A DNA stretch of 64,000 nucleotides from assembly GCA_965240325.2 (NCBI GenBank), contig OZ251236.1, positions 930,001 to 994,000 of the forward strand. Reading direction: 5' to 3'. The DNA is from Rebecca billardiae RCC1528. Taxonomy: Eukaryota > Protista > Haptophyta. The position numbers and the translations under genes are program-made. Below the pieces are notes generated by a model. It made no database searches, was not told the origin of the DNA, and saw only the letters and a program-made list of their open reading frames with translations. Positions 1-64,000 of the stretch are shown here, piece after piece (position 1 is the first letter of the stretch; each line of letters begins with the position of its first letter).

Positions 1-164
1 ACAGCTGCGACCAGGCGGGAGACGAGGGCGTCGGCGCCGGGTGGGGTGGGCGGAGTGGCGAGGGCCTGGCCGGTGCGCTCCTCCAGCGGGCGCGACGGCA
101 GGCCCGCGCCGCCGTGCCCGCGCGCCAGCAGCACGCGGAGGGTGTCGTCGCCCAACCCACTCAT
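1..164 (-). CDS. Possible 5' end of a gene running off the left edge (MSGLGDDTLRVLLARG...)
   Basis: ATG at 164 on the minus strand with an open frame to the window edge, head-to-head with the EF-hand gene. No recognisable domain. Confidence 0.3.
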   Translation of the reverse strand, partial: MSGLGDDTLRVLLARGHGGAGLPSRPLEERTGQALATPPTPPGADALVSRLVAA

Positions 165-512
165 CGTTGGCCGCGGCGACTGATCGTTGGCGGAGCCAGT
201 AGCAAGTCCGGGGGCGTCCCTCCCGACTCCCGCCCCGGCCGAGCGTGCGTCCACTCGGGAAGAGCCGGACATGCACCGTTACAACCTGGTTGATAGTCGC
301 GAATATGGGTATGGGTTCATATGTACCGAGCCACCCATGCGAGGCTAATACGCACATACCCGCATTTCTATTGGGGCTTATTGTAGTCGTTCCTCTCGTG
401 AGTCGTGGCTGCGCAGTGCGGGGGAGGGCTGGCGAAAGCAAGAGGGAGGACGCCTTTGCCGAGGCGGGCGGCGAGACTTGGTGGTCAGCGGGCCCGCCCT
501 GCGTGGGCCACG

Positions 513-2204
513 ATGGCTGAGCCACTTGCCTCTCCGCAGGAGGGCCGACGCTCTTCGCACGCCTCCCGATCACCTCGCCCGCCGTCGCGAACCGTGGGCG
601 ACAAGCGGCTGACATCAGACACGACTTCGCAGGCTGGCAGCCGCCGCTCGAGCAACGCGAGCACGATGGCTGTAGCCGCGGCGCAAGCCGCGGCGAGGCA
701 TCTGCCTCGACAACTGTCGAGGTCGATGAAGCACCTCGTCTCCCGGCAGAGGAGACTACGGCCGCAGCCGCCCTCGAGCTGGCCGACCGCACATGACTGG
801 CTCTTTCAGGGCGACATCCACACGCGCGACGAGAATGACGCCGACGCCACGCCGCCAGGCCTCATCTCGTCCGACCAGATGGCGGATATTGCGGGCATCT
901 GGAAGAAGCTCGGTGCGCGCGCGCGCGTGCTGCCTGCCGTCCGGGCCCGTCAACCCCCACCAGGCGGCTGCGCGCACCCCGTGGCAGCCCGCGCGCTCGC
1001 GCGCCGCGCGCCCTGTGCGGTCCGCCCCTCACCCGCCCCGCTGCTGCCCCGTGCACACCGCCGGGCCGCGGCACGCGCAGACGCCGACGGCAGCGGCTCG
1101 CTCTCGCTCGAGGAGCTCGACAAGGCGCTCAAGCTGCTGGGCTACGAGAACGACGAGGACACGGCCGAGCTCGTCCGGCTGATTGACAAGGACGGCTCGG
1201 GCGTGATTGAATGGGAGGAGTTCCGCACGCTGATGGTGACGAAGGTGGTGGAGGAGTCGAACGAGGTGGAGGTGCGCGCGCGCGCGCGCGGGCTCGCGCC
1301 GCGGGAGCCGCCGCCCGCCGGGCCGACGCGCCTGTCGCCGCACCTCTCGCGCGCGGCACACGCGCACTGCGCGCGCGAAACGCGCATACGCGCGCATGTT
1401 TGCGCGTGCGCGACCGGCGCACGCACGCCCTTACTGTACAGCACGCACCGCTGCTGCGCGCGGGTGTGCCTGGCCCGGCGCCAGATGGACCTGACGTTCG
1501 AGATGCTCGACCTCAATGGCGACGGCGACATCAGCGGCGACGAGCTCAAGGCGCTGCTGATGCACCGCGGCCAGGCGCTCTCGGCCGCGGAGGCGGACGA
1601 CCTGGTGTCGCTGCTCTCAGGGGGGTCGGGCGTGGTGAGCTATGAGACGTTCAGAGAAGGGATGAGCGCGCTGTTCCGGGCGACGCCGTCGACCTCGCTG
1701 GAGAACAGGCACGCCGACACGCCGCAGCGCAAGGCGCGCTTCTCGCGGCCGACGAACGCGAACGGGGCCAGCTACAACTCGCTCCCAGGCGGCGGCGGGC
1801 CGCAGCAGCCGCCGTCGCCAATCTCGGAGAGCAACTCGCTGCCGCCGCCATCGCCCGCGCACGCCGCCGCCGTGAGCGGCAGCATGTGCCACTCGGCAGC
1901 CGCGTCGGAAAACACCGCGTCGTTCTCCGAGGGCGCGGTCGTTGTGGACCGGCAGCGCTCGCGCTCCCTGGAGGAGCGCCAACCCGAGCTCCCGGGCGCG
2001 TGTGGACCGCCGCCCGCGTTCGGGGGCGTTTTTGGCGGCATCCACCTGCCCGGTGCCGCCAGGCGTGCGAGCAGCCACGCGGAGCAGACGACGGAATCGC
2101 CCGTCAAGTCGATCAGCCCGAGCGAGGGGGGCAGCACCAGCAACACGCCACCCAGGAGAGAGAGCAGGTTGCGACCAAGCGACGCGGACGACGACGTGCC
2201 CTAG
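513..2204 (+). CDS. Calmodulin/centrin-like EF-hand protein with long disordered termini (~436 aa); exons 513-912, 1081-1271, 1485-2204
   Basis: EF loops DADGSGSLSLEE, DKDGSGVIEWEE, DLNGDGDISGDE and a degenerate fourth. Removing GTGCGC...CAG introns 913-1080 and 1272-1484 joins them into a normal four-EF core. Confidence 0.85.
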   Translation: MAEPLASPQEGRRSSHASRSPRPPSRTVGDKRLTSDTTSQAGSRRSSNASTMAVAAAQAAARHLPRQLSRSMKHLVSRQRRLRPQPPSSWPTAHDWLFQGDIHTRDENDADATPPGLISSDQMADIAGIWKKLGARARVLPAVRARQPPPGGCAHPVAARALARRAPCAVRPSPAPLLPRAHRRAAARADADGSGSLSLEELDKALKLLGYENDEDTAELVRLIDKDGSGVIEWEEFRTLMVTKVVEESNEVEVRARARGLAPREPPPAGPTRLSPHLSRAAHAHCARETRIRAHVCACATGARTPLLYSTHRCCARVCLARRQMDLTFEMLDLNGDGDISGDELKALLMHRGQALSAAEADDLVSLLSGGSGVVSYETFREGMSALFRATPSTSLENRHADTPQRKARFSRPTNANGASYNSLPGGGGPQQPPSPISESNSLPPPSPAHAAAVSGSMCHSAAASENTASFSEGAVVVDRQRSRSLEERQPELPGACGPPPAFGGVFGGIHLPGAARRASSHAEQTTESPVKSISPSEGGSTSNTPPRRESRLRPSDADDDVP

Positions 2205-3161
2205 CCCCACCCGCCACAGTGAGCCATCCGTACTCATGTGCCCGGGCTCGTGTCAACCCGCAGGCCACGCCACGCGCCGACTGCGCGCTGACATGCCGAG
2301 ACTCGCGTCCTGATGCCGTGATATGCGACTTGCTTGCGCCGGTCGCGGGCTGGCTCCATATCTATATGTACTACCGTAGCAGCTACGACTTGTACTGAAT
2401 AACCGCGTTGTTATCGCCATGAACGGGGCGGACGGCCAATGGTACGGCCCGCCACGGTCGGGCGGCCACGGGCACGGCTAGAGGGCACGGCCACGGCCGG
2501 CGGGGCATAGCCACGGGCACAGGCCGCACGTGGGTCTGCCGCAACTGCAAGCCGCGCCGAATAACGGTATGACCCGGTACAGTAACAGGTAGTAGCGCAG
2601 TAGTCTCAGCAGTTATCTCATCAGCGCGGGCGACACCTGTCAGCTGTCGTACAGGCCTGAACGCCCTGAACTCTGAGTCTGAGACTGAACTTGAAATTCT
2701 CAGTTGAAGGCTGAACGGCTGCGAGCTAGACTGCCGTAGAGTCGGACACTGGCAGCTTGACACTGCTCACTTGTGTCGATCTTCACTGATTAGACATTAG
2801 TGATTATGATCTTCAGGAATCCGAGACATCAGTCGATATCTTGCATCTCGTCATTATCATCGTCAGTGAACGTAGTACGTCATACTGTATACACTACACA
2901 GTAGTACTGATGTCGTACAGATGACGATATATGACGAATATATATGATCGATGCTGATGCATGACTGACTGCCGACCGATCGGTAAGAGTCAGTACTATG
3001 CCGATGGCGATGACGACGATGCGCTGACGACTGCTACAGTGGCGGCGGTATGATACGCTCCGACGACGATCCCCTACGATTTACTCATATTACAGTTTAC
3101 GACGCGCGGCGTGAGACGCGTTACGAGGGAGACTGGGACTCAGGGAGTGCTGACTGACTCG

Positions 3162-4115
3162 TCACTCCACCTTGACCGGGGGATGGCGGCTGCCGAGACT
3201 GGCAAGGGTCCGCCCGCCGATGCCCGCCTTCTTGATGGCAGGGTCGAGGCTGTTGGCGTCGAGCGTTGCGCCACCGGGCATGTACCGGATCGAGTAGCGC
3301 ATCAGCGGCCTGCCGTCGTACTCGCGTCGACCTCGGTTTGTGAGCGGCGCCGCGCGGTGGAAGCAGTAGCGCGTGTGGATGAGCGCATCGCCCGGGGCGA
3401 GCTCAAACTCGCGTCGCCGCAGCTCGCACAGCGCGTGGATCCAGGGCGCGTTTCGGGCGAGATCACACGTCGAGACCGGCATGCGTCCGCGCGGCCGGTT
3501 GATCGCGCGGATCGCCCTCTCTCGCCACCACGCGCGGTGTGAGCCGGCCGCGAGCGCGAGGCCGCCGCCGTTGCCGCTCTTGTACGGCGAGAGCGCGACC
3601 CACGCGTTCACCCCGGGTCCGGGCGCGTCGGGCGGGCAGGGCCAGAAGAACGAGTCGTCGCGGTGCCAGCCGCAGCCGCGCTTGCCCGGCTCGTACGCGA
3701 GGAAGGCGTCCTTGAGCACGCGCACGTCGCGGTCAGCCGCGGGCGTCGGGCGCGCGCCGCCGCCCACGTCGACGCTCATGAGCTGCGCGACGATCTTGGG
3801 CAGCCGCGACGAGAGCGCGACTTGTCGCAGAGCCGGCGAAATGTCGAGCTGGTGGAACGCGAGCGATGAGTACGAGGTCCCCCCAACGCCCGTGGGTGCC
3901 GCCACGAGCTTGCGGCCCTCCGCCTGCGCAGCCTCGAGCGCGGCACCTGTGATCACGCCGCGTACGACGACGTAGCCGTCGCGCGCAAAGTGCTGGAGCT
4001 CGGACGGCGGGAGCGGGCCGTCTGCAGCTCGCGCGCTCGACGACGCGGGCGCCGCCGCAGCCCGCGCGCCGAGCGGCAGAAGCAGCGCAACCAGCATCGA
4101 CACGACGCCGGACAT
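3162..4115 (-). CDS. PhyH-like Fe(II)/2-oxoglutarate dioxygenase with N-terminal signal peptide
   Basis: F-x-RDGYVVVR, WHRD (HxD), NAWVAL, PGDALIH...FHRA (distal His) and RYSIRY; hydrophobic N-terminus. Confidence 0.85.
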   Translation of the reverse strand: MSGVVSMLVALLLPLGARAAAAPASSSARAADGPLPPSELQHFARDGYVVVRGVITGAALEAAQAEGRKLVAAPTGVGGTSYSSLAFHQLDISPALRQVALSSRLPKIVAQLMSVDVGGGARPTPAADRDVRVLKDAFLAYEPGKRGCGWHRDDSFFWPCPPDAPGPGVNAWVALSPYKSGNGGGLALAAGSHRAWWRERAIRAINRPRGRMPVSTCDLARNAPWIHALCELRRREFELAPGDALIHTRYCFHRAAPLTNRGRREYDGRPLMRYSIRYMPGGATLDANSLDPAIKKAGIGGRTLASLGSRHPPVKVE

Positions 4116-4251
4116 CGCGCGCGTCGGGCTGGATGCGCAGCACTTTTCGACGGAACCGGGCCGCTCCAGCCAAGGGGGTTCAACTCCAGCTAGCCTCCGC
4201 GTCCTGGGTCCGGCGCCGGAGTTTCAAGTTGACCACCGGACGTACGGCTGG

Positions 4252-6129
4252 ATGCGCGCGCGCGCAATGATGCAGGGCGGGGCTGCCCCCATGCGGCGAC
4301 CAAGACCGCGCTTCCTGCTCTTGCTCGCCTCGTGCGTGGCGGTGGCGCCCGAGGCGGCTCGACCCGTCGGGCCGCGCGCTGCGCCCGGCCGCGAGTGCTA
4401 CCGCACGCCCAGCGCTCCGAAGTGCGTCATCGTCTCCGACCGCCACATCCCGAAGACGGGCGGCGTCACGGTGCGGCTCGTGATGCGGCACATGGAGCAA
4501 CGCGGCGTGTGCGCGATGTGGCCGGGGTTCTGGCAGACGCCGCGGCTGTGGACGCGAGCCATCGGTCGGATTCGCCGCTCCGAGCCCGAGCTGCGGCGTG
4601 GCGCGGCCATGCGCCTGTGCGTCGAGGCGCACGCCACGGCCAACTACACGGGAACCTCTGCCGCGACCAAGATGAAGAAGCCGGCCGCAAAGGAGAGCGG
4701 GCCGCAGCCGCGGCGGTACACGGCGATGCACGAGAGCCTCGTCAGCCTGCGCGGCTGGGGCCAGCGCACGGGGCTCTGCCGCGTCGTCCTCGCCATCCGC
4801 ACGCGCGAGCCGCTCGCATACTATCGCTCGTATTTCATGTGGCGCGTGCTCGGCCCGCACTCGAGGAGCATGCAGGAGTGGGCGCGGACGGTGCCCGACC
4901 TGCAGGCGCACGCGGTGTACCACAACGTCGACGGCAACTCGGCCGCGCGGATCAAGCGCGCCGGCGCGATCGACGCCGCCGCCCTCTCGCGCATCCTCCG
5001 CTTCATCGACTCGTTCGACCTCGCGTGGCCGGTCGAGCGCTTTGACGACGGGCTGAGGCTGCTCGGCGTGATCAGCGGCCTGGACTTCGGCGCGTACAGC
5101 GGCACGCGGTACAGCCCGATGGTGCGGAACGCGCAGGTGCTGCTCAACTGCACCGACGCGAAGCTCGCCGGCGCGACGAAGAAGGGCACCGCCTGCACCA
5201 AGGCCGCGCGCGAGACGTTCACCCCGTGTGTCGGCGCGCACGCGGCGCCGTGTGCCGAGCTGATCGCGCGCGTTGCGCCCGCGGACACGCAGATGCATGC
5301 GTACGTTGTGCACACCTTCGAGGCGAAGTGGCGGGCGCTTTGGCCAGGCGCGCGCGACGGCGGCAGCGCCGCGCGAGCTGCCCGGCCCGCGAGCGCGCAC
5401 GACTCGGCGCACGGTGCTGCCGAGGCGGCGCTCAACGCCAGCACAGCCACCGCCGCCGCTGCCACCGCGGCCGCGGCCGCGGAGGGTGTGGCAAGCGGCC
5501 CCGCCAACGCGAGCGATGTGTGCACATCACCGCGCGGGCGTTCGGCCGCTCGCCGAGTGCACATGAGCGCGCTCGTGTGCGATAGGCAGCCGGTGTACCT
5601 GCGCAACGACTCGGAGGCGGACAGCGGCGTCCCGCCCGCGGCCGAGTGCATGGCGCTGCTCGACTCAACGACCAACCCGTGCATGCCCGCGCCGCCGCTT
5701 GTCAGCGCCGTGTTCCCAGTGGGCAACAGCAAGCTGCATGCGTGCCCGCCGCACTGCATGGCGCTGGTGCCGAGCGCTGACCAGGGGCACAAGATCCGCG
5801 CGAGCGAAGCCACTGGGAAGCTGCGCTTCGGCGGCCGCGTGCTCGCCGAGGATGCGGGCGGCGGCGTCGCGGTCTCGGCGGCGCAGCCAGCGGGCCATGC
5901 TGGTGGCAGCGGCGCACTCGCAGCGGGCGCCGGCGGTCCCGTGCAGCCCGCAGCCGCGCCGGCGCAGGTCAAGGGCACAGAGGCAGCGGGCTGGGCCTCG
6001 GGCATGGCGCTTGACGAGCTTCAGCGTCTTGCCCACGACTGCGCGTGGGATCGGAAGCACCTCCTGCAGAAGTGGAAGAGGGAGAAGCGGCGCGTGCACA
6101 TCAGCGCGGACAGCCGTCGCCTCCGCTGA
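4252..6129 (+). CDS. Sulfotransferase (Sulfotransfer_2-like) with signal/anchor and Cys-containing C-terminal extension
   Basis: 5'-PSB-like HIPKTGGVTV and 3'-PB-like TREPLAYYRSYF; hydrophobic FLLLLASCVAVA near the N-terminus. Confidence 0.75.
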   Translation: MRARAMMQGGAAPMRRPRPRFLLLLASCVAVAPEAARPVGPRAAPGRECYRTPSAPKCVIVSDRHIPKTGGVTVRLVMRHMEQRGVCAMWPGFWQTPRLWTRAIGRIRRSEPELRRGAAMRLCVEAHATANYTGTSAATKMKKPAAKESGPQPRRYTAMHESLVSLRGWGQRTGLCRVVLAIRTREPLAYYRSYFMWRVLGPHSRSMQEWARTVPDLQAHAVYHNVDGNSAARIKRAGAIDAAALSRILRFIDSFDLAWPVERFDDGLRLLGVISGLDFGAYSGTRYSPMVRNAQVLLNCTDAKLAGATKKGTACTKAARETFTPCVGAHAAPCAELIARVAPADTQMHAYVVHTFEAKWRALWPGARDGGSAARAARPASAHDSAHGAAEAALNASTATAAAATAAAAAEGVASGPANASDVCTSPRGRSAARRVHMSALVCDRQPVYLRNDSEADSGVPPAAECMALLDSTTNPCMPAPPLVSAVFPVGNSKLHACPPHCMALVPSADQGHKIRASEATGKLRFGGRVLAEDAGGGVAVSAAQPAGHAGGSGALAAGAGGPVQPAAAPAQVKGTEAAGWASGMALDELQRLAHDCAWDRKHLLQKWKREKRRVHISADSRRLR

Positions 6130-6364
6130 CCTTCAGTTATAGTATAGCTGCTGCTACTGCTGCTACTGCTACTAGCAGTAGCATCAGTATACTCAGCGCA
6201 TCAGTAGCAGCGCAGCAGCAGTCGTCAGTTTATTCGTCCGGATTCTGGACGGACCATAGTCGTCCGTCCATACTCTCAGTCTCACTACTACTCTGTCTCT
6301 GAGTCTGACATCTGAATAGTAAATAATTTTATAGCGCTATATAGTACTACGACGACGTAGTCAC

Positions 6365-7981
6365 TCAGTCCGCGACTCTATCTAGCCGTAGCGCCGCAGG
6401 CGCAGCAGCAGCGTCGTCAGAGCAGTGCTGCTGAGTTGACGCGGCAGCACGGCGCACACTCCGCAGCCCCGCGCCGCATGGCTCGTGCCCCAGGATGCGC
6501 CAGCAGAGCAGCTCGGCCAAGTGGCACAGCACAAGCTCGCACACGCTCACGCCGTAGCGCAGCTGCTCGGCGCACGCGGTGGGAGCAGGGCAGTCTGCGT
6601 CTGCGCCGCCACGTGGAGCTGCCGCGAGATGGGCGGCAGCCGGAGAATCCCGCCCTTCGGGCGGCGCGAGCACTCCTTGAGCCAGCGCGGAGAAAAGTGC
6701 ACGCACGTCTATCTGCGCAGGCTCGGCACCCCCTGCGCCACACCCGAGCCAGTGGGCCACGTCCGTGCGGGCCTGCTCCAGCGACGGCGGCGGCTCAGCG
6801 CTGGCAGCGGGCCCAGCCGGAGCGCGCTTGCGCCGCCGCCGCCTGCGCTCCAGCTCGAGGTCCTGCGCGCACGCCGCCGAGTCCGCGCCGGCCTGCGAGT
6901 GCGCCGCCCGCTCGCGCAGACTGCGCACCAGCGCCCCATACCGGCTCTCTGCGACCTCAGCAAGCAGCGCGCTCAGCGGCCGCACGCGCGGCGCACCCGT
7001 CTGGTTGCACTCCGCGCCGAGGGCATCGGCCATCGCCGCGTGCGCGAGGCACAGCGCGTGCGCGATCGCGGGCGCCAGCAGCTCGTCGCGCGGCCAGTGC
7101 GGCGCGAGTGGAAGCGGCTGCCAATGGCTGCCAAAGGCGGTGAGCAGCGCGGCCGCTGCCGAGCAGCCGCGCCCAGCTGAGAAGACGTTCACACTGACGG
7201 AGCCAGGCGCCGCGCCGCCGTCCGCCGCGTCGGCGAGGACGGCGACGTGGTGGAAGTAGAACGGCGGGATGTACAGCGCGTCGCCCGGCCGCAGGACCTC
7301 GTCGTACGCCGCGCGCGGCACGTCGGCCGGACTCGCGCGTGCCGGACCGTCCAGCTCGAGGTGCAGCTGGCTCTTCCGCGCGCGCGCGTGCGTGTCCGGG
7401 TAGACGCACAGCGCGGCTGCCGCGCTCGGCGGCCAGAGGGTGACGCGCTTGGTTCCGTGCAGCTGGACAAGCACGTTGTCGAGCACGTCATAGTGCGCGA
7501 GCGTCGTCGAGCCCGCGCCTCCAATCCACAGCGAGGGATCGAGCGCCTGTGCGTCCTCGACCCCCAGGGTTGCAACCTCAGGCCACAAGGCCTGCGAGGC
7601 ATCGGGGCACAGGCCGCGGGCAGGCGCCGTGAGGTAGTGGTAATGCGCCGGCGAGGCACAGCTCTGCGCCGCGATCCCGCTCCACAGCTCCGCTGGCCGC
7701 ATGCGCACCACCTCGAACTCGTGCGCACGCGTCGCAGCGCCCGAGTCGCGCCCTTCCACGAGCATGAACGAGCGCGACGTCGAGCGCTTCACGTCGAGTT
7801 GGTCGTAGAGCGCGTCCATTTCGCGCCCGAGCGAGACTGGAGTGAAGCGCTCACTCGCGGCCCATCGCCGCGCACACGCCAACTCGATACGTGCCGGCCT
7901 CCCACGGCCAGCCACGCGCGCCAGCTCCGCGGCAGCCATCGTCGTTGTCTCCGCTTCTCGGCCGTTGTTCGTCGTCGTCAT
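6365..7981 (-). CDS. JmjC (cupin_8-like) Fe(II)/2OG hydroxylase
   Basis: LWIGGAGSTTLAHYD (HxD), QLHGTKRVTLWPP and LRPGDALYIPPFYFHHV. Confidence 0.88.
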   Translation of the reverse strand: MTTTNNGREAETTTMAAAELARVAGRGRPARIELACARRWAASERFTPVSLGREMDALYDQLDVKRSTSRSFMLVEGRDSGAATRAHEFEVVRMRPAELWSGIAAQSCASPAHYHYLTAPARGLCPDASQALWPEVATLGVEDAQALDPSLWIGGAGSTTLAHYDVLDNVLVQLHGTKRVTLWPPSAAAALCVYPDTHARARKSQLHLELDGPARASPADVPRAAYDEVLRPGDALYIPPFYFHHVAVLADAADGGAAPGSVSVNVFSAGRGCSAAAALLTAFGSHWQPLPLAPHWPRDELLAPAIAHALCLAHAAMADALGAECNQTGAPRVRPLSALLAEVAESRYGALVRSLRERAAHSQAGADSAACAQDLELERRRRRRKRAPAGPAASAEPPPSLEQARTDVAHWLGCGAGGAEPAQIDVRALFSALAQGVLAPPEGRDSPAAAHLAAAPRGGADADCPAPTACAEQLRYGVSVCELVLCHLAELLCWRILGHEPCGAGLRSVRRAAASTQQHCSDDAAAAPAALRLDRVAD

Positions 7982-8260
7982 TAGCTACAGATTTTATTAT
8001 ATATTTAATGCATCAGCGTATCATATTTATTCTTATTTGACGAGATGATTACGATTGTAATAAAACAGCAGTTGAGTTAAACGGTGCGCATACAATGATG
8101 AGGTCACTGATAATGATGACGAGAGGACGATGATTCGTAGCCTCATAGTGAACGTACGCCGATCGAGCAGAGGCTTTCCACTGCTTTCGTCGCAGACCGG
8201 AGTCCAAAGTCCGTCCCGCCGGCGTGAAGCCTGTGAGTGTGAGCCGCGGCCGCGACATTC

Positions 8261-11200
8261 TCAGGCCTCGACAAACCAGGCGACGTGCTCCCAGAGCGTG
8301 TCGAGCCACTCCTGCAGGCCGTCGAAGTGCGCGAAGATCGGCGCGCAGCACGGCAGGTGCGCCAGCAGCTTGATGAGGTACGGCAGCGCCGTCGAGACGG
8401 ACATGAGGCTCGGCTCGTTCACCGCGAACGTCTGCGTCATCGCGACCGCCCACGAGACCATCATGTCGTGCGAGTTATCCGCGCCGATCACCTTGCCGAA
8501 CGTGATGATCACGGAGCAGCACAGCACGAAGCAGAAGCCCATCGACGCCCACGACATGATGTGGAACGCCTTCGGCCCGATCACGCACCGCGGCCGCTCG
8601 TCGTCCTCGAGCCTCGCATAGTGCCGCACGCCCGCCGGCCGCTTGAAGCCTGAGCCTGAGCCGAGCTGGCCTGGGGTCGCGGCCGCCCGCCGCCTCGCCG
8701 CGGGGTCGCGCGCCCCGGCGTCGACGATTGGCTTGGTCCGCCGCGACTGGCCGCCAAGCCACGCGCCCGCGCCTGCATGCTCGATGGCCAGCCGATGCTG
8801 CTTGGCCTGCGCCGCGCGCGCCGCGCTCGCCGCCTGCGCCCGCAGCGACGAGAGCGCTCGGTCTCCATCCGCGTCCGCGTCGGCGCACGCAGCGTTCGTG
8901 CGGCGCGCGTGCGTGTTGATCGAGCGGTAGCGCGACTCGGCCGCGCGCGCCTCGTCGCGCAGGCGCTGCTCGCGCGAGAGCCGCAGCGCGGCGGCGGCGC
9001 CCGCGCCACCGCCTTGCCTGCCGCCTCCGCTGCCGTGGCTCTCCTCCGACGACTCTGACGGTGTGGCCTCCGAGCCCGCGCGCGCGGCCGCGCCCGCCTT
9101 GGTGCCTGCGTCGCGTTGGCGCGCGCCGCCAAAGAGCCCGCCGGCAAAGCGGCCGGCGGGGGCAGGCGACGCGGCAGGGTCCGTGCTCGCCGACGCGTCC
9201 GATGCAGCCGGCGGAGCGGCCGCGGGCGCGGCGCTCGCGCCGGCAGCAGCGGGCGAGGGCTTGGGAGCCTGCTTGGCCGCGCGCGCCTCCGCCTTGATGC
9301 GCGCGCGCTCCTTGTGCCTCCTCAGCTGCAGGAGCTCGCGCTCTCGGTCTGCGGCCTGCTGCGCGCGCGCCGCCTCCTTGCCGATCTGCTGCGCCTCCGC
9401 GCGCATCTTCGCCGCCTCCTGCAACGCGTGCGCCTTCGTCCCGGCGTCCTTGTGGCGGCGCAGCTCCAGCGCCTCCGCCTGCGCGTCGAGCGCCTCGGCG
9501 CGCTCCGCCGCCCTGTCGGCCGTCGCCTCGAGCTGCGCGATCTTCTGCTTGCGCTGCAGCTCCTCCGCGGCGAACGAGCCCTCGGGCGGCGGCTCCGAGG
9601 TAAAGAGCGACGAGCGGCGGCGCGGAGGCGGCGGCTCGGCCTTGCGAACGGCGAGGAGCGCCGGCTTCCGCGGGCCGCCTTCGCGCTGGAGCCTGCGCTC
9701 GCGCGCGCGCCGCTGCCGCAGCGCGAGCTTGCGCCGCTGCGCGCCCTGCAGCACGACGGCGGCCGCCTCGCGGTCGGCGCGCGAGGCGACGGCGACGAAG
9801 CGGCGGAAGGGCCACACCTCGTTGAGGTACCACAGCTGCTTGAACACGATCAGCCCGGGCAGGCACACGCACGACGTGATGATCGACTCGATGATGTACG
9901 TGATGAGCGGCGTCTTGGCCGGCGGCGGCGGCGGCACCGTCGGGTCGGGCGGCTCGCTGGGCGAGTAGAGCATGCACTCGACGACGAGCTCGAGCGCGAT
10001 CACGTTGAAGAAGATCTGCACGAGCTGCGCGCGCGAGTACGTCTTCTCCTTCGAGAAGAGCACCGCGAGCAGCGTGTGCTCGTCGCGGAACTTGTCGGAC
10101 AGGTCGGTGGTGAACTGCTTGAGCAGAGAGCCGTCCTCCTCCGCGTCGCGCGCCGCCTGCCACTTGCTCGCGCCGCCGCCCTTGCCGACCGCGACGATCA
10201 CCTGGCCGGTGCGCGTGCCCTCGAGCTTGGCGTCCTCCTCGCGCTCGCGCACCTCGCGCGGCTGCTTCGTCTGCAGCGCGCCCACGATGAACTTGGTCTG
10301 CTCCGCGCGCTTGGCGCGCTCCTGCCGCCAGTCGAAGTAGCAGCCGACCGCGAGCAGCAGCGCGTTCGCCGCAGACAGCCCAAACACCAGGTTGTAGATG
10401 TCCTGGAACTCGGCGTAGTCGAAGTGGAGCAGCGCGTCGCCCACGTCCTGGAGCGAGAACGTGTTGATCGACACCGCCGTGATCTGCTCGAGCAGCTCCT
10501 CCTTCGACGTGGGCACCGCCATGCCGCAGAAGTCCGTCAGGTGCGTGCACGCGCACCTCAGCAGCACCTCCTCCGCCTCCGCCTCCGCCTCCGCCTCCGC
10601 GCCGCTCGCGTTGCCAAGCTCCGAGAGCGCGCGGTGGCGGCGGCGGCGCACCACGCCGAGCGCCGTGCAGCCCTCCGACGACCACGTACCCGCCGACTCC
10701 GACCAGTACTGGCACGTCGCCGGCGTCGGCTCGGGGCACTCGGGCACGGCGCTCAGGTCGGCGCCAAAGCCAAAGAGTGGGTCTGCGCGGAGGCCGACGC
10801 GCGCCGCCTCGGGCGCGGCGCGCGCGTACGCGTCGGCCCACTCCGCCCACGCCCAGCTGGGCGGCGGCAGCTCGCTCGACGCGTTGGCGGCGGGCGCGCC
10901 GGCGCCAACGCTCGCGTTCGCGTGCTGCGTCCAGTTCGCCCACGCCCGCCAGTGCTCGAGCTCGGTGGCGTTGAAGCCCGTCTGGTTGTGTCGCAGCGCG
11001 CCGAGCAGCGCGCGCACCGCCTCCGCGCGCGCGGCCGCCTCGAGCGGGTCGATCTGCGCCTGCCGCGCGGCCATGCACGCAGCGTGCGCCTCGCGCTCGG
11101 CCGCGAGCGGCTCGATCGACGCCGCGTCCACCGAGAGCGGCATCTCGATGATGATCGGCTCGGCCAGCCCGTGCACCTTGAGCGCCGAGCCCGCGGACGC

Positions 11201-13357
11201 GGACGCGAGCGAGATCGAGACGAGCCGCGTGCCGAGCAGCTGGCCGTCCTCGACCTGGCCCTCGTCGGCGGTCGCGTTGCCCGCCCCTGCCGCGTCCGTC
11301 GCGTTGCCGCACGTCGCACGCCACCGGGCGAGGTCCGCGTCCGTCGCGTTGAGCGCGCCGGTCGCGTTGCGCGCGCCGCGCAGCGCCGCGCACGCCGCGC
11401 GCCGCGCCTCGCGGCTCGCGGCGAGCTTGGCCGGGTTGGCGTGCACGTTGCGCCCGAAGCTGACGAGCTTCACGTCCACGCCGTCGTTCACGTGCTCGGG
11501 CGACTGACCGTCGAGCACGCCCGGCGGCAGCGCCAGCCCGCCCGCGCCCGCCGGCCCGCGCAGCGACGCGTTGTGCAGGTCCTCCGGTGTCGAGCGGCGC
11601 GCGCTCACGTTGAGCTGCGCGCTCTGCGCCTCGACCGCCGGCTCGCCCGCGTACATGCCGTGCAGCAGCGCGCCGCTGATCTTGCTCGCCGCGCCCTGCA
11701 CGCGCGAGCCCACGTGCAGCGCCGACGCCTCGTCGAGCGCGCTCTCGTTCGTCGCGAGCAGCGAGCTCAGCGAGCTCACCAGCGCGCCGCCCGTGTCCTC
11801 GTCCAGGCCGGTCGTCGTCGACGCGTTCGCCAGGCTGTCGACGAGCGCGGCGGCGGTGAGCTGCGACTTGGGCGTGAGCTCGTCGGGCCGCGCGACGACC
11901 GCCTTGATCGTCGACGAGCGCTGCGAGAGCGCCGTCGCCGAGAGCGGCTCGGTCGAGGCGCTCGTCTGCTCGAGCACGTCGAGCATCTGCTCGCGCGCGC
12001 GCGTCTGCTCCGCCTTTGCCGCCGCGGGCGCCTCCGCCGCCGCCTCGCCCGGCGACGCCTCCTCGTTGAGCTTGTCCGCGAGGCCCGAGACGAGCTGCTG
12101 CGCGGTGTTCGCGTCCGCGCTGCTCGCGATCGAGAGCAGGTCGTCCACCGCGCTCGCGGTGATCACCACCGTCGTCACGCGCACCGTGCGCACCGCCGCG
12201 CTCCGCACCGACGCGCCGAGCGCGTCCGTCACGCGCACCACCATCGTGAAGTTGCCCGCGGGCAGGAAGGCGCTCGCGCTCGGCGCCGCGCTCGCGTCGG
12301 AGAGCACGCGCTCGGTCGAGTGCGACTGCTTCTCCAGCCCGCCGCGCGCGTCGTGCTCGTGCGGGTGCCCGCGCGCGCTCAGGAACGTGTACGTGAGCGG
12401 CAGCTCGGCGTCGCTCCACTCGCCCGCCGTCAGGTTGAACTGCGTGCTCAGCTCGGAGCCCTCCCACGGCGAGACGCGCACCCAGCCGCCGCGCGGCGGC
12501 GCGTTCACCGCCACGCGCGTCTCCGCCGGCGTCGCCAGCTGCAGCTCGGGCGCGCTCACCGTCAGCTTGAAGACGTACGTCTCACCGGGCACCAGCAAGT
12601 GCGGCTGCAGCACAAACGCGGGCCGGTCGAGCCCCGTCGTCGTGAGCGCCGGGTCGGAGAGGTCGAGCGGCGTGCCGTCCGCGCGGCGCACCTGCCACTC
12701 GTACTGCCAGCGCACGGCGCCGGCCGCCTGCTTCTGCCGCGCCACGTCGTCGATGCTCGCCTGCAGCCGCACGCGCCCGCTCGGGTTCACCAGCCGCTCG
12801 CCGAGCGCGTTCAGGCGCTCCGGCCTCGAGAGCGTGACGACAGCCGGGACGATCCGCGGTGGCGAGGGCGGCGGCGGCGGCAGCGGCGGCGGCGGCTGCG
12901 GCGGCCGCGACGGTGGGGACGGCGGCGGGCGCGGCGGCGGCCTGGAAGGCGGCGGCGGCGCGTGCGGCTGTTGATGCACGACCGGCGCAGGGTGAAATCG
13001 CGCGCAACCGTGGGTTGCGCAGGTCGGATCCACTCCGTGTTTGGCACAATCCGCGTGCTGGCGGCGGAGCCACGCGAGCTCGTCGTTTTGCTCGGCGTGG
13101 AAGAAGAAGGGCAACGGCTCGTGCGCGGCGCACTCCTCAAAGCCTTGGGTCACGTCGTCGCTCGCACACTCAATCGCGCGGCTTCCCGGGCGCGCGCCGC
13201 CGTAGCAGGCCCACTTCGAGTTGACGAAGCGCGCGACCATGCCGGGGTGGATCTCCTCGCAGAAGCTGTCGAGCATGCCCTGCACGCAGCCAGCGCTCGC
13301 GCCCGGCGCCCAGCAGCAGAGCGCCAGGGTAATTGCGAGCTGCGCTGTCCGCATCAT
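8261..13357 (-). CDS. Polycystin-1-like membrane receptor, copy A (signal, Cys-rich head, short Pro linker, REJ-like region, GAIN/GPS, ~5 TM), 1698 aa
   Basis: Signal peptide; REJ-like VNAPPRGG...FNLTAGEWSDAELPLTYTF; GPS CQYWSE...WSSEGC...CACTHLTDF; PKD1-type TM motifs (EHTLLAVLF...YSRAQ; FG...VSWAVAMTQTFAVNEP). Uninterrupted ORF. Confidence 0.85.
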   Translation of the reverse strand: MMRTAQLAITLALCCWAPGASAGCVQGMLDSFCEEIHPGMVARFVNSKWACYGGARPGSRAIECASDDVTQGFEECAAHEPLPFFFHAEQNDELAWLRRQHADCAKHGVDPTCATHGCARFHPAPVVHQQPHAPPPPSRPPPRPPPSPPSRPPQPPPPLPPPPPSPPRIVPAVVTLSRPERLNALGERLVNPSGRVRLQASIDDVARQKQAAGAVRWQYEWQVRRADGTPLDLSDPALTTTGLDRPAFVLQPHLLVPGETYVFKLTVSAPELQLATPAETRVAVNAPPRGGWVRVSPWEGSELSTQFNLTAGEWSDAELPLTYTFLSARGHPHEHDARGGLEKQSHSTERVLSDASAAPSASAFLPAGNFTMVVRVTDALGASVRSAAVRTVRVTTVVITASAVDDLLSIASSADANTAQQLVSGLADKLNEEASPGEAAAEAPAAAKAEQTRAREQMLDVLEQTSASTEPLSATALSQRSSTIKAVVARPDELTPKSQLTAAALVDSLANASTTTGLDEDTGGALVSSLSSLLATNESALDEASALHVGSRVQGAASKISGALLHGMYAGEPAVEAQSAQLNVSARRSTPEDLHNASLRGPAGAGGLALPPGVLDGQSPEHVNDGVDVKLVSFGRNVHANPAKLAASREARRAACAALRGARNATGALNATDADLARWRATCGNATDAAGAGNATADEGQVEDGQLLGTRLVSISLASASAGSALKVHGLAEPIIIEMPLSVDAASIEPLAAEREAHAACMAARQAQIDPLEAAARAEAVRALLGALRHNQTGFNATELEHWRAWANWTQHANASVGAGAPAANASSELPPPSWAWAEWADAYARAAPEAARVGLRADPLFGFGADLSAVPECPEPTPATCQYWSESAGTWSSEGCTALGVVRRRRHRALSELGNASGAEAEAEAEAEEVLLRCACTHLTDFCGMAVPTSKEELLEQITAVSINTFSLQDVGDALLHFDYAEFQDIYNLVFGLSAANALLLAVGCYFDWRQERAKRAEQTKFIVGALQTKQPREVREREEDAKLEGTRTGQVIVAVGKGGGASKWQAARDAEEDGSLLKQFTTDLSDKFRDEHTLLAVLFSKEKTYSRAQLVQIFFNVIALELVVECMLYSPSEPPDPTVPPPPPAKTPLITYIIESIITSCVCLPGLIVFKQLWYLNEVWPFRRFVAVASRADREAAAVVLQGAQRRKLALRQRRARERRLQREGGPRKPALLAVRKAEPPPPRRRSSLFTSEPPPEGSFAAEELQRKQKIAQLEATADRAAERAEALDAQAEALELRRHKDAGTKAHALQEAAKMRAEAQQIGKEAARAQQAADRERELLQLRRHKERARIKAEARAAKQAPKPSPAAAGASAAPAAAPPAASDASASTDPAASPAPAGRFAGGLFGGARQRDAGTKAGAAARAGSEATPSESSEESHGSGGGRQGGGAGAAAALRLSREQRLRDEARAAESRYRSINTHARRTNAACADADADGDRALSSLRAQAASAARAAQAKQHRLAIEHAGAGAWLGGQSRRTKPIVDAGARDPAARRRAAATPGQLGSGSGFKRPAGVRHYARLEDDERPRCVIGPKAFHIMSWASMGFCFVLCCSVIITFGKVIGADNSHDMMVSWAVAMTQTFAVNEPSLMSVSTALPYLIKLLAHLPCCAPIFAHFDGLQEWLDTLWEHVAWFVEA
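9683..12838. repeat. Left arm of a ~3.15 kb inverted repeat (partner 22453-25605)
   Basis: The reverse complement matches 22453-25605 apart from a few substitutions, a 3-bp indel and a 6-bp indel. Confidence 0.95.
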
Positions 13358-14568
13358 CTTGACAGGGCAGGGCTTCCTTGTCTCGACCCCCCGAAGCAGC
13401 TGAACGTGCCCTCATCGTCTGCTCACCAGATTCCCAATCTCGCCGCGAGATAACCACCTTGACGTTCGCCAATATTACAGGCGTTGAGCAGGCGTTGGGA
13501 TTTCTCATAGTACGACAGGCGTGCGGCGCCTGATGAAGTCGTGCGTTCTCCTATTGAACCCCCTTGCTCCTATGTGCATCCGTGCCCGTGCGCCGCTTTT
13601 GTGCATCATCACATTCGCCGTACATCATCAGTCCATTACCCGCGCCCATATTCTGACGCTCGCGCCCGGCGGCAGCCCTGCGCGCCCAAAGTAGGACCGG
13701 CGGATTCCATGGCCGACGACGCCCGGTGACGGATGACGCCCGGCATTTTGGGCGGGGCAGCTCACAGTTCTTAACGCCGCCAGTGCCAGGCATGGCGTGC
13801 ACGATGGCCATGGCCTGAGCGTTGGACACGTGAATGACTAATAGTTCTCCGGCTCGCGCGGTCCTACCAAAGGACCATCGTCCTTTGGTCCTACTGTAGT
13901 GAGCTATCCGGTTCATGGTCGCGCCGCTGTGAGCCGGACTGGGCCCCGAGTGACTGTGAGGCTCTAAAGTGACGTTTGCAGCGCACAGACAGACCACGAA
14001 GCACCGACACGGAATGAATGCAACACAAGCCCACGGCGCGTCCATGTCAGCTCGGCTTTGGTGCCGTCAGGCTGGCGGCACACGTCTCTCAGTCCGCACG
14101 ACAGCGACGACTGCGACGAGCCCCACAGTCCGATGACGACTGCTTCGTCGCTTTGTTGTCTTCGCGCTCCAGGAATACACGCGGCGCCGGCGTATCGGCG
14201 GGAAACGCGCACGCGCGTCGGCGTCCCGCCGTTCGCCAGAGGCCGGCGAATATCTGGCGGCGAGAAGCGAAGTGAGCGTGCGGCGGGCCGGCGGCCATAA
14301 TTCATTCAGCAGTGATTTTACACGCATCGGACGGCCTGGCTCCACACAGCGCGCTGGCTCCTGGGTGCCAACCAAGCAGATTTGCCCCGAGTCCGGCTCG
14401 CTTCTGATTGCACGATGGAAAGGAGGCGATGCGGGCGTCCTATTCGAATTCGTTGAAGGAGGCGCTTTTCGAGACGTCAATGAGACCCGCCGGCGCGAAA
14501 ATGTGGAACCGCGTCCTCGCTCGGTCCCGGCTGGGGTTGCTGTGGGCCAAGGTACTGACTGAGGCACG

Positions 14569-16000
14569 ATGCGCGCTGCCGCCAGACCATGGGCGCCGCG
14601 CGGCGCGGCTGCGCGTCTCGCGCTGCTCTTCGCCGCGGCGTGGACGTGCGGTGGCCCGCGCATGGTAGAGGCGAACTCGATGCCGTGGACTTTCGCGCCG
14701 CTCCTGCCCGACTGGCAGCCTCCGAACTGGCATGACCTCGACGAGCACGGCTTTGTCCTGATCCGGCAGTTTGTGCGTGGCGACGTGGCGGCGTGGCGCG
14801 AGGCGGTGGTGGAGAACTGGAAGAAGCGCGTGGTGAACACGCCCGGGCCGGGAAACCGCGCGATCGACAGCGCCGCGATGATCCCGCTCAGGCACGCCGT
14901 GCGCGTGATGATCGAGCAGATCCGGGAGAGCAACGCAACGCGCCTCGAGCCGGACACGATCTACGACCCAGTCAAGTGCCCCTCGACTGGGGCCGTGGCG
15001 TCATACTACTTCGTCTCGGGCAAACCGCCAGACGCTAAAGTGGCGGCCAAGCTCGATGGTGTGTCACTTGGCAACGCTGGCGCGTTTCGCGCCGGGCTTG
15101 ACTGGTGCGAGCCGCGTTGCGCCACCTCCTGCGAGCCGGCCTGCGCCTGGCGCGCACCCCGTCTGAATCACCGCATCACGGCAGCTACGCTCGCGAGGTG
15201 AGCGCGAGGCTCCGTTCAATCACCCCGCGTGACCTTGGCTCCCTCGCCCCCCACCTCCTGATACTGTACGCACAGGCACACTGACCTGTCCTTGGCGTGG
15301 CACCCCGAGGATCAGAGGGCAGATGCATTCCTGAATTTCTACATCCCAGTGGTGCGTGAGCGTGCGCTTCCACCGACGCCTCCAAGGCCAACGCTTGAGG
15401 TGGGGTCGCGACTGCTACGCCTCGCTGGCTCATGTGATCTCGCGTGTGCGCCGCGACTTCCTCTGTGCCACTGTGCCGCTGCCCTGCGCGATCGCTGCGT
15501 GCGCGATCGCTGCGTGCGCTCGACAGGTGAAACCATACGCAGATGATGCCAACTTGGGCGTCATCCCCTTCTCTGCCTTCGCGCCGGACACGCGCCGCCA
15601 GCTGGAGAGCTCGTCGTCCAAGGTGTACCGCAGGCGCAAGCTCAAGCAGGACTCGCCCGCTCCCGCAGACGTCCCCCAGACGCCCAACACCACGGCGTGG
15701 GTCCAGGAGAAGGATGTGTCCGGATGCAGCAACCGCCGGAGCTTCCCGCAGAACTTGTTTGACGCTGGCTTCGAGCCCAACACCAACGAGGGCGACCTCC
15801 TGCTGAAGCGCGGCGATGTGGTGCACAGGTCCGGCCCCAACCTGAAGACGCCCTTCCGGCTGGCGGTTTCTGTCCGCGCGCTCAAATGGCCGTCCACTCC
15901 GGGCAGGGCTGAGTGCATGGTGCGCAAGGGGCTGGGCTTCATGACACGACAGATTCAGCAGCAGTACACGAAGCGACTCTGCTCAGTGGCTGGCATGTGA
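14569..16000 (+). CDS. PhyH-like Fe(II)/2OG dioxygenase with signal peptide (~361 aa); exons 14569-15104, 15276-15351, 15527-16000
   Basis: LDEHGFVLIRQF; splicing restores DWHTD (HxD), NFYIPVVKP, GDLLLKRGDVVHRSGPN and RLAVSVR. Summed exon length (1086 bp) is a multiple of three. Confidence 0.75.
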
Positions 16001-16234
16001 TCACTGATCAGAGTCTTACTACTCAGTCCAGAACTCTGAGTACAATTACAAAACAATCCATCCGCGATCACATCAGGGGCAGATGATCAGCCAGATGGCG
16101 ACTACTAGACTTGATTGCATCAGCAAGATGGCGGAGTAATGACTATTATATAATGTAACGAACCGAGACGCCACTGTCTGCCCGGAACGGGTGGGCGTGG
16201 CCGCGACGAGCTAGTTAGATAATTAGTTAGTTAT

Positions 16235-16324
16235 GGCGCACGCCCCCCCCCCCCCCCCCCCCCCCCCCCGAAAGGTCTGAGCGTGAGCGAAAGCCGGGGG
16301 GGGGGGGGGGGGGGGCGGCGCACG
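16235..16324. repeat. C27 - 26 nt - G20 inverted homopolymer, flanked by the 8-bp direct repeat GGCGCACG
   Basis: C run 16243-16269, G run 16296-16315, GGCGCACG at 16235-16242 and 16317-16324. Confidence 0.9.
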
Positions 16325-17339
16325 TGCTCCGCAAAATCAAAAAGAGGATGCGCGCAGGATTTTGGGGATTTTTCGGTAGGTGGCCACCGCGTATGAGTGG
16401 ATATCGCTGCCGCAATGATTGCGTTTGTACTGCCCCTTAATTTTAACGATAGTAACACTTAGGGGAATGCAGGGTGGAATAGCACATAACACCAGCCGTG
16501 TGTTAGAACATTCCGTCATAGTAAGATGCCTGAATTGTAAGAGCCTGAAACAGCTCGCCAACCATAGAAACGATAGGTTGGGTCGTCAGCTTTGATTCAC
16601 GCGCTTCTGAAAAACAGCGTTTTAGATTAGACGCATCCCTCTTCTCTTAAGAGAACTGCGCTTCAAAAACACCGTTTCAACGAAAGACGATCGCCCGCCA
16701 TTCAACTGAAACGAGATTCTGCATAAAGCGAACCAAACATTTGGTTCGGTGGCAATCCAATTCTTGTATTTCAGATGAACGACACAGCCTGAAGGCGAAC
16801 ATTCTCGCTCTCGACCCATATGATCATTTGTTGATGAGGCCTGAATTCGCTGCTCATCAACAATGATGGCAGCCGGACGCGATATGGTATTGCGCGGGTA
16901 GCTTGAATCGACGTTCCCGCGCGCCGTGGTATCATACGGTTATCAAGCTACTCTTGTTGATATACTTTTGGCCATCTACTGATACGACGTCAATGCGGGT
17001 GGCAATCGCAACCCGCATATTGACGGGCCTGAAAATTATCATGAGCATAAGAATTTCTACCGCTTCACGCACGACCCTTCGGATTCTCTCCCATTTAATA
17101 CCGGCGCGTCCGGGACAGCTTGACGAATATGAACGATAAACTTGAGCGGACAAATCTTCATAATATCTCCCTTCATGATTAATACTATACCATGGTACGG
17201 CCTTTGTGGCTCGCGCATTGACGGGCGGGCAGCCGAGGCTCCGAACGAGGCGCCGAGAAGCCGCCACTGCCCATGTAGGCCGCCGCCGCACGATCGTTCA
17301 ATCCGACAGACTCAGCGCAGGTGCGCGCGGCTGCGATGG

Positions 17340-18195
17340 GTCCCAACGGCCGTCGGCATCGCATTCGTGCCTCTTTCCCCCCTCGCGCCCCGCCCCGGTG
17401 CCGACCCGCGTCCACGCGCGTCGGCGCGCCCGTCGGCGTCGCGCAGTTTCTTTGTGCAAGCTCTTGGCAGCTGCTGCTGCAACTACGAGTCGCTCGCAGA
17501 CGGCAGAGGTGATGCTGCTGGCGGCCAGAGGGCGATACGATGCCGTGTCTTTGACTGGGCTGTGCCGACCCATCACGGCCACGCGCGCGGTGCGCGGTAA
17601 CCCGACTGCTCAGCCGCATCACCCAGCGCAGCTTCGCCCGCGACGACGGCTTCGCCTGGCTACCACTGCTCATCAGCCGCGTGCCCGGCTTCGGCTCGGC
17701 GGGCGTCCGGTTCGGCCGAGCACGGCTGCAGCGCAGCACGCGAGACCTCGGCTGGAGCGGCCGGCTGTGACGCGGATGGCGGAGGCGGGCTTTGGGCTCG
17801 GGCTGCCCATGAGCCACCACGGGCTGTACCGTCTGCGCAGATCGCGCTCGGCCCGGCCGCAGCCCTCCTGAGCGCGCGCCTCAGAGCTGAGACTGATCAC
17901 GGGCAGGCGCACGAGCGACACTGCCGTCAGCCGCCGCGTGCCCGGCTTCGGCTCGGCGGGCGTCCGGTTCGGCCGAGCACGGCTGCAGCGCAGCACGCGA
18001 GCGAGACCTCGGCTGGAGCGGCCGGCTGTGACGCGGATGGCGGAGGCGGGCTTTGGGCTCGGGCTGCCCATGAGCCACCACGGGCTGTACCGTCTGCGCA
18101 GATCGCGCTCGGCCCGGCCGCAGCCCTCCTGAGCGCGCGCCTCAGAGCTGAGACTGATCACGGGCAGGCGCACGAGCGACACTGCCGTCAGCCGT
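17340..18195 (+). pseudogene. Possible decayed tyrosine-recombinase (DIRS/Crypton-type) fragment
   Basis: Broken frames give AVGIAF...RPG, SQTAEVMLL...LCRPITA, GLPMSHHGLYRLRRS and ASELRLITGRRTSDTAV. The order resembles YR box I, CPV, HSLR and GRW-x-S motifs, judged by eye only. Confidence 0.3.
17676..18195. repeat. Two-copy tandem duplication, unit ~257-261 bp
   Basis: GTGCCCGGCTTCGG at 17681 and 17938; GGGCAGGCGCACGAG at 17901 and 18162; copy 2 has a 4-bp insertion. Confidence 0.95.
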
Positions 18196-19019
18196 GCGGC
18201 TGTGTCGAGCCGCCGCGTGTGCTCGCAGGCGCGGCGCTCGCATGGGCTCAACGCGGGCGCAGCGGGTGCGCGCAGCTGGCGCACGCAGCCACGCGCGGAA
18301 CTAGCTAGGGCCGTGCGCCCTCAACTTCGTTGTTTACTACCCGAAGATCGGCGTAGCCGATCATAATATATATATAGTATATCAATATACATATATTATT
18401 TTCAGTGTACCGCCATCGGTCCACTCCCCGGAGCGCGGATGTCTGTCTGGATGACCAGTCGGGCCGGTCCGGCCGGTGATGTCAGCGTCGTCAGCCGTGC
18501 TCCGGACGCGGGACGGCGGCTATCTATCATCTATGCGAGCGACAAAAAATGTATAATAAGAATTCTCTCAGCGATCTTCGCGGAGATTCTCATTCAGAAT
18601 CAGATGCCACGGAGAGTCTCTTCGGAGTGGCACTGGCAGGTAGTTGAACGCCGAGTGCTGCTAATAATACCGGAACAAGCTAACTACACGGTGTCGACGG
18701 TCCTGACTCCTCGGATGACCCATCACCCCACCACAGCTGCATGCGATTGGCATGGGGTGAACTTGAACGCTCGCAGGGACAGCGCGCGCGCGCGGCCGAG
18801 TCCGGTAGCGGCACTTCGGGTGGTCTAGCCTGCCTACACACTTGATTGATAGTTGATTATTCGGTCACTTGACCGTAATTGTCGAGGGGACGTGCCTAGG
18901 CCTAGCGACCCACCAAGCCAGCCCACGCCGCCCCAACTCCCGAAGGCGAGTACGGGCGAGTGCGCCCGCACGCCGACTGCACCGAGTCCCCATGGTGAAG
19001 CTCCTGAGCAAAGCTTCAC

Positions 19020-20394
19020 CAGCAGCGGCAAAGGCGGATACAGCACTCAGCAGTATGCATGTCTTATTATTAAGCTAGCGGTGTCGTCGATGCGACCACA
19101 GCCGAGAGGCCGGTTGAGCGCCTCGACTCCCCTCGCAAGTGCGGACTCGTGCAGGCCTCGACCACCACCGCATGTTTTGGGCTCCACAGATGGAGCGCAT
19201 GAAGCCGTCGCGATCGTTGCCGCCTTGCGACTCCATGGCGGCAACGCCGACCGACATGTGGCACCTGTAGATGGCGCGATCGAGCATCGGCGCGCATGTA
19301 GAGCAAGCCTCGGAGGTAGCCGGAACATCTTGCCATGTCGCGTGCGTGGATGATATCGCATCGGTAGACACGCCATGCGTGTCCCGCAGTCGATTTACGC
19401 GACGCTCGATCCGCACGCTCTTGGATGCGTGGGCTCATCGTGCACAAGATCGTGGGAGTTCCGTGGCCGCTCGCACGATGGCGGTTGCCCTCTCTTCGCC
19501 CCGCCCCAAAAGCGCGTGCTACGGGCAGCAACGCGCCTGGCGGCGTGGGCGGCGGTGCGGGCGGCGGCGCGGGCATCCGGCGCGAGCACTCGCCTGCGCT
19601 GTCCGTGCCCAGGGTCGCCGCTCGGCTGCCAGGGGCGAGCAACTGACGCTGTGGTGTGCTGGTTGTGGGGCCGTCACCCTGGTCCTGGACGCCGGTTGTC
19701 CCACAACCGAGCGCGCGCGCACGCGCGTACGCGCGCGCGCGCCCGATCGCTGTAGCAGTGGCGGCAGGCGGAGACGGTGTGTGTCAATAGCCGGTTGAGT
19801 TGTGTGTACGATATAGGCACACCGATGATCGTACGCGCAGAACTGAGGCGCTGGCGCTCAATGGTGATCTTGTCCTATGGCATAGGACTGAGTCCTATCT
19901 GTTGCAGGGGGATATCCGGTCAATGCGGTGCCCGCATCCTTTGCCCGATGGTCCGGGCGCGCCCGCCCGGGACGAGCCGCCGCCGCCGGGCCGAATAGCC
20001 CAGAATATAGTGATGCCGACATTGATGACGCGCAATTCGCCTACCCGCCTAGGCGCTCGCCCACGACTAAGGCCGCTCGCCACTCGACACATTCGCCGCT
20101 CGCCATTCGGTCGACACATTCGGCCGCCACTCTCCACATGCACATACTGGGCAAGCCGCGTTAATCTGACTTAATTGGCAGAGTCTGTCTCTCAGGCCCT
20201 GACGCCGACGCCGGTCCGAGCCGAGGCCAATAACAATGTCAATTGCCTGGCGGCGCCAGCACTGGCAGCAGTGGCAAAGGGATGCATGTATGTGCATGTC
20301 TTAAGCTAGCCGGTGGGTCGATGCGACCACAGCCGATCGAGAGGGCGGTCGAGCGCCTCGACTCCCCTCGCAAGTGCGGACTTGTGCAGGCCTC
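19020..20394. repeat. Imperfect ~130-bp direct repeats (19020-19159 and 20266-20394) about 1.24 kb apart
   Basis: Shared TGCATGTCTTA...TAAGCTAGC...GTCGATGCGACCACAGCCGA...GAGCGCCTCGACTCCCCTCGCAAGTGCGGACT.GTGCAGGCCTC. Confidence 0.85.
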
Positions 20395-20904
20395 CCGCTT
20401 CGCGGGATCCGGTCGGCCGGGGTGGGCTCCGGGCGCCGCGGGGCGCGGGCGGCAGTGCTCAGGATCTTATCTAACGGCCGGGTGTTGTAAGACAATAGTA
20501 TGTGCAAAACGCAAGTCTGATTGGACAGTACTCAGCCGTTGGGTTCGGACCAATCACGAGCCGATGTGGCGCAAGATCTTCATCTCAGGCTGGGCCGTTA
20601 ATGCCCATCATTATGATGAGTTCGACGCAAATAGACCCTCGACCGAATCTTTTGACTTTATGATTGAGCGATTGACTCCGCGTTGACATATTGAACAGGC
20701 ACATGTGGGTACGCAAGCTCTGCACGGGAGACGGGACGGCTGCGCGTTGTGCACATTGTCATTCTATCTAATAACTTCATCGACTTTCGAGTGACGATGC
20801 CAGGCGGGGCAGGCACGAGCCCGTGCGCCTGGACGAGCGGGGCGATGCCTCTCGGGGAGCATCGGCAGCACTCGCCGCGGGTGCGGTCCCGCAGACGAAC
20901 GGCG

Positions 20905-23900
20905 ATGCGGGCGACGCCCGCACTCGTGCTCGCTCTGGCGCTCTGCGCCGACCTGCCAGGGGCGCGCGCCGGCTGCGTCCAGAGCGCACTCGACAAGTAC
21001 TGCGCGCGCATCCACACCGGCATGGTCGCGCGGTATGTCACCTCCAAATGGGGCTGCTACGGTGGCACCTCCCCACTCAAACGCGCGCGAGAGTGCGCGA
21101 GCGATGATCACACCGAGGGGTTCGAGATCTGCCCCATGCACGAGCCGATCCCCTTCTTCTTCAGCGACGACCACCACCACAACCTCTATCAGCTGCGCCG
21201 GCAGCACGCGCACTGCATGCTGGACAATGCCCCCGCAAACGCCCCGGTCCGCAACATCAAGCCGCAGCCGAGTGCGCCGCCCCCGCCCTCGAGGCCACCG
21301 CCTCGACCTCCGCCGCCGCCGCCGAGCCCGCCGCCACCGAGCCCGTCACCGCCGCCGAGCCCGCGGCCGCCACCACCGCCGGCGCCACCGCCGCCGAGCC
21401 CACCGCCACCACCTCCGCCCTCGCCTCCGCCGCCGAGGCCGCCGCCGCCACCACCGCCGGCGCCACCGCCACCGAGCCCACCGCCACCACCTCCGCCCTC
21501 GCCTCCGCCGCCGAGCCCGCCGCCGCCACCTAGCCCACCGCCACCAAGCCAGCCACCGCCACCGAGCCCTCAGCCACCGCCGCCGCCGAGCTTGCCTCCT
21601 CCGCCAAGCCCGAAGCCGCCACCGCCGCCGTCACAGCCACCGAGCTTGCCGCCGCCGCCGAGCCCGCCGCCGCCAAGTCCGCACCCGCCGCCACTTCCGC
21701 CGCCATCCGCGCCGCCACAGCCGCCGCCGCCCAGTCCAGCGCCGCCGCCGCCGCCAGGGAGGCCACCGCATCGGCCGCCGACTCCGCCACCGCCGCCGCC
21801 GTCGCCGCCGCCGAGCCCGCCGCCACCGCCGCCGAGCCCACCGCCGCCGCCGCCGAGCCCGCCGCCGAGCCCGCCGCCGAGCCCGCCGCCGCCGCCACCA
21901 GGTAGGCCACCGCATCGGCCGCCGACTCCGCCACCGCCGCCGCCGTCGCCGCCGCCGAGCCCGCCGCCGCCGCCACCAGGGAGGCCACCGCATCGGCCGC
22001 CGACTCCGCCACCGCCGCCGCCGTCGCCGCCGCCGAGCCCGCCGCCGCCGCCGCCGAGCCCACCTCCGCCGCCGCCGAGCCCGCCGCCGAGCCCGCCGCC
22101 GAGCCCGCCGCCGCAGCCGCCACCGCCGTCGGCGCCGCCGAGCCCGCCGCCGCCCATGGGCTGCACCGACCCGCACGCGGACAACTACGACTCGTTGGCG
22201 GTGGTGAACGTGGTGGGCGAGTGCGTGTACACGGGCTGCACCGACCCGAGTGCCTTCAACTTCGACTCGACCGCGACGCTTGACAGCCACGAGCGCTGCC
22301 GCTATTCGCCCCCGCCGAGCCCGCCGCCGCCGCCGACGCCGCCGCCCAGCGCGCCGCCGCCGTCGCCGCCGTCGCCGCCGTCGCCGAGCCCACCGCCGCT
22401 CCCGTCGCCTCCGCCGTCGCCACCGTCGCCGCCCACCGTCGACGCGCCAACCGTCACGCTCTCGAGGCCGGAGCGCCTGAACGCGCTCGGCGAGCGGCTG
22501 GTGAACCCGAGCGGGCGCGTGCGGCTGCAGGCGAGCATCGACGACGTGGCGCGGCAGAAGCAGGCGGCCGGCGCCGTGCGCTGGCAGTACGAGTGGCAGG
22601 TGCGCCGCGCGGACGGCACGCCGCTCGACCTCTCCGACCCGGCGCTCACGACGACGGGGCTCGACCGGCCCGCGTTTGTGCTGCAGCCGCACTTGCTGGT
22701 GCCCGGTGAGACGTACGTCTTCAAGCTGACGGTGAGCGCGCCCGAGCTGCAGCTGGCGACGCCGGCGGAGACGCGCGTGGCGGTGAACGCGCCGCCGCGC
22801 GGCGGCTGGGTGCGCGTCTCGCCGTGGGAGGGCTCCGAGCTGAGCACGCAGTTCAACCTGACGGCGGGCGAGTGGAGCGACGCCGAGCTGCCGCTCACGT
22901 ACACGTTCCTGAGCGCGCGCGGGCACCCGCACGAGCACGACGCGCGCGGCGGGCTGGAGAAGCAGTCGCACTCGACCGAGCGCGTGCTCTCCGACGCGAG
23001 CGCGGCGCCGAGCGCGAGCGCCTTCCTGCCCGCGGGCAACTTCACGATGGTGGTGCGCGTGACGGACGCGCTCGGCGCGTCGGTGCGGAGCGCGGCGGTG
23101 CGCACGGTGCGCGTGACGACGGTGGTGATCACCGCGAGCGCGGTGGACGACCTGCTCTCGATCGCGAGCAGCGCGGACGCGAACACCGCGCAGCAGCTCG
23201 TCTCGGGCCTCGCGGACAAGCTCAACGAGGAGGCGTCGCCGGGCGAGGCGGCGGCGGAGGCGCCCGCGGCGGCAAAGGCGGAGCAGACGCGCGCGCGCGA
23301 GCAGATGCTCGACGTGCTCGAGCAGACGAGCGCCTCGACCGAGCCGCTCTCGGCGACGGCGCTCTCGCAGCGCTCGTCGACGATCAAGGCGGTCGTCGCG
23401 CGGCCCGACGAGCTCACGCCCAAGTCGCAGCTCACCGCCGCCGCGCTCGTCGACAGCCTGGCGAACGCGTCGACGACGACCGGCCTGGACGAGGACACGG
23501 GCGGCGCGCTGGTGAGCTCGCTGAGCTCGCTGCTCGCGACGAACGAGAGCGCGCTCGACGAGGCGTCGGCGCTGCACGTGGGCTCGCGCGTGCAAGGCGC
23601 GGCGAGCAAGATCAGCGGCGCGCTGCTGCACGGCATGTACGCGGGCGAGCCGGCGGTCGAGGCGCAGAGCGCGCAGCTCAACGTGAGCGCGCGCCGCTCG
23701 ACACCGGAGGACCTGCACAACGCGTCGCTGCGCGGGCCGGCGGGCGCGGGCGGGCTGGCGCTGCCGCCGGGCGTGCTCGACGGCCAGTCGCCCGAGCACG
23801 TGAACGACGGCGTGGACGTGAAGCTCGTCAGCTTCGGGCGCAACGTGCACGCCAACCCGGCCAAGCTCGCCGCGAGCCGCGAGGCGCGGCGCGCGGCGTG

Positions 23901-26900
23901 CGCGGCGCTGCGCGGCGCGCGCAATGCGACCGGCGCGCTCAACGCGACGGACGCGGACCTCGCCCGGTGGCGTGCGACGTGCGGCAACGCGACGGACGCG
24001 GCAGGGGCGGGCAACGCGACCGCCGACGAGGGCCAGGTCGAGGACGGCCAGCTGCTCGGCACGCGGCTCGTCTCGATCTCGCTCGCGTCCGCGTCCGCGG
24101 GCTCGGCGCTCAAGGTGCACGGGCTGGCCGAGCCGATCATCATCGAGATGCCGCTCTCGGTGGACGCGGCGTCGATCGAGCCGCTCGCGGCCGAGCGCGA
24201 GGCGCACGCTGCGTGCATGGCCGCGCGGCAGGCGCAGATCGACCCGCTCGAGGCGGCCGCGCGCGCGGAGGCGGTGCGCGCGCTGCTCGGCGCGCTGCGA
24301 CACAACCACCCAACTGGCTTCAACGCCACCGAGCTCGAGCACTGGCGGGCGTGGGCGAACTGGACGCAGCACGCGAACGCGACCGGCGGCGCCGGCGCGC
24401 CCGCCGCCAACGCGTCGAGCGAGCTGCCGCCGCCCAGCTGGGCGTGGGCGGAGTGGGCCGACGCGTACGCGCGCGCGGCGCCCGAGGCGGCGCGCGTCGG
24501 CCTCCGCGCAGACCCACTCTTTGGCTTTGGCGCCGACCTGAGCGCCGTGCCCGAGTGCCCCGAGCCGACGCCGGCGACGTGCCAGTACTGGTCGGAGTCG
24601 GCGGGTACGTGGTCGTCGGAGGGCTGCACGACGCTGGGCGTGGTGCGCCGCCGCCGCCACCGCGCGCTCTCGGAGCTTGGCAACGCGAGCGGCGCGGAGG
24701 CGGAGGCGGAGGCGGAGGAGGTGCTGCTGCGGTGCGCGTGCACGCACCTGACGGACTTCTGCGGCATGGCGGTGCCCACGTCGAAGGAGGAGCTGCTCGA
24801 GCAGATCACGGCGGTGTCGATCAACACGTTCTCGCTCCAGGACGTGGGCGACGCGCTGCTCCACTTCGACTACGCCGAGTTCCAGGACATCTACAACCTG
24901 GTGTTTGGGCTGTCTGCGGCGAACGCGCTGCTGCTCGCGGTCGGCTGCTACTTCGACTGGCGGCAGGAGCGCGCCAAGCGCGCGGAGCAGACCAAGTTCA
25001 TCGTGGGCGCGCTGCAGACGAAGCAGCCGCGCGAGGTGCGCGAGCGCGAGGAGGACGCCAAGCTCGAGGGCACGCGCACCGGCCAGGTGATCGTCGCGGT
25101 CGGCAAGGGCGGCGGCGCGAGCAAGTGGCAGGCGGCGCGCGACGCGGAGGAGGACGGCTCTCTGCTCAAGCAGTTCACCACCGACCTGTCCGACAAGTTC
25201 CGCGACGAGCACACGCTGCTCGCGGTGCTCTTCTCGAAGGAGAAGACGTACTCGCGCGCGCAGCTCGTGCAGATCTTCTTCAACGTGATCGCGCTCGAGC
25301 TCGTCGTCGAGTGCATGCTCTACTCGCCCAGCGAGCCGCCCGACCCGACGGTGCCGCCGCCGCCGCCGGCCAAGACGCCGCTCATCACGTACATCATCGA
25401 GTCGATCATCACGTCGTGCGTGTGCCTGCCCGGGCTGATCGTGTTCAAGCAGCTGTGGTACCTCAACGAGGTGTGGCCCTTCCGCCGCTTCGTCGCCGTC
25501 GCCTCGCGCGCCGACCGCGAGGCGGCCGCCGTCGTGCTGCAGGGCGCGCAGCGGCGCAAGCTCGCGCTGCGGCAGCGGCGCGCGCGCGAGCGCAGGCTCC
25601 AGCGCACGACGCAGAAGGAGGCGCGCTCTCGCAAGCCCGAGCCGCCGCCGCCGCGCCGCCGCTCCTCGCTCTTCACCTCGGAGCCGCCGCCCGAGGGCTC
25701 GTTCGCCGCGGAGGAGCTGCAGCGTAAGCAGAAGATCGCGCAGCTCGAGGCGACGGCCGACAGGGCGGCGGAGCGCGCCGAGGCGCTCGACGCGCAGGCG
25801 GAGGCGCTGGAGCTGCGCCGCCACAAGGACGCCGGGGAGAAGGCGGTCGCGGCGCAGGAGGCGGCGAAGCTGCGCGCGGAGGCGGAGCAGATCGGCAAGG
25901 AGGCGGCGCGCGCGCAGCAGACCGCAGACCGAGAGCGCGAGCTTCTGCAGCTCAGGCGGAACAAGGAGCGCGCGCGCATCAAGGCGGAGGCGCGCACAGC
26001 GGAGCAGGAGCGTCGCGCATCGCTCGCAGCCGAGCAGGCGAGCGCGCGCGCGGCCGCGGCCGCGGCTGCGGCGGAGGCGGCGGCCAAGCCGCCTGCCCGC
26101 GGCGGGCTCTTCGGCGGCGCGAAGAAGCGCGACGCCGGGCCCGGCGCGGCACAGACCACCTCGGACTGCACGCCCTCCGAATCGTCGGAGGGCAGCCTCG
26201 GCGGCGGAGCCGGCAAGGGCGCCAGCGGCGGCGCGGCGCGCTCGCGTGACCGTGAGGTGAGGTTGCAAGATGATGCGCGCGCAGCTTCGGCGCGCGCGCG
26301 CACGCTCGACGCGCAGGCGCGCCGCGTGGAGGCGAAGCGGCCGGGCAGCCGCGAGGCGACGCAGCTGCGAGCGCAGGCAAGCGAGGCGGCGCGCGCGGCG
26401 GAGGCGGCGCAGCGCAGGGCGCAGCTTGAGCGCGACGGCGCGCCGATGTCGCGCAAGGGCGACGCCGCTCGCACGCGCGGCTCCGCGCGCGCCGAGCCGC
26501 GGCGGCGCAGCTCGGTCCGGCCAGGCCTGCTCGACGGCGCGTCGGCGGCGCGGCCGGCGCGCGTGCGCGCATACGCCAGGTTCGACGACGACGAGCGGCC
26601 GCGGTGCGTGATCCGGCCCAGGACGTTCCACATCATCTCGTGGGCGTCGATGGGCTTCTGCTTCGTGCTGTGCTGCTCCATGATCATCACGTTCGGCAAG
26701 GTGATCGGCGCGGACAACTCGCACGACATGATGGTCTCGTGGGCGGTCGCGATGACGCAGACGTTCGCTGTGAACGAGCCGAGCGTGATGTCGCTCTCGA
26801 CGGCGCTGCCGTACATCATCAAGCTCGTCGCGCACCTGCCGTGCTGCGCGCCGATCTTTGCGCACTTCGACGGCCTGCAGGAGTGGCTCGACTCGTTCTG

Positions 26901-26931
26901 GGAGCACTTTGCGTGGTTCCTCGAGGCGTAG
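20905..26931 (+). CDS. Polycystin-1-like membrane receptor, copy B (signal, Cys-rich head, long extensin-like SPn stalk, two GCTD-P-A-x-N repeats, REJ-like region, GAIN/GPS, ~5 TM), ~2008 aa
   Basis: ATG at 20905 (MRATPALVLALALC); ~300-aa Ser-Pro(3-6) tract; GCTDPHADNY and GCTDPSAFNF; REJ/GPS/TM core as in copy A. Confidence 0.87.
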   Translation: MRATPALVLALALCADLPGARAGCVQSALDKYCARIHTGMVARYVTSKWGCYGGTSPLKRARECASDDHTEGFEICPMHEPIPFFFSDDHHHNLYQLRRQHAHCMLDNAPANAPVRNIKPQPSAPPPPSRPPPRPPPPPPSPPPPSPSPPPSPRPPPPPAPPPPSPPPPPPPSPPPPRPPPPPPPAPPPPSPPPPPPPSPPPPSPPPPPSPPPPSQPPPPSPQPPPPPSLPPPPSPKPPPPPSQPPSLPPPPSPPPPSPHPPPLPPPSAPPQPPPPSPAPPPPPGRPPHRPPTPPPPPPSPPPSPPPPPPSPPPPPPSPPPSPPPSPPPPPPGRPPHRPPTPPPPPPSPPPSPPPPPPGRPPHRPPTPPPPPPSPPPSPPPPPPSPPPPPPSPPPSPPPSPPPQPPPPSAPPSPPPPMGCTDPHADNYDSLAVVNVVGECVYTGCTDPSAFNFDSTATLDSHERCRYSPPPSPPPPPTPPPSAPPPSPPSPPSPSPPPLPSPPPSPPSPPTVDAPTVTLSRPERLNALGERLVNPSGRVRLQASIDDVARQKQAAGAVRWQYEWQVRRADGTPLDLSDPALTTTGLDRPAFVLQPHLLVPGETYVFKLTVSAPELQLATPAETRVAVNAPPRGGWVRVSPWEGSELSTQFNLTAGEWSDAELPLTYTFLSARGHPHEHDARGGLEKQSHSTERVLSDASAAPSASAFLPAGNFTMVVRVTDALGASVRSAAVRTVRVTTVVITASAVDDLLSIASSADANTAQQLVSGLADKLNEEASPGEAAAEAPAAAKAEQTRAREQMLDVLEQTSASTEPLSATALSQRSSTIKAVVARPDELTPKSQLTAAALVDSLANASTTTGLDEDTGGALVSSLSSLLATNESALDEASALHVGSRVQGAASKISGALLHGMYAGEPAVEAQSAQLNVSARRSTPEDLHNASLRGPAGAGGLALPPGVLDGQSPEHVNDGVDVKLVSFGRNVHANPAKLAASREARRAACAALRGARNATGALNATDADLARWRATCGNATDAAGAGNATADEGQVEDGQLLGTRLVSISLASASAGSALKVHGLAEPIIIEMPLSVDAASIEPLAAEREAHAACMAARQAQIDPLEAAARAEAVRALLGALRHNHPTGFNATELEHWRAWANWTQHANATGGAGAPAANASSELPPPSWAWAEWADAYARAAPEAARVGLRADPLFGFGADLSAVPECPEPTPATCQYWSESAGTWSSEGCTTLGVVRRRRHRALSELGNASGAEAEAEAEEVLLRCACTHLTDFCGMAVPTSKEELLEQITAVSINTFSLQDVGDALLHFDYAEFQDIYNLVFGLSAANALLLAVGCYFDWRQERAKRAEQTKFIVGALQTKQPREVREREEDAKLEGTRTGQVIVAVGKGGGASKWQAARDAEEDGSLLKQFTTDLSDKFRDEHTLLAVLFSKEKTYSRAQLVQIFFNVIALELVVECMLYSPSEPPDPTVPPPPPAKTPLITYIIESIITSCVCLPGLIVFKQLWYLNEVWPFRRFVAVASRADREAAAVVLQGAQRRKLALRQRRARERRLQRTTQKEARSRKPEPPPPRRRSSLFTSEPPPEGSFAAEELQRKQKIAQLEATADRAAERAEALDAQAEALELRRHKDAGEKAVAAQEAAKLRAEAEQIGKEAARAQQTADRERELLQLRRNKERARIKAEARTAEQERRASLAAEQASARAAAAAAAAEAAAKPPARGGLFGGAKKRDAGPGAAQTTSDCTPSESSEGSLGGGAGKGASGGAARSRDREVRLQDDARAASARARTLDAQARRVEAKRPGSREATQLRAQASEAARAAEAAQRRAQLERDGAPMSRKGDAARTRGSARAEPRRRSSVRPGLLDGASAARPARVRAYARFDDDERPRCVIRPRTFHIISWASMGFCFVLCCSMIITFGKVIGADNSHDMMVSWAVAMTQTFAVNEPSVMSLSTALPYIIKLVAHLPCCAPIFAHFDGLQEWLDSFWEHFAWFLEA
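22453..25605. repeat. Right arm of the ~3.15 kb inverted repeat (partner 9683-12838)
   Basis: Near identity to the reverse complement of 9683-12838. Confidence 0.95.
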
Positions 26932-27253
26932 GCCCGTACGGCCGTACCGTAGGGGCGGCTAGAGACGGCTCAGCCGCCGGTGACGCTCTCGTGACTCGCG
27001 GCGTAAATTCTGACTACGATGATAATCAGAGTGATAGCTGATGAGTGATGACGAGTGACGCCGACGTCGACAGACAGTAGACAACGGTAGCGGTTACCTG
27101 ATGATCTGACACGGACTGCTGCATTATATATTATTGATATATAGGTAACAAATCGGATCCCTGTCGGATCCCAAATAGGGCAGCGCGGAAGTCCGTTACG
27201 AGGGCCGCCATCGCCAGTGCGCCCCGCCGACACCCCCTCCGCCGTGCTGCCGC

Positions 27254-30142
27254 TCAAACTCGAGCGAGTTCGCCCGACACGTTGTCGGCGGGCTCCCACG
27301 AGTCGGGCCACGGTTGCCCAGCTCCGTCCACTCCCTCCCAGCGCACAATGTAGCCGACGACACCGTCGCGTGTCTCCTTGCTCACAATGTCATCGACGGG
27401 GTACAGCTCGTCGTCGTCCTCGTCCCTCGTCGTCCTCGCAGCCACTGACAATGTCGCTGTCGTCGTCCTCGTCGTCCTCGTCGTCCTCATCGAGCTCCTC
27501 CTCGTCACTCTCCGACGCGCCATCGTCACCCCGACCCGTCCTGCCTCGCTCGGTGCGTGCCCGCTTGGCGTGCGGTTGTGCATCGCTGGACGCAGCTGCC
27601 GGGTTGCGGATGAAGTCAGCAAGCGCGCGGACGAAGCCCTTGATGCGCTCGAGCGCGGGCATGCGCGCGAGAGAGCCCTGTGTGGAAGAGCGGATCACCT
27701 CGTAGCCACCCACGAGCGCAGCATCGCTCGCGCCGATGAGCGCGCCGACGTCGGCCACTGCGCGCTCAGTTTGTTTGCTAGCGCGGCTCTGACGCCAACG
27801 TTGCCGCCGCTCACGAGCTTGTGCAGCGCGCCGAGCGGCGTGATGCTCACGATGCGCGGGTTGAAGATAAACGAGCCGCTCGAGCACGCCGCCGCCACTC
27901 CGCCGCCGCCGCCGCCGCCGTCGCCGCCACCGCCGCCATCGCCGCCGCCGCCGCCGCTGTCGCCGCCACCGCCGCGCCCGCGCGCTGCCGCGCCCGCGCG
28001 CGCCGCCGCGCGCGGGGCCCGCGCACCATCAGTGCCGTCGTCGTCGTCGTCATCGTCGTCGATGTCGGTGCCGTCATCGCCAGCGTCCCGCTCGTCATCA
28101 GACTCGGCCATGTGGTCCTCCTTCGCCTGTGCTTTGTCGACCATCAGCTGCAGGCGCACCACCGTGTACGACGGCGCCTGCTTGAGCGTCGTGATGAGCA
28201 TATCAGCTCGAGCCGGCCAAATATGGGCCCGCCGACGGCGATGATGTGCAGGGAGTACCCGCCCGGGTCACCATGAAACAAACCTCGCTGCGGCGTCGGC
28301 CGTGCCGATCGTCTTCTGCAGCTCGGTCGCCTGGCACGCCGACGCCTCGCGCAGTGTTCGAGCTCCTCGCCGCTGCTCAGCTCGTTCACCTTGGTGCGCG
28401 AGCCGAGGCGCTGAGAGATCGACGCGAGGAAGCAAGGGCAGCCGCGGATGACCGAGCGATGTGCGCGGTGCACCTTGAGCCGCCCGTGCCGCAGATCCTC
28501 GGGTGCGGGCTCGCCCTCGCCGTAGAGCCTCGCGTGCCAACGCGCCTCGCGCCAGAGGCGCACGCTGACGCTGAGATCGAAATGCTCGCGCGTTGCGGCT
28601 GAAGATCGGCGCACGGGTCGAGAGCAGCTGCACGATCACGCCTCGCGCCTCCTTGCGCTTGGGCATCTCCTTGATCAACCCCGCGACGCGCGTCAACGCA
28701 TCGCCCTGCTTGCCCATCAGCCGAGCCGCTCTCCGCCGCGCGGGCTCACGCGCGCTCTGGTTGGCGTCGACCCAGTCGCCCAGCCCGAGGGCGCGGTGCG
28801 CCCTGGTCGGGCTGCCCGGCAAGAGCACGTTCACGAGCTCCTTGACGAGCGCCTCGGCCGCGCGGCGCAACTCGCGCCAGTACGACGCGCCAATTTCCGC
28901 GGGCGGCTTCGTGACATGCGCCGTGACCGGGCCCGACAGCTTCAGCAGCTCGCCATCCGCCGCGCCTACGGGGTTGGTGATGCCGAGCACGCGGAAGCAG
29001 AGGATGGTCTCCGGCGGTAGCGCGGGCTCGGCGGCGGGCTCTGAGGCGGGGGCAGCAGCGGGGGCGGCGACGGCGAGCGTGGAGAGCACGGACATGTGCG
29101 GCCATAGCCATGGCGCCGACGGGCGCGGGTCTTGCGGGATCTCCGACGGGAGCGAGTCGAGCCACTCGATGATGCTCATCGGCGCGCAGCGCACGCCGCG
29201 CTGCCGCTGCGAGCGGCGCGCACGCGCGCGCGCTTGCGCGCGCTCGACCTCGACATCTGGCTCGCGGGGCGGGATGCTGCAGCCGAACCAGTGCCAGTAG
29301 AGCTTACGCCCGTGCACGCTCAGGCAAGTGCAGTGGGTCGTGTGAATCGTCGTCCTGGCCTCAATCGACACGCGCCAGCCGAGTCCCCGCACGCAGCTCG
29401 GTAGCCGCCACGGAAGGTCGGCCGCGCGAACTGCGTTGTTGAACACGGCGGGGTCCGAGGCGCCGAAGGCACCTGCAAGGGTGTGGCTGAGGTGGATTCT
29501 GACCCAAAGAGCCACCGCCTCCGTGATGCAGAGGGCGTACCAGCGGTCCTTCTCGAGCATGTGCTTCATGCCGTGAATGATTGAGGCAGCCTCAGTCTTG
29601 TCACAGCTGCGCAAGAATGATGATCGACCTTGCGACCAAAATGCTGGATTGTCAGAGATATGCCAGCAGGGCATAGCGTGCGCCGATTTTGGTCGCAAGG
29701 TCGCATCGCCTTCTTGAACTGTGCGCGCGCGAAGTGCCGGCTCGATTCGGGGATGGTGCGCAAAGATGCAACACGCGCACTCGGAGGTGCGGGGCAAGCA
29801 CGGGCGCCGTGCGGGAGCGCGACATCGCGCTTCTACGAGTGCACCACCTGCCCACAGCCGAGGTGGCCCCGCGGCGGGCGTTTCAAGACCGCCCTCGGCT
29901 CGCGACGCGACGAGCTCGTCGATGCGGCTGCCCAGCGCGCTCTTGCCGGTTGGCGAGCGTTTCGACCGGGAGCGAAGCGCGGCGCAATAAGAAGGCGAGC
30001 CAACCGCGGTCCGCTGATAGCAATGGCCAATACGGGATCGCGAATACTTATTGCGGGATCGTTTTGCAACGACTTCCGCGCCTGATCTGCCGCTCAAAGG
30101 ATTTTTTACCTGACGCCTGCCCGTTGCATACCACGTCGTTAA
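27254..30142 (-). mobile_element. Frameshifted, decayed transposon-like coding region with acidic tract and C-terminal chromodomain; N-terminal part reminiscent of Sola3-type transposases
   Basis: Several overlapping broken frames; chromodomain LYPVDDIVSKE...YIVRWEG...DSWEPADNV at ~27254-27410; segment VQLLS...WREARWHARLYGEG...LSSGEEL; ends at a repeat-family terminus beside a TA tract. No catalytic core recognised. Confidence 0.5.
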
Positions 30143-30285
30143 TATATATTTAACGACGTGGCAGCATCGGACAAGCGTCAGGCTCAAGAGTGCAACAGAC
30201 ACATAGAATGCGTCCGCGCCTTCCGACCAGGTCAGACAGTGCGCCACCCGCAGCCCTGCCCCCCTACGGGAGCGGGGCCGGGATG
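30109..30285. repeat. Two opposed copies of a repeat-element terminus joined across a short TA tract (imperfect palindrome 30109-30182); right copy matches 42110-42255 in reverse
   Basis: CCTGACGCCTGCCCGTTGCATACCACGTCGTTAA-TATATAT-TTAACGACGTGGCAGCATCGGACAAGCGTCAGG. Confidence 0.85.
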
Positions 30286-31072
30286 GAGCACCGCCTCGGC
30301 CTGGGGCACGCGGCGGCGACGGCAGATGCCGCCGCGGCCGAGCGCCATGCTGCTATATATGCTGCTTACTGAATTAATTTGATGATGTAGTATTATTATT
30401 ATATATATATAATATAAAATTGCTACTACTGCCTGCCGAGTGCCGTGGCACACTGACTCGTCAAGTGACAAGTCACGTATTACACGGCCTAGCACTAAGC
30501 AGTGAGACTACCGAGTAGCTGTAGTTAGTGAGAGTACTACTGTGAGTACTGGCTGCTATATAACTGTTACTCGACTGCCACCGTTCTGTCCGTTGGCACT
30601 CCGCAAGACTGCGAGTGTGACTGTGAGCCGCCTGTGAGGCGCGGGTCTGGGTCATTACCGCGTCATCCGCCTCCGAGTCCGGGTCGTCCAGCCAGAGAGG
30701 ACTGCACTACAAGACTTCACTCATCATCGGCACTTTTGCTGATGTTGTCTGTGACTCGGCACGCGCGCCAGGACTAGTCTGCCGCCTTTTCAGTTATAGA
30801 CTACAGCACGCTGCTGGCGGCGGCAAGCCATCACTTCCACTTCCAGCCCGGCCCGGCGGCGGCCTGGAAATCTGGATTGGTTGCTCAGGAGCACTGCAGC
30901 CAGGGCCCTTGCAGCCGTGCAGCATCGGTCACAGGTCGTACTAAACAACCGTCGCGCAGCGCAAGACTTCCACTGGTCACCGAAGGCTTTACAAAAAGTA
31001 CGGCTTTACCCCCATACAGCTTTGCTGCCGCAACCGCAAGCCGCCATCGCGTATTTCGCGTGGTCGTTGGGG

Positions 31073-32218
31073 ATGTACTCGTCAGTCGTCGACGACGACG
31101 ACGGCGCCGCGGCGCCGGTGCAGTTTCACGCGCCGCGGAGCACGTGGGCGGCCCGCATCGCCGCGCTTGTGGCCGCTCTTGCGCTTGCCGTCTACGCCCA
31201 CATGGCGATCACTTCGCTCGAGCACCGCCTGGCCGCGCTCGACACGCGCACCAACCGATCGCTCGTGCGGCTGGACGAGCGCGGGCGGCACATCGACGCG
31301 CGGCTGCGCGCGCTCGAGGCGCACTGGCTCGTGTGGCACCGCGCGTGCGCCCTCGAGACGCGCTTCTTCTCGCGCTGCACCAACATGACGGGGAAGCGGC
31401 TGCACATGCTCGGCGAGCGCCACTCGGGCACCAACGCGTTCGTCGAGCTGATCGAGGAGAACTTCGGGATGAACAAGCGGCCGCACTACGACATCATGCA
31501 CAAGCACATGTGGATGACGAACTCGACCGCCGACCAGGCGTGGATGCTCGAGCAGCTGCGCAAGACGGTGCACGACCCGCTGCCGGTCGCCATCATGGTG
31601 CGCGAGCCCCTGCAGTGGCTGCTCTCGATGAGCCGGCAGCCGCACCACTCGGAGTGGCTGCGCGGGCTGGGCGTGGACGCGTTCGTGCGCGCCTCGCCCT
31701 GGCGCTCGTGGAAGGCGCCCGAGTGGCGCGGCCGCTGCGCCGAGCACGACATGTCCAACGTGCACGAGCGCGTGCGCCGCTGCGCGGTCGACGCGTTCAG
31801 AGACGTGCTCGAGCTGCGTGCCGTCAAGCTGCGGCTGCTGCGGGACGCGTTCGGGATCGCGCGCGTCTCCGACGGGGACGGCAACACGGAGCGGCCGCGC
31901 GCGCCGGAGGGGGGGCCGCTCGTCGTGCGCTTCGAGGACCTCGCGCACGACGGCACCGAGACCGCCTGCCGGATCGCGCGCGAGCTCGGCATCTGCCCGC
32001 GCACGGCGCGCATCGCGCCCCTGACCGCGCGTGTCGTGCCCGGCCACCGCACGACAGCCGTGATGGACGCGTCGCGCATCAGCGAGAGCGGGTGCACCGT
32101 GAGGAGGCACTTCGCCCCGGAGACGCTCGAGCTCATCGAGAGCGCGCTGGACTGGGAGGTCGAAGCGCTCTTCGGCTACTCGCCGCCAAGCGCGTGCGGA
32201 CCGCTCTTAAATCAGTAA
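31073..32218 (+). CDS. Type II membrane (Golgi-type) sulfotransferase-fold protein
   Basis: TM IAALVAALALAVYAH, coiled stem, MLGERHSGTN (5'-PSB-like), VREPLQWLLSM (3'-PB-like), VVRFEDL and LFGY. Confidence 0.75.
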   Translation: MYSSVVDDDDGAAAPVQFHAPRSTWAARIAALVAALALAVYAHMAITSLEHRLAALDTRTNRSLVRLDERGRHIDARLRALEAHWLVWHRACALETRFFSRCTNMTGKRLHMLGERHSGTNAFVELIEENFGMNKRPHYDIMHKHMWMTNSTADQAWMLEQLRKTVHDPLPVAIMVREPLQWLLSMSRQPHHSEWLRGLGVDAFVRASPWRSWKAPEWRGRCAEHDMSNVHERVRRCAVDAFRDVLELRAVKLRLLRDAFGIARVSDGDGNTERPRAPEGGPLVVRFEDLAHDGTETACRIARELGICPRTARIAPLTARVVPGHRTTAVMDASRISESGCTVRRHFAPETLELIESALDWEVEALFGYSPPSACGPLLNQ

Positions 32219-33660
32219 GATTTCACTGATGACTCATCGTCAGAGACGTCAGACTCAGTCTCAGCTATAGTCTCAACTCTTACTGAGTCTCACAGACGTG
32301 CCACTGACTGAGACTCCGCATCAGCCATCATCCGGGCACTAGTCTACCGCACTAGTTTCCGAGAGCTGCTGCGCAATTACGGTGTCCACGAGTCGTACTC
32401 CGCGACCGCTCGTAGCCATCATCAGTGCACCGGACTGACTGGCTGTGACTACTGTGACGAGATACCGAGGCCCAGCTGCTCAGATCGACGGCCGCAGCGC
32501 CGACGTTACGGTACTCGGTACTCGGTAGCACTCTGACTCAGCTGATCGATATGACGACTTACGGCGGAATTCTCGAGGACGATGCCGGTCGAGTCGTCGC
32601 ATCGCCGCGGTCCGCGCCGGGGCTGAGTTTATAGGGTGGGCTGCCAGGTGGCACGCCGCGGCCGGCCAACGACGGCCGGCAATGGCTTCTACTGAATCTG
32701 AATATCTACTGAACGGAGGTACCCCTCTGTCCCCGCGCGCCACGGGTCGTCATAATCCGATACTCATTATTAGTGACCGCGCAGGCAGCAGGAATTCGAT
32801 CCCTAGGCTTAGAGTCTCGGTACGGCCGCGGGCACGCGGCCGGCGGCTTGTTGAAGAATAAAGGTCATATTAACAGGTTATAGATGAGCGTCCGGCAAAT
32901 GCCCTGGAGGCCGGGCTGGCACCGGCTGAAGTCTGACGTGAGTGACGACTGCTCAGAGCCTGAGCAGGCTACGAGTACGAGCCATCACGACTTAAATGTC
33001 TTAATAGTTTATTGTACGAGCGAGTGATGACAGCCGTACGCGAGCGAGTGATGACAGTCGGACAGGCAACGCTGTTTCCGGTCCTAGCCGCTACTACGTT
33101 TACTTTAGTATACTTACCGTATTAGGCCGGTAGGCGTAGACGCGTACTAATTCTATGATTTAAAGACACAGGCGCGTGGTGTCCCGGGGCTACGGTGCTT
33201 ATTTTCAACCGGTGCGCATTTCTTTGTGCGCGCAATTTTTTGAGGGAGGTCGGTGCGGTTTCGTCGGCCGTTATGCGAAGATGATTGATGAATATGATGA
33301 CATCACGGGACTAATCATTGGAATACGACGATTCGATGGCCGTGAGCAGCATGCATAGGTGGCTCGAGTTTCTGTCCAATGATCAAGCGAATGTTCGTCT
33401 TCTAATATCGGGCTATCGGGTCTTCACCCTCTCCATGTACTGAACGGCAAGATCGGTCCTGGACTGATGTCGGTTCAATAATAGCTGATTAGGACGTTCC
33501 ACGTACTTTCGTGCGCCTTCGACGCCCGGTAACCCGTGGACACTCACGGCCGCCTCGAGAAATCTCGTCAAGGCGAGTGTTTGTGAGCGTAAGCACGCCT
33601 TGACTGAACCACCCCAAAACGTCCAGCGAGCTGCTCACGACCAAGCAGCCGATCGCATCC

Positions 33661-35019
33661 ATGCTCCTCGAACCGCAGCCGGGGCTGGAGGCGGGGCGTC
33701 GGCATCGGCGCACGCCTTCTCTAGACACCTTCAAGGCCCGAGTATCCTCGCTCAACTGCTACGCACAGCACGAGGTCGACGACGGCACGCCGGCCGCAAG
33801 GCTCGTGCCCGTCGTCCCCGCGCCCGGCTCTCCCGAGCGCTCCACCTCGAGCTGGAGCTCGAGATCCAAGGGTCACACACCAACCTCACGCTCTCTTGGC
33901 CCGACCCCCAAGCTCCGCTCGCGCGCCGGGTCGCCGCCTGAGACGAAGCCGCTCGGCACCCTCGCGCAGCTCGGCACGCGCTCCGATGCGGAGGCGGCGG
34001 ACACGGACGACAGGGCAGGCTGGTACGCGATTCAGCCGACGCGGTTCAGCGTGCGCTCGCAGAACTACCTCGTGGACCACCGCAAGATGCCGAGCATGGA
34101 TTCGGTCTTCCGATGCGTCGCAGTCGACCTGTTCACCTCCGATGGCCTCCTCGAGGTGCGCGCGCGCGCGCGCGCGCGCCCCGCCACGAGGCGGGCGCGC
34201 CGCGCGTTATGCGTTGCAGAGCTGATTGACGCTCGCGCGCCCACGCGTGAATTCGCCCTGCCTCGCACGCAGGACTTCGCGACGCGACCAGGCTCGTCGG
34301 TGCACGAGCTGCTGCACACGCGCCGCGACGCCGAGCTCTTTGTGCTCAACATCTCGCTACCCGGGCCGCCCACCTACTCGCTCGTGCACGTGTTTGAGCG
34401 CACGCCCGTCGGGCAGCGCTTGCCCGGCTCGGAGCGCGCGCACAGGCTGTACGACCAGTTCGTCGCCGCCGAGCCCGCGTGGCGCGACAAGCGGCTCAAG
34501 ATCCTGGCGAGCTGCGTCTCGGGGCCGCTCGCCATCCGCTCGGCCGTGCCAGCGCGGCCTGCAATCATGGGGACAAAGGTGCCGCTGCGCTGGCACAGGC
34601 ACGAGCGCTCGCTCGAGGTGGTGCTCGACGTGGCCTTCTCCTCGGTGGCCGCGCCCGTCTGGCGCCTCATGCGCGGCGTGACCCGGAAGGTGCGCTGCGC
34701 AACGCCCCGCACGCGCCTCGCCGCCCCAGCCACCCCGGGGCTCTCAAGGCCCACGGCTCACGCCGTCCGGCGCGTCGGTCGTGCTTTCGCGCGCGCGCGC
34801 GCTCGCCCTCAGGTGGTGCTGGACCTAGCTCTCATCATCGAGGCGACGGAGGAGGAGCAGCTGCCGGAGCAGGTGCTGGGATGCATGCAGTGGCACAAGC
34901 CCAACATGGCCGAAGCGCAGTCGGCACCGTCCGCGATGTTGAAGCCGCCCGGCGCAGACCCGGCAGCCCAGCGGCCGAACAGCGCTCCCAACGCACGGCC
35001 AAATCAGCAGCACAAGTGA
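33661..35019 (+). CDS. EDR2 C-terminal-like (DUF1336) protein (~372 aa); exons 33661-34155, 34273-34689, 34813-35019
   Basis: GW...FSVRSQNYLVDHRKMPS, VDLF, FVLNISLPG, RDKRLK and VVLDLALIIEATEEEQLPEQVLG; two GTGCGC...CAG introns. Confidence 0.85.
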   Translation: MLLEPQPGLEAGRRHRRTPSLDTFKARVSSLNCYAQHEVDDGTPAARLVPVVPAPGSPERSTSSWSSRSKGHTPTSRSLGPTPKLRSRAGSPPETKPLGTLAQLGTRSDAEAADTDDRAGWYAIQPTRFSVRSQNYLVDHRKMPSMDSVFRCVAVDLFTSDGLLEVRARARARPATRRARRALCVAELIDARAPTREFALPRTQDFATRPGSSVHELLHTRRDAELFVLNISLPGPPTYSLVHVFERTPVGQRLPGSERAHRLYDQFVAAEPAWRDKRLKILASCVSGPLAIRSAVPARPAIMGTKVPLRWHRHERSLEVVLDVAFSSVAAPVWRLMRGVTRKVRCATPRTRLAAPATPGLSRPTAHAVRRVGRAFARARARPQVVLDLALIIEATEEEQLPEQVLGCMQWHKPNMAEAQSAPSAMLKPPGADPAAQRPNSAPNARPNQQHK

Positions 35020-35337
35020 TGTGGACCATCATGTACAACACTACAACTCGACGAGCAGACTGTGGCGACCGTGGCTGGCTACGTCACTCGGACCGGGCGA
35101 ACGCGCCGGGCTGGCGACGCAACGGCCGGCTGCGATGCCGGACTGCTACGGTGACCGGGTGCCCGGTGCCGGGCCACCGCTCCGGCACCCAGCGAATCGC
35201 CTAAATAAGCCCGCCATTCGGTCACGGAAATGGCGGTTATTGTAGAACTTTGTTATTTCTGCTGTTTTTCACTGACACTCGGGCACCGGCAGAGCTCGAT
35301 CTAACGTTCGAGTTTCGCGACTGCTCGCGGTCCGCGA

Positions 35338-35463
<126 letters not shown>

Positions 35464-36046
35464 TGAACTCCCCGCGGCACTGCGGCCCGCTGTTACTACT
35501 ACTGGCGTTCATTTCTGAGGACGGCGCCGACTGACCGGGTCCGCTGAGTCTGACTCTGAGACTCTCTGACGGGCGCGGCCGCGGGACGGAGAGTCGGAGA
35601 GTGGCGACTGCCCCGGAGCCGCCGGACTCGGGCCGCGGAGGCTCCGCCGTCCGCCCGCGGAGACCGCGGACTGCCGGACTGGCGCGGAGGCGCCGGGGCC
35701 CCGCGCGGCCGCGGGCGCGGGCGAGACTCGGTGACGGACGATGAGGCACACAGCTCAGCACTGCCATGGGCATGGGGGCCGCGTTAGTCGTTACGACCGG
35801 TCTGCGGTCACTCGACACGTTCGTGAATGCACACAGCGTCCTCGGGGCAGGCTCTTGGAGAACAACACTGTCTGTGAGAGAAATCGGTCCTGGACTCATT
35901 CTATGATTATTTAACGACACAGGTAGGACGACGCGGGTCTCCTGATTCGTCGGCTGACGAACGCCGGACTTTTTTTAAAAAGGTACGTATTGGAAATCGA
36001 GTGCTCACACACGCTGATGGGGTCCCTTCCGGGCCGCGCGGTCCTC

Positions 36047-38435
36047 ATGGTGCGCGGCATCGTTGCGAGGGCCGCTGGCCGTGGCCGTCGGCAGCGGGTC
36101 ACGCAGCACTGAATCAGCAGACATCCCATCGAATTGTCCAGCAGCCGCACTCAACCCCGTCCCCACCACTCACCCCGGCGCGCGGTGCGGTGCGCATCAG
36201 GAGCCCAAGCGGTCGGATGGCATACACCCACGCGCCGCCGCATGGACGGCGTTCCAGCGCAGATTCCTGCTCGTCGTCTCATCGATCGTCGTAATCGTTG
36301 GTATCGAGCTCTTCGTCACCGGCGTGTTCCTCAGCCGCGCCCTGAGCACGGTGGCCGAGGAGACGGAGTGCACGAGCGGGCTGTCCGAGGTGTACACCGC
36401 GATGGATGAGTGCGTGGCAGGCTCGTCCACGAGTAGCAGGGCGCAGCTGAACGGGACGGCCACCGTCTCCGACCTGGTGGTGAGGGGCACGCGCGTCGCC
36501 CTGCTCCGCACCCACGCGCCGCGCTGCCGGCGTAGGCTCGCCTCCCTGCCGCTCGCTCACGCGTGCCTGGCTCGCACCCGCGCGCCCTCCTCGCGCCCCC
36601 GTGCACGCCGCGCGCGCGCTGCTCGTGCGTAGGCGCCGTACATCCTCTCGTTCCTGATGCTCGCGTGGGTGTCCTCCGCCGCGGGCGCAGCCGGCGTGTA
36701 CGCGGCGCGCCGCGGCAAGGGCCTCAGCGCGGTCGCCATGGGGTTTGGCGTGATGGCGCTGCTGTTCGGAGCGATCGCTGCGGCCGTGTTTGTGATGCAG
36801 CGGCACATGCGCTCGGACACGCTGTGCTCGGGCCGGCAGCACGGCGGCATCGAGCGCACGGGCGAGTGCGTCGCCATGCTGAACGAGGAGATCGGGGCGG
36901 CGATGGCAGGCTGCGCCCTCACGTCGACCGTCGAGGTCGACGATGACGGGCCCGGCGAGTCGTCGGGCCCCGCGGTCTCCGCGGGCGGCGCCGGCCAGCT
37001 GTCGCTCCGGCCTGCAGACTTCTTCTGCACGGCGCTCGGAGTGGAGCACGCGCGCACGCCGAGCGACTGCGACTGCGCGTGCCTGGACAGGGCTGCGCGC
37101 ATGTGCTCGGCGATCCCGCTCTTCACCACGCTCTTTGCGAGCTGCTCGGCCATGGCGCTCCTCGCTCTGGCCGCGGCTGGCCTGGGCTGCGTCCTGTGCT
37201 GTCGCGCGCGACGAGATCCGTTGCGAAGCAGGCACGGCACCCCGGGCAGCGCCGGAGGCGGGTACGACAGCCCGGGCAGCGTAGACGACGAGTCGCCGCA
37301 CGCCGAGCGCGCAACGGTGCAGCTGCACACGCTCCACACGCCGAAGGGGGGCGATGGCACACACCCACGCGCCGCCGCATGGACGGCGTTCCAGCGCAGA
37401 TTCCTGCTCGTCGTCTCATCGATCGTCGTCATCGTTGGCATCGAGCTCTTCATCACCGGCGTGTTCCTCAGCCGCGCCCTGAGCACGGTGGCCGAGGAGA
37501 CGGAGTGCACGAGCGGGCTGTCCGAGGTGTACACCGCGATGGATGAGTGCGTGGCAGGCTCGTCCACGAGTAGCAGGGCGCAGCTGAACGGGACGGCCAC
37601 CGTCTCCGACCTGGTGGTGAGGGGCACGCGCGTCGCCCTGCTCCGCACCCACGCGCCGCGCTGCCGGCGTAGGCTCGCCTCCCTGCCGCTCGCTCACGCG
37701 TGCCTGGCTCGCACCCGCGCGCCCTCCTCGCGCCCCCGTGCACGCCGCGCGCGCGCTGCTCGTGCGTAGGCGCCGTACATCCTCTCGTTCCTGATGCTCG
37801 CGTGGGTGTCCTCCGCCGCGGGCGCAGCCGGCGTGTACGCGGCGCGCCGCGGCAAGGGCCTCAGCGCGGTCGCCGTGGGGTTTGGCGTGATGGCGCTGCT
37901 GTACGGAGCGATCGCTGCGGCCGTGTTTGTGATGCAGCGGCACATGCGCTCGGACACGCTGTGCTCGGGCCGGCAGCACGGCGGCATCGAGCGCACGGGC
38001 GAGTGCGTCGCCATGCTGAACGAGGAGATCGGGGCGGCGATGGCAGGCTGCGCCCTCACGTCGACCGTCGAGGTCGACGATGGCGGGCCCGGCGAGTCGT
38101 CGGGCCCCGCGGTCTCCGCGGGCGGCGCCGGCCAGCTGTCGCTCCGGCCTGCAGACTTCTTCTGCACGGCGCTCGGAGTGGAGCACGCGCGCACGCCGAG
38201 CGACTGCGACTGCGCGTGCCTGGACAGGGCTGCGCGCATGTGCTCAGCGATCCCGCTCTTCACCACGCTCTTTGCGAGCTGCTCGGCCATGGCGCTCCTC
38301 GCTCTGGCCGCAGCTGGCCTGGGCTGCGTCCTGTGCTGTCGCGCGCGACGAGATCCGCTGCGAAGCAGGCACGGCACCCCGGGCAGCGCAGGTGGCAACT
38401 CGTCTACTGATGCCGAGCATGCGATGATGCACTGA
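36047..38435 (+). CDS. Tandem double four-TM (tetraspanin-like topology) protein (~643 aa); exons 36047-36049, 36201-36479, 36633-37616, 37770-38435
   Basis: Each half has three TM helices, a Cys-rich large loop and a fourth TM ending in VLCC. Introns GTGAGG...TAG at 36480-36632 and 37617-37769; probable ATG-only first exon. No CCG motif. Confidence 0.65.
36216..38389. repeat. Intragenic direct duplication: 36216-37252 and 37353-38389 (period 1137 bp)
   Basis: Near-identical copies including the intron, with roughly ten substitutions and a 100-bp unique linker. Confidence 0.95.
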
Positions 38436-38788
38436 CGAGGGCCGCGAGTTCCTGGTCAGGCCCCTGGCGTACGACACAGTGACTTAGTACACGCTCAGCG
38501 AGGTAGTATTAAAGGGGGCCCCGCTGTAAGTGTAATAATATTATATAATATATTCCCCTCGACGATCGATCATCCGGACTGGTGCCCAGCGCGGTCGTAT
38601 TCACAATGTACCGCCCGCTTTACATATGGACGAGGGCGCCCGTTTCAATCGGAAGTAGACGGTGTTCGATTGGGCGTCACCGTGATCGTGACTGTCAGTG
38701 CGGGGAACGCCCCGCCTGTCGGCCTGATCACTGATGCGACGAGAGTCGTCGAGAACGCCTGACGACAATGATCATCGTCATGTCATCG

Positions 38789-40111
38789 TCAGAACGAGCC
38801 CTCGAGCTCCACGTCGTCGAGGTCGTCCAAGGGCTCCTCCTCTGGAGGCACGCCGTCCTGTCCATCCCACTCGTCGACCGCGTCGAGTGAGCCAAAGGAG
38901 CTGACCTGCGTTGTGCCAATCCCTCCGGTGAGCACGCCCACCAGGAACGAGTTGATGTGATTCAGGTCGAACGCATCGCGCATCTGTGCGAATCGCAGCT
39001 TGCTCGGCGAGGCGGCGATCATGGCCGGATAGCCCCCAAAGCCGCCGAGCGCGGCCTCCAGCCCCGGCTGCTGCCCCGCCTCCACCCACATGAACGTCGC
39101 GGGTGACCTGCGGTTCTTCTTGGCCGCCTGCTTGAGCGTGTCCAGGTACTCGTTGCGCCCGGCCGCGCCCGAGTCGAGGATGTGTGGCAGGAAGGCGATC
39201 AGCAGCAGCGTGTTCTTCTTGCCGCTCGCCGCGCGCCACACGGCGTCGCTCACGAGCTGCCGCACCTCGGGCTCCTTCCCGAGCACCTCCAGCTTCGCGT
39301 GCGCGTACTCCTCGATCCCCGCCGCCTCCCGCGGGCCGTCGTAATCCTCGACCAGCCCGCGGTAGATGAACTTGATCGTCGGGTAGCCCTTCACGTCGTA
39401 CTCGGCGGCGAGCGCCTGCTCCGCCGTCGCGTCGACGGCGCCGAGGGAGAACTCGGATCCGAGGGCCTGCGCCGCGTGCTTCCACTCGGGCTCGAGCCGC
39501 TTGCAGTGCCCGCACCACGGCGCGTAGAAGGAGACGAGCCACGGCTGGTCAGACTCGAGCACCTTGGTCTTGAAGTTGGACTTGGTCAGGGTCACGACGT
39601 GCGTGCCCATGAAGGGCTCGTGTCCCGCGTGCTTCCCAGCGCCGCCGCCACCCTGCGACGGCTTGCTGCCACCACTACTGCCGCCGCCCAGCCGCGTGTT
39701 CACCAGCTCCTGCGCCGCCTTCAGCCCCGCCTGTGCAATCGACTTGGCGTCGCGGCCGCCGTTGTAGTCGGAGGGCGTTCCCTTCTTCAAGCCGAAGATC
39801 TTGATGGTGGGGTAGCCCTGCACGCCGTACGTCGCGGCGAGCTGCTGCTCCGCAGTCGCGTCCACCGCCACCACCTTGACCACGCCCTTCAGCGCCTTCG
39901 CCGCCTTCTTCCAGTCGGGGACCAGGTTCTTGCAATGGCCGCACCACGGCGCAAAGAACTCCACGAGCACGACGCCGTCGGCATCGAGGACCTCCGTCTT
40001 GAAGCCGTTCGCATCGACGACGCGCACGCCGTCCTTTGGGCCATAAAGGGCGTGCGCGCCCACGCAGAGCAGCGCGAGCAAGGCGCACGCTCGTCGCCCG
40101 TGCGCGAGCAT
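38789..40111 (-). CDS. PDIA6: Protein disulfide-isomerase P5/PDIA6-like
   Basis: Signal peptide, two thioredoxin domains with APWCGHC, Gly-rich linker, P5-type C-terminal domain (FLPHILDSGA...GFGGYPAM...WDGQDG) and acidic tail. Confidence 0.93.
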   Translation of the reverse strand: MLAHGRRACALLALLCVGAHALYGPKDGVRVVDANGFKTEVLDADGVVLVEFFAPWCGHCKNLVPDWKKAAKALKGVVKVVAVDATAEQQLAATYGVQGYPTIKIFGLKKGTPSDYNGGRDAKSIAQAGLKAAQELVNTRLGGGSSGGSKPSQGGGGAGKHAGHEPFMGTHVVTLTKSNFKTKVLESDQPWLVSFYAPWCGHCKRLEPEWKHAAQALGSEFSLGAVDATAEQALAAEYDVKGYPTIKFIYRGLVEDYDGPREAAGIEEYAHAKLEVLGKEPEVRQLVSDAVWRAASGKKNTLLLIAFLPHILDSGAAGRNEYLDTLKQAAKKNRRSPATFMWVEAGQQPGLEAALGGFGGYPAMIAASPSKLRFAQMRDAFDLNHINSFLVGVLTGGIGTTQVSSFGSLDAVDEWDGQDGVPPEEEPLDDLDDVELEGSF

Positions 40112-40355
40112 TGGCGCGTGGCGAGGCGGTCGAGACGCGAGCGTTGCCTTTCGCGCGGCTGCACGTCCGCTCTCGACTCTCGTTGTGGAGGTCCGGGAGG
40201 GCGCACTTCTACTTCACTGCACACGTCCGGACCCGGCACGGCGGCGGCAGTGGACAACACGCACGCACGCACGGGTGGACACGGTGGACAGGAAAACCAG
40301 CCAGCCAAACCCATCCGCGCATGGAGGCGATCTCGACAGACGACTCGGGATCACC

Positions 40356-40673
40356 ATGCCACGCACGGCCGGGGCGGAGGGGAGCGCGCCAGAAGGCGCA
40401 GGCACGCAAGTGATCTACATTCACGTCAAGGCCCAGGCTGATCACCCCCCCGTCCAGTTCAAGGCGCAACCAAACATGAAGATGCAGAAGCTCATGGACG
40501 CTTACTGTAAGCGCCATGGCGAGGACCAAGCTTCCCTACGCTTCCTATATGAAGGCAGGCGTATAAGCCCAGACGAAACGGCCTTGGATCTCGAGCTGAA
40601 GGATGGCGACTACATAGACGTCTTCTACGAGCAATTGGCCGGGTCTTTGATCCGGCAACAGCAGGCAGAGTGA
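40356..40673 (+). CDS. SUMO-like ubiquitin-fold protein with atypical C-terminus (EQLAG)
   Basis: IYIHVKAQ...VQFK...MQKLMDAYCKRHG...LRFLYEGRRI...ETALDLELKDGDYIDVFYEQ. Confidence 0.88.
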   Translation: MPRTAGAEGSAPEGAGTQVIYIHVKAQADHPPVQFKAQPNMKMQKLMDAYCKRHGEDQASLRFLYEGRRISPDETALDLELKDGDYIDVFYEQLAGSLIRQQQAE

Positions 40674-41270
40674 GAGCTGGCGGACCTGATCTTCGGACCA
40701 GTCGGACCGCCGCCGGGCGCCGGTGCATGTTACAACAAATGGCGGTCATGGGACCATGAGTCCTAATGCGGTGGTGAATTCGATCTACTATAGCTGCTGT
40801 TCACAGTCTTATCTTCGTCAGTCGGATCGTCACGTCTTCCGTGCACATGCCGCAGATCAATCACCTACTGTACCGGGAGACGGTCCGTGAGCCGCCGGCG
40901 CCGCTGTCCGAGCCGGCCGCCGGGTAACGGTGTCGAATTACCTAAGAGCCGCGGACGAATTCGTCACGAAGTAACGACGGCTGATCAGATTGACTGCTAT
41001 GTAGCTACGATATATCGGATATCGTCGCCGAGAGGCCGAGTAGACTACAGCGGCCAGTCACTCGGTGGCTACTGGCTTTCGCCGCGCGGGCCGTTACCTA
41101 TTCGGTATTCCGCGCCGTTAACCCCTTTAATACTCCTTTACAGCCGCCGCCTGGCCCTGTACTAGTTGTAGTACTATACTCGTCTACGAGTAACAACGAA
41201 TAGGGCAGCGGCGCGGGCAGCCGTTCCGGACCCTGGGCACCTGACAGTGATAATCAGTCGCGGCCCGAGC

Positions 41271-41394
41271 CGAGTAAGCCGCTATAGCTGCTATTACTCC
41301 GGTATCGGTCACAGCAACGATTTTTTTAAAGCGGCCGTTAAGGAAACTCCAATGGCGAGTAAGCCGCTATAGCTGCTATTACTCCGGTATCGGT
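41271..41394. repeat. Two perfect 39-bp direct repeats (41271-41309, 41356-41394) with a 46-bp spacer
   Basis: CGAGTAAGCCGCTATAGCTGCTATTACTCCGGTATCGGT occurs twice. Confidence 0.95.
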
Positions 41395-41481
41395 AGTAAC
41401 TTATTGACGAGGGAATTGATGAGTACAGCTAACTAGCAATTCGGAGTCGAGTGGCCGCATTCTGATTATTACCTGCTGACT

Positions 41482-41520
41482 CGGTCAGCCAGGCGTCACT
41501 CAGTGACGCCTGGCTGACCG
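41482..41520. repeat. Perfect 19-bp-arm palindrome with 1-nt centre
   Basis: CGGTCAGCCAGGCGTCACT-C-AGTGACGCCTGGCTGACCG. Confidence 0.95.
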
Positions 41521-42059
41521 GCGTCAGCTACTAGCTAGGCGCGCCGTCAGCCCCGGTGACAACGCGGCCAGTGACGTGAACGGGCCCGGCGGTGGCGGCG
41601 GCGCGGGACGCCGCGGCCGGCCCCGCCAGCTTGACTGCTACCGTCCGAGACTGCGGACCGTGACCGTAGTGTTATTTACTTAGTTTGACGACTGCACTAT
41701 ACACGTGTCCGCGCGTCTCTCCGCTCGCAGGCGCAGCCGCGCCGACTGCGCCCGACGGCCGACCGGTCGGGCGGCCAAGCCCGACACCGAGTCCGATTTA
41801 TTATTTTATTATAGCTCGCTTAGTTATCGGCCGCTGGAGACTAGGTACGACAGTTGCTGATCATCAGACATCAGCATCATCACTGACGTGAGTGACGAGT
41901 CAGCGGCAGCAGTATTCATGAGCACTCAGACCGGCCGTGCACACCGCGGACCGGCCTGAACCGGCTCGGAACCCGTAACCGGGCAGCGCATGAGCTGAGC
42001 ACATCCCCGGGCCGCATTACGGCCCGCTTGAATTGATGATGATTATTTAAATAGTCGCG

Positions 42060-42253
42060 TCTCTGCTCTCTCTCTCTCTCTCGACATCTCTCTCTCTCTC
42101 ATCACCCACCCCGGCCCCGCTCTGCCGTAGGGGGGCAGGGCCATGCGGGTGCGGCGCACTGCCTGGCCTGGTCCGGGAAGGCGCGGACGCATTCTATGTG
42201 TCTGCTGCACTCTGCTGAGCCTGACGCTTGCCCGTTGCATACCACGTCGTCGT

Positions 42254-42290
<37 letters not shown>

Positions 42291-42346
42291 TAGTAGTAGT
42301 CGTAGTATATATATATATATACTTTAATATTATATATATTATTTAA
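42060..42346. repeat. (CT)n tract, dispersed repeat copy (~42110-42255) and (TA)n/(GTA)n tract
   Basis: The middle part is the reverse complement of ~30150-30285 with short indels; microsatellites flank it. Confidence 0.85.
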
Positions 42347-42476
42347 TCGCGCACTGTCACCGTGCTACTGACGATGAATCTGCTGATGCGATCGATGATG
42401 ACAGTTTCTATCAGCGCAGCCGGCAAGCAGTATCAGACAGTAGTCGTGGGCCATGATCACGCCTACACCTAGCTAG

Positions 42477-45400
42477 TTACAGAGCGCCATACGCCCAGAC
42501 GAGGTTCCGCGTGCGCCGCTCCTTGGCCTCGATGTCCTCCTTGGCCGCTTGGCTCGACTTGCCCGCCACGCCCTTCTGGTGCGAGCGCGGCGGCCGCACG
42601 TTGCGCGGCGACCTGCCAAACATGACGTCGCCCGCGCTCTCGGCGTACCACGAGTTGTTGGGCCGCGGCCGCGGCTGCGGGTACGGGAGCTCCTCGACAG
42701 CGATGTCGGTCGACTTCTTGCCTGCGGCGTCGGCGTCGCTCTCCCGCGCGCGCACGTCCGCCACCGTGTCCCCGCCGAAGATGAGCTTGCCCACGCCCTC
42801 CTCCTTCACCCACGCCGACGCGTGCGCGGACTTGGCCGACTGCGCCACGTCCCTGCGCCGGATCTCGTCCGCGAAGGCGAGTGAGCTCTTCCCAGCCACC
42901 TCGCGGGAGGGCGTGCGCGGCGGAGGCCCCTGGTCCAGATCGCGGTTCAGCATGAGGTCGTCACTCGTCTGCAGCGCGCGCAGAGGCGCGCAGCGCGATG
43001 GCGTGCGTGCGCGCGGGTGCACACGCCATCAGCACGCGTGGCCGCTGTGCGCGCGCGCGCCGCGTCGCGCGGCCGGCGGGCGCTGCGGCACGCGCGCGCA
43101 GGCAGACTCACATCCGGCACCCACGCGTTGTTGCGCGGCCTCGGCTCGCTGACGACGAAGAGCTCGCCCGAGCCCTCAAAGTCCGTGCGCATCGCCGTCG
43201 AGCTCTTGCCCGCCGTGCCCGGCGCGTGCCGGCGCGGCGTGGACGCGAGGTTGATGTCGTGCCCGAAGATGAGCTCGTCGCTCGTGTCGTGCACCCACGC
43301 GGCCTGGCGGCGCGCGCGCGCCCTCGGCCCGACGTTGTCCAGGTGGTCGTCCTCCGCGTCGAACTCGAGCGAGCTCTTGCCCGCCGTCCCCGACGCGTGC
43401 TGCCGCGGCGGCGGCGCCTGGTTGATGTCGTGCCCGAAGATGAGCTCGTCGCTCGTGTCGTGCACCCACGCGTCGTTGCGCGCCTTGCGCGCGCCGATCT
43501 GGTCATACTTGAGCGCCTCGCGGTCGACGTCCGCGCTCGACTTGCCCGCCACGCCGGGCTCGTGCTGGCGCGGGGAGACGTGCTGGTCGATGTCCCGGCC
43601 GTAGATGAGGTCGTCCGCGACCTGGCGCCGCCGGAGCACAGCGCGCGCGTAGCGGGAGGTGAGCGAGCGCGCAGCCGGCGCGCCGTACGCGCTCGGCGCG
43701 TCGGCCGCGAGCGCGCGGCTCGGCGCGGCGCGGCGCGGCGCGGCGCGCACGTCAGATTTCCAAGCTCGGTTTCTGGGCTTGGGCTTTGCGCGCATCATCT
43801 CGCGCGCCTTGCGCAGATCCACCGCCCTCGACGTGCTCCCCGCGTACCCGCGCGCGTCCCGCACGCCCATGTGGTTCAGGTCGATGTCGTGCCCCACGAT
43901 GAACTCGTCGGCCACGTCGTCCTGCCAGATGGCGGCCGAGCGCATCTTCACACTGCCGGAGAGAGAGACGGGTGCGCGCGCAGAGAGCGACAGACAGTGC
44001 AGCGCGGGGGCGAGGAGGGAGCGCCGTGGGGCGGATCAGGGGGCGAGCGCGCGCGCGTATACGCGCTGCGCGCGCTGCGCCGCGCCGCGCGGCGGCACCG
44101 CGCGGCCGCCGCGCGCGATACGCACGCCCTCGCGGGGGCGTCGGCGCGGCGCGGGCTGCACCGCGCGCACGCGCGCGCCATCGCCGGCCTCCTCAGGCGC
44201 GCGCGCGCGCACCGTGGCCCGACGGTCTCGTACTTGTTCACCTCGGCGGAGATGTCCATGCTCGAGCGGCCGGCCGCGTCGTGGTCGTGCTGGCGCACGC
44301 CATGCCCGTAGTCCAGGTCCCGCCCGAGCAGCAGCTCATCCGCCGTGTCCGGCACGAACGAGCCGTACTGGCGCGCGCGCGCCCTCGGCCCGACGTTGTC
44401 CAGGTGGTCGTCCTCCGCGTCAAACTCAGCGGTGCTCTTGCCCGCCGCGCCCGAGTCGTGCTGCCGCGGCGGCGGGGCGAGGTTGATGTCGTGGCGGAAG
44501 ATGAGCTCGTCGCTCGTGTCGTTGACCCACGCCGAGTTGCGCGGCGCCGGCGGCGGCGCGTCCGCACCCGCGCCGCCCTCCGCGCCCGCGGGCTCGGCTC
44601 GCCTGCGCTCGACGCGCGCCCCGGCAACGCCCGGCTCGGCCACCCGCACTGGCCGCGCGACGTCCACGTTCCGCCCGTACATGATGTCGTCGGCGGTGTC
44701 GTGGCGCCAGGCGGTGCCGGCGTGCGCCTGGCTGTGCCTCTCGCGCTTGGCGAGCTGCTGCACGCTCTGCGCGGTGCTCTTGCCGAACGCGTCCGGCGGC
44801 TTCTCCCGGACCCGGACTTGCTCCGGGTCCGGGACTTCGCCCGCGATCAAGTTGCCCGACTCGACGACCCACGGCGGCACCGCGCCCTTGCGGTTCGGGC
44901 GGCGGCCCGGGTCGCCGATGCCGAGATCCGTGACGGCCTTGGCGCGCGGGCCGGAGGCCTTGCGCCCGCGCGGCATCGTCACGTGCCGCGGCGGCACGCG
45001 GTCGAAGATCGGCTGCCCGTCGTAGTTGCCGGACAGCAGCACGTGCGTGCCCACGCCCATGTGCAGCGCCTTGATCGACTGCGCCGCGCCGCGCATGTCG
45101 GCCGGCATCAGCCGGAGCGAGAGCTGGCCGGGCTCGAAGATGGCGCCCTCGGCGCCACCAGTCCACAGCTTCAGCCCGGGGATCCCCGACTCCACGGCCG
45201 GCCGCGGCTGCAGCGCTGGCTCAGCGCGCTCGCCTGGCCGCGCGTCGTCAGCGTGCCGCGCCGGCGGCGGCGGCGGCGTCGCCGAGTCACCCGCCGCGGG
45301 GTCGGTGGCGGGCAGGGGCTTGGACGACGTGCGTCGAGCTTGGCGCGGCGACTCGCTCCTGCGACGCGCGCTGAGCAGCGCGTCGCCCGCCGTGTCGTCC

Positions 45401-45630
45401 GCGCGAGGCGTGGGCGTGCGCGGCTTGAACCAGTCTGGCGGCTTGGCACGCCCGCGCACAGTGTCACCAGAGCTGCGCCCCGTCTCCAGCCCGCCGGCGC
45501 GAGGAGACGAGGCGCGTGGCGTGCCACGCGCGCTGCGCTCGCTGCGGGGTGTCTCGCGGGGCGTGCGCGGCGTCCCCTCGCCATCACGCGCCGTCCGCGG
45601 CGTGCGTGGCGTCGCGTTGTCGTCCGCCAT
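42477..45630 (-). CDS. Uncharacterised protein with ~11 tandem ~56-aa repeats (~873 aa); exons 45630-44213, 43952-43751, 43621-43112, 42968-42477
   Basis: Repeat consensus AW-x-x-DT-x-DELIFG-x-DI-x(6)-R-x(5)-AGKSS. Three GT-AG introns join the frames; summed exons (2622 bp) are a multiple of three. Confidence 0.82.
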
Positions 45631-46293
45631 CCCCAGCAGGGTTTTGGCCAACTTTGGGGACCCTTCGTCTCGTTCCCGGCCCAAATTTGGGCGTTGCGCA
45701 TCGATCTGTTACAAAATCCAGGCAGAGTCCGGTGTCGATCGGCTTTCTTGGCCCGGATTCGATCCTCGGGCCTGCTGAAAATGACTATTCTAATGAGTCT
45801 GAGTCCGGTCAGACATGAGTGCAGAGTGAAGGCTCCTACTGTTAGCTAGATGCAGTCAGCAGTATCCTAGCACCCTAGTTGAGTTTGAGCATTTGACATG
45901 CATGCGTGTGCGTGCGTGAGGTGTACACAAGATTTCGGACTGTACATCGAGGGGTCCGCGCCGGGCGCCAGGCTCCGACTGCTCCGAGTGCCAGTGCTCC
46001 GAGCGCCACTCCGTGGCAACCGCCCGAACCGGGCTCGGCCGGGTCCGTGGGCCCGCTAAGAGCGCCGACCCGGCGAAGTGAGTGAAAGAGACAAAGAGTC
46101 GAAGACGCAAAGCGGCAGAGCAGCGGCATCGCCATCGATCCCGCGGTGGTGATCCGCGACCGATGCAGCGACGTCGAGCGCCTGAGGCAGAGGGCCGTGT
46201 GAAGAGGGCCAACGGGCCCCTCGCCAAGGGGCACGCGCCGCGCATCGGCAGAGCGTGCGAATGGTGTACAAGCTAGCCCGCGCCGGCCGCGCC

Positions 46294-47481
46294 TCAGCCG
46301 TCGTGGGTGGTGTTGGGGCGAACGGTGATGCGCGCTGCGAGCTGCATGCCCGCGTCTGCTGCGCTCGCGACCGCCGCGGCCGCCGACGAGGCTGCGCTGT
46401 GCATCGGAACGAGCTCGTCGTCCGCGGCGTCGGTGCGCGCGGCCCACTCGCGCTCGAGGCGCGCCTGCTCCCGCCGCACCGCCTCGCGGCGCATCACGCC
46501 GATGAACGTGAGCGTGAGCACGACGTGCGGCATCACGCGCAGCATCGACGCGTTCGCGCCCTTGAAGAAGGACAGCAGCCCCTCGGTGCGCCACATCTTG
46601 AGCGCGCAGTCGAGCACGCCCGAGTAGAGGTGGCCGCGGCCGGCCTCGTCGACGGGCTGGTTGTACAGCCGGACGCGCACCACGTCGGGCGGGTTGATCG
46701 TGTACGTCAGCGCCACCGCCGACGCCGCCGCCGAGAGCGCGTCGGTGACGAAGCCGGGCGGCAGGCTGAGCGCCGTGAGCGTGCCCTTCACGCCGTCGTT
46801 CACGGTAAGCGTCACGCCCGTGCCGAGCGCGGAGCGGAAGACCGAGACGCCCGTGCCGCGCATCAGGCTGGGCCAGCCCTCGATGCGGACCATGTCCCTC
46901 GCGATCGTCGGCCACGACCGCCTCGCACCCTCCGCAGAGCCGAGCTCGCCCGCGGCCGCGGGCGCGACGACGCGCCCCTCGGCCTGCACGCGCGACTTGA
47001 GCAAATCGAGGGGGTTGCAGACGAGCGCGCTAATGGCGCCCGAGGTGGCGCCGGCGGCGAAGCGCATCCACATGGGCGGCGACTGCGCGAGCTGCTCCGC
47101 CCGCGCGCGCCCGCTGCGCGCCGCGCGCGCCTCCTGCATGCGGATGAGCAGCGGGTCATAGAAGCCGAGCCTGAAGAAGTTCTTCGAGCCCTCGCGCACG
47201 ATCGCGAGCGAGAGGCCGCGCTGCAGGCCGCCGACGCCCTCGCGCCGGGCGGTGTCCGCGAGGCACGAGATCACGTTGGCGTACGGCCGCGGCGCCGAGG
47301 GCGGCAGCAGCTCGTTCTGCATCTTGAGCCGCGTCTGCGCCGTGTCCATCGGGTTGGTAAAGAGCACAGCGCCCGCCGCGCCCGCCGACGAGATGCAGCA
47401 GCCGAGGAGGCCATCGCGTGCATACTTCGGGTCGACGCGCGGCGGCGCGCTTACTCCAGCACCCCTGCCCGCATCAGCCAT
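46294..47481 (-). CDS. Mitochondrial carrier (SLC25), closest in motif to oxaloacetate/dicarboxylate-type carriers
   Basis: Three signature repeats PMDTAQTRL, PLDLLKSRVQ and PPDVVRVRLYNQP; also REGSKNFFRLGFYDP and LYSGVLDC...EG...FKG. Confidence 0.9.
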   Translation of the reverse strand: MADAGRGAGVSAPPRVDPKYARDGLLGCCISSAGAAGAVLFTNPMDTAQTRLKMQNELLPPSAPRPYANVISCLADTARREGVGGLQRGLSLAIVREGSKNFFRLGFYDPLLIRMQEARAARSGRARAEQLAQSPPMWMRFAAGATSGAISALVCNPLDLLKSRVQAEGRVVAPAAAGELGSAEGARRSWPTIARDMVRIEGWPSLMRGTGVSVFRSALGTGVTLTVNDGVKGTLTALSLPPGFVTDALSAAASAVALTYTINPPDVVRVRLYNQPVDEAGRGHLYSGVLDCALKMWRTEGLLSFFKGANASMLRVMPHVVLTLTFIGVMRREAVRREQARLEREWAARTDAADDELVPMHSAASSAAAAVASAADAGMQLAARITVRPNTTHDG

Positions 47482-47879
47482 GCGCGCCAGACACCCGTCG
47501 AGCTGCCGCCTCCCCTCCTTCAAGCCACCGCTGCCGCGTGGCCCGGTGCTCAAAAGATCAGCAGAGTGCACTGCGTGTCGTCGCTGCTGCGAAGGGGTCG
47601 CACTTCCAGAAACTTTGGAGCACCGTTTGCCGTCCGTGTACGACGACGACGACGGCGACGGGTGACCTGATGCGCACCCACCGGCACGGGAGGCCCTTAC
47701 CGTCGAATCTTTGATGGTGTTCCGGACCCGGAAGCCTCCGCCGCCGCCGTTGTGCAGCGTCGTCAGGCGGCAAGCAGTGTGTGGGTCATCAAGAGCTCGG
47801 TCGGCACTCGTGGGATCCCCTCCCCCACCCGGTCTGTACAAAAGCTACTACATCTCACTCATCTCCGGCACGGCAAGCG

Positions 47880-48878
47880 ATGGCGGCGAGCGTCGTCGCG
47901 CTCGCGCTCCTTGTGCACGCATCTCCACCGGCTGCGCGACCGTGGTCGACACACACGTATCTGTGGCGCTCGCCGCATGCGGGCGGCGAGTACCGCATCC
48001 GGTACGCCACCGCCGGCTGCGGGCCGCCCGTCGTCCTCTGCCACGGGTTTGGCGGCAGCATCGGCTACTGGCGAGAGCTCGTGCCTGCGCTGGCCAACGC
48101 CGGCCTCAAAGTGTACGCGCTCGACCTGCTCGGCTTCGGGGACTCGGAGAAGCCTGTTGACGCCGAGTACTCCACCGAGCTCTGGGCCGAGCTGCTCACC
48201 GACTTCACCCGCGAGTACGCGCAGCAGCCCGCGGTGCTCATCGGCAACTCGCTCGGATCGCTCATCTCACTCAAGGCGGCGGCATCGGACACGTCGGGGC
48301 TCGTGCGCGCGGTGGCCATCCTCAACTGCGCCGGTGGGATCAACTCCAAGTGCATGCTCGCCGACGACACCCGGCCGGCCTGGCTCCTCGCCATTGCGCG
48401 CACCGTGTTCAGCCTGATCGACGCCGCGCTCAGCACGCCCTCGCTGCGCGCGTGGCTCTTCGAGACATACAGCTCGGAGGACAACGTGCGGCAGATCCTG
48501 CAGTCGGTGTACGTGAACGGCGAGCGCGTGGACGACGAGCTCGTCACGGCGATCATCGAGCCCGCAGCGGACCCCAACGCGCCCCAGGTCTTCGCCAACA
48601 TTCTCACCTCGCCACCCGGGCTGCGGCCGGACGAGGTCGTACCGGACGTGGACGTGCCCATCCTCGCGATCTGGGGCGACCGCGACAACTTCACGCCGCT
48701 CTCGGACCCGGTGGGCCGGATGTTCACCAGGCTCGCGGCGGACCAGACGGCGGACGTGCAGCTGTCCGTGATCCGCGCCGGGCACGTGCCCCACGACGAC
48801 GCCCCCGAGCAGGTCCTCGAGGCGCTCTTACCATGGACCCTGCAGCAGCTCGGCGTCAACGCGGGCGACGCCAAGTAG
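47880..48878 (+). CDS. Alpha/beta hydrolase, pheophytinase-related family, with signal peptide (possibly plastid-targeted)
   Basis: HGFGG oxyanion motif, DLLGFG, GNSLG nucleophile, WGDRD acid and GHVPHDD His. Confidence 0.88.
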   Translation: MAASVVALALLVHASPPAARPWSTHTYLWRSPHAGGEYRIRYATAGCGPPVVLCHGFGGSIGYWRELVPALANAGLKVYALDLLGFGDSEKPVDAEYSTELWAELLTDFTREYAQQPAVLIGNSLGSLISLKAAASDTSGLVRAVAILNCAGGINSKCMLADDTRPAWLLAIARTVFSLIDAALSTPSLRAWLFETYSSEDNVRQILQSVYVNGERVDDELVTAIIEPAADPNAPQVFANILTSPPGLRPDEVVPDVDVPILAIWGDRDNFTPLSDPVGRMFTRLAADQTADVQLSVIRAGHVPHDDAPEQVLEALLPWTLQQLGVNAGDAK

Positions 48879-50386
48879 GCAAACGGCTGTCGACGACGAT
48901 GGTGCCACTGCCAGTCTCAGTGGCAGCATCACTGTCCTGCGCCACGCGTCATCATCGTCGACGCCTCGACTGTCTCTAAGTGGCTTGAACTCGGCCAAGT
49001 CGGGCGCGCCCGCCGCCCTGCGCCAGTGCAGTGTTGAAACGACTGTGTGAGAGTATTCCGAGGCGACTACGGCGAGTTACTACTATATATACGCTGACAA
49101 TCTGAGTCACATTCTGAGTCGGCCGGCGCGCAGTCGCCACGACTACGAGTTGGCATTACATCAGCATTACTATGATGCTGCCAAGTGAATCGGACTTGCC
49201 ACTTGGCGCGCGCGGCCCGACTCGGTGCCGCCGCCCCGCGTCGCGCCTGCCCGGTCGCGGTCTCGCGGAGCGCCACAGCGTGAGCGTGCTGCTCAGAATC
49301 GTGAGCCCTGAGCCTTGCCGTGGACTGAGACTGATCGAGTGAGAGCACGACTTGATACGGAGTACTGACGGAGTTTATTGTCTGACGCGCGCGCACGGAT
49401 ATTACCGATCGGTCGGCGCGGGTCGGCGCGCATCATGCGGCAGAGTCACTGAGAGTCTTCGGCTGCGCCATCTGAACACCGTGAAATGCGTCGGCTCCAC
49501 GCACGCGCTAGCTACATTTGTGGTGTGGTGTAAGTTGCGCGCCGTCGGGCCGCAACGACAATGGTCAATTGCGTGCGCTGCACGGCGACGAGGGGTGGGT
49601 GACTGCGGTCTGCGGCACTCCCGACTCCCCGGGGCGGACTGCGCGCGTCCACGGTCCAGGCTGTCAGTAGAGTACATGCAGCATGGAGGCTGCTAGCGAC
49701 AACGCTGGCCCAGTGCCCAAGTGCGCGTCCCCCCTCGCATTCAAGAATCAAGGAGTCCGCGCCGCAGACCGCGCGCCCGCATCGCTCTGAGCTCGGCGCT
49801 CAACAATCATCGCAGTTTCAAAGTGCGCACACAAAAACCTTCAGGCCCGCCCCGGCCGGCGCGGACTCATTCTATGATAATGATTAACGACATGTACAGG
49901 TACCTTAGGACGCACGGCGCAGGTCTCCTACTGATTATTCGTCTCGAACTTCTTGAGCATTGACGTAAGTGTGATACGTCGGTTCCTTTATTATGAAAAA
50001 ACGCCATTCCTTTGGTTCATAGACTACTAGTATCTCGGACATCTCGGAGAGTTCTGTCGTCGACACTTCGTGGCGGAACCAGTGCTCCCTGCTTGGAGGA
50101 GTATGATACTTATCATAGCGCCGGTATATGACCCGGCCTCGTCAATCGTCAATCGTCAATCAGCAGCACTCGCGCACGTTCATATACGGACTCATAGAGG
50201 TGGTGCCCATTATCGTATGATGCATCAGGCTTTCATCAAGGACCTACACCGGTCGGATATCCACACATCAGCCAATGAGGAATCAGCAAACGACCGTATT
50301 ATGTGGGTGCAGTAGTACCCATTTCGCCGCGAACGCGAAGACCCCTTCCGGTTCGGCGCTCGCTTCGACGCGAAGCTCGTGCGGAT

Positions 50387-53300
50387 ATGAAGCCTTCCAA
50401 GCTCGCGCCCGTGCCGAAGCACGGCATTCTGCGCAGCACTGCGGGCGGCACGGTTGCCCGGCTCCCCGCAAAGCGCCACGTCAAGTGGCCGACAGTCCTT
50501 GTTGACAGCGACGATGCGGAGAACGAGCGGCGCACCTCCATCGACCTCGCTCACGAGCGGCGCAAGCTGCGCGAGCGGCAGCTCCTGCGGTACGTCAAGC
50601 TGGCGCGGCTGCCGGCGCTGACGTACGAAGAGCTGCTCATCCCGCTGCGCGTCGCGCTGCCGCAGCTCGTGATCACCAGCGGCCTGGCCATCACCCTCGA
50701 CGTCGTGTTCGACCTCTTCGAGGTGGTGTGGGCGGCCAGCGCGATGACGATGCGCTCGGCGCGCGACGGCGGCGGGGCGGGCGTCGTCTCGGGCGGCACC
50801 GCAGGGCCGGAGCGTTCGTCCGAAGGCGAGGCGTCCGAGCTGAGCTGCGGCCGCCTCGCGCGCCGCATGCTGCGCGACCCCCGCGCGCACGTCGCGACGA
50901 GCCTCCTCGCCGTCGCGCTGCTCCACCTCGGTCGCGCGGTGCACGCGCTGACGGGCTCGCTCACGCTGTGGACGGTCGCGCAGGCCGTGCGCTGCATCCG
51001 CGTGGTCGACCTGGTGCAGTACGTGGTCGCGGTGAACCAAGACCTCTCGGCGAACGTCACCCTCCTCGCCGGCTTCAAGTTCACGCTCGTGCTCGTCTCC
51101 GTGCCGCACTGGACGGCGTGCGTGTGGTGGCTCCTGGCTGAGCACGAGGGCGCCGACCTGCCGGCGTGGGCGGCGCAGTTCGGGCACATCACGGGCAACG
51201 CGAGCATGGACGTGCCGATGCTCAGCGAGTGGGACAAGTACCTCCTGAGCCTGTACATCTCCTGGCTCGGGCTCAGCGGTGCGCGCGGCGCCGCGCGCGC
51301 GCCGCGCCGCGCCCCGGCCTGGCCGTCACCATCGGCCGCGCGCACCCCGCCTGCGGCGGCGCACGCGCCCGGCGGCGGCCCGCAGCGCGCAGCTACGCAC
51401 CGCTCACCATCTCGGAGCAGGTCGAGATCGTCTTCACCGTCGCGGTCGCGATGGTGCGCATCGTCTTCTACGCGTACGTGCTCGGCACGCTCTTCCAGTA
51501 CATTGTGCGCGTGGACGAGAACACCGTGCACTTCCACGAGACGCTCAAGGCGGCGGAGCGGTACGTGGCGGAGCGCCGGCTGCCCAAGTCGCTCGCCGCG
51601 CGGATCTACGCGCACTTCGAGTTCCAGCACCGCAAGAAGAACGCGTCGAGCACGGAGCGCATCATCCGGCAGATGCCGCTCTCGCTGCGCACCGAGGCGG
51701 CGGTCGCGCAGCACCTCGTGCAGCTCACGGCGACGTGGGCGCTGCACGGCTGCTCGGCGCAGTTCCTGAGCCACGTGTGCACGTGCCTGCGCGAGCGGCA
51801 CTGCATGCCCGCCGAGACCATCTTCAAGCGCGGCGACGGCTCGACCGAGCTGCTCTGGTGCGTGAGCGGCGCGCTCGCCGTGAGCAAGGGCGAGGTGCAC
51901 GTGTGCACGGTGCGCGCCGACCTCGGGCCGGGCCAGCTGGTGGGCGAGGTCGCCTTCCTGATCGGCGTGCCGCAGCCGTACACCGTGGCGGCGACGGCGA
52001 CGGCGGAGGTGACGCTGACCGTGCTCACCAAGGCTGCGTACGCCGAGATCGTCGAGGTGTACCCCGAGCAGGGCGAGCACGCCATGCAGAACGTGCTGCG
52101 GCGGTTCGGGCTCGACGCGAGCGGCGCGGACGCGGCGCACGGCGGCGCCGTCGACCTGAGCGCGCTCGACGAGGAGGAGGTGCGCGCGCACGAGGCGCTG
52201 CGCGAGACGATCCGCTCGGCCGTGCTCGACCGCAACGAGGAGCTCTACGCGCAGATGTCCACCGCCGTCGCGCAGGCGGACACGGACGCGATCCGCGCGC
52301 TCGCCGCGCGCGGGCTCTCAGTCGACACCGCCTCATACGACATGCGCACGCCGCTGCATCTCGCGGCGCACGCGGGCTCGCTCGCGGTGGTGCGCACGCT
52401 GTGCGAGCTCGGCGCCGACCCGAACTGCGTCGACCGCTTCGGCACCACGCCGTGCAAGGAGGGCGTCAACGGCCGGCACCGCGCCGTCGTCGCCGAGCTG
52501 CAGGCGCACGGCGGCGCTCTGCGCTTTGAGCACGAGGAGGCGTCGCGCGTGCACGGCGCCGCCAAGCGGGGCGACCTAGTCGAGCTGGGCATCTTCGCGT
52601 CGGCGGGGGTGGACCTGGGCGTGCGCTCGTACGACCAGCGCACCGCGCTCCACCTCGCGTGCGCCGACGGCAACCTGCGCCTCGCCGAGTTCCTGCTCGC
52701 GCACGGCGCGGCCGCGGGCGCGCTCGACCGCTGGGGGCGCTCCGCGCTCGACGACGCGGTCGACGGGCGGCATCGGATGGTGGCGCAGCTGCTGCTGCGG
52801 CACGGCGCGCCGATGGACGCGGCGCGGATGGGCGCGCGGCTGCGTACCGCCGCCGCGCGCGCCGACATGGCCGAGCTCGCCTTCCTCCTCGAGCTGCGCG
52901 CGCCCGTCGACCTCGCCGATTACGACGGCCGCTCGGCGTTGCATCACGCGGTGCGCGCGGGCGCGCTCTCGGCGGTGCACGCGCTCGTGTCGCACATGGC
53001 GGACGTGGAGGCGGCGAACCGGTGGGGGCACACGCCGCTGCTCGTGGCGCTCGCGCGCGAGCAGCTCGAGATCGCCGCGCTGCTCATCTCCGCGGGCGGC
53101 GCTGAGCTGCCCGCCGAAGGCGCGCTCGTCGACGCGCGCGTGCGCGCCGCGCACGAGGCCGCGGCGCGCATGAGCATGCGCGCGCTGAGCTGCAAGCTGC
53201 AGGCCCTCGCGCGGCAGCGCGACGAGACGGCGTCGGCGTGCGTGCGCGCGACGAGCGAGCTCGAGGCCAGCCTCCACCAGCTCGAGCGCTGCCTGGCCGA

Positions 53301-56300
53301 GCTGAGCTCCACGCACGCCGCGCTGTTCCGCACCCTCGCGCGCCGCGCCGACATTTGGCTTAACGAATACGGCGCGGCCGACGAGGGGTCGGAGGGCTCG
53401 GACGACGGGAGCGAGGGCTCGGTGGGCAGCGCAGACGAGGGGGATGAGGGCAGCGGCAGCGAGGGGAGCGGGGCCGACGAGGGCGGCGGCCTCGGCGCGG
53501 GCGGCGTGCGCGACGGCGCCCTCGCCGCCACCGCCGCCGCACACGCCGTCGCGCAGCAGCGGAGGCAGCAGCAGCGCGCCGCGGCGTTCGTGCGGCTGAT
53601 GCTCCGGCTGCCGCGCGCCGAGGCCGGGCTCGAGCAGCTGCGCACGCTGTACGCCGCGCGCCTCGCGCCGCCGCGCCGCGCGCGGGGCGGCGCCGAGGAG
53701 CGCTGGGCCGCCGAGGAGGCCGCGTTGCGTGCGCTGCTGACCCTCGACCTTGGGCTGCGCGGCGCGCAGCTCGAGGCGGTGGTTGGAGAGCTGTACGCGC
53801 AGCTGGCGGCGCTGGTTGGGCTGCCGCCGCCGCCGAGCCAGGGCGCGCTGTGCGACGAGCTCCCGCCGCCGCCGCCGCCGCCCGCGGACGAGCGCGCCGC
53901 GCGCGAGGGCGGCGCGGCGCGCGCGCGGTGCGGCGGGTGCGACAGCCCCGCGTGCGAGCGCAGCCCTCACCGCCGCGCGCCGCCCGAGCCGCCGCAGCGG
54001 CAGCGCTCGCTGCGCACGGGCGCCTCGATCCTCGAGACAGCCACGCGCGTGGCCGACCTCCGGCAGAGCGCGATCCACCGGCGCGGCCGCCCGACCATCG
54101 AGCTCGATCTCGACGACGGCGCGCCGCCCAGGCGCCGCGGCAGCGCGGCGGGCGGCGCGCGCTGCAGCGGCGCCGAGCTGGACGACGCGCCGGACGGGCG
54201 GGGTGGCCAAGTGTTCCTCTCAGAGCTGGGCCACCTGTCGCTGCTGTGCTCGCGCACGCTGCTGCAGCTGCTCGCCGAGCGGCACGAGGGGCGGCGCGCG
54301 GCGGAGGAGGCGGCGGAGTGCGCGCGGCGCCAGCAGCAGCTCGCCCCGTCCACGCCGGTCTCGCGCGACGCCTCCGGCCGCCCCGGGCTAGCGTCTCCGC
54401 TGCGCCGCGCCGCGCGCCGCTGCTCGGGAGAGCCGTATGAGGGCGGCGGCGCCGAGCCGCCCTTCCTGCGCGAGCGCGAGCGCAGCCCCTCCGTCGCGGC
54501 GTTCGTCGCGCGCGCGTCGCGCGCCTCGGGCACGGGCACGCCGCCGCCGCCGCCGCCGCCGCCGCGCCGCCCGCCCGCGCTCGGCGTGGAGTCCGCCTCG
54601 GCCCCGTCGGCGCCGTCGGAGCCGTCGGCGTGCGACACGGCGCGCGGCGGCGCGCGCGCGCCCGCAGCGAGCGCGGCCGTGTGCGAGGCCGCGCTCGTCT
54701 TCCGAGACCTGCTCCGCGCGCTCGGCGCGGAGGGCGGAGGGCACGTCCGCATCCGCGACGTGCGCACGCTGTACGGCGCGGGCGGCGGCACTGGCGCGGG
54801 CGGCGGCACCGGCGCGGGCGGCGCCGACTCCGCTGAGCTGCGCTCGCTGCTGCGCTTCGTGCGGCAGGCGGCGCGGCTCGGCGGCGGCGGCGGCGCGGGC
54901 GCCTACGACGAGCTGCCCGCGGCGGCGGCGCGCGCGCGCGCCACCGACGCGCCGGCGGCGGAGGGCGGCGGGGGCGAGGCCGACGCGGCGAGCTTTGGCG
55001 CCGAGCCGCGCGGGGGCTCCAGCAGGCAAGGCGTGCGCAGGCGCGGCACCGGACTCGTGTCCAGCATGCACTCGCGCGCCTCGACGGCGCGCGTGTCGGC
55101 GGGCACGCTCGCCGACGCGCTGAGCGACGAGGGCGGCAGCTTCAGCGAGGACAAGCCGGCCGCCACGCAGCAGCTACTCAAGCCCTCGCCGCTCGGCGCC
55201 GGCGGCGCCGGCGCGGGCGCGCGCGCCGACGCCGGGGCGGCCGCGCTCGCAGGCGTCACGCCGCCCGCGGTCGAGGCGCCCGCGCCCGCCGCCGCGCCGG
55301 GCGCGCTCGCAGAGCTCGCGCGCGAGCGCAGGTGCGACACGCGCACCGAGTCGGCGCCGGCCTCTGAGCGGAGCGAGCCGCTCGGCGGCGGCGCGGCCGC
55401 CGACGAGCGGCGCGTGAGCGTGCTAGGCGCGGAGGCGCTTGGCCGGAGGCAGCGCGGTGCGCACGTGGCGCCGCCCCCCACCGAGCGGCCGGACGCGCGT
55501 CGGCGCAGCAGCCTCAACCGCGTGAGCGCGCTGGGCGTCGTCGTGCCGGTGGCGCGCGCGCGCACGAGCCTCCCGGATACCCACTTTCTACTTGCGCTCG
55601 GGACGTGGCTCCACGCGAGCGCGGACGAGGCGGAGGCGGAGGCGGAGGCGGAGGCGGAGGCGGAGGTGGAGGCGGAGGCGGCGGGCTCGCGGCTCGGGTC
55701 GGGCGAGGTGGGCGCGGCCGGCGGCGCCGAGAGCGCCGAGGGCGGCGTGCATCCGCGCGCACACTCGCCACCGCCGGCCGCACGCGCCGCCGCGCCCACC
55801 GCCGCCGAGCCCACAGCCGCCGCCGCGCGCGCGCCGGCTGCTCAGCAGGCCGCTTCCGCTCGCCCGTGGCCTCTTGGCCGCCGCGGCGCTTGGCGCGTGC
55901 GGCCGGCGGCAGCGACGGCAGCCGCGGGCGCGGCGTCGGAGGGGAAGCAGCCTGCGGCGGCACTCGCGGGCGGCGCGGCGGGCTCGGAGCCGGACGGCGG
56001 GCCGCGCCCCTCGCTCAGGCTGAGCGCGCTGCGCGAGGGCGGAGGCGCAGCCGAGCCGGCGGGCGGCGCGGCCGCGCGGCCGACGCGCGCCGCGCGCCGC
56101 GCGCTCGGGGAAGCGGAGGATGCGCACGGCGCGGAGCTGCGCGCGCGCCTGAGCACCGCGGCGTCGTGCGCCGCGCTCGCCGACGCGATCGCGCACCGGC
56201 TGAGCGTCGGTCGCCTCGACGCCGCCGAGCGCGCGCGCGCGGGCGCGCTGCTCGAGATTGCATCTGGGTCTCTCACCCTCGCGCCGCGCACGCGCGCCGA

Positions 56301-59300
56301 CGAGCTCGAAGCGTGGTGCGCGGCTGAGCTCGGCGCGCTGCTCGAGCGCGGCGGCGGCTCGAGCGGCGGCGGCTCCGAGAGCGCCGAGCCCGACGACGAG
56401 GCGGGCGTGAGCTGGGAGCAGCTGCTGCAGCGGCTGCACTCCCGGGCGGACGAGCTTCGCGCCGCGGGGGCGTCGGGCGCGGCCGGCGGCCGCGGCGGTC
56501 GCGGCCGCGGCGATGGCGGCGGCGCGCGGCGCGGCCGGCTCGGCCGAGCGGCGCGGCTGCTCGCCGTGCTCGCCGGGCGTGGCGGCGGCGGCGGCGGCCG
56601 CGGCAGCGACGCCGGCGGCCGACCGAGCGGCGCCTCCGCCGCGGTCGGCGGCGCGGGCGCGCCGGGCGGCGGCGGCGGCCAAGCGGCGGCGGCCGACTCG
56701 GCGCCGCCCTTCAGCCCTGTCGCCAGCCTGCGCTCGCCGCTCGTGCGAGGTGCACACGCCGTCTTTGTGAGCGCGGTGCTCTTCGAGACGCTCGCGTTCC
56801 CGGTGTCGCTGGCGATGATCGAGCACACCGCGCACTTCCGCTGGCTGCGCACCTGCTTCGTCGCGGCCGACGCCATCTTCGCCGCGCGGCTGTGCCTCCG
56901 CTTCTGCACGTCGTACGTGAACGAGAGCTCGGTCGAGGTGTTTGAATGGCAGGCGGTGGCGCGCGCGTACCTGCACTCGGGGTTCGTGCCAGACGCGCTG
57001 GCGCTGTGGCCGATGGACCACGTGCTGCGCGCGGCGGGCCAGCCGGCGCACGTCGTGGCGGCGCTGCGCGCCAACCGCCTGCTCTACGCACACTACCTGC
57101 TCCGCGCGGCGCACCGCTGGCACGCGCGGCTCTCGGAGCGAGATCTGCTCGGGGGCGTGCTCGCCAAGTGGGGCGCCCTGCTCCTTTTTACCCACTTCAT
57201 CGCGTGCGTGTGGCACGTGATGGGGTACGAGGCGGACCAGGCGCGCGTGCTCGCGACCTGGGCGGACAACTACGAGAAGAAGCTCGCCCAGTTCGGCGCG
57301 CCCGCGCCGGGCGAGGGCGGCGTCTCCGAGGAGGCGGAGGTGCTCCACCACTATCTGATCGCGTTCGAATGGTGTGTGCTCGGCGGCGGGCTGCCCGGCA
57401 ACCGCGGGGAAGTGATCTTCCTGCTCGCGGTGCTCGTGCTCTCGCTCGTGCTGTACACGTGGGCGGTGGGCGCGGTCTCGCGGCTCGTGATGCGCCTCGA
57501 CTCCGAGATCGTCGCCAAGCGCGCGCAGCTCGAGCTCGTGCACGGGTACGTGCGGCACATCGCGGTGCCGCCAGCGCTCAAGGCGCGGATGCGATCCTTC
57601 TTTGCGCTGCGGCTGCAGACGAGCTCGCTCTCGGCGGTGCACTCCGAGCAGATCGGCGCGGAGCTGCCGATGGCGCTGCAGATGGAGGTGGCGGCGCGCA
57701 CGAGCCGGCCGGTCGTGAGCGCGTGCGCGCTGCTCGCCGGCTGCGCGCCGGGCTTCCTCGACCGGCTGAGCGCGATGCTCCGAGAGCGCGAGGTGGAGGC
57801 GGAGAGCGTCGTGTGGCGCGCGGGCGAGGCGTCGCGCGAGCTGATCTTCGTCGGCAGCGGCGCGCTCGAGCTCTCCGACGACGCGGACGCGGACGGCGGC
57901 GCGGATGGCGGCGCCGAGCCCGAGCTCGCCCTCCGCCGCGCGGGCGAGTGCGCGGGCGAGGTTGAGTTCGTCTTCGGCATCCGCAGGCTGCAGTGCGCGC
58001 GCGTGTCGCGCGGCGCTCCGGCGCGTCTCTTCTCACTTGGCACGGCGCCGTACCGAGAGCTGCTCAAGACGTTCCCCTCGCAGGAGGACGTGCTGATGGA
58101 GAACGCGATGCGCGAGGTGGAGGGTGCGCCGCGCGGCGCCGCGCGCCGCGTCGCGCCGCCGCGTCGTCCGGCGCGCCGCGACGCACCCTCAGCCGCGCCG
58201 CCCCGGCCGCACCTCGGCCGCGCCGCGCCTCGCCGTGCGTGTTGCGCAGGCGCGATGACCACGCGCTCCGGCCGCTCCAAGCTCTCCGAGGGCGGCACCA
58301 GCCTCGCGCCCTCCGAGGGCGTCGGCAGCCGCGCCAGCCACGCCGCGCGCTCGCGGCGCAGCGAGGGCGAGACCGCGGCCGAGAGCGCGCGCGCTCAAGA
58401 GCTGCATGACGTCAAGCATGTGCGAAGCCGCGCCGCGCGCGCACGGGCGCGTTCGCGTCAGCAGGGGGGGCTGGCTCGGCGCGGCACGGCGCGTCCGCTC
58501 AGCCGCCGCGTCCGCTCCCTCCCTCCCCGGCCTTCCGCCTCGCGCCGCGCCGGCGCGCGCGCGCTCAGATCCTGAGCGTGGCCAAGGCGCGGCGGCAGGC
58601 GCTCTTTCACACGCGGCTGTGCTGGGCCTGCGCCAAGGCGGACACCGAGCAGGTGCGGCGCATGCTGGGCACGCCCGCGTTCGACGGCGCGCACGCGGAC
58701 GCCCTCGGCCGGCGCGCGCTGCACCTCGCGGCGTGCGGCGGCAGCGTGCGCGTGCTGCAGCTGCTGCTCGCCGCGCGCTCCGAAGTGAACGCCGAGGACA
58801 AGGATGGGCGCACCGCGCTCACCGACGCGCTGTCGAGCGGGCACGCGGACGCTGCGGAGCTGCTTCGAGCGCACGGCGCGAAGCACGGGCGCACCAAGTC
58901 GGTGACGTGCAGTTGCCCCGAGTACGAGCACCTCAACCTCGCCGCCGCGACGGACGACGGCGGCGCGCTGCTGCGCGCCGAGCTCGCCAGGGGGATGCCG
59001 GCCGACGCGGCCGCGCCCGACGGCCGCACCCCGCTCCACGTCGCCGCCGCCGAGGGGCACGTCGAGCACGCGCGACTGCTGCTTGCGCGCGGCGCGGCGG
59101 TGGACGCTGTGGACGCGCGCGGCGCCACGCCGCTCGCCGAGGCGGTGCGCGCGCGCAGGGACGCGTGCGCGGCGCTACTGGTCGCGCACGGCGCCACCCT
59201 CGGCGAGCGCTTCGAGCACGCGCGCGAGATGTGCGCCGCGGCCGCCGCCAACGACGTCGAGCAGCTCAAGCGACTCGCGCGGTTCGGCGGCGCGCCGAGC

Positions 59301-60215
59301 GCGCAGGACGCGCTCGGGCGCACCGCGCTGCACCTCGCCGCCTCCGCCGGCCACGTGAGCGCCGTGCAGGCGCTGCTCGAGCTCGGAGGGCTTCGGCTCT
59401 CGCTCGAGGACGCGCTGGGCAACACCGCGCTCGACGACGCCGAGCGCGCCGAGGCGGGCGAGGCGGACGCTGTGCTCGCGCCTCTGCTGCGCAGGGCGGG
59501 TGGCGCACGCGGCTCGCACGCGCACCGCGCCGAGGCGGCGGGCGGCACGACGGCGGGCGAGGAGGCGCAGCTCGACGCGCAGCGCGTCGAGCTGCGCCGC
59601 GCCGAGCGGCTGCGCGCCAAGGCGCTCGTCGTCGTCGAGTGGGCGCAGCGCGAGCTCGGCAGCGCGCGCGGCTTCAACGCGCAGCTGAACGCGGCGCTCA
59701 AGCTCGAGCGCGCGCGCGGGCTCGTGCTCGCCGACGAGATGCCCGAGCTGTGGGAGGAGCTCTTCGCGTTCGCGGAGGCGCACTACGCGTGGCACGCGGA
59801 CGCGGTCGACGCGGTGCGGCTGGCGCTCGGCGCGTGGATCGGTGACGCGGGCGAGGGCGGCAGGCGTGACGTGCTGGAGCGCGCGAAGGCCAATGTGCGC
59901 GCCGCCGCGCCGGCGCGACCGTCTCGCGCGAGCCCGCCTCGGCCGCGCGCGCGCCGGCGCTCACGCCGACGCGCCTCGCCCCTCTCACCGCGCGCGCCGC
60001 GCGCCGCGCAGCTCGAGGAGGCGATCGGCACGCACGAGCAGGGCTCGCGCACCCTCGAGCGGCTGTACGAGACCACCTATCGCGCGCCCAGCAAGCAGCA
60101 CGCCTCCAACGCGCTCGTCACCGCCGGCGGCGAGCCGGGCGCGGGCGACGGCGCGCGCGCGCCGGACGCTCCTGGCGGCCGCCGGCGCGGGCGGATTCCC
60201 CGCGACATCGTCTGA
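50387..60215 (+). CDS. Tandem two-repeat AKT/SKOR-like channel protein ([TM-pore-C-linker-CNBD-ankyrins] x2), ~3109 aa; exons 50387-51278, 51386-58123, 58250-58419, 58569-59894, 60012-60215
   Basis: HWTACVWW and HFIACVWH S5 motifs; C-linkers; CNBDs (IFKRGD...VGEVAF; VWRAGE...AGEVEF); many RTPLH/RTALH ankyrin repeats after each CNBD. Summed exons (9330 bp) are a multiple of three. Confidence 0.82.
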
Positions 60216-60268
60216 TTTGCCGCGAGTCCTGTCCGGTGACCGTCGAAGACTCCACGACAAAATCGACA

Positions 60269-61054
60269 ATGACGGCCGCGATCGGCGCTCTCGTCATCAC
60301 GAGCCTCGGCGTCCTGCGCGGCGGCGCTCCCCACGTTACTCCCCGCGTCGCCTCGGCAGTGCGCCCTCAGCTCGCGGACCGCGCTTTCGAGCGCCGGGCG
60401 GCCCTCGCGGCCCTGATCGCACTTGCTCCGGGCGCCGCGCTTGGCTTTGACAATGGCATCCCTGACATGGCCAAGTACAAGGACAAGCCGAAGCAGCGTG
60501 GGCCCAAGCCGAGCGACATCGGCTTGAAGCGGCGCTTGATCAACGCGGACGGCGATGAGCTCGACAGCGCCGTCAAGACGTGCTCCGCCGCGCCCAACTG
60601 CTTCAGCACCACGGGCGACGCAAACGGGCTGCCTGAGGACGCCGAGCATCTGATCGCGCCCTGGGTGCCCCCCAAGGGCACGTCTGCGAAGCAGGGCCTG
60701 ACGCAACTGGTGGAAGTGCTCAAGACGTACCCGCCAGGGCACGATGGCATCGACGGCGGCGGTTTCAAGCTCGTCGAGGTCACACCCACGTACGTGTACG
60801 CGCAATTTGAGAGCTTGCGCCAGGGGTATATTGATGACGTCGAGTTTGCTGCTGGCGGCGGCGCCGCAGGGGAAGAGGGCATCCAGGTGCGCTCGTCGTC
60901 GCGGCTGGGCTATCTGGACTTTGCCGTGAATGCCGTGCGGCTGAACTGGATCGCTGCGCAGCTCCGTCAGAAGGGGTGGGCAGCAGCAGCCATCACGCCT
61001 GAGAAGGCGCCGTCTTACTTCCAGCAGAACGCGCCTCGGAAGCCGCTCGCCTGA
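60269..61054 (+). CDS. DUF1499 family protein, probably thylakoid-lumen targeted
   Basis: Signal plus transit-like leader, RRAALAAL twin-Arg helix, CSAAPNCFST, GYIDDVEF and QVRSSSRLGYLDFAVNAVRL. Confidence 0.85.
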   Translation: MTAAIGALVITSLGVLRGGAPHVTPRVASAVRPQLADRAFERRAALAALIALAPGAALGFDNGIPDMAKYKDKPKQRGPKPSDIGLKRRLINADGDELDSAVKTCSAAPNCFSTTGDANGLPEDAEHLIAPWVPPKGTSAKQGLTQLVEVLKTYPPGHDGIDGGGFKLVEVTPTYVYAQFESLRQGYIDDVEFAAGGGAAGEEGIQVRSSSRLGYLDFAVNAVRLNWIAAQLRQKGWAAAAITPEKAPSYFQQNAPRKPLA

Positions 61055-61891
61055 CGGGGGCAAGCGGGCGTCACCGCATGCTGGCGCAACTTGCTCGGCG
61101 AGTCGGCGTACGATGTACAGTTTAGAAGGTTTTTAACGAGACGCGCGGCTTGCTGACTGATGTCAGTCAGAACGCCGGCAACCTCGAGCGCGTGGCGAAG
61201 GAGAGCACCGGTCGTAGTTCACCTCGCAGTCCGCGACACGCCCCGATTCCCGAAGCGCCGGCGCGGCGGCTGCGCTCGGACCGAGTACCGACGGTCCGCC
61301 GCCCGCCACCTGTGCGGCGGCGGGCGGGGCGGCGTGCCTGTTCGGCTCGGCCACAGTACAGTACAACGCGCGCATGCCGCATGAGCGTAGGAGCAGCGGT
61401 ACGTGCGGGCGAAGAACGCCACTACTCTGTGCTGTGAGCTGTCATCTCATCATTATTGCCGCATCCTATCTTATTATTAATATTTTTTGATTTTGCAGCG
61501 CAGAGCCGCATACATAATAATTATGCGCGCGGCCCCGCCCCGGCTTTCGCTCCGATGACGCTCAGACCAGTTTCGCGGGGGGCGTGCGCCAGCATAACGG
61601 TAGTCACACTACGGTGCTGGCGAGTGGCGGCGCTATATACTACTAGCTGCGCTGGCATCGCGTATAACTGGGGCCACTGCACGCGGACAACTGCCGTCGG
61701 CTGAGTCACAGGAACGCCCCGCGCCGCGGGCCGCGGTCACGGGTACATCAGCATCACTCATCACTCTGGCCTGGCCGCTGCACGACGGCCCACAGACCAC
61801 GACGGGGACTTCGGCCGGCTGTGGATCCAACGCCGACAGCGACGGCGCGCGAGCTGCTTCGGCAGCTTCGCCCTCAGATGTCATCACTTGG

Positions 61892-63628
61892 TCAGAGCGA
61901 TGCGCGGTAATGGCCGAACGGGCTACCCGCGCCGACCTGCTCCGCCGCCACGGCGTGCGCTTGCGCGGCGTGGGCGAGCTCGTCGTAGAGCGCTGGTCGT
62001 TGAACCGCGTGTGGAGACGCGGCCACGCTCAGCCGTCGGTTTTTGAGGTCGGCCGACGAGTCGACGGCCGTGAGCGGCTCATCCATGGCCGACTTCTCCT
62101 TGGGCCTGAGGCCCACCTTTTGCAGAAGAGGCACGTACCACGGGGTGGTGCACACGTAGATGGCGCAGTATGTGAGCAGCCCGCCCACGACGCCGTTGGC
62201 GATGGAGTAGGTGAGCGGCATGACGGCGATGGTCAGGTACGCTGGGAACGACTCATTGAACTCGTCCCAGTTCATCACGCCGGCAGGCCCCATCATGAGC
62301 GCGCCTGCGGCGCGCGCACGGCGCGTGCAGACGGTGCCAGCGTACGACGCTCGTGAGCGTGCCTCCGCGCGTGGCGCAGGCGGGGCGCACGCGCCGCGCG
62401 AGGCCCGCACCGACGATGATGAGCGCCGGCGCCGTCGCCGTGGGCGGCACCGCCGAGAAGATCGGGATGAAGAAGACCGCGAGCGCAAAGTAGCCGGCGA
62501 TCACCAGCGCCGTCAGCCCCGTGCGCCCGCCGTCGGCAATGCCCGCGCACGTCTCGTTGGCGATGATGATCGGCGAGGTGCCGAGCACCGCGCCGGCGAT
62601 CGTGCCTATGGCCGAGGCGAGGAAGGCGGCCGTCGAGCCCGGCAGCTTGTGCGTCACCGGGTCCACCAGCCCAGCCTGCAGCCCCGCGCCAAACTGCACG
62701 CCCGCCGTGTCAAAGATAGCAACGAACAGGAAGGCGAGCGTGACCGGCACCGTCTGCTGCCACCGCTCCATGTAGCCGGCGAAGTCCATGTGGTTGAAGG
62801 TGCCCTCGAAGGTGGGCAGCTCGACGACGCCGGAGGGCAGCGGCGAGAGGCCGGAGAACCACGAGACGCACGACGAGAGCACCACGCCGATCAGCATCGC
62901 GCCTTGCACCTGGTGCACCGTGAGGATCGCGATCAGCAGCGTGGTCGCGACGCCGAGCAGCACGTGCATCGACGTCACGTCGCCGAGCGCGACGAGTGTC
63001 TCGTCGTTAGGCACGACCAGGCCGGTCATCCGGAAGCCGATGAACGCCTGGAAGAGCCCGATGCCCACGGTGATCGCGTGCTTGAGGTTGTGCGGCATGA
63101 TGGACTGGATCAGCGTCGACGCACCGCACGCCGACAGCAGCGCGAAGACCTGCGGCCGCGGCGGGCGAGCGGGAGGGGCCGCGGTGCGATGCGGCGCATG
63201 AGCGCAGCGCAGGCGGACGTGCGTACATCACGCAAGGCTTCGCATGCCGGGCGGGTGCTGCACGGGCTGCGCGCGACACCCACCACGCCATTCACGGCGC
63301 ACGCGGCGAGAGCAATGCCGTAGGACATGTTGTTGGCGACGCACACGCCAAACGCAAAGTAGGCGTTCAGGCCCATGCCGGGACCCAGGCCGAACGGCAG
63401 GTTGGCCACGAGCCCCACGAAGGTGCACGCGATGATCGCGCTCACGGCGGTCGCGGACGCCACGGGCCGGAACGGCATGCCCGAGCCGCTCAGGATGGTC
63501 GGGTTCACAAGCAGGATGTACGCCATCGTCATGAAGGTCACCGTCCCGGCACGGAATTCCGTGCCGATCGTGGTGCCGCGCTCGGTGAGTTTGAAGTACG
63601 CATCGAACTTTTCCGCGAGCCAGCTCAT
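61892..63628 (-). CDS. azgA: AzgA-family adenine/guanine/hypoxanthine permease (~498 aa); exons 63628-63284, 63149-62411, 62304-61892
   Basis: FKLTERGTTIGTEFRAGTVTFMTMAYIL-x-VNP, PGMGLNAYF, GIGLF, FDTAG, GTSP...E...G...GGRTGLTA and MPLTYSIANG. Confidence 0.93.
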
Positions 63629-64000
63629 GGTGGCGACCTCGATCCAGGCCGTCTTTTCGCACGGTTGGCCGCCTGCGAACGCGCGCCTGCTGCAGCACGC
63701 GGCAAGGCCGCGCGCACTCTCGATCGTCAGCTACGGCCTGTCCAGGTGCAACTTGAAACTGCGGTCTGAGAACGGTCGTGTAGAAATACGACACGCCTCA
63801 CGCCGCTTCGCTACTGTACTTCACGATAAGCACCATAGTTCATTTCGAAACGGACTATCATGGGAGGGAGAATCTCATCAGCAACTACTTTTGGTAGCTC
63901 ATCGCCCTATCTGGTTACTACTACTACTACCACGGGCTTATTGCCCGTTTCGGAATCGCCAGCAATGTTTGCTGAGCAAGCACAGCGACAAGCCAAAAGG

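Follow-up and report, generated by a model that had tools for sequence, protein, structure and literature searches.

Mosaic identity in an inverted pair of REJ/GPS receptor genes from the haptophyte alga Rebecca billardiae

The R64 shufflon, the Mu Gin/G segment, and the phase-variable type I hsdS loci are invertible systems in which a dedicated site-specific recombinase acts on short sites and switching occurs at high frequency. Inversions of the spacer are also known for the palindromes of the human Y chromosome. The closest precedent for the locus described here is the 24-kb "flip/flop" region of Saccharomyces chromosome XIV, which has flipped in the course of evolution but stays stable under laboratory conditions (Salzberg et al. 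2022, PMC9731477). Both of its orientations are seen in many yeast strains and species (PMC9731477). In the vsp gene pairs of Giardia lamblia, the whole open reading frame and 139–729 bp of flank are identical, which has been attributed to gene duplication (Adam et al. 2010, PMC2996952).

Here, we describe two neighbouring genes, A and B, of Rebecca billardiae RCC1528. These inverted paralogs lie head to head, are divergently transcribed, and share a long near-identical core between diverged ends. All coordinates refer to the window, that is, the whole stretch of 64,000 nt that was analysed (GCA_965240325.2, OZ251236.1 positions 930,001–994,000, forward strand). The sample is one genome, one haplotype, and one assembly of 72 Mb in 41 contigs; the host alga is GC-rich.

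Architecture of the receptor genes and their relatives

Gene A (8261–13357, minus strand) is a single open reading frame encoding a stalked REJ/GPS receptor of 1698 aa. The protein begins with a signal peptide and a six-Cys head on a short Pro-rich stalk. The REJ module and the GPS motif come next, then three hydrophobic segments, and a long loop rich in Ala, Arg, and Glu leads to a hydrophobic region at the C-terminus. Its paralog, gene B (20905–26931, plus strand), is also a single open reading frame and encodes 2008 aa when counted from the ATG aligned with the start of A, the frame itself opening at 20749. Each coding frame has a start that resembles a signal peptide and terminates at a conserved stop. 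The layout of B is that of A, except that its Pro-rich stalk is ~430 aa long, an approximately tenfold difference in stalk length. Head A, comprising the signal peptide and the six-Cys domain, lies at 12970–13357 on the minus strand, and head B together with the long Ser/Pro stalk occupies 20905–22451 on the plus strand. The B stalk carries two short Cys-bounded "CTDP...N(Y/F)DS" motifs (direct-repeat families D1 and D2), which are missing from A. Genome-wide, the only clear matches to head A are B and a further paralog, C, and there is one weak match on contig C1.

The Pfam REJ profile (PF02010) matches both proteins past its cut-off, with E values of 2.4e-26 for A and 3.1e-26 for B, over profile positions 215–450 of 452. 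The GPS motif CACTHLTDF is present in both, ~50 residues ahead of the first hydrophobic segment, with Pfam GPS profile scores of 20.7 and 21.5 bits, slightly below the cut-off of 22.5. A loop of ~100 residues separates hydrophobic segments 1 and 2, and a hydropathy scan finds four strong segments past the GPS plus a weaker C-terminal stretch. In neither protein does Pfam detect a PLAT domain after the first membrane segment (E up to 0.1) or a PKD_channel domain. The term polycystin-like, used in a preliminary description of this DNA, is thus apt for the REJ-GPS part and does not carry beyond it. A PDB sequence search with the core as the query gave no match.

Receptors of this family are numerous, with at least about 90 REJ loci in the genome. 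Paralog C, which lies on another contig (G000 contig 16, 1681 aa), has the architecture of A and B and a Pfam REJ match, and the genes neighbouring the A and C loci are unrelated to each other. Two other head-to-head REJ pairs display an A/B-like pattern of elevated or patchy identity: one on contig C8 has a 7.6-kb arm at 94–99.6%, and one on contig C26 has a 300-nt patch at 98.7% inside 74%. A word-index protein search with the whole of A returned one relative only, a Diacronema lutheri protein with 37% identity, whose gene is single-copy and lies in a locus without an inverted partner. A metagenome scan with the core and exact-protein look-ups of A and B gave no match.

The spacer between the two start codons (13358–20904) consists of two sides without mutual homology. 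It contains young interspersed repeats at ~16228–18397 and 19158–19922 and a candidate gene in two plus-strand ORF pieces (14569–15201 and 15356–16000). Pfam matches neither piece in separate searches, even with E = 10 allowed, and the Atlas search gives no more than a weak lead to PhyH (0.83). No tRNA was found in the spacer.

Mosaic identity and silent-site divergence of the arms

Arm A (9683–12839, minus strand; A residues 175–1225) is the homogenised core, which starts at the end of the stalk and takes in REJ, GPS, and hydrophobic segments 1 to 3; its inverted partner, arm B, lies at 22452–25605 on the plus strand. In a base-by-base alignment, the arms differ by 13 substitutions, one 3-nt indel, and one 6-nt indel across 3157 nt (99.6% identity), and both indels are in frame. 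The two arms lie 9612 nt apart. The divergent pair with near-identical arms of ~3.15 kb that had been pointed out in the preliminary description is reproduced by this alignment to within 1 nt. A repeat search recovers the same arrangement as inverted matches at 10983–12968/22323–24308 (98%), 9683–10594/24694–25605 (100%), and 10564–10989/24305–24730 (96%), with outer matches at 9268–9647/25629–26008 (94%) and 8265–8642/26550–26927 (91%).

The arms are themselves a mosaic. A perfect sub-tract of 1143 nt (11697–12839, minus strand; partner in B 22452–23594) shows 0 differences at 306 silent sites, ends exactly at the start of the Pro-rich stalk, and is the youngest conversion class. A second perfect sub-tract of 875 nt (9683–10557, minus strand; partner 24731–25605) forms the other end of the arm, and dS is 0 in both of these outer parts. 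The arm middle (10558–11696, minus strand; partner 23595–24730) has a dS of 0.027 and contains all 13 substitutions and both indels, a clustering with p ~5e-5 by simulation. On the C-terminal side, at 9683, the arm meets an island of 35 nt that contains substitutions and two indels of 6 nt each. Past this heterology island, identity resumes at 94% for 380 nt in an older conversion tract (9268–9647, minus strand; dS 0.079), then falls to ~50% at the amino-acid level and returns to 91% in the last 378 nt. This last stretch, the C-terminal membrane segment (8265–8642, minus strand; dS 0.19), is a separate, older tract. On the C-terminal side, this refines the abrupt loss of identity previously described for both sides of the arms.

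The preliminary description had stated that the identity of the arms includes silent sites and had proposed a comparison of dS along the copies. By region, A-B dS is 0.86 in the head, 0.010 in the core, 0.079 in the post-core tract, 0.72 in the loop, and 0.19 in the C-terminus, and the contrast between the core and its flanks is 80-fold. Synonymous differences number 8 at 823 silent sites in the core versus 127 at 265 in the head and loop (Fisher p = 2e-79), which bears out the silent-site statement. The heads of A and B are 57% identical in amino-acid sequence and are sisters relative to C, with which head A shares ~30%; therefore, the A/B duplication is itself old. Beyond their coding regions, A and B share no homology, either ahead of the start codons or past the stops.

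Constraint cannot explain the near-identity of the A and B cores, because the core of paralog C has diverged from that of A with a dS of 0.44, a dN of 0.30, and ~58% amino-acid identity. The A/B core has a GC3 of 98%, the C core one of 95%, and the head and loop one of 87–89%. This pattern fits GC-biased conversion; the contrast with paralog C is modest, and codon bias could be the cause. Polarising the 13 differences between the arms against two outgroups, paralog C and D. lutheri, points consistently to neither copy as the donor or as the derived one.

Gene conversion and alternative explanations

We consider A and B to be old inverted paralogs whose core has been kept near-identical by repeated interlocus gene conversion while the ends have diverged since the duplication, and we give this reading a probability of roughly 0.85. 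It follows from the low core dS of 0.010 against 0.86 and 0.72 in the ends, and from the core of paralog C, which varies. In the proposed mechanism, non-allelic conversion between A and B would overwrite the middle of the gene, with the REJ module, the GPS site, and membrane segments 1 to 3, and divergence would have continued in the cytoplasmic loop and, on the N-terminal side, in the six-Cys head and the proline stalk. Loss of homology appears to determine where the tracts end: the N-terminal limit would be the stalk of roughly tenfold unequal length, and the C-terminal limit the 35-nt island with its two indels. Either such blocks of heterology or selection protecting the heads and tails may account for the tract boundaries. 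Conversion has recurred, as at least five tract age classes show. The preliminary description had held, as its minimum claim, that conversion of the core is ongoing, and the 80-fold dS contrast, an outgroup core free to vary, and tracts of several ages all agree with it.

One rival reading is that the entire gene was duplicated in inverted orientation only recently and that its head and tail then diverged very rapidly; the fairly high dN/dS of ~0.5–0.6 in the head and loop is in its favour. It is nevertheless highly improbable, as the head and loop have almost saturated silent sites (dS 0.72–0.86, versus 0.010 in the core) and the non-coding flanks lack any homology. We regard as very unlikely an artefact of assembly or polishing, in which the arms would truly be more different or one copy would have been patched from the other. 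The perfect tracts of 1143 and 875 nt are of the type that multi-mapping polishing can homogenise, and small differences in them could have been erased in this way. However, the 13 substitutions and two indels retained in mid-arm indicate that the assembler separated the copies, and polishing would be unable to equalise sequences expected to be tens of per cent apart, like their flanks. The contiguity of the assembly (72 Mb in 41 contigs) also suggests reads longer than the arms, and the inverted repeats of yeast came out alike in independent long-read assemblies (PMC9731477).

A reading that includes inversion is compatible with gene conversion and adds a further claim to it. The arms are collinear, share codon phase, and carry indels in multiples of three; therefore, a crossover between them would invert 9.6 kb and create in-frame head-A/tail-B and head-B/tail-A genes. 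Resolution of the conversion intermediates as crossovers could produce this 9.6-kb inversion, with exchanged heads and tails, as a by-product that is probably rare. A stronger proposal is recurrent flip-flop, in which crossovers would invert the interval often enough for both orientations to be present across cells or strains and for all four head-tail combinations to be expressed there. Arms of 3.15 kb that are 99.6% identical, 9.6 kb apart, and able to form chimeras in frame speak for it, as do the repeated recent conversions, which indicate that the arms do interact, and the many evolutionary flips of a yeast region of like geometry (PMC9731477). Set against this are an assembly that is contiguous across the locus in one orientation, a search of the alga's own genome that found no third copy of the arm, and the yeast analogue itself, in which no flip was seen in ~54,000 mitoses and 950 meioses (PMC9731477). 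We hold recurrent flip-flop to be possible but rather unlikely. It is doubtful that natural populations carry both orientations and express four head/stalk-tail forms, with the arrangement recurring at the C8 and C26 pairs and making inversion a regular route of diversification.

A programmed switch of the shufflon, Gin/Hin, or hsdS type, in which a dedicated recombinase would change receptor specificity on demand, shares only a formal resemblance with the locus, namely, inverted paralogs with a common core and variable ends. Pfam finds no domain of any kind in the 12 spacer ORFs scanned (~150 aa upward), and thus neither a recombinase nor a transposase. The arms offer kilobases of coding homology in place of short recombination sites, and the spacer, with its young interspersed repeats, is intergenic DNA of an ordinary kind. 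Such a switch is barely credible here. The earlier proposal of a flip-flop cassette stands in its geometry, which permits in-frame chimeras. A working cassette draws no support from the assembly, which shows one orientation and no additional arm copy, or from the scanned spacer ORFs, in which no recombinase domain was found.

Significance and comparison with known systems

The A/B pair offers a clean and quantifiable case in which, within a surface receptor, a single module evolves in concert. The REJ/GPS base next to the membrane is held uniform, and variation is open to the ligand-facing head, the cytoplasmic loop, and the length of the stalk. The receptor family is very large and undescribed and belongs to a little-studied algal lineage. 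If the interval flips, it would be a eukaryotic inversion polymorphism that re-pairs protein domains in frame, unlike the yeast and Y-chromosome precedents. The geometry permits a head-swapping inversion, which is put forward as a testable idea, not as a finding.

In protein architecture, A and B resemble polycystin-1 and the sea-urchin REJ receptors in the order of REJ, the GPS motif (C-x-C-x-HLT-x-F), and membrane segments. Polycystin-1, however, has 11 membrane segments as opposed to about four or five hydrophobic segments past the GPS in A and B, and the A/B head and extensin-like stalk are unrelated to animal polycystins. The bacterial invertible systems are alike in logic, as inversion re-pairs a constant part with alternative variable parts, but they have a recombinase, which the scanned ORFs of the A/B spacer lack.

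Closer likenesses are found among inverted repeats in eukaryotes. The arms of the human Y-chromosome palindromes are near-identical through intrachromosomal conversion (e.g., PMC8600007); unlike those of A/B, they extend from tens of kb to Mb, contain whole genes, and create no gene chimeras at their ends. The Giardia lamblia vsp pairs are surface-protein genes of a large family, arranged head to head or tail to tail at distances of a few kb, and their identity breaks off sharply (Adam et al. 2010, PMC2996952). No old, diverged ends were found in that study, whereas in A/B the core alone is identical and the ends are old. The Saccharomyces flip/flop region shares the most with A/B: kilobase inverted repeats of paralogous genes, homogenised within the genome and near-identical (~4 kb in yeast, 3.15 kb in A/B), surround a segment that is invertible by non-allelic homologous recombination. 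The spacer is 24 kb in yeast and 9.6 kb in A/B, which is known in one orientation only. The yeast repeats hold whole genes, and their inversion alters no protein; in contrast, the A/B repeat is the middle of a gene, and its inversion would give chimeras.

Organisation of genes A and B and their relatives

The window corresponds to bases 930001-994000 of contig 19 in an assembly of 72 Mb, 41 contigs and roughly 70% GC. Two paralogs, A and B, are each encoded as a long single open frame and point in opposite directions, away from one another. Gene A lies at 8261-13357 on the minus strand (1698 aa), and gene B runs on the plus strand from an ATG at 20905 to 26931 (2008 aa); the frame of B opens at 20749, and alignment with A and relatives sets its start at the ATG. 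Each protein opens with a signal-peptide-like segment and then a six-Cys head, which is also kept in relatives. Behind the head come a Ser/Pro stalk (~45 aa in A versus ~430 aa in B), a REJ domain (Pfam E ~1e-26) and a GPS motif, CACTHLTDF, with a Pfam GPS score slightly below cut-off. Past the GPS, three hydrophobic segments lead to a loop of ~400 aa rich in Ala, Arg and Glu and then to a hydrophobic region at the C-terminus. The preliminary description called these proteins polycystin-like receptors; judged by domain content, the term suits the REJ-GPS module only, as Pfam gave no PLAT or PKD_channel match in either protein. The B stalk also contains two adjoining short Cys-bounded motifs, GCTDP..A.N(Y/F)DS....C, at ~22170-22320 (B aa ~420-475), which have no equivalent in A and no Pfam match.

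Paralog C, used here as the outgroup, shares the head-stalk-REJ-tail layout (1681 aa; contig C16:1906699-1911744, minus strand), and a fourth, more distant member lies on C23 at ~509500-512200. The protein collection yielded one relative, a Diacronema lutheri gene (37% identity) that is single-copy and has no inverted partner at its locus; a metagenome search and exact-protein look-ups for A and B returned no match. Across the genome, a REJ profile has ~100 matches at roughly 90 loci, and many of these sit in open frames of 5,000-21,000 codons. A four-copy tandem REJ array on C19 (1573818, 1591482, 1608927 and 1626821) has a spacing of ~17.6 kb and near-equal scores.

Two further head-to-head pairs occur among the REJ loci. 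The pair on C8 forms a 7.6-kb inverted repeat (2130560-2138122 versus 2165557-2157996), with arms ~19.9 kb apart that are 93.9% identical overall and 83-99.6% per 500-nt window. The frames of both copies are interrupted (an in-frame stop at 2157787-2157789; overlapping frames near 2133682-2135078), which may reflect either introns or decay. In its head region, the right-hand gene has about five tandem repeats of 1.4 kb (2149274-2156507). The pair on C26 (195972-198959 / 218840-221726) sets a 6771-codon frame opposite a 2201-codon frame and is 74% identical overall; one 300-nt window (198359-198659) at 98.7% looks like a small conversion patch.

Silent-site divergence and the origin of the shared core

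A repeat search recovered the near-identical inverted arms of the preliminary description, and base-level alignment sets them at 9683-12839 in A and 22452-25605 in B, within 1 nt of the coordinates given there and with 9612 nt between them. Thirteen substitutions and two indels separate the arms; one indel is 3 nt long, and the other, of 6 nt, lies within a GAG/GCG (Ala-Glu) repeat. Every difference falls within A 10558-11696, leaving 1143 nt at one end of the arms and 875 nt at the other perfect, and this clustering is significant in simulation (p ~5e-5). An abrupt loss of identity had been described on both sides. It is found on the N-terminal side, where amino-acid identity drops to 57%, but the C-terminal side is stepped: a 35-nt island with two 6-nt indels is followed by 380 nt at 94%, after which amino-acid identity is roughly 50% over ~750 nt; the last 378 nt are at 91%.

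Silent-site divergence between the copies (Nei-Gojobori dS), taken by region, sets the core sharply apart: dS is 0.86 in the head, 0, 0.027 and 0 in the N-terminal third, middle and C-terminal third of the core, 0.079 in the post-core tract, 0.72 in the cytoplasmic loop and 0.19 in the C-terminal segment. Of the 823 silent sites in the core, 8 differ, against 127 of the 265 in the head and loop together (p = 2e-79). Purifying selection cannot explain the core identity, since the same region diverges in paralog C (dS 0.44 and dN 0.30 against A, ~58% amino-acid identity). A recent whole-gene duplication is excluded because the flanks of A and B are non-homologous, with no homology detectable 5' of the start codons or 3' of the stops; head identity is 57% between A and B versus ~30% between A and C, and the duplication is itself old. 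Gene conversion as the source of the core identity is strongly supported by these comparisons, with a probability of about 0.85. At least five age classes of conversion tract can be distinguished, indicating repeated events over a long time, so the earlier wording of "ongoing" conversion is fair. GC3 peaks in the homogenised parts, at 98% in the core of A and B against 95% in the C core and 87-89% in head and loop; this peak fits GC-biased conversion, although alone it is not strong evidence.

On the N-terminal side the tract limit falls at the point where the proline stalk ends, and this stalk is ~tenfold longer in one copy than in the other; the youngest tracts end on the C-terminal side at a small indel-rich island. 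Heteroduplex extension is inferred to halt where homology between the copies fails; alternatively, selection guarding distinct heads and tails may set the boundaries.

Geometry and likelihood of inversion

The arms are collinear and share a codon phase, and each indel between them is a multiple of three in length, so the geometry proposed for head/tail exchange is right. A crossover anywhere within the arms would invert the interval that contains the spacer, the two heads and the presumed promoter of each gene, yielding in-frame head-A/tail-B and head-B/tail-A genes. The predicted four receptor forms would exist across a population only, as a single cell would carry two at once. A search of the genome itself found exactly two arm copies in one arrangement and no alternative contig. 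In-frame inversion is possible and, by analogy with yeast, may occur on evolutionary timescales; an inversion polymorphism is rather unlikely, and a programmed inversion switch is very improbable.

Within the spacer, no recombinase domain was found in the 12 ORFs scanned, and no tRNA was found. Young interspersed repeats with copies on many contigs, 92-99% identical, occupy 16228-18397 and 19158-19922; among them is a perfect direct repeat of 194 nt (17740-17933 / 18001-18194), and their ORFs gave no protein domain. The spacer also carries a candidate gene, split into two ORF pieces (14569-15201 and 15356-16000, plus strand), with a signal-peptide-like start; searched separately, the pieces had no Pfam match even at E = 10, and their sole Atlas lead was a PhyH-containing cluster at 0.83. 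Downstream, A adjoins a Cupin_8/JmjC-type protein gene (6365-7981, minus strand; Pfam E 2.7e-24), and the gene next to paralog C is unrelated to it.

Comparison with known systems

In bacterial shufflons, Gin/Hin segments and hsdS loci, inversion relies on short sites and on a recombinase dedicated to them. Its logical outcome is the same as that of the proposed A/B inversion, but no such component is seen at this locus. The A/B locus belongs to a known class, that of homogenised inverted paralog pairs. In Giardia, vsp genes are paired head to head or tail to tail, and the similarity breaks off abruptly at divergence points (PMC2996952); those pairs are identical over the whole ORF, whereas A and B are identical in the core only. 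Arm-to-arm conversion is also described for human Y palindromes (PMC8600007). The closest documented case is the flip/flop region of Saccharomyces chromosome XIV, where 4-kb inverted repeats of paralogous genes are continually homogenised and a 24-kb interval has switched orientation many times within species, with zero orientation changes in ~53,800 mitoses and 950 meioses (PMC9731477). The Saccharomyces repeats are whole genes, so that inversion alters no protein; the sole distinctive feature of the A/B pair is that the repeated part lies inside each gene, as an internal module.
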